DNA of 15,529 nucleotides. It comes from a bacterium. GTDB lineage: Bacteria; Methylomirabilota; Methylomirabilia; CAVQYV01. This document shows, one piece after another, positions 1 to 15,529 of this stretch (its first letter is position 1; each line of letters starts with the position of its first letter). The notes beneath the pieces are model-generated. The model made no database searches, was not told the origin of the DNA, and was given only the letters and a program-made list of their open reading frames with translations. The DNA lies in assembly GCA_043800755.1 (NCBI GenBank), contig JAZDMQ010000097.1:1-15529 (forward strand). The letters are read 5' to 3'. The position numbers and the translations under genes were made by a program.

Positions 1-1142
1 AGGTCGCGGAAGAATCGGTATTGGGCCCGGGCGGTGAGGAGTTCCTCTGAAGCCAAGAGGATGGGTCGGAGATGAGAACCGACCAGGGCCTCGGCCCGTC
101 CCCTGATCCGATTCCCCAGCCTCAGGGAACGGCAGATCTCCGAGACCTTCGACCTTCCCTGCTCCTCATGTCCGAAAAACCTCACCCTCCCCTGCTCGTC
201 TTGGGTGCGGGTGAGGGGCTTTCCGATGTCGTGCAACAGGGCGACCAGCTTGAGCACCTGGCGGGCATCGATTTCCCCCTCCAGGGGTTCGCTGAGGCGC
301 CCCTGGATGAGCGGCGACCACTCCGGGGCGATCTCCTCTATCTCGGAGAAGGCCAATTCCAGGAACTGAACGGTCGAGAGCGAATGATCCCAGAGCGGAA
401 GCCGATGAGGCGCCCCTTGGGCCAGCTGGTACATGCCTGAGATCCCCGGGATCACCACCTCCAGCAGGCCCAGCTCCTTGAGAGTCTGGATGTGCCCGGC
501 ACTCCCGGGCTGCGAGAGGATCTTGAAGAACTCATCGCGGATGCGCTCTCGCGAGATGCCCTTCAGCAAGGGGCTCGCCCTCCTCATCCCCTCCCAGGTC
601 TCCTCATCCATGGTGAAGCCCAACTGGGCGCGAAAGCGGACCGCCCGCAGCAGGCGAAGCGGATCATCCTGAAAGCATCTCGGGCTGCACCAGCGGATAC
701 GGCCGGAGGCCAGGTCTGCCTGGCCCCGCAAGGGGTCATGAAGCAGGAGGGGGCCTTCCTTGATCTCTATCGCCATGGCATTGAGGGTGAAGTCCCGCCC
801 CTTCAGATCCATGGAGATATCCTCACCCCGCAGGCCCGAGAGGTCCAGCTGCCATCGATCCTTCCCCTCGCGAAAGAGGACCCTCCAGGTATTCTCATCC
901 AGGGGGATAGGCCGACCACGAAAAAGGCGGGCGGCCTGCTGCGCCAAAGAGGGAACCTCTCCGGCCGAGGTGAGATCGATGTCCCTCTCCCAGGCCTTCG
1001 CCTCCCGTACCCAATCCCGCACCAGCCCCCCTACCAGGTAGAGGGGGAAGGGCCACGACCTCGCTAAGGTCCGGAGACGGGGCAGCAAAGATCGCTCAAA
1101 TGCCTCGCGCAGACTTTTCTGATCCTGGCAATCCGTTTTCAT
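1..1142 (-). CDS. Class II tRNA nucleotidyltransferase (CCA/poly(A) polymerase family) with C-terminal HD domain; probably CC-adding type; 3' end runs off the window
   Basis: Not in the ORF track; translated by hand and open from ATG 1142 (alternative TTG 1088) to base 1. Motif A YLVGGLVRD...DID, motif B DLKGRDFTLNAMA, motif D FQDDPLRLLRAVRF, motif E ISRERIRDEF, HD domain LWDHS...LLHDIGKP...FFGHE. Start codon uncertain; ATG 1142 overlaps nth by 47 nt. Confidence 0.93.
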   Translation of the reverse strand, partial: MKTDCQDQKSLREAFERSLLPRLRTLARSWPFPLYLVGGLVRDWVREAKAWERDIDLTSAGEVPSLAQQAARLFRGRPIPLDENTWRVLFREGKDRWQLDLSGLRGEDISMDLKGRDFTLNAMAIEIKEGPLLLHDPLRGQADLASGRIRWCSPRCFQDDPLRLLRAVRFRAQLGFTMDEETWEGMRRASPLLKGISRERIRDEFFKILSQPGSAGHIQTLKELGLLEVVIPGISGMYQLAQGAPHRLPLWDHSLSTVQFLELAFSEIEEIAPEWSPLIQGRLSEPLEGEIDARQVLKLVALLHDIGKPLTRTQDEQGRVRFFGHEEQGRSKVSEICRSLRLGNRIRGRAEALVGSHLRPILLASEELLTARAQYRFFRD

Positions 1143-1803
1143 AGGCACAAAGGGGGAGGAGCTTGCACTTCCCACAGAGGGGTTTCGCGGGCCGGCAGAT
1201 CAGGCGGCCATGTCTTACCAGATGGAGGTGAAGGGAGTAGGTCAGCTCGGGCGGGGCCTGTCGCTGCAGCTTCTCTTGCATCTGCTCCCGACCCTCCCTT
1301 CCATCTGCCCCCACCAGCCGGCTGATCACCCGAAAGATGTGGGTGTCTACCGGAAACGCCGGCCGGCCCAGGGAAAATAGCATCACGCAGGCGGCGGTCT
1401 TGGGACCTACCCCCTTGAACCTCCTCAGATAAGACCACGCCTCCCCATCGGAGAGCTGCTTCAGGAAGTCGAGGCTCAACTCCCCCCGCTCTCGATAGAT
1501 CTCCTCCAGCAGGGACTTGATCCTCCCCGCCTTGATCTGCGCCAGGCCCCCTACCCGGATGGTCCCTTCGATCTCCGAGAGGGGCGCCCTTCGGGCCGAC
1601 TCCCAGGCGGGCCATCGCTGCCGCAGCGCGAAAAATGCCCTGCCTGAGTTAGTGTCAGTGGTGTTCTGGGAGAGGATGGTGAGAATGAGCTCATCGAGGG
1701 GAGGACGGGCAGGCTTCGGGGAGGACGGTCCCCATTGCCCGTGCAGCAGCCCTTCTATCCGGGAAAGGCCCTTCCTGGTTATTGGTCTCGGCTGGCCTCT
1801 CAT
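1096..1803 (-). CDS. nth: Endonuclease III family DNA glycosylase/AP lyase (HhH-GPD, 4Fe-4S)
   Basis: LILTILSQNT, HhH motif FKGVGPKTA with catalytic Lys, PVDTH catalytic Asp, C-terminal C-x6-C-x2-C-x5-C (CRPAKPLCGKCKLLPLC); purine-rich RBS upstream. Confidence 0.92.
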   Translation of the reverse strand: MRGQPRPITRKGLSRIEGLLHGQWGPSSPKPARPPLDELILTILSQNTTDTNSGRAFFALRQRWPAWESARRAPLSEIEGTIRVGGLAQIKAGRIKSLLEEIYRERGELSLDFLKQLSDGEAWSYLRRFKGVGPKTAACVMLFSLGRPAFPVDTHIFRVISRLVGADGREGREQMQEKLQRQAPPELTYSLHLHLVRHGRLICRPAKPLCGKCKLLPLCAYENGLPGSEKSARGI

Positions 1804-1859
1804 GGGAATTGGTCCCTCTTCCTCTCCTGACCCGCGGTGGACTCAGGGGAAAACAACCC

Positions 1860-1888
1860 TTGACATTCGACCATTTAGAGAATAACAT
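1860..1888 (+). promoter_or_regulatory. Sigma70-type promoter for the DUF1858-cysE unit
   Basis: TTGACA (1860-1865), 17-nt spacer, TAACAT (1883-1888), in the AT-richer divergent intergenic region. Confidence 0.8.
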
Positions 1889-1934
1889 AAAGCGAGCAAT
1901 GTCCCATTAGAGGCCAATCGCGGGGAGGTGCAAG

Positions 1935-2147
1935 ATGAAAATCACCAAAGAGATGACCATCGAGGATGTGGTCACCAACTATCCGGAGACGATCAAGGTC
2001 TTCATGCGGGCCGGACTGGGGTGCTTAGGCTGTTCCGCCGCGCGCTTCGAAAACATCGAACAGGGCGCTCAGGTTCATGGGATCGACATCGATCAATTGA
2101 TCTCGGACCTCAACCAGATCTCGGAAAAGGAACCTACCAAGGCCTGA
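1935..2147 (+). CDS. DUF1858 / hybrid-cluster-protein-associated redox disulfide domain protein (70 aa)
   Basis: MKITKEMTIEDVV..YPET..VF...GLGCLGC....ENIEQGA.VHGID pattern with a CxxC; strong RBS GGGGAGGT. Confidence 0.9.
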   Translation: MKITKEMTIEDVVTNYPETIKVFMRAGLGCLGCSAARFENIEQGAQVHGIDIDQLISDLNQISEKEPTKA

Positions 2148-2194
2148 GGGCCTCATCGCCGCCAAAGGGCAATGAAAAAGGGCCGTAGGGCTAA

Positions 2195-2221
2195 TCCCCG
2201 CAAAATCCTGCGGGGGACTTT
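2195..2221 (+). terminator. GC-rich stem-loop between DUF1858 and cysE (weak terminator/attenuator or stabilising hairpin)
   Basis: TCCCCGCA-AAATCC-TGCGGGGG (8-bp stem with one G-U pair) followed only by ACTTT. Confidence 0.35.
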
Positions 2222-2236
2222 CATAGGGAGGACTGC

Positions 2237-2902
2237 TTGTTTAGCCGCTTGAGGGCGGATATCAAGGCCACCTTCGATCGAGATCCAGCTGCGCGATCTG
2301 TCCTCGAGGTGCTCTTCTGCTATCCCGGCCTCCATGCCATTTCTCTTCACCGCCTCGCCCATTGGCTCTGGAGGCACCATCTCTATTTCCTCGCCCGTTT
2401 CCTCTCTCACCTCTCCCGGTTTCTCACCGGAATCGAGATCCATCCCGGGGCCCAGATCGGCCCTGGATTCTTCATTGACCACGGGATGGGGGTGGTCATC
2501 GGAGAGACCGCTGAGATCAGTGAAAACGTCACCATGTACCACGGGGTCACCCTCGGGGGCACGAGCTGGAAAAAGGAAAAGAGGCATCCCACCATCGGAA
2601 ACAATGTGGTCATTGGGGCAGGGGCGAAGATCTTGGGTCCGATCAAGATCGGGGATGGCAGCCGCGTCGGCTCCGGGTCGGTGGTCCTGAAGGATGTCCC
2701 TCCCAATTCCGTGGTGGTGGGCATCCCCGGAAGGGTGACCTACCGAGAGGGCAAGCGGATTGAGGAGATGATCGGGCTCGATCCCCATGACCTGCCCGAT
2801 CCCGTGCTCCAGGCGATCCACTGTATCTTAGATCGGATGCAGGATCTGGAAAAGAGGATCGAAGAGGTCAGAGAACAGTACAAGTCCGTTCCCATCGGAT
2901 AA
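2237..2902 (+). CDS. cysE: Serine O-acetyltransferase
   Basis: DPAARS..EV...YPGLHA...[35 protein letters not shown]...KRHPT, hexapeptide repeats; TTG start with GGGAGG RBS. Confidence 0.96.
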
Positions 2903-4147
2903 TCAGAGCCTTTCCCCCTCCCCCTTCCCCTCCAAAAGCTCGGAGACTTTCACCAACCGATATCCCCTCTCCCGCAGGCCCACGATGATCTCCCCCAACT
3001 TCTCGTGCACCCGATCCCGGGTGCGAGGGGTGCCGAGGTGCATGAGCACGATCCCTCCATTGGCCCCATCGCCATATCCTAAGATGCGATTCTGCACCTC
3101 CTGCGCGCTGCAGTAAATCTTCAACGAAGGATCTGCCACCCAATCCCGGCTATCGAGGCTCTTCTTCTTCCGATAATCAGAGGTCCAGGAGATATGCTGG
3201 TATCCTAACTCCTTGGCCCATCTCCGGAGAGTGGCATTCTGCTCCCCATAGGGGGCCCTCCAGAACGGCGCCATCTTCTCGCCGGTCAGGTCAGCAAAGA
3301 GTTCCTCCGCCCCTTTCAACTCCTGCCGGAGAAATCTCCGGTCCACCCGAGAGAGCAATTCATGCCGGGCATTGATGGCAAAGGTGGTCAGGTGCGGGTG
3401 ATCGGTGGTGTGATTCGCGATCTCGTGCCCATCGGCCACCATCTGCCTCACCAGCTCCGGATGGCGTCGAATGAACTCTCCGCTCAAGAAGAAGGTAGAT
3501 GAGGTCCCTTTCTCCCGCAAGGTCTGGAGGATCTCCGGGGCGACATTCGCCTCCCCCCCGCCATCGAAGGTCAGGGCGATCTCCCGGCGGTGGAGGGATC
3601 CTCGGGAGATATCCGGCGCCGCATCCAATTCGCCTTCGCCTGCGACCTTTCCTTCTCGGAACCCCCAATTCTCCAGGGGCGTCCGCTGGGGGATAGAGGC
3701 GACCTGCTTCCCCCGGGGGTCGGTCCCAGGAGAAGCAGATGAAGGGGCAGCGGGGCTCATCTGATGGGGAGGGACAATGGTAGCCCTGGTTGAGGCACTT
3801 GAACCGGAATTAAGGTAGAAGGCCTCTCCGGGAAAGGATCGGACGAATCCCTTGGGGGAGGAAGGACTGGGCTGGGAGATGAAGACCATAATCGATAGGA
3901 GGGCAAGGAAGATGATGGGGACCGTCCGCCTCCGGGTTTCCTGGGCAGGGATCCCCGGCATATCCGAGGCAGCGCTGAGGCGGCGCAGGCCTCGGTGGAG
4001 GAAATCCTGGACCCCATGAAGGACAACGCAATGGCGGGAGCAGAAGAGATGATGCAAAGCCCGGATCTGACAAGCGGGACATAGGGGCTTATGGCAGCGG
4101 TAACACTTCCTTCTGGCCTCCCTCTCCGGGTGTCGATGGCACTGCAT
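2903..4147 (-). CDS. Membrane-anchored polysaccharide deacetylase (CE4/NodB) with N-terminal B-box-like zinc finger
   Basis: N-terminal CHRH...CYRCHKPLCPAC...FCSRHC; hydrophobic helix TVPIIFLALLSIMVFIS; Pro/Ser linker; CE4 motifs IALTFDGG, HEIANHTTDH, RAPYG, DSRDW, IVLMH. Confidence 0.88.
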   Translation of the reverse strand: MQCHRHPEREARRKCYRCHKPLCPACQIRALHHLFCSRHCVVLHGVQDFLHRGLRRLSAASDMPGIPAQETRRRTVPIIFLALLSIMVFISQPSPSSPKGFVRSFPGEAFYLNSGSSASTRATIVPPHQMSPAAPSSASPGTDPRGKQVASIPQRTPLENWGFREGKVAGEGELDAAPDISRGSLHRREIALTFDGGGEANVAPEILQTLREKGTSSTFFLSGEFIRRHPELVRQMVADGHEIANHTTDHPHLTTFAINARHELLSRVDRRFLRQELKGAEELFADLTGEKMAPFWRAPYGEQNATLRRWAKELGYQHISWTSDYRKKKSLDSRDWVADPSLKIYCSAQEVQNRILGYGDGANGGIVLMHLGTPRTRDRVHEKLGEIIVGLRERGYRLVKVSELLEGKGEGERL

Positions 4148-4150
4148 GCC

Positions 4151-5200
4151 TTACATTTCCAGTATCTTCTTTTTGAGGATGAGCATCTCCAAGGCCATGG
4201 AGGCCTTAATCATGGCCTTCCGTAAATCCTCGAAATCACCCAACAGGAGCGACTTCTCCCCGTTATCCCCGTAAAGCAGGCAAACCACCTTCCCTTTGAT
4301 GGTCAGGGGGAAGGCAATCGCCTCTTGGGGGATCTCGCCGCCCATCATCTCCAGCAGGTGGATATTCTGCGGCACCGGCAAGAGGGCGCCATGATAGAAC
4401 TCCCCGCCATCGATCATGGTGCGAAAGATGGAGGGCTGGTGCAAGGGCAGTTGAATCTGCGCCATCATCTCATCGGCCAACTGGCCCCCAACCGCCTTCC
4501 ACCCGATAATGACATTTGACTTCACAACGAAGAGGGCAACCCGCTTCAGATCGGCCGCGGCAAAATCCAGGATGATCGAGGCTATCTCCTCTCGATCCTT
4601 CGCCTCTACCAGTCGCTGGCTAATCCTCTCCAGGGCTCCCACGGCCTCCGGGGCCGGCTGGGCCTTCCCAGCCTCGGGGAGGGCGGGGCCTTCGCCCCTG
4701 GCCGACACCGGCACCTCCTCCGGTATCACACCCCGCTCCCCGGAAAGGACAGAGATGAACCTGATCGGCCGTTGGATGCCGAAGTATCTCTCCAGGGCGT
4801 AAAGGAGGCGGAGTTCGGAGGCGATGTAGGGGACAATCTCGTACCCGGTGATGAAGCGAACCTCATCGATCACGCGCAGATCGGTCGGATTGACCATGGC
4901 CAGGTGCAGCCTCTTGGGCTCCCGGTCAATGGGAATCACCATGTACCTCTCGGCCATCTCTGGCGTAATGGTCTCCACGATCTCCCGCTTGATGCCCTCG
5001 AAGGCCTTGGGGTCTGCATAGGGAACCCCGAAGACCCTGCCCAGGAACTTGACTAAAGATTCCTCCGTGAGATAGCCCAGCTCAATGAAATTGGTGCCCA
5101 GCCGGCCCCCATAAATCACCTGTCGCTCTAAGGCCTTCGCTAACTGCTGGTCGGTGATCAATCGTTCTCTCACCAGGGCTTCTCCCAATCTCAACGCCAT
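4151..5200 (-). CDS. MshEN/T2SSE-N-terminal domain protein (predicted c-di-GMP receptor) with GAF-like C-terminal domain and no ATPase
   Basis: Tandem RLGEALVRERLITDQQLAKALERQ - 5 aa - RLGTNFIELGYLTEESLVKFL; then the T2SSE_N signature (VIPI...LHLAMVNPTDL..IDEVRFITG); no Walker A. Start re-placed at ATG 5200 (RBS GGGGAGG). The GAF-like call is an inference. Confidence 0.85.
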   Translation of the reverse strand: MALRLGEALVRERLITDQQLAKALERQVIYGGRLGTNFIELGYLTEESLVKFLGRVFGVPYADPKAFEGIKREIVETITPEMAERYMVIPIDREPKRLHLAMVNPTDLRVIDEVRFITGYEIVPYIASELRLLYALERYFGIQRPIRFISVLSGERGVIPEEVPVSARGEGPALPEAGKAQPAPEAVGALERISQRLVEAKDREEIASIILDFAAADLKRVALFVVKSNVIIGWKAVGGQLADEMMAQIQLPLHQPSIFRTMIDGGEFYHGALLPVPQNIHLLEMMGGEIPQEAIAFPLTIKGKVVCLLYGDNGEKSLLLGDFEDLRKAMIKASMALEMLILKKKILEM

Positions 5201-5228
5201 GCCAGCCTCCCCCCATCCTGACCTGGAT

Positions 5229-5966
5229 TTAGATACCCCCAAAGTGAAACAGATAATTGACGTATTGGGATAGGACCCGAAAAGAGTCAGTGAGGATCAG
5301 GATCCCAACGACGATCAAGAAAACGCCGCTGACCAAGGAAATGGCCCTGATGTATCTGCGGGCTCGATCGAAGTAGATCAGGAAAGAATTCAAGGCAAGG
5401 GAGGAGAGGAAGAAGGGGATGCCCAGCCCAAGTGAATACGCCCCCAGGAGGGCTATCCCGGACGCCAGGCTCTGCGTAGTGCTGGCGTAGAGGAGAATGG
5501 CCGAGAGGATGGGCCCCACGCAGGGGGTCCACCCCAGGGCGAAGGTCGCTCCCACCAGCAACGAGCCCAAGTATCCGGTGGGCTTGGTCTTGATGTGGAT
5601 CCGCTTCTCCCGTTGAAGGAAATTCAGCTTGATCAGCCCGGAGATGAAGAGCCCGAAGAGGATGATCAAGGCCCCACCCACTTTGGTGAAGATCCATTGA
5701 TAATCCAAAAGAAACTGGCCCAGGAGGCTGACGGAAGCCCCCAGGGCCACAAAGACGATCGAGAACCCCGATATAAAGCAGACGGAGTTCACCAGGGTCA
5801 CTCGTCGCAGGATGCTCTTCTTCTCTCCCTCCGTCAGCTCCGCCAAAGAAAGGCCAGTGATGAAACAAATATAGGCGGGGATCAGGGGGAGCACGCAGGG
5901 GGAGACAAAGGAAAGGAGCCCTGCGGAAAAAGCAACAAGATAGGACACATCCCCTGCGGACCCCAT
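5229..5966 (-). CDS. ccdA: Cytochrome c biogenesis protein CcdA (DsbD transmembrane domain)
   Basis: AGLLSFVSPCVLPLIP and ALGWTPCVGPIL motifs, about six TM helices; GGAGG-type RBS region. Confidence 0.94.
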   Translation of the reverse strand: MGSAGDVSYLVAFSAGLLSFVSPCVLPLIPAYICFITGLSLAELTEGEKKSILRRVTLVNSVCFISGFSIVFVALGASVSLLGQFLLDYQWIFTKVGGALIILFGLFISGLIKLNFLQREKRIHIKTKPTGYLGSLLVGATFALGWTPCVGPILSAILLYASTTQSLASGIALLGAYSLGLGIPFFLSSLALNSFLIYFDRARRYIRAISLVSGVFLIVVGILILTDSFRVLSQYVNYLFHFGGI

Positions 5967-5996
5967 ATGGATTCACCTCTCGGAGGAAGATAAGGC

Positions 5997-6875
5997 TTAA
6001 AGAAGACCGGCCTTCTGCAAAATCCCCTTAATCTTTTCCTTGACTTCGCTCTTCGCCGGAAGAAGGGGTGGGCGCGGATCCCCTCCGTAGTAGCCAAGCA
6101 GATCCATCGCCGCCTTCAACCCCGGAACGCCGAAGCTCACAGTCACCGCCCCATTCACCGGCAACATCTTCAGCTGCAAATCCCGCGCCTCTTTCAGCTT
6201 TCCTGCATCATAGAGCCTCTGGATCTCCACCGCCTCCTCGGGGGCCACATTGGCCATGGCCACAACGCCGCCCACTGCCCCCAGGCAAAGGCCGGTAAAT
6301 AGGACGCTGGCGGTTCCCACCATCACATCAAATCCGGCGGGACATAGCTTGATATATTGGGCGAACAGGGGCATGTCCGCAGAACTGTCTTTCATCCCCA
6401 CAATGTTCTGATGCTCGGCCAGCTTGGCCACCGTCTCCGCATCGATGCTGACCCCGGTGAACTTGGGCACATTGTAGATCATGATCGGAATCTTGGAGGC
6501 ATCCGCCACCGCCCGGAAATGGGTGATCATCTCTTCCGCCTTCATCAAGGACTTGAAGTAAGAGGGCGTGATGATCAAGGCCAACTCGGCACCGATCTTC
6601 GCTGCCTTATTGGTCAACTCGATCGTCTCCCAGGTCGACTCGCATCCGGTGCCCGCAATCATTTTCAGTGGGCTGGGGATGTTCTCCCTTGCCACCTCCA
6701 GGATCTTGATCTTCTCCTTTTCCGCGAGAAATACAAATTCGCCATTGGATCCTAAAACCAGATAACCGGAAAGCCCCGTCGTATTCCACTTCTGCAGATT
6801 GGAGGCCAGCATATCGCAAGCAACCTCTCCGTTTTTGAAGGGAGTGGGAATAGGCGGGAAAATACCTTTGGGCAT
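5997..6875 (-). CDS. Dihydrodipicolinate synthase/N-acetylneuraminate lyase family class I aldolase, 4-hydroxy-2-oxoglutarate aldolase (HOGA)-like
   Basis: GIFPPIPTPF, GSNGE, IITPSYF, IYNVP, Schiff-base VGMKDSS. Start re-placed at ATG 6875 (RBS AGAGGAGG). Confidence 0.88.
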   Translation of the reverse strand: MPKGIFPPIPTPFKNGEVACDMLASNLQKWNTTGLSGYLVLGSNGEFVFLAEKEKIKILEVARENIPSPLKMIAGTGCESTWETIELTNKAAKIGAELALIITPSYFKSLMKAEEMITHFRAVADASKIPIMIYNVPKFTGVSIDAETVAKLAEHQNIVGMKDSSADMPLFAQYIKLCPAGFDVMVGTASVLFTGLCLGAVGGVVAMANVAPEEAVEIQRLYDAGKLKEARDLQLKMLPVNGAVTVSFGVPGLKAAMDLLGYYGGDPRPPLLPAKSEVKEKIKGILQKAGLL

Positions 6876-6888
6876 CGTTTCCTCCTCT

Positions 6889-7062
6889 AACAATGAAATG
6901 GAAGGTACATCGCAAGCACCATCCCCGCAGCGAGCCTGCAGGTCGGTGAGCGAATGAGGTGTTGGGAAAGGCCCTCCCCTGAAGGCATCTCCGCTGTGGG
7001 GAAAGGCGTCAAATCGCCCTTCTCCGCGGAGGAAGGGGCCTTCGCGGTGAGCCGCTAAAGCC
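6889..7062 (-). ncRNA. Putative structured cis-regulatory 5' leader of the aldolase gene (unassigned)
   Basis: Long nested stem 6968-7042, two smaller hairpins, and a stem (6900-6924) followed by AUUUCAUUGUU just before the RBS; lies downstream of a sigma70-like promoter. No known family recognised. Confidence 0.35.
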
Positions 7063-7067
7063 TCTTC

Positions 7068-7096
7068 TTTTTATCTCATGGCATCTTCCTTGTCAA
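7068..7096 (-). promoter_or_regulatory. Internal sigma70-type promoter for the aldolase-ccdA-MshEN-deacetylase genes
   Basis: Minus strand TTGACA (7096-7091), 17-nt spacer, TAAAAA (7073-7068); the -10 element lacks the final T. Confidence 0.6.
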
Positions 7097-7108
7097 GACG
7101 ATTTTGGC

Positions 7109-7654
7109 TTAACACCCCTTCCTTGGCATCTCCAGGGCCATCACATAGGCATCTTCGGGGGGGAATTGGTAATAGCCTTTCCGGATCCCCACCACCTCGA
7201 AACCCAGGCCTCGATATAGGTCCTGGGCAGCACTATTCGAGGCCCTGACCTCCAGGAACACTTTCCTCACCCCCCGTTGGCTCCCTGACTGAAAGGCGTT
7301 CTCCATGAGCAGCCGCCCGATCCCCTTCCTTCGCCAGCCAGGGTGGACGGCTAAATTGGCGACCTGCATCTCGTCCCAGACCACCCAACAACAGATATAC
7401 CCCAAGACCCCTGGGTCACGCACAGGGGCGTCCGACCCTCTCCTGCGAACCTTGGCCACAAAGCAGGAGGAGATGGGCGTTGTCAGGAACTCCTGGCGGA
7501 ACATCTCCGCGGTCCAGGGGCAAGAGAAGGATGAGGCCTCGATCCCCAAGACCTCTTCCAGGTCGGACTCCTGCATGGGCAGGGTTTCGACCCCCTCCCA
7601 CCCCTCTCCCGAATCCTTCCTGCCGGGCCTCAGTCCCCGATCTTTATGCCCCAC
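7109..7654 (-). CDS. rimI: Ribosomal protein S18-alanine N-acetyltransferase (GNAT)
   Basis: IE..SFSCPW, ANLAVHPGWRRKGIG, VFLEVRASNSAAQDLYRGLGF...GIRKGYY...EDAYVM; follows tsaB as is typical. Start is probably GTG 7654 (GGAG RBS) or ATG 7576; the ORF-track extension to 7960 is overlap with tsaB. Confidence 0.9.
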   Translation of the reverse strand: MGHKDRGLRPGRKDSGEGWEGVETLPMQESDLEEVLGIEASSFSCPWTAEMFRQEFLTTPISSCFVAKVRRRGSDAPVRDPGVLGYICCWVVWDEMQVANLAVHPGWRRKGIGRLLMENAFQSGSQRGVRKVFLEVRASNSAAQDLYRGLGFEVVGIRKGYYQFPPEDAYVMALEMPRKGC

Positions 7655-8325
7655 TTGATCTCCGCCTCCGAACGACGGATATAACGCGGCACCAAGGTCG
7701 CCAGATCGTCCCTCTCCCCCCGGATCAAACGCTCCCTCCCCATCTCGGCCACCTGGGAGGCACGGACATTCCCCACCGCCAGGGGCGCAAAAATGGCCTT
7801 CTCTCCCAGGATTTCCCTGATCTGTCCCGAGTGCTCGGTCGCCCCGTCTCCCAGGAAGACCGTCGGCTCCCCGATTCGCTTGGCCACCACCTCGGGGGGG
7901 GACACTGTCTCTTCCTCCATCTCCATCAAATGCCCTCCCTTGAACCGATACAGGGCCCAATAGACCTCCTTTTTTCGGGCAATGATCATGGGACAGATAG
8001 CATAGGCACAGAAAGGAAGGTTTCTGGCCATGGCCGGCAGGGTGGGAATGCCCACCAAAGGGAGATCGGAGGAGAGGGAAAATCCTTTGGCGGAGGCCAA
8101 TCCAATCCGCAGCCCGGTAAACGATCCCGGACCCACCGCCACTGCGATCCCGGAAAGGTCTCGAAAAGTGAGTTCCGTGTCCTGCAGCAGGCGATCAATG
8201 GAGGGCAATAGCCTCTCGGAATGGGTAGCCTTGGAATGCAGGCTATACTCGGCGATCAGTCCTTCATCCCCCATCAGAGCGACGCCACCTTCCGACGTGG
8301 AGGTATTGATCCCTATGACGATCAT
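7630..8325 (-). CDS. tsaB: tRNA threonylcarbamoyladenosine (t6A) biosynthesis protein TsaB
   Basis: IGINTST, HSERLLP.ID.LL, IAVAVGPGSFTGLRIG, ARKKEVY, L.PRYIRRSEAE. Confidence 0.95.
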   Translation of the reverse strand: MIVIGINTSTSEGGVALMGDEGLIAEYSLHSKATHSERLLPSIDRLLQDTELTFRDLSGIAVAVGPGSFTGLRIGLASAKGFSLSSDLPLVGIPTLPAMARNLPFCAYAICPMIIARKKEVYWALYRFKGGHLMEMEEETVSPPEVVAKRIGEPTVFLGDGATEHSGQIREILGEKAIFAPLAVGNVRASQVAEMGRERLIRGERDDLATLVPRYIRRSEAEIKWGIKIGD

Positions 8326-9648
8326 CTACGCTCCTTTGGGGCTTCGGGGCTGGAGCAGAATCCGCAACAGGGAAGCGACACCATTGACCGGAGAAATGCT
8401 TTGCCCGCTCTCCCGGCTCAATTGCGGGAGTCGGACATCGTCAAGAAAGGCGTCCCCCTCGTCCCTCAGGACACTCTCGGGGATGAGGACCTCTCGCCCG
8501 CCTCCCTTCTCTCTCAAAAAGTCCCGGAAGTCCTTCCCCGGCAGGAGGCCGGCGACGCTGACGCTGGAGCCAAAGAGTGAATTGGGAATAGGAACCGCCT
8601 CCACCTGTAACCTGCGAATCTCATTGAGCCGATCCACCACCGGTCCCAGGACGCCAAAGGCCAGCCTTCCCGTCAGGAGAAGAAAGGATCGCGGATCCGG
8701 CAGGGAGGTAGGCAGAGACCTCTCCCGCCTTCGAAATTCAGTTAGGAACCGGCACGACAAACCCACTCCATTCTCCAACTGAGGAAAGCCCTCATAGGTT
8801 CGGGGAGGAGGAAAGGGCCTTCCCGCCAGGAGGTAGATCTCATCTGCCAGGTGCAGAAAATAGTCTCCGCCGCCCCGGCGGAATTGGGCCCGGAGGCGTT
8901 CTGATCGCTCCACGATCTCCTCTGCCCCGGTCCGGCTCATCAAAGAGAGGGGGAATAAACCCTGACGGTGGTCGGTGAGACCCACCGGGACTAAAGATAA
9001 GGATTGGGCATAGGGACGCAGGGAGGCCAAATCCTGGATGGTCTTCTCCAGGGCAAGACCGTCATTCAGGCCGGGACAGATCACCACCTGCAGGTGCATC
9101 TGGATGTGAGCCGCAGCCAGCCTCCGCAATTGCCGGAGGATATCCGGGGCCTTGGGATTACCCAGGAGAAAACGCCGAAGGCCCAGGTCGCTGGCATGAA
9201 CGGAGATGAAGAGGGGGCTGAGGCGCTGTTCCGCGACCCGGCTCCAATCCCCTTCCGAGAGATTGGTGAGGGTGACATAATTGCCATGGAGGAAGGAGAA
9301 ACGATAGTCCTCATCCTTATGGTAGAGGGAGCGGCGCAGGCCCGGGGGCATCTGATCCACAAAACAGAAGAGGCACCGATTGTTGCAGGATCTGATGGGA
9401 AAGCCCTCAAACTCCAACCCCAATCCCTCGTCCCACTCCTTCCGAATTCTCACCTCCCGCAGGCCCCCGGATTCGTCGAGGATGCGGAGCCTCACCACCC
9501 TCTCTGTTAGGAGAAAGCGATAGTCGATCTCATCCCGCAGATCAAGGCCATTGATCGATAGGATCTTTTGCCCTGCCGCGATCCCTAACTTCGAGCCGAT
9601 GCCCCGGGGTGAGATCTTGCTCACCACCAGGCCTGCAGATCTTTCCAT
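8326..9648 (-). CDS. DUF512 family putative radical SAM Fe-S protein with N-terminal PDZ-like domain
   Basis: PDZ-like N-terminus (I.P.GI..KLGI..G.KILSING), CNNRCLFCFVDQMPPGLR.SLY.KDEDYRFSFLHGNYVTLTN, VPVGLT, YEGFPQLENGVG. Confidence 0.92.
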   Translation of the reverse strand: MERSAGLVVSKISPRGIGSKLGIAAGQKILSINGLDLRDEIDYRFLLTERVVRLRILDESGGLREVRIRKEWDEGLGLEFEGFPIRSCNNRCLFCFVDQMPPGLRRSLYHKDEDYRFSFLHGNYVTLTNLSEGDWSRVAEQRLSPLFISVHASDLGLRRFLLGNPKAPDILRQLRRLAAAHIQMHLQVVICPGLNDGLALEKTIQDLASLRPYAQSLSLVPVGLTDHRQGLFPLSLMSRTGAEEIVERSERLRAQFRRGGGDYFLHLADEIYLLAGRPFPPPRTYEGFPQLENGVGLSCRFLTEFRRRERSLPTSLPDPRSFLLLTGRLAFGVLGPVVDRLNEIRRLQVEAVPIPNSLFGSSVSVAGLLPGKDFRDFLREKGGGREVLIPESVLRDEGDAFLDDVRLPQLSRESGQSISPVNGVASLLRILLQPRSPKGA

Positions 9649-10191
9649 CTAATGAACCGACTGGGTATTGAGGGATTTCGCCCCGGTCCAGATGTAATGG
9701 AGGCCCGAGCTTATGGTGAAGACGGCGACCAGAAGGGGAGAGAGGAAGCGAGGCATAAAGAAATGGCCAAAGATATCGCGTACCAGCGCATCGAACACCG
9801 CAAATAGTTGGAGCACGGTGGTCATCTTTCCCAGGATGGTGGGCGAGACCATCAGGTTCCCGGTGGTGATGTAACGAACCACCGAGCCCAGGACTAGGAT
9901 CAAGTCCCGAGAGATGACCAGGATCACCAACCAGAGAGGAAGCATCCCTAAGAAGGAAAGGGTGACGAAGGTCGAGACCAGAAGGAGCTTATCCGCCAGG
10001 GGATCAAGGATGGTCCCCAACTGGGTCTTCTCCTTGCGGACCCGGGCGAAGAACCCGTCCAGGGCATCGGTGATCCCCGCTAAAAAGAAGAGGCCCAGAG
10101 CCGACTTTTTGAGGTCATAGCCGAGGAGGATCACGATAAGGGGGATCATCAGGATTCGCAGGATGGTCAGCCGATTGGAGAGATTTAGCAC
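9649..10191 (-). CDS. pgsA: CDP-alcohol phosphatidyltransferase (PgsA-like; a CMP-forming cardiolipin synthase cannot be excluded)
   Basis: NLSNRLTILRI, family signature TDALDGFFAR...TQLGTILDPLADKLL, ISRD; GTG start. Confidence 0.85.
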   Translation of the reverse strand: MLNLSNRLTILRILMIPLIVILLGYDLKKSALGLFFLAGITDALDGFFARVRKEKTQLGTILDPLADKLLLVSTFVTLSFLGMLPLWLVILVISRDLILVLGSVVRYITTGNLMVSPTILGKMTTVLQLFAVFDALVRDIFGHFFMPRFLSPLLVAVFTISSGLHYIWTGAKSLNTQSVH

Positions 10192-10205
10192 CGATCAATT
10201 CCTTT

Positions 10206-10985
10206 CTAATTCGAACTGCGAATCCCCTCATCCCGCTCCTGGTTCCACGCCACCCACTCTTCCTCCCCCGCCTCCGTGGTGATCTTCTCCGGCTTGCCCG
10301 GCACCCCCTGGGGGGAGATGTAGATCTGATGCACGGCCTCTACGATCTGGGTCCACTCCTCCATGGATACCTCGTGAAATGGGGAGGGCACCTCGACCGG
10401 ACCCGAGACTTCATGGGGTGCGGACACCTCTGGCGGAGACCCAACCTCCTTGGGAGGAGAGCCGACGCTGATGGCTCCCTCGTAGACCTTGATCACGGTC
10501 GATTTATCCTCGTTGAGGCTCAGGCGATAGACGGTGGCCCGGGTGCCTGCGATGGCGGTCTGGCTCTGAATCTCAAAAGTGGATGCGGGGGCGATCATCT
10601 TGTTCACATTGGCCCAGATCTTACCCAGCAAGAGACGGATCCGGGTGTGCGACTGTCTGTTGCGTGGGCTTCCTTTCAACTGCACCAGGACGAAGGTGGT
10701 CGCTTCTGAAAAGCGCACCACGCCGCGGTCATCAAGGGTAAGTTCCAGACGAGTCCCCTCATGCGCCCGCACCCGGTCTCCTTCTTTCAACACGGCCTTC
10801 AGGGCCAGTGGCTGCCAGGAGGGCGCTCCGGCCCGCTGGACCTCTGCTTTTCCCTGCAAATAGGTCACAGTGGCGGATCGGGCTTGGAGCTGATCTCCCT
10901 CAGCCCAGACAATCCCAGATGCAAGAAACGCGAACAAGAGAGGTAGTATTATCAAGCCTCGATATACTCTTCGTCTGCAAGGCAC
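10206..10985 (-). CDS. Exported FecR-domain protein
   Basis: ATVTYLQGKAEV, LKEGDRVR, L.LGKIWANV, FEIQSQTAIAGTRAT.Y, VYEG.I.V. GTG 10985 has an AAGGAGG RBS 5 nt upstream and gives a signal peptide (RRRVY-hydrophobic-VWA|EG). The ORF track starts at 11054. Confidence 0.8.
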   Translation of the reverse strand: MPCRRRVYRGLIILPLLFAFLASGIVWAEGDQLQARSATVTYLQGKAEVQRAGAPSWQPLALKAVLKEGDRVRAHEGTRLELTLDDRGVVRFSEATTFVLVQLKGSPRNRQSHTRIRLLLGKIWANVNKMIAPASTFEIQSQTAIAGTRATVYRLSLNEDKSTVIKVYEGAISVGSPPKEVGSPPEVSAPHEVSGPVEVPSPFHEVSMEEWTQIVEAVHQIYISPQGVPGKPEKITTEAGEEEWVAWNQERDEGIRSSN

Positions 10986-11100
10986 AGCTGCCTCCTTCTG
11001 CTCCATTCCCCGCGATTGCCCCGGTGGAAATTGCCCCGGACCAGCGGCCTCCATCCTTCCGCGCAGCCAAGCGTTCGGGCAAGGACCTGCCTCCGCCCAC

Positions 11101-12081
11101 TCACTTCCCCAAGAGCCTCACCACATCCTTCTCCCTGAATCCTTGCCCACTCTGAGGGATGGCCACCGAGTATTTCTCCCTGACCTGAGTGATGAGCAGC
11201 TCGCCAATGGGGCTTTCATCATATCCCAGGGTCAGCCCGGTGGATGGATCTATAATCGGCTCTCCCATACTGTAGGCGGTCAGCTTAAGCCCCTCGGTCA
11301 GGCCCACCTCGGAGCCCGCGTTGACATAAACCTTCTCCCCCAAAACCCTGGCGATCCTCCCTGACCAGGGGATCCTCTCCAGCTTTTGGACGATCTTGTT
11401 GCCCAAATCATCGATGGCGCCGCGGAGGGCCTTTCCCACCACGGTCTCATCGTAGCTCGTGCCCCCTCCCGCCCCTGCCACCTTGAGAGTCCTTGAGGTA
11501 TATTGGCTCTCCCCGCTCTCCGCCATGAGGATCTGCGCCGTCGTGGTATCGATCAAGCGTACATCCACCACCGCTCGAACCGTATGAGACTTGGACCCCA
11601 CTACGGGTCCCACCTCAAAGCCTCCCTCCTGAACCCCGAACTCGGAAACGGCCCCGGTGACAATGGCATTCAAACCCAAAATGCTGCCGGCAGCGACTGC
11701 GGTGTTTGGATTGATGACCCCGGACATACTCAGGCCCTGCTCTCTCAATACCTTGTCCAGTCCCTCCCGCTCCACCAGGATGAATTGGCCGGTGTTCAGC
11801 AAGGTGGTGACCAACATCTCGGAGGCGGAATGGCCGAGCCGGCGCGCTCCGTAATGCGTCTTGTTTTCAAAATCCATCACCGCGATGCGCTTCTTCACCC
11901 CGGTGGTGGTAAGTCGCGGCAACCTCTCATCCGCCTGGGCGCGCAATGCCTCCTGTGACCTGTCGGACTGAGGCTTCTCCCCGGATTTGGCCTCTTTTGC
12001 GCCTCCGGCGCAGCCTAGAATTAGAACCAGACCCATCAACACCAAGATTGAGCAGAGGGGCCTTTTCCTCTCCTCCGTCAT
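11101..12081 (-). CDS. CsgG/HfaB-family lipoprotein with C-terminal FlgT_C-like beta domain
   Basis: Lipobox ILGC at residue 24 from ATG 12081; RIAVMDFENK, F.LVERE.LD.VL.EQ, IVTGAVSEFG, VDVRLIDTTT; C-terminal VYVNAGSEVGL..G...IIDPSTG..LG. An alternative ATGA-coupled start lies at 12147. Confidence 0.82.
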   Translation of the reverse strand: MTEERKRPLCSILVLMGLVLILGCAGGAKEAKSGEKPQSDRSQEALRAQADERLPRLTTTGVKKRIAVMDFENKTHYGARRLGHSASEMLVTTLLNTGQFILVEREGLDKVLREQGLSMSGVINPNTAVAAGSILGLNAIVTGAVSEFGVQEGGFEVGPVVGSKSHTVRAVVDVRLIDTTTAQILMAESGESQYTSRTLKVAGAGGGTSYDETVVGKALRGAIDDLGNKIVQKLERIPWSGRIARVLGEKVYVNAGSEVGLTEGLKLTAYSMGEPIIDPSTGLTLGYDESPIGELLITQVREKYSVAIPQSGQGFREKDVVRLLGK

Positions 12082-12143
12082 CCTCCTCCCTAATTCGAGG
12101 GAGAGAAATCGCGAGGTCTTCTCCCAAATCATGGCGGTTTCGA

Positions 12144-13328
12144 TCATCGCACCGCCCGAAGGTCGATCTTGTGAGGGGAGAAACCGATGATCTCTACCCG
12201 AAACGCTCCAAACTCCTTGAGGGACACCTCGTCTGCCAGATTCTGAACATCCCCGGACAGGTCCACATCGATTCGCGCGACATTGGCCTGAAAGCTCCGC
12301 TGGTGGATGCCCTTCACCCCTCTGACTTGCTCTTTGAGTATCTGTTTGAATTTCGCAAGTTCCCGGAAACTCAAACCCGAGATCACCAATTGCACCAGGG
12401 TCGTCCCCCCCACCTCTTTTCCCCATTGCTGCGTGATCTGTTCGATCAGCAGCGAAGCGACCTTTTCTCCCGCCCTTTTCAAGGCCTCGTTCCCTGCGGT
12501 CAGCTCATCGATATAGACCGCGGCCGCGGAATCGCTTAGGCTGGCCAAGGTCTCTCCCGTATCGGCGCGAATAGCCTTCACCGTCACCTGGGCCTGAGCC
12601 GACTTCATCCCCGAAAGATTGAGAGCCTTCAAATCCTTCACTGGCGTGGGCCTCGCCGCCGCCTTGCCTAAGAGGATCACCTCCGCCCCAAACTCTGAGG
12701 CCAGGGCCTTAGCCCCTTTTTCATTCCCCTCGATCAAGAGGAGGGCCTGATCCCGGCTGACATTCCTCTTCACCGCCGCCTGGTCCACGAAAGTGAAGCC
12801 CTTCTCCAAGAATTTCTGAGTGAGGACGCTCTCCACCTGGGAGAGATCTGACCAGTGCTGGAGCTGGTCGTCGGCGCCCAAGTTCTTCTCCTCGATCAAG
12901 ACCATCAGCCGCGGCTTGTGCACTCGAGTGAGTAAGATCCTCAGGGCGCTCAAGTCGTCCTGCAAGGGGCCGGTGGCAACCGAGGCCTCCACCCGCACCC
13001 GCATCAGTTGGTCGTCCCGTTGCTCTTTGACGATTCGATAACCCTTGATGTAGCCATGGGCCTGGGAGTAGATGCGGTCGCTCACCAATTGGAAGTTCTC
13101 TACCAGGGTCTGGGAATCGATCATGGTCCCTACCGCCTCCTCCACGCTTTTGCGGAGGGCATCCTCGGTGGCCGCATCCCTCGCCACCGCCAGGTTATTC
13201 TCCAGGATCACGGCCACCCCCTCCGCCTGAATCGACTTCAGCTCCTCCGCGGGAGAGGGGGACCAGAGGAAGAGGAGGGCAAGCAGCAGAGAAAAAAGGA
13301 CTGCATGGTTCGGCTTGGACAGGGTCAT
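12144..13328 (-). CDS. Exported protein with FlgT N-terminal (LPP20-like) domain, CsgG/TolB_N-like middle domain and small C-terminal alpha/beta domain
   Basis: Signal peptide ending SPA|EE; AEGVA...ARDAATEDALRKSVEEAVG..IDSQTLVENFQLVSDRIYSQAHGYI; PRLMVLIEE; GAEVILLGKA. Start re-placed at ATG 13328 (GGGAGAGG RBS). Confidence 0.78.
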   Translation of the reverse strand: MTLSKPNHAVLFSLLLALLFLWSPSPAEELKSIQAEGVAVILENNLAVARDAATEDALRKSVEEAVGTMIDSQTLVENFQLVSDRIYSQAHGYIKGYRIVKEQRDDQLMRVRVEASVATGPLQDDLSALRILLTRVHKPRLMVLIEEKNLGADDQLQHWSDLSQVESVLTQKFLEKGFTFVDQAAVKRNVSRDQALLLIEGNEKGAKALASEFGAEVILLGKAAARPTPVKDLKALNLSGMKSAQAQVTVKAIRADTGETLASLSDSAAAVYIDELTAGNEALKRAGEKVASLLIEQITQQWGKEVGGTTLVQLVISGLSFRELAKFKQILKEQVRGVKGIHQRSFQANVARIDVDLSGDVQNLADEVSLKEFGAFRVEIIGFSPHKIDLRAVR

Positions 13329-13372
13329 GGCCTCTCCCATAGGAATGCAGCAAGGCATAAGGGAGGAAGTTC

Positions 13373-13420
13373 AGGGCAGGAGAGAGGTAGAATAGAACCT
13401 TGCTTCCCCCCTCCTGTCCT
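13373..13420 (-). other. Intergenic stem-loop after the TPR/SLH gene
   Basis: Minus strand AGGACAGGAGGGGGG pairs with CCTCTCTCCTGCCCT (15 bp, one mismatch, two G-U); no U-tract follows. Confidence 0.5.
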
Positions 13421-13436
13421 CCGTTCTGGTCGTCAC

Positions 13437-14585
13437 TTATTTCAATTCATCCTTCATGCGCCTGATCACCAAGAGCGCATCTGCTCCGGACAGCGATTCC
13501 TCCAGGCCGAAGTAGCCATCCAGCTTGGCCTCCATCAGGCCCCGCGTGGTGCAGACCATGATCGAATTGAAGGCATAATGATCTGACCGCACATCGGGGA
13601 AGGGCGAAACCGCCCCGATGAATTTGGTGGCCAGCTTCTCATCCCCGCTCACCTTGATGAGGATGTCCTCCACCATCATGGCGTAATTGGCCTTGGAGAT
13701 CACCATCCCCGGGGCAAAGGTATGATCGGGGAAGGGTTCCAGGCCTCTGATCCCTAAGTTGATGGCAGCGTCGATGTCCGCCTTCAGGGGATGGTTGACA
13801 ATATCCATCGCCGGCGGGGTCTTGGTGATGGTATCGGCGGCCAAGGCAGTCCCCTCTGGCGGCTTGAAGGAGGCGTCGTACTCCCTGGTCTTTCCCGCCT
13901 TATACAGTTTTTCCAGGTTGAGCTCCTCGATGAAGAGGGCCGCTACATCCGCTCGGGTGATCTTGTCGATGAGGGCAATCTGCTTCCCGATCTTGGTGCC
14001 CGGCGCCGCTCGCTGGATCTTCTGCACCAGGGCCCATTCCTGATTTGCCTCCCCCACGAAGTCTTTGTTCAGATCGAGCACCTTCTTGAAAGCAGCGGCC
14101 GCCTTATCGAACTCAAAGGCAACCTTGTAGGCCTTTCCCATATGGAAATAGAGCTCGGGGCTGGCGGCGTCCTTTTTCTTGCCCGCCTCGAATTCGTCCT
14201 CTGCCTCCTTCAACCAATCCCCAGCCCGCTGCATCGAGTAGAGCCGGATCATTCCCACATGGGCATATACCCCGTCCAGGCCCTTCGCCTTTTTCATCGA
14301 CTCGAAGGCCTTGTCAAAGTCTCCCTTAAAGCCCTGCACCAGCCCAACGCCCATGTAGGCCTTGCCATACTTGGGATCCAGGGCCTTGGCCCGCTCAAAC
14401 TCCACCAGGGCATTGTCGTATTCGCCCTTATCCAGAAACTTCATCCCGTTGTTGAAGTGGTGGTCGGGGTTGTCCATTACCGAAACCGGCTTGGCGGGTT
14501 CCTTGCCTGCACACCCCACAAAGCTGAAGGCCGTCAAGGCCAAGAGAATTAGCAAGAGGAAAATTCCGTTTCTCGTTCTGTTCAT
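13437..14585 (-). CDS. TPR-repeat lipoprotein with C-terminal S-layer homology (SLH)-like repeats
   Basis: Lipobox FVGC; TPR patterns (HFNNGMKFL..GEYDNALVEFERAKALDPKY; LYFHMGKAY...FDKAAAAFKKVLDLN); SLH-like ITRADVAALF, DIVNHP...FPDHTFAP...ISKANYA and FPDVRSDHYAF...GLM...DGYF. Confidence 0.82.
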   Translation of the reverse strand: MNRTRNGIFLLLILLALTAFSFVGCAGKEPAKPVSVMDNPDHHFNNGMKFLDKGEYDNALVEFERAKALDPKYGKAYMGVGLVQGFKGDFDKAFESMKKAKGLDGVYAHVGMIRLYSMQRAGDWLKEAEDEFEAGKKKDAASPELYFHMGKAYKVAFEFDKAAAAFKKVLDLNKDFVGEANQEWALVQKIQRAAPGTKIGKQIALIDKITRADVAALFIEELNLEKLYKAGKTREYDASFKPPEGTALAADTITKTPPAMDIVNHPLKADIDAAINLGIRGLEPFPDHTFAPGMVISKANYAMMVEDILIKVSGDEKLATKFIGAVSPFPDVRSDHYAFNSIMVCTTRGLMEAKLDGYFGLEESLSGADALLVIRRMKDELK

Positions 14586-14634
14586 AGTCGCGATACCCCC
14601 GTTGTGAGGGCCCTCAGGCAGGGGCCCATGCCCA

Positions 14635-15529
14635 TCAATCCACTACGATCATCACCCGGCATTTCTCCAAAAAGCTTAAGTTGGCCCCTGCCGAATGGAT
14701 AGTTGCTGCGTCCGCATTGCTGATGACGACATCGGTCTTGCTCGTCCCGGAGGTCCTCACTCCTTTCACCGTAAGGGGATTGTTGGTCACGCGAGGATTG
14801 GCTTGGGCGGCAGCCAACTCCTTGGAATAGCCAGCCATCCCCTGCTGGATTGCATAATCCCGCTTTACGAAGGCCGAACCGTAAACCTCTCTCCCTTCTT
14901 CATTCAGGATCCTGGGCACCATGGCGGGCCTGACATTGAGTCCTCGGGAATCCACGACCAATCCCGTCAGCATGGGGGAGGCAGGGGCCGCAGGGGCAAT
15001 TGCCGAGCCCGGCGCCGCGGGGGCAGCCGGGGCTGATCCGGAGGCAGGAGCCGCGGGAGCCGCTGGCGGCACTACCGGTTGAGCGGGCCCTGCAGGTTTA
15101 GGCAGGAGTTCTTCCGCCAGTTGGCCGGCCAATTTCACCCCAATCGTCACCTCCACAGAGCCATCGGACATGTATTGGGTCTTCATCTCCGACGCCCCGC
15201 GAATAATGCCCTGAACCGCGGTCCGTATACGGTCACTGCTCACAATGAAATTCTCCACCACCGTCTCCGAATCGACCCTGACCCCTTTCAGGGTTTCGAG
15301 GAGATTCCGCTGGGCCACCACCACCGCCGCCCTCTTGGCCATCGCTCGGGCCTGGGCGGCGTTCACTGGATCGCCAGGAGGTGCTCCGATGCCCACTGCC
15401 ATCACCACCCCATTGCTCCAGTCGACCTTTCCGCTATCACCGATATTCTCCACTACATCGGAGACCGAACCGATCAACTGAGCAGATGAGGGAACCCCGG
15501 CCCAGACCAAGAAACCCACCAACACCAGG
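14635..15529 (-). CDS. LPP20-family exported protein with Pro/Ala linker and conserved C-terminal domain; 5' end outside the window
   Basis: Tail of a signal peptide at the window edge; VDWSNGVVMAVGIGAPP...AKRAA...AQRNLLE..KGVRVDSET.V; C-terminal TGLVVDSRGL.V.PAM.PRILNEEG.EVYG...CRVMIVVD. Confidence 0.8.
   Translation of the reverse strand, partial: LVLVGFLVWAGVPSSAQLIGSVSDVVENIGDSGKVDWSNGVVMAVGIGAPPGDPVNAAQARAMAKRAAVVVAQRNLLETLKGVRVDSETVVENFIVSSDRIRTAVQGIIRGASEMKTQYMSDGSVEVTIGVKLAGQLAEELLPKPAGPAQPVVPPAAPAAPASGSAPAAPAAPGSAIAPAAPASPMLTGLVVDSRGLNVRPAMVPRILNEEGREVYGSAFVKRDYAIQQGMAGYSKELAAAQANPRVTNNPLTVKGVRTSGTSKTDVVISNADAATIHSAGANLSFLEKCRVMIVVD
14974..15103 (-). repeat. Low-complexity Pro/Ala linker with imperfect PAAPA repeats (coding)
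   Basis: PKPAGPAQPVVPPAAPAAPASGSAPAAPAAPGSAIAPAAPASP; very GC-rich imperfect DNA repeats. Confidence 0.7.

Follow-up and report, generated by a model that had tools for sequence, protein, structure and literature searches.

The Campylobacter basal disk contains FlgP and FlgQ (PDB 9hmf), and FlgP is arranged there in concentric rings. The Vibrio H-ring comprises FlgT, FlgP and FlgO (PDB 3w1e, 8z5n) and surrounds the L/P rings (FlgH, FlgI) of a flagellated cell, and an excerpt of one report places 26 FlgT and 26 FlgP subunits around the L ring (PMC13626733). TsaP binds peptidoglycan and forms a ring around the secretin of type IV pili (PDB 3jc8, 6ve2), combining wall binding with FlgT-type domains. 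CsgG is the curli channel, and clusters of CsgG and GNA1162-like genes are found in Acinetobacter and Neisseria. Here, we describe five genes, G1 to G5, from a Methylomirabilota-type MAG (100% complete), whose products resemble parts of these systems. With a probability of roughly 0.55, the module forms a scaffold, perhaps a ring, that lies beneath the outer membrane, is anchored to the wall and consists of flagellar-ring-type subunits. Literature searches gave no paper on the module, in agreement with the earlier statement that no characterized system is known to show this combination. Members of many bacterial phyla carry this gene set, and apparently no study has addressed what it does.

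The window, i.e., the whole stretch of DNA analysed, was an entire contig of 15,529 nucleotides. The five co-oriented genes occupy positions 10206-15529 on the minus strand with intergenic gaps of 46-78 nt (Table 1). The contig end cuts the 5' end of G1, and the right edge is the limit of the readable DNA; compared with the full paralogue C82 and with orthologues, only the first part of the G1 signal peptide was missing. Judged by eye from the translations, all five products are predicted to be exported, with lipoboxes in G2 and G4 and signal peptides in G3, G5 and, partially, G1, just as the first-pass annotation had listed them. For G4, a start at position 12081 rather than 12426 is most likely. 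The suggestion that more genes of the module follow past the right edge did not hold up well: a G1 remnant in the sister genus has MiaA and HflX upstream of it, and a divergent or housekeeping gene precedes G1 in several distant loci, making further module genes there unlikely.

Table 1. Features of the G1-G5 locus, with positions in the window.
Feature	Position	Strand	Basis
G5 exported FecR-domain protein	10206..11054	-	signal peptide ...IVWA/EG
G5 FecR domain	about 10470-10778	-	Pfam FecR E 2.8e-12
G4 lipoprotein, Pfam family CsgG	11101..12081	-	lipobox LILGC
G4 FlgT-C/TsaP-like beta-barrel domain	about 11104-11370	-	structure and profile
G4 FlgT-M/TolB_N-like domain	about 11371-11913	-	structure and profile
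G3 exported FlgT-like protein	12144..13358	-	signal peptide ...SPSPA/EE
G3 alpha/beta C domain	about 12147-12401	-	structure model
G3 TolB_N/CsgG/FlgT-M-like domain	about 12405-12926	-	structure comparison
G3 SHS2 N domain	about 12927-13250	-	Pfam FlgT_N E 5.8e-9
G2-G3 intergenic spacer	13359..13436	-	G/C-rich imperfect inverted repeat, from sequence
G2 lipoprotein, lipid-anchor Cys25	13437..14585	-	lipobox ...SFVGC
G2 C-terminal SLH region	about 13440-13988	-	Pfam SLH 6.4e-5, 23.3 bits vs cut-off 20.8
G2 TPR repeats	about 14016-14471	-	Pfam TPR_1 1.6e-11
G1, 5' end truncated by contig end	14635..15529	-	signal peptide, SHS2 domain, linker and C-terminal domain
G1 conserved C-terminal domain, Tp0624-D2-like	about 14638-14976	-	orthologue profile A3
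G1 FlgP/LPP20-like SHS2 domain	about 15109-15426	-	orthologue profile

Profile and structure searches recovered all three folds proposed at the outset, CsgG, LPP20 and FlgT. For G1, Pfam LPP20 reached an E-value of only 0.07, and the LPP20-like call was upheld by the orthologue profile (A3), whose N domain matched the solved FlgP chains C. jejuni 9hmf_C (E 1.4e-10) and 8z5n_2 (E 3.9e-7). The chain 9hmf_C was deposited as 'Lipoprotein, putative' and is taken by us as C. jejuni FlgP. The SHS2 domain of G3, assigned to FlgT_N by Pfam and Lpp20-like structurally, also aligned with this chain, and both profile alignments cross the segment that links the SHS2 helix to the strands after it without a gap. 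An excerpt of the literature describes this segment as the ring-building hairpin and as the mark of a ring-forming subset of the family (PMC12222027); by our own mapping onto that description, the stretch in G1 and G3 would correspond to this hairpin, and the alignment would take in the insert which builds the continuous sheet of the Campylobacter ring. In contrast to the Campylobacter disk, G1 and G3 are multi-domain proteins and are neither lipoproteins nor flagellar. FlgP is a small SHS2 lipoprotein, whereas the signal peptide of G1 looks like type I and is followed, behind the SHS2 domain and an Ala/Pro-rich linker, by an additional domain matching residues 130-263 of Tp0624 (5jir_B, E 2.5e-11).

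The initial FlgT_N-like label for G3 was right for its N domain and too narrow for the protein, which shows a FlgT N+M-like arrangement. The predicted model of G3 (pLDDT 82.6) matched FlgT in Foldseek over about 405 columns (8z5n_0, 4.1e-11; 3w1e, 9.9e-11), and structure alignment yielded Z-scores of 11.4 for TolB_N, 10.1 for FlgT 3w1e (223 residues, N+M) and 8.5 for Lpp20. The C domain differs from that of FlgT. A match to FlgO was sought with the G3 profile only, giving non-significant E-values of 0.39-0.40; by this search no FlgO equivalent was identified in the module. Besides its H-ring-like parts, the module includes a TPR-SLH lipoprotein and a FecR protein. A further resemblance concerned Leptospira lipoproteins: the NCBIfam model LipL46 covered nearly the whole of G3 (59.4 bits, cut-off 400) and LipL45 aligned with G5 (59.8 bits, cut-off 350), each with an E-value of 2.4e-16. 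As these scores lie far under the cut-offs, the proteins are distant relatives at most.

G4 can be read in two ways. The main rival to a scaffold holds that G4 is a true outer-membrane channel of the CsgG/HfaB type and that the module serves to export a polymer, amyloid or polysaccharide, to the cell surface or to anchor it there, with G1, G2, G3 and G5 as periplasmic accessories. The Pfam family CsgG matched G4 with an E-value of 5.1e-31 (108 bits, cut-off 20.8; profile positions 9-207 of 210), and the G4 orthologue profile (A2) matched E. coli CsgG at 4.1e-13, through the first membrane hairpin without length change. Relatives' loci carry an additional GNA1162-like lipoprotein, and according to an excerpt of a preprint a three-gene cluster of CsgG and GNA1162-like genes in Acinetobacter baumannii is required for PNAG, Cup pili and biofilm (bioRxiv 10.1101/2021.05.19.444899). 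However, the A2 match covered positions 15-167 only and ended at residue 194 of CsgG, before the second hairpin, which could not be aligned to CsgG. From the CsgG layout, this residue presumably lies past the first and short of the second hairpin. Compared with orthologues, the G4 of the window was moreover short of 5 and 4 residues in the two hairpin regions. In structure searches with the predicted model (pLDDT 83.3), FlgT was found at 1.9e-16 and 3.4e-16 and CsgG at 2e-9 by Foldseek; alignment with the M and C domains of in-ring FlgT (8z5n_0) gave a Z-score of 21.9 (rmsd 2.7 A, 246 residues), compared to 14.1 for TolB, 13.3 for PelC and 12.8 for CsgG. By its model, G4 has a closer structural relative in FlgT M+C than in the CsgG pore. 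Of the earlier CsgG-like plus FlgT_C-like call, both parts were confirmed. The C-terminal barrel, an addition relative to CsgG, matched TsaP (E 2.3e-6). The host genome yielded no matches for curlin (Curlin_rpt), CsgE or CsgF, each of which scored in the E. coli control, and the cluster holds neither a glycosyltransferase nor a candidate substrate gene. We consider the channel reading unlikely, and curli secretion is probably not the role of the module.

G2 is the candidate wall binder of the scaffold. Its initial description as a TPR plus SLH protein was borne out (Table 1): Cys25 of the lipobox was invariant in 20/20 orthologues, and all 20 carried SLH, with a best E-value of 4.4e-15. G2 was also the sole SLH match in the host genome. 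The G2 of the window has one SLH stretch and 3/3 orthologues tested have two; classical SLH anchors have three tandem repeats. A custom profile built from the last repeat gave no significant match to internal copies. No PS_pyruv_trans match indicating a CsaB-type pyruvyltransferase was obtained in the host, the sister genus or three carriers of the full module (9/14 control genomes scored), so that the ligand classically bound by SLH may be lacking. This qualifies the former 'tether' claim. As the host genome also encodes OmpA-family wall binders, the module is not the sole possible tether. In TsaP, a LysM domain in the same chain binds the wall, whereas the predicted wall binder of the module is a separate lipoprotein, and Pfam found no LysM domain in any of the five proteins. 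A secretin gave no match in one carrier genome.

The FecR-domain call for G5 was likewise supported by Pfam. In addition, the orthologue alignment (A5) showed a Pro-rich repeat linker and a conserved W..WN..RD tail, and a sequence search gave no significant solved relative. A FecR domain, in a gene that is conserved as the last of the module and near G3 in 19/40 loci, might indicate an envelope signalling device, in which G5 senses and relays a signal in the style of FecR-type anti-sigma factors. Such factors have a cytoplasmic anti-sigma domain, a membrane helix and an adjacent ECF sigma factor. Yet only a signal peptide precedes the domain, leaving no cytoplasmic anti-sigma part, and the scan of the window's ORFs revealed neither a sigma factor nor a TonB-dependent transducer gene in the cluster. 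We regard such a role as very improbable.

The gene order G1-G2-G3-G4-G5 was kept in 20/79 related loci from several phyla, and the gene set also occurs in genomes without flagella, as sought by the synteny check proposed earlier. In 40 loci, G3 had 3.5 kb or more of sequence on either side; 13 of these were canonical and 14 had all four partners; G2 was near G3 in only 18, and 8 showed none of the four partners at the thresholds used. The module is frequently located between MiaA/HflX and PgsA/DUF512/Der, with PgsA, DUF512 or Der downstream in 14/20 canonical loci, and its placement in the host is likewise. In the sister genus G2 alone survives intact, so that the remaining module genes are dispensable there.

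Every closest solved relative of the module proteins is flagellar, FlhA was found in 25/50 other carrier genomes (of unknown completeness), and most of the module has been lost in the sister genus. These observations would fit a flagellar accessory, an H-ring or disk variant, persisting in the host as a relic. Against this, the five genes are intact and present in RNA-library contigs, and the 100%-complete host genome gave no match for FlhA, FlgI or flagellin; the first-pass annotation, too, had no flagellar or curli genes in view. A KSB1 carrier of the full module also lacked matches for these three proteins. Nor does the cluster always sit in flagellar loci: in both long contigs allowing a check FlhA was about 200 kb away, and the flanks were housekeeping genes. 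For the host genome, the relic reading is close to refuted and the least credible.

We return to the wall-anchored scaffold. The five genes would encode a single periplasmic assembly beneath the outer membrane, a position comparable to that of the H-ring, with its exported parts and lipoproteins. Lipid anchors may hold G2 and G4 in the inner leaflet of the outer membrane, while the SLH region of G2 would bind the wall and its TPR part would dock other subunits. G1, G3 and G4 might oligomerise like their flagellar relatives into a ring, arc or lattice, and the Pro-rich linkers in G1 and G5 could reach from the outer membrane across to the wall. The assembly probably braces the outer membrane against the wall or serves as a collar round some outer-membrane machine. 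Against a scaffold stand the absence of all three FlgT domains (N, M and C) from any single module protein, as they are split over G3 and G4, and of the lipid anchor of FlgP from G1. A more far-reaching version, which we judge doubtful, sees an ancient free-standing housekeeping ring or lattice, fixed to the wall by its SLH lipoprotein, inherited at the MiaA/HflX-PgsA/DUF512/Der site across phyla, and the source of the H-ring, the basal disk and the TsaP collar. If true, the flagellar outer rings and the collar of the pilus secretin were borrowed later from the module, and FlgT arose by an SHS2 domain joining a G4-like M+C protein.

RNA-library contigs from two studies cover each of the genes G1 to G5 and run across the G1/G2 and G4/G5 junctions. 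They are consistent with expression of the module, short of proof, as DNA in those libraries is possible. Public DNA and RNA-library contigs stop at positions 13393-13411, inside the G2-G3 spacer.

The window makes up the whole of one contig (C17) in a 2.43-Mb genome of 166 contigs rated 100% complete, whose class also takes in Methylomirabilis-type genomes, and nearly all of its long open reading frames lie on the minus strand. The first-pass annotation had described five co-oriented genes for exported proteins, and this was confirmed on the minus strand. Judged by eye, two of the proteins (G2 and G4) carry lipoboxes and three (G1, G3 and G5) ordinary signal peptides, that of G1 being partial. 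The genes are separated by gaps of 46-78 nt. As listed, the open reading frame of G4 starts at 12426 and overlaps G3; starting at 12081 it begins with MTEERKRPLCSILVLMGLVLILGC, a signal peptide with lipobox. The pgsA gene begins 14 nt past G5 and is followed by a DUF512 radical-SAM gene.

Position and products of the five module genes
Gene	Coordinates	Strand	Length	Encoded protein	Remark
G1	15528-14635	minus		FlgP/LPP20-like SHS2 protein	N terminus lost at contig end
G2	14585-13437	minus	382 aa	TPR+SLH lipoprotein	
G3	13358-12144	minus	404 aa	FlgT N+M-like protein	
G4	12081-11101	minus	326 aa	CsgG-family lipoprotein, FlgT M+C-like	
G5	11054-10206	minus	282 aa	FecR-domain protein	

The CsgG, LPP20 and FlgT folds assigned at first sight were all recovered by database and structure searches. 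G4 is a firm member of the Pfam CsgG family (E 5.1e-31). Nevertheless, its model (pLDDT 83.3) resembled the M and C domains of FlgT in the assembled Vibrio ring most closely (Z 21.9, rmsd 2.7 Å, 246 residues) and adopts the same closed arrangement of both domains, while TolB (Z 14.1), PelC (13.3) and CsgG (12.8) scored far lower. Foldseek gave 1.9e-16 and 3.4e-16 for FlgT versus 2e-9 for CsgG. The sequence profile of G4 covered only residues 12-194 of E. coli CsgG, a segment which we take to span the first membrane hairpin of CsgG and not the second, and its C-terminal barrel matched TsaP in a sequence profile comparison (E 2.3e-6). The main rival to an oligomeric scaffold, a CsgG/HfaB-type channel, is judged improbable; in its favor, a cluster of CsgG and a GNA1162-like protein is required for PNAG and pili in Acinetobacter, according to a preprint (bioRxiv 10.1101/2021.05.19.444899). 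Several stand-alone CsgG-family paralogues of G4 were also found in the host genome (G000:C27:16248-17348 and on contigs C11, C63, C36 and C7), the best of them a lipoprotein with 32% identity.

G3 matched FlgT_N with E 5.8e-9, and Foldseek searches with its AlphaFold model (pLDDT 82.6) returned FlgT first (8z5n_0, 4.1e-11; 3w1e, 9.9e-11) over about 405 columns. Superposition on FlgT 3w1e aligned the N and M domains over 223 residues (Z 10.1, rmsd 11.8 Å). For the middle domain (residues 145-311) TolB-N, PelC, CsgG and FlgT-M tied at Z 10-11.4, and the N domain reached Z 8.5 against Lpp20. In the model, the C-terminal 85 residues fold into an alpha/beta domain that does not resemble FlgT-C. 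G5 combines a FecR domain (E 2.8e-12) with a proline-rich repeat linker and a conserved tail; none of the solved structures matched its profile significantly, the best being ribosomal L14 (E 0.077). Leptospira LipL46 and LipL45 were recognized as distant relatives of G3 and G5, respectively, with scores far under the NCBIfam cut-offs.

Against Pfam LPP20, G1 reached an E of only 0.07. Using a profile from 20 G1 orthologues (A3), the N domain was matched to the C. jejuni motor chain 9hmf_C ('Lipoprotein, putative'; E 1.4e-10) and to Vibrio FlgP 8z5n_2 (E 3.9e-7), and the C domain to residues 130-263 of Treponema Tp0624 (5jir_B; E 2.5e-11). These residues are taken to be domain D2, described as a fold unseen before, located beside an OmpA-like domain (PMC5104382). 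The ESM Atlas, without structure, offered only unnamed clusters for the G1 C domain (0.90-0.91). An oligomer prediction for four copies of the N domain (residues 18-145, alignment A3, without controls) yielded 0.00 versus a mark of 0.42, which speaks neither for nor against binding. In KSB1-type orthologues, a CP.CGQPWP motif is conserved within the linker (A3 columns about 245-290); the G1 of the window is Ala/Pro-rich at these columns and free of cysteine. A stand-alone full-length G1 paralogue of 421 aa (G000:C82:14905-16170, 47-52% identity) is located between a radical-SAM gene and the gene gap.

The initial observation that flagellar and curli genes are missing from the window was extended to the host genome, in which FHIPEP/FlhA, FlgI, flagellin N, curlin repeats, CsgF and CsgE found no match, with controls as expected. 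A variant flagellar H ring was thus rejected for this genome. FlhA, FlgI, flagellin and curlin were likewise not found in a KSB1 genome with the full module (G044, completeness not given). Of the 79 genomes carrying a related locus, 50 with longer loci were examined: 25 gave a FlhA match and 25 gave none, the latter being soft negatives since the completeness of these genomes is unknown. In both carriers with long contigs, FlhA and the module are about 200 kb apart.

G2 consists of TPR repeats and an SLH region (Pfam). Across 20 sequences its lipobox cysteine is invariant and SLH was scored in every one; according to Pfam, three orthologues contain two SLH stretches apiece and the G2 of the window a single one, and a home-made profile of the last SLH repeat found no significant internal copies. 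Moreover, G2 is the only SLH match in the host genome and also in a sister genus (G001). These results indicate that the SLH region is real and conserved. A CsaB-type pyruvyltransferase was not found in five genomes. As the host also possesses two OmpA-family matches and two secretins, the module is not the only possible wall link of the cell.

In Vibrio, an H ring of 26 FlgT and 26 FlgP subunits surrounds the L/P rings, and a groove in the FlgT ring accommodates the tail of FlgP (PMC13626733). Campylobacter FlgP builds concentric rings via a hairpin inserted after the SHS2 helix and ahead of the second strand; ring formation in the family correlates with this insert (PMC12222027). The HMMER profiles of G1 and G3 ran gapless through the presumed insert segment of the C. 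jejuni chain, the position of the insert being our own assignment. The G3 monomer model is of low confidence in this segment, with residues 82-87 below pLDDT 50. With a probability of about 0.55, we favor a model in which G1, G3 and G4 would oligomerize into a scaffold beneath the outer membrane. This scaffold would be lipid-anchored via G2 and G4 and tied to the wall by G2, presumably through its SLH region.

Using an alignment of G3 relatives (A1), 79 loci were collected from species-representative genomes and all five proteins were compared with them by tblastn. The order G1-G2-G3-G4-G5 on one strand was found in 20 of the 79 loci (termed canonical), and the five genes, proposed from the sequence to act together, are kept in order across phyla. 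Canonical loci were labelled Desulfobacterales, Syntrophaceae, Thermodesulfobacteriota, 'Deltaproteobacteria', KSB1 and 'Cytophagia', with one Pseudomonadota and one Actinomycetota by title and several just 'bacterium'. In a stricter count, restricted to the 40 loci in which G3 is flanked on each side by 3.5 kb or more (39 short-flank loci dropped), 13 were canonical and 14 held all four partners. G4 was present in 29, G1 in 23, G5 in 19 and G2 in 18 of them, and no partner was detected in eight (E <= 1e-10 plus required coverage). A Nitrospirota-type variant with at least three tandem short genes resembling the G1 N domain accounted for 10 of the 40, including four of the eight partnerless loci. 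Zixibacteria loci are devoid of G2, Nitrospinota loci carry a second G3 and differ in gene order, and KSB1-type loci a second CsgG-family gene. In Desulfobacterota-type loci, G3 and G4 are separated by an additional gene for a GNA1162-like lipoprotein, and G4 and G5 by one for a PEGA protein. At E <= 1e-30 the G3 family comprises 1,846 cluster representatives, a number that rises to 6,463 when the threshold is relaxed to E <= 1e-10; named relatives are annotated only as 'flagellar assembly protein T N-terminal domain-containing' or 'hypothetical protein'. A differently arranged cluster of the same parts was seen in a high-GC relative of the same class (L010, G006:C50:14000-33000, about 2073-13720). 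In one of its products, a protein with a caspase domain (Peptidase_C14) is joined to a G1-like region. The cluster also contains a long open reading frame with a G3-like N part and genes for DUF4384+CsgG-like, G1-like and TPR+SLH proteins, a transglutaminase and a GNA1162-like lipoprotein.

Co-oriented genes downstream of the 20 canonical loci encode PgsA (5), DUF512 (6) or Der (9), together at 14 loci, and MiaA or HflX lies upstream of five. The order G5-PgsA-DUF512 of the window is that of the canonical site. The sister genus shows the string MiaA-HflX-(G1 remnant)-G2-...-PgsA-DUF512, which together with the canonical flanks makes G1 very probably the first module gene. Further module genes past the right edge, where the contig ends, had been considered and are unlikely judging from the sister genus and the distant loci; the missing DNA probably holds HflX and MiaA instead. 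The PgsA/DUF512/Der genes following the module in distant phyla were noted in the window (8326-10191), L022, L048, L055, L062, L076, L083 and other loci. DUF512, a radical-SAM protein with PDZ domain, is itself uncharacterised and may merit attention as a steady neighbor.

In the sister genus (L011, G001:C4:580000-599000, about 7388-9475) the housekeeping neighbors are syntenic at 59-86% identity, and G2 (76% identity) is the sole module gene left intact. G4 is gone, G1, G3 and G5 persist as short fragments with a TGA within G3, and the distance from G2 to pgsA is about 610 bp versus about 3.2 kb in the window. Within the class a G3 homologue was detected in just 4 of 41 genomes, and Methylomirabilis-type loci hold G3 without the other module genes. 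This decay and the scarcity of G3 homologues indicate that partners vary and that the module is not essential. One solitary G3 homologue in a Methylomirabilota MAG (L009, G037:C27:6000-25000, 488-9828) has no other module gene nearby; glutamine synthetase adjoins it on one side, and the opposite side is occupied by an AbiEii-like nucleotidyltransferase together with an RHS-repeat protein of 1,950 aa.

Two studies, one with the public RNA libraries X17 and X18 and the other with X19, yielded contigs that matched the window at 95-100%. X17 covered all 30 bins; X18 and X19 left some uncovered, from which nothing was inferred. Single X17 contigs span the whole of G2 into G1 (13410-14777), the G4/G5 junction (10831-11904) and the pgsA/G5 junction (9669-10460). 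This is consistent with transcription of the module, and no proof of it, as the contigs provide neither strand nor level and DNA contamination is possible. A run of G and an imperfect inverted repeat lie in the spacer between G2 and G3 (13359-13436). At 13393-13411 within it, contigs from a DNA run and from an RNA run break off, and one of these carries a loose end of poly-C.

Additional rings built of FlgT and FlgP give the flagellar motors of Vibrio and Campylobacter their high torque, and where these parts came from is an open question. Here, the same building blocks form a self-contained conserved operon in bacteria devoid of flagella. A wall-anchored scaffold, if true, would represent a component of the diderm envelope not described before, spanning Nitrospirota, Nitrospinota, Desulfobacterota, KSB1, Calditrichota, Methylomirabilota and others, and a plausible source of recruited flagellar and pilus collars. 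The presence of an SLH lipoprotein in these lineages is relevant, too, to outer-membrane tethering beyond the well-studied Proteobacteria. In a search of largely non-subscription literature, no report of a non-flagellar FlgT/FlgP module was found and none joining LipL46 with FlgT; the papers retrieved on FlgT, CsgG and LPP20 dealt only with flagellar motors. New are the module in a complete flagellum-less Methylomirabilota-type genome, its conserved MiaA/HflX-PgsA/DUF512/Der site, its decay in the sister genus, the links to Tp0624 D2 and TsaP, the absence of CsaB and the RNA-library coverage.

Elsewhere in the window, a 363-aa protein (4151-5242, minus strand) carries a lone MshEN domain (E 2.6e-19) without the ATPase part. 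The adjoining gene (2903-4147, minus strand) encodes a polysaccharide deacetylase with a Cys/His-rich N terminus, zinc-ribbon-like by eye.
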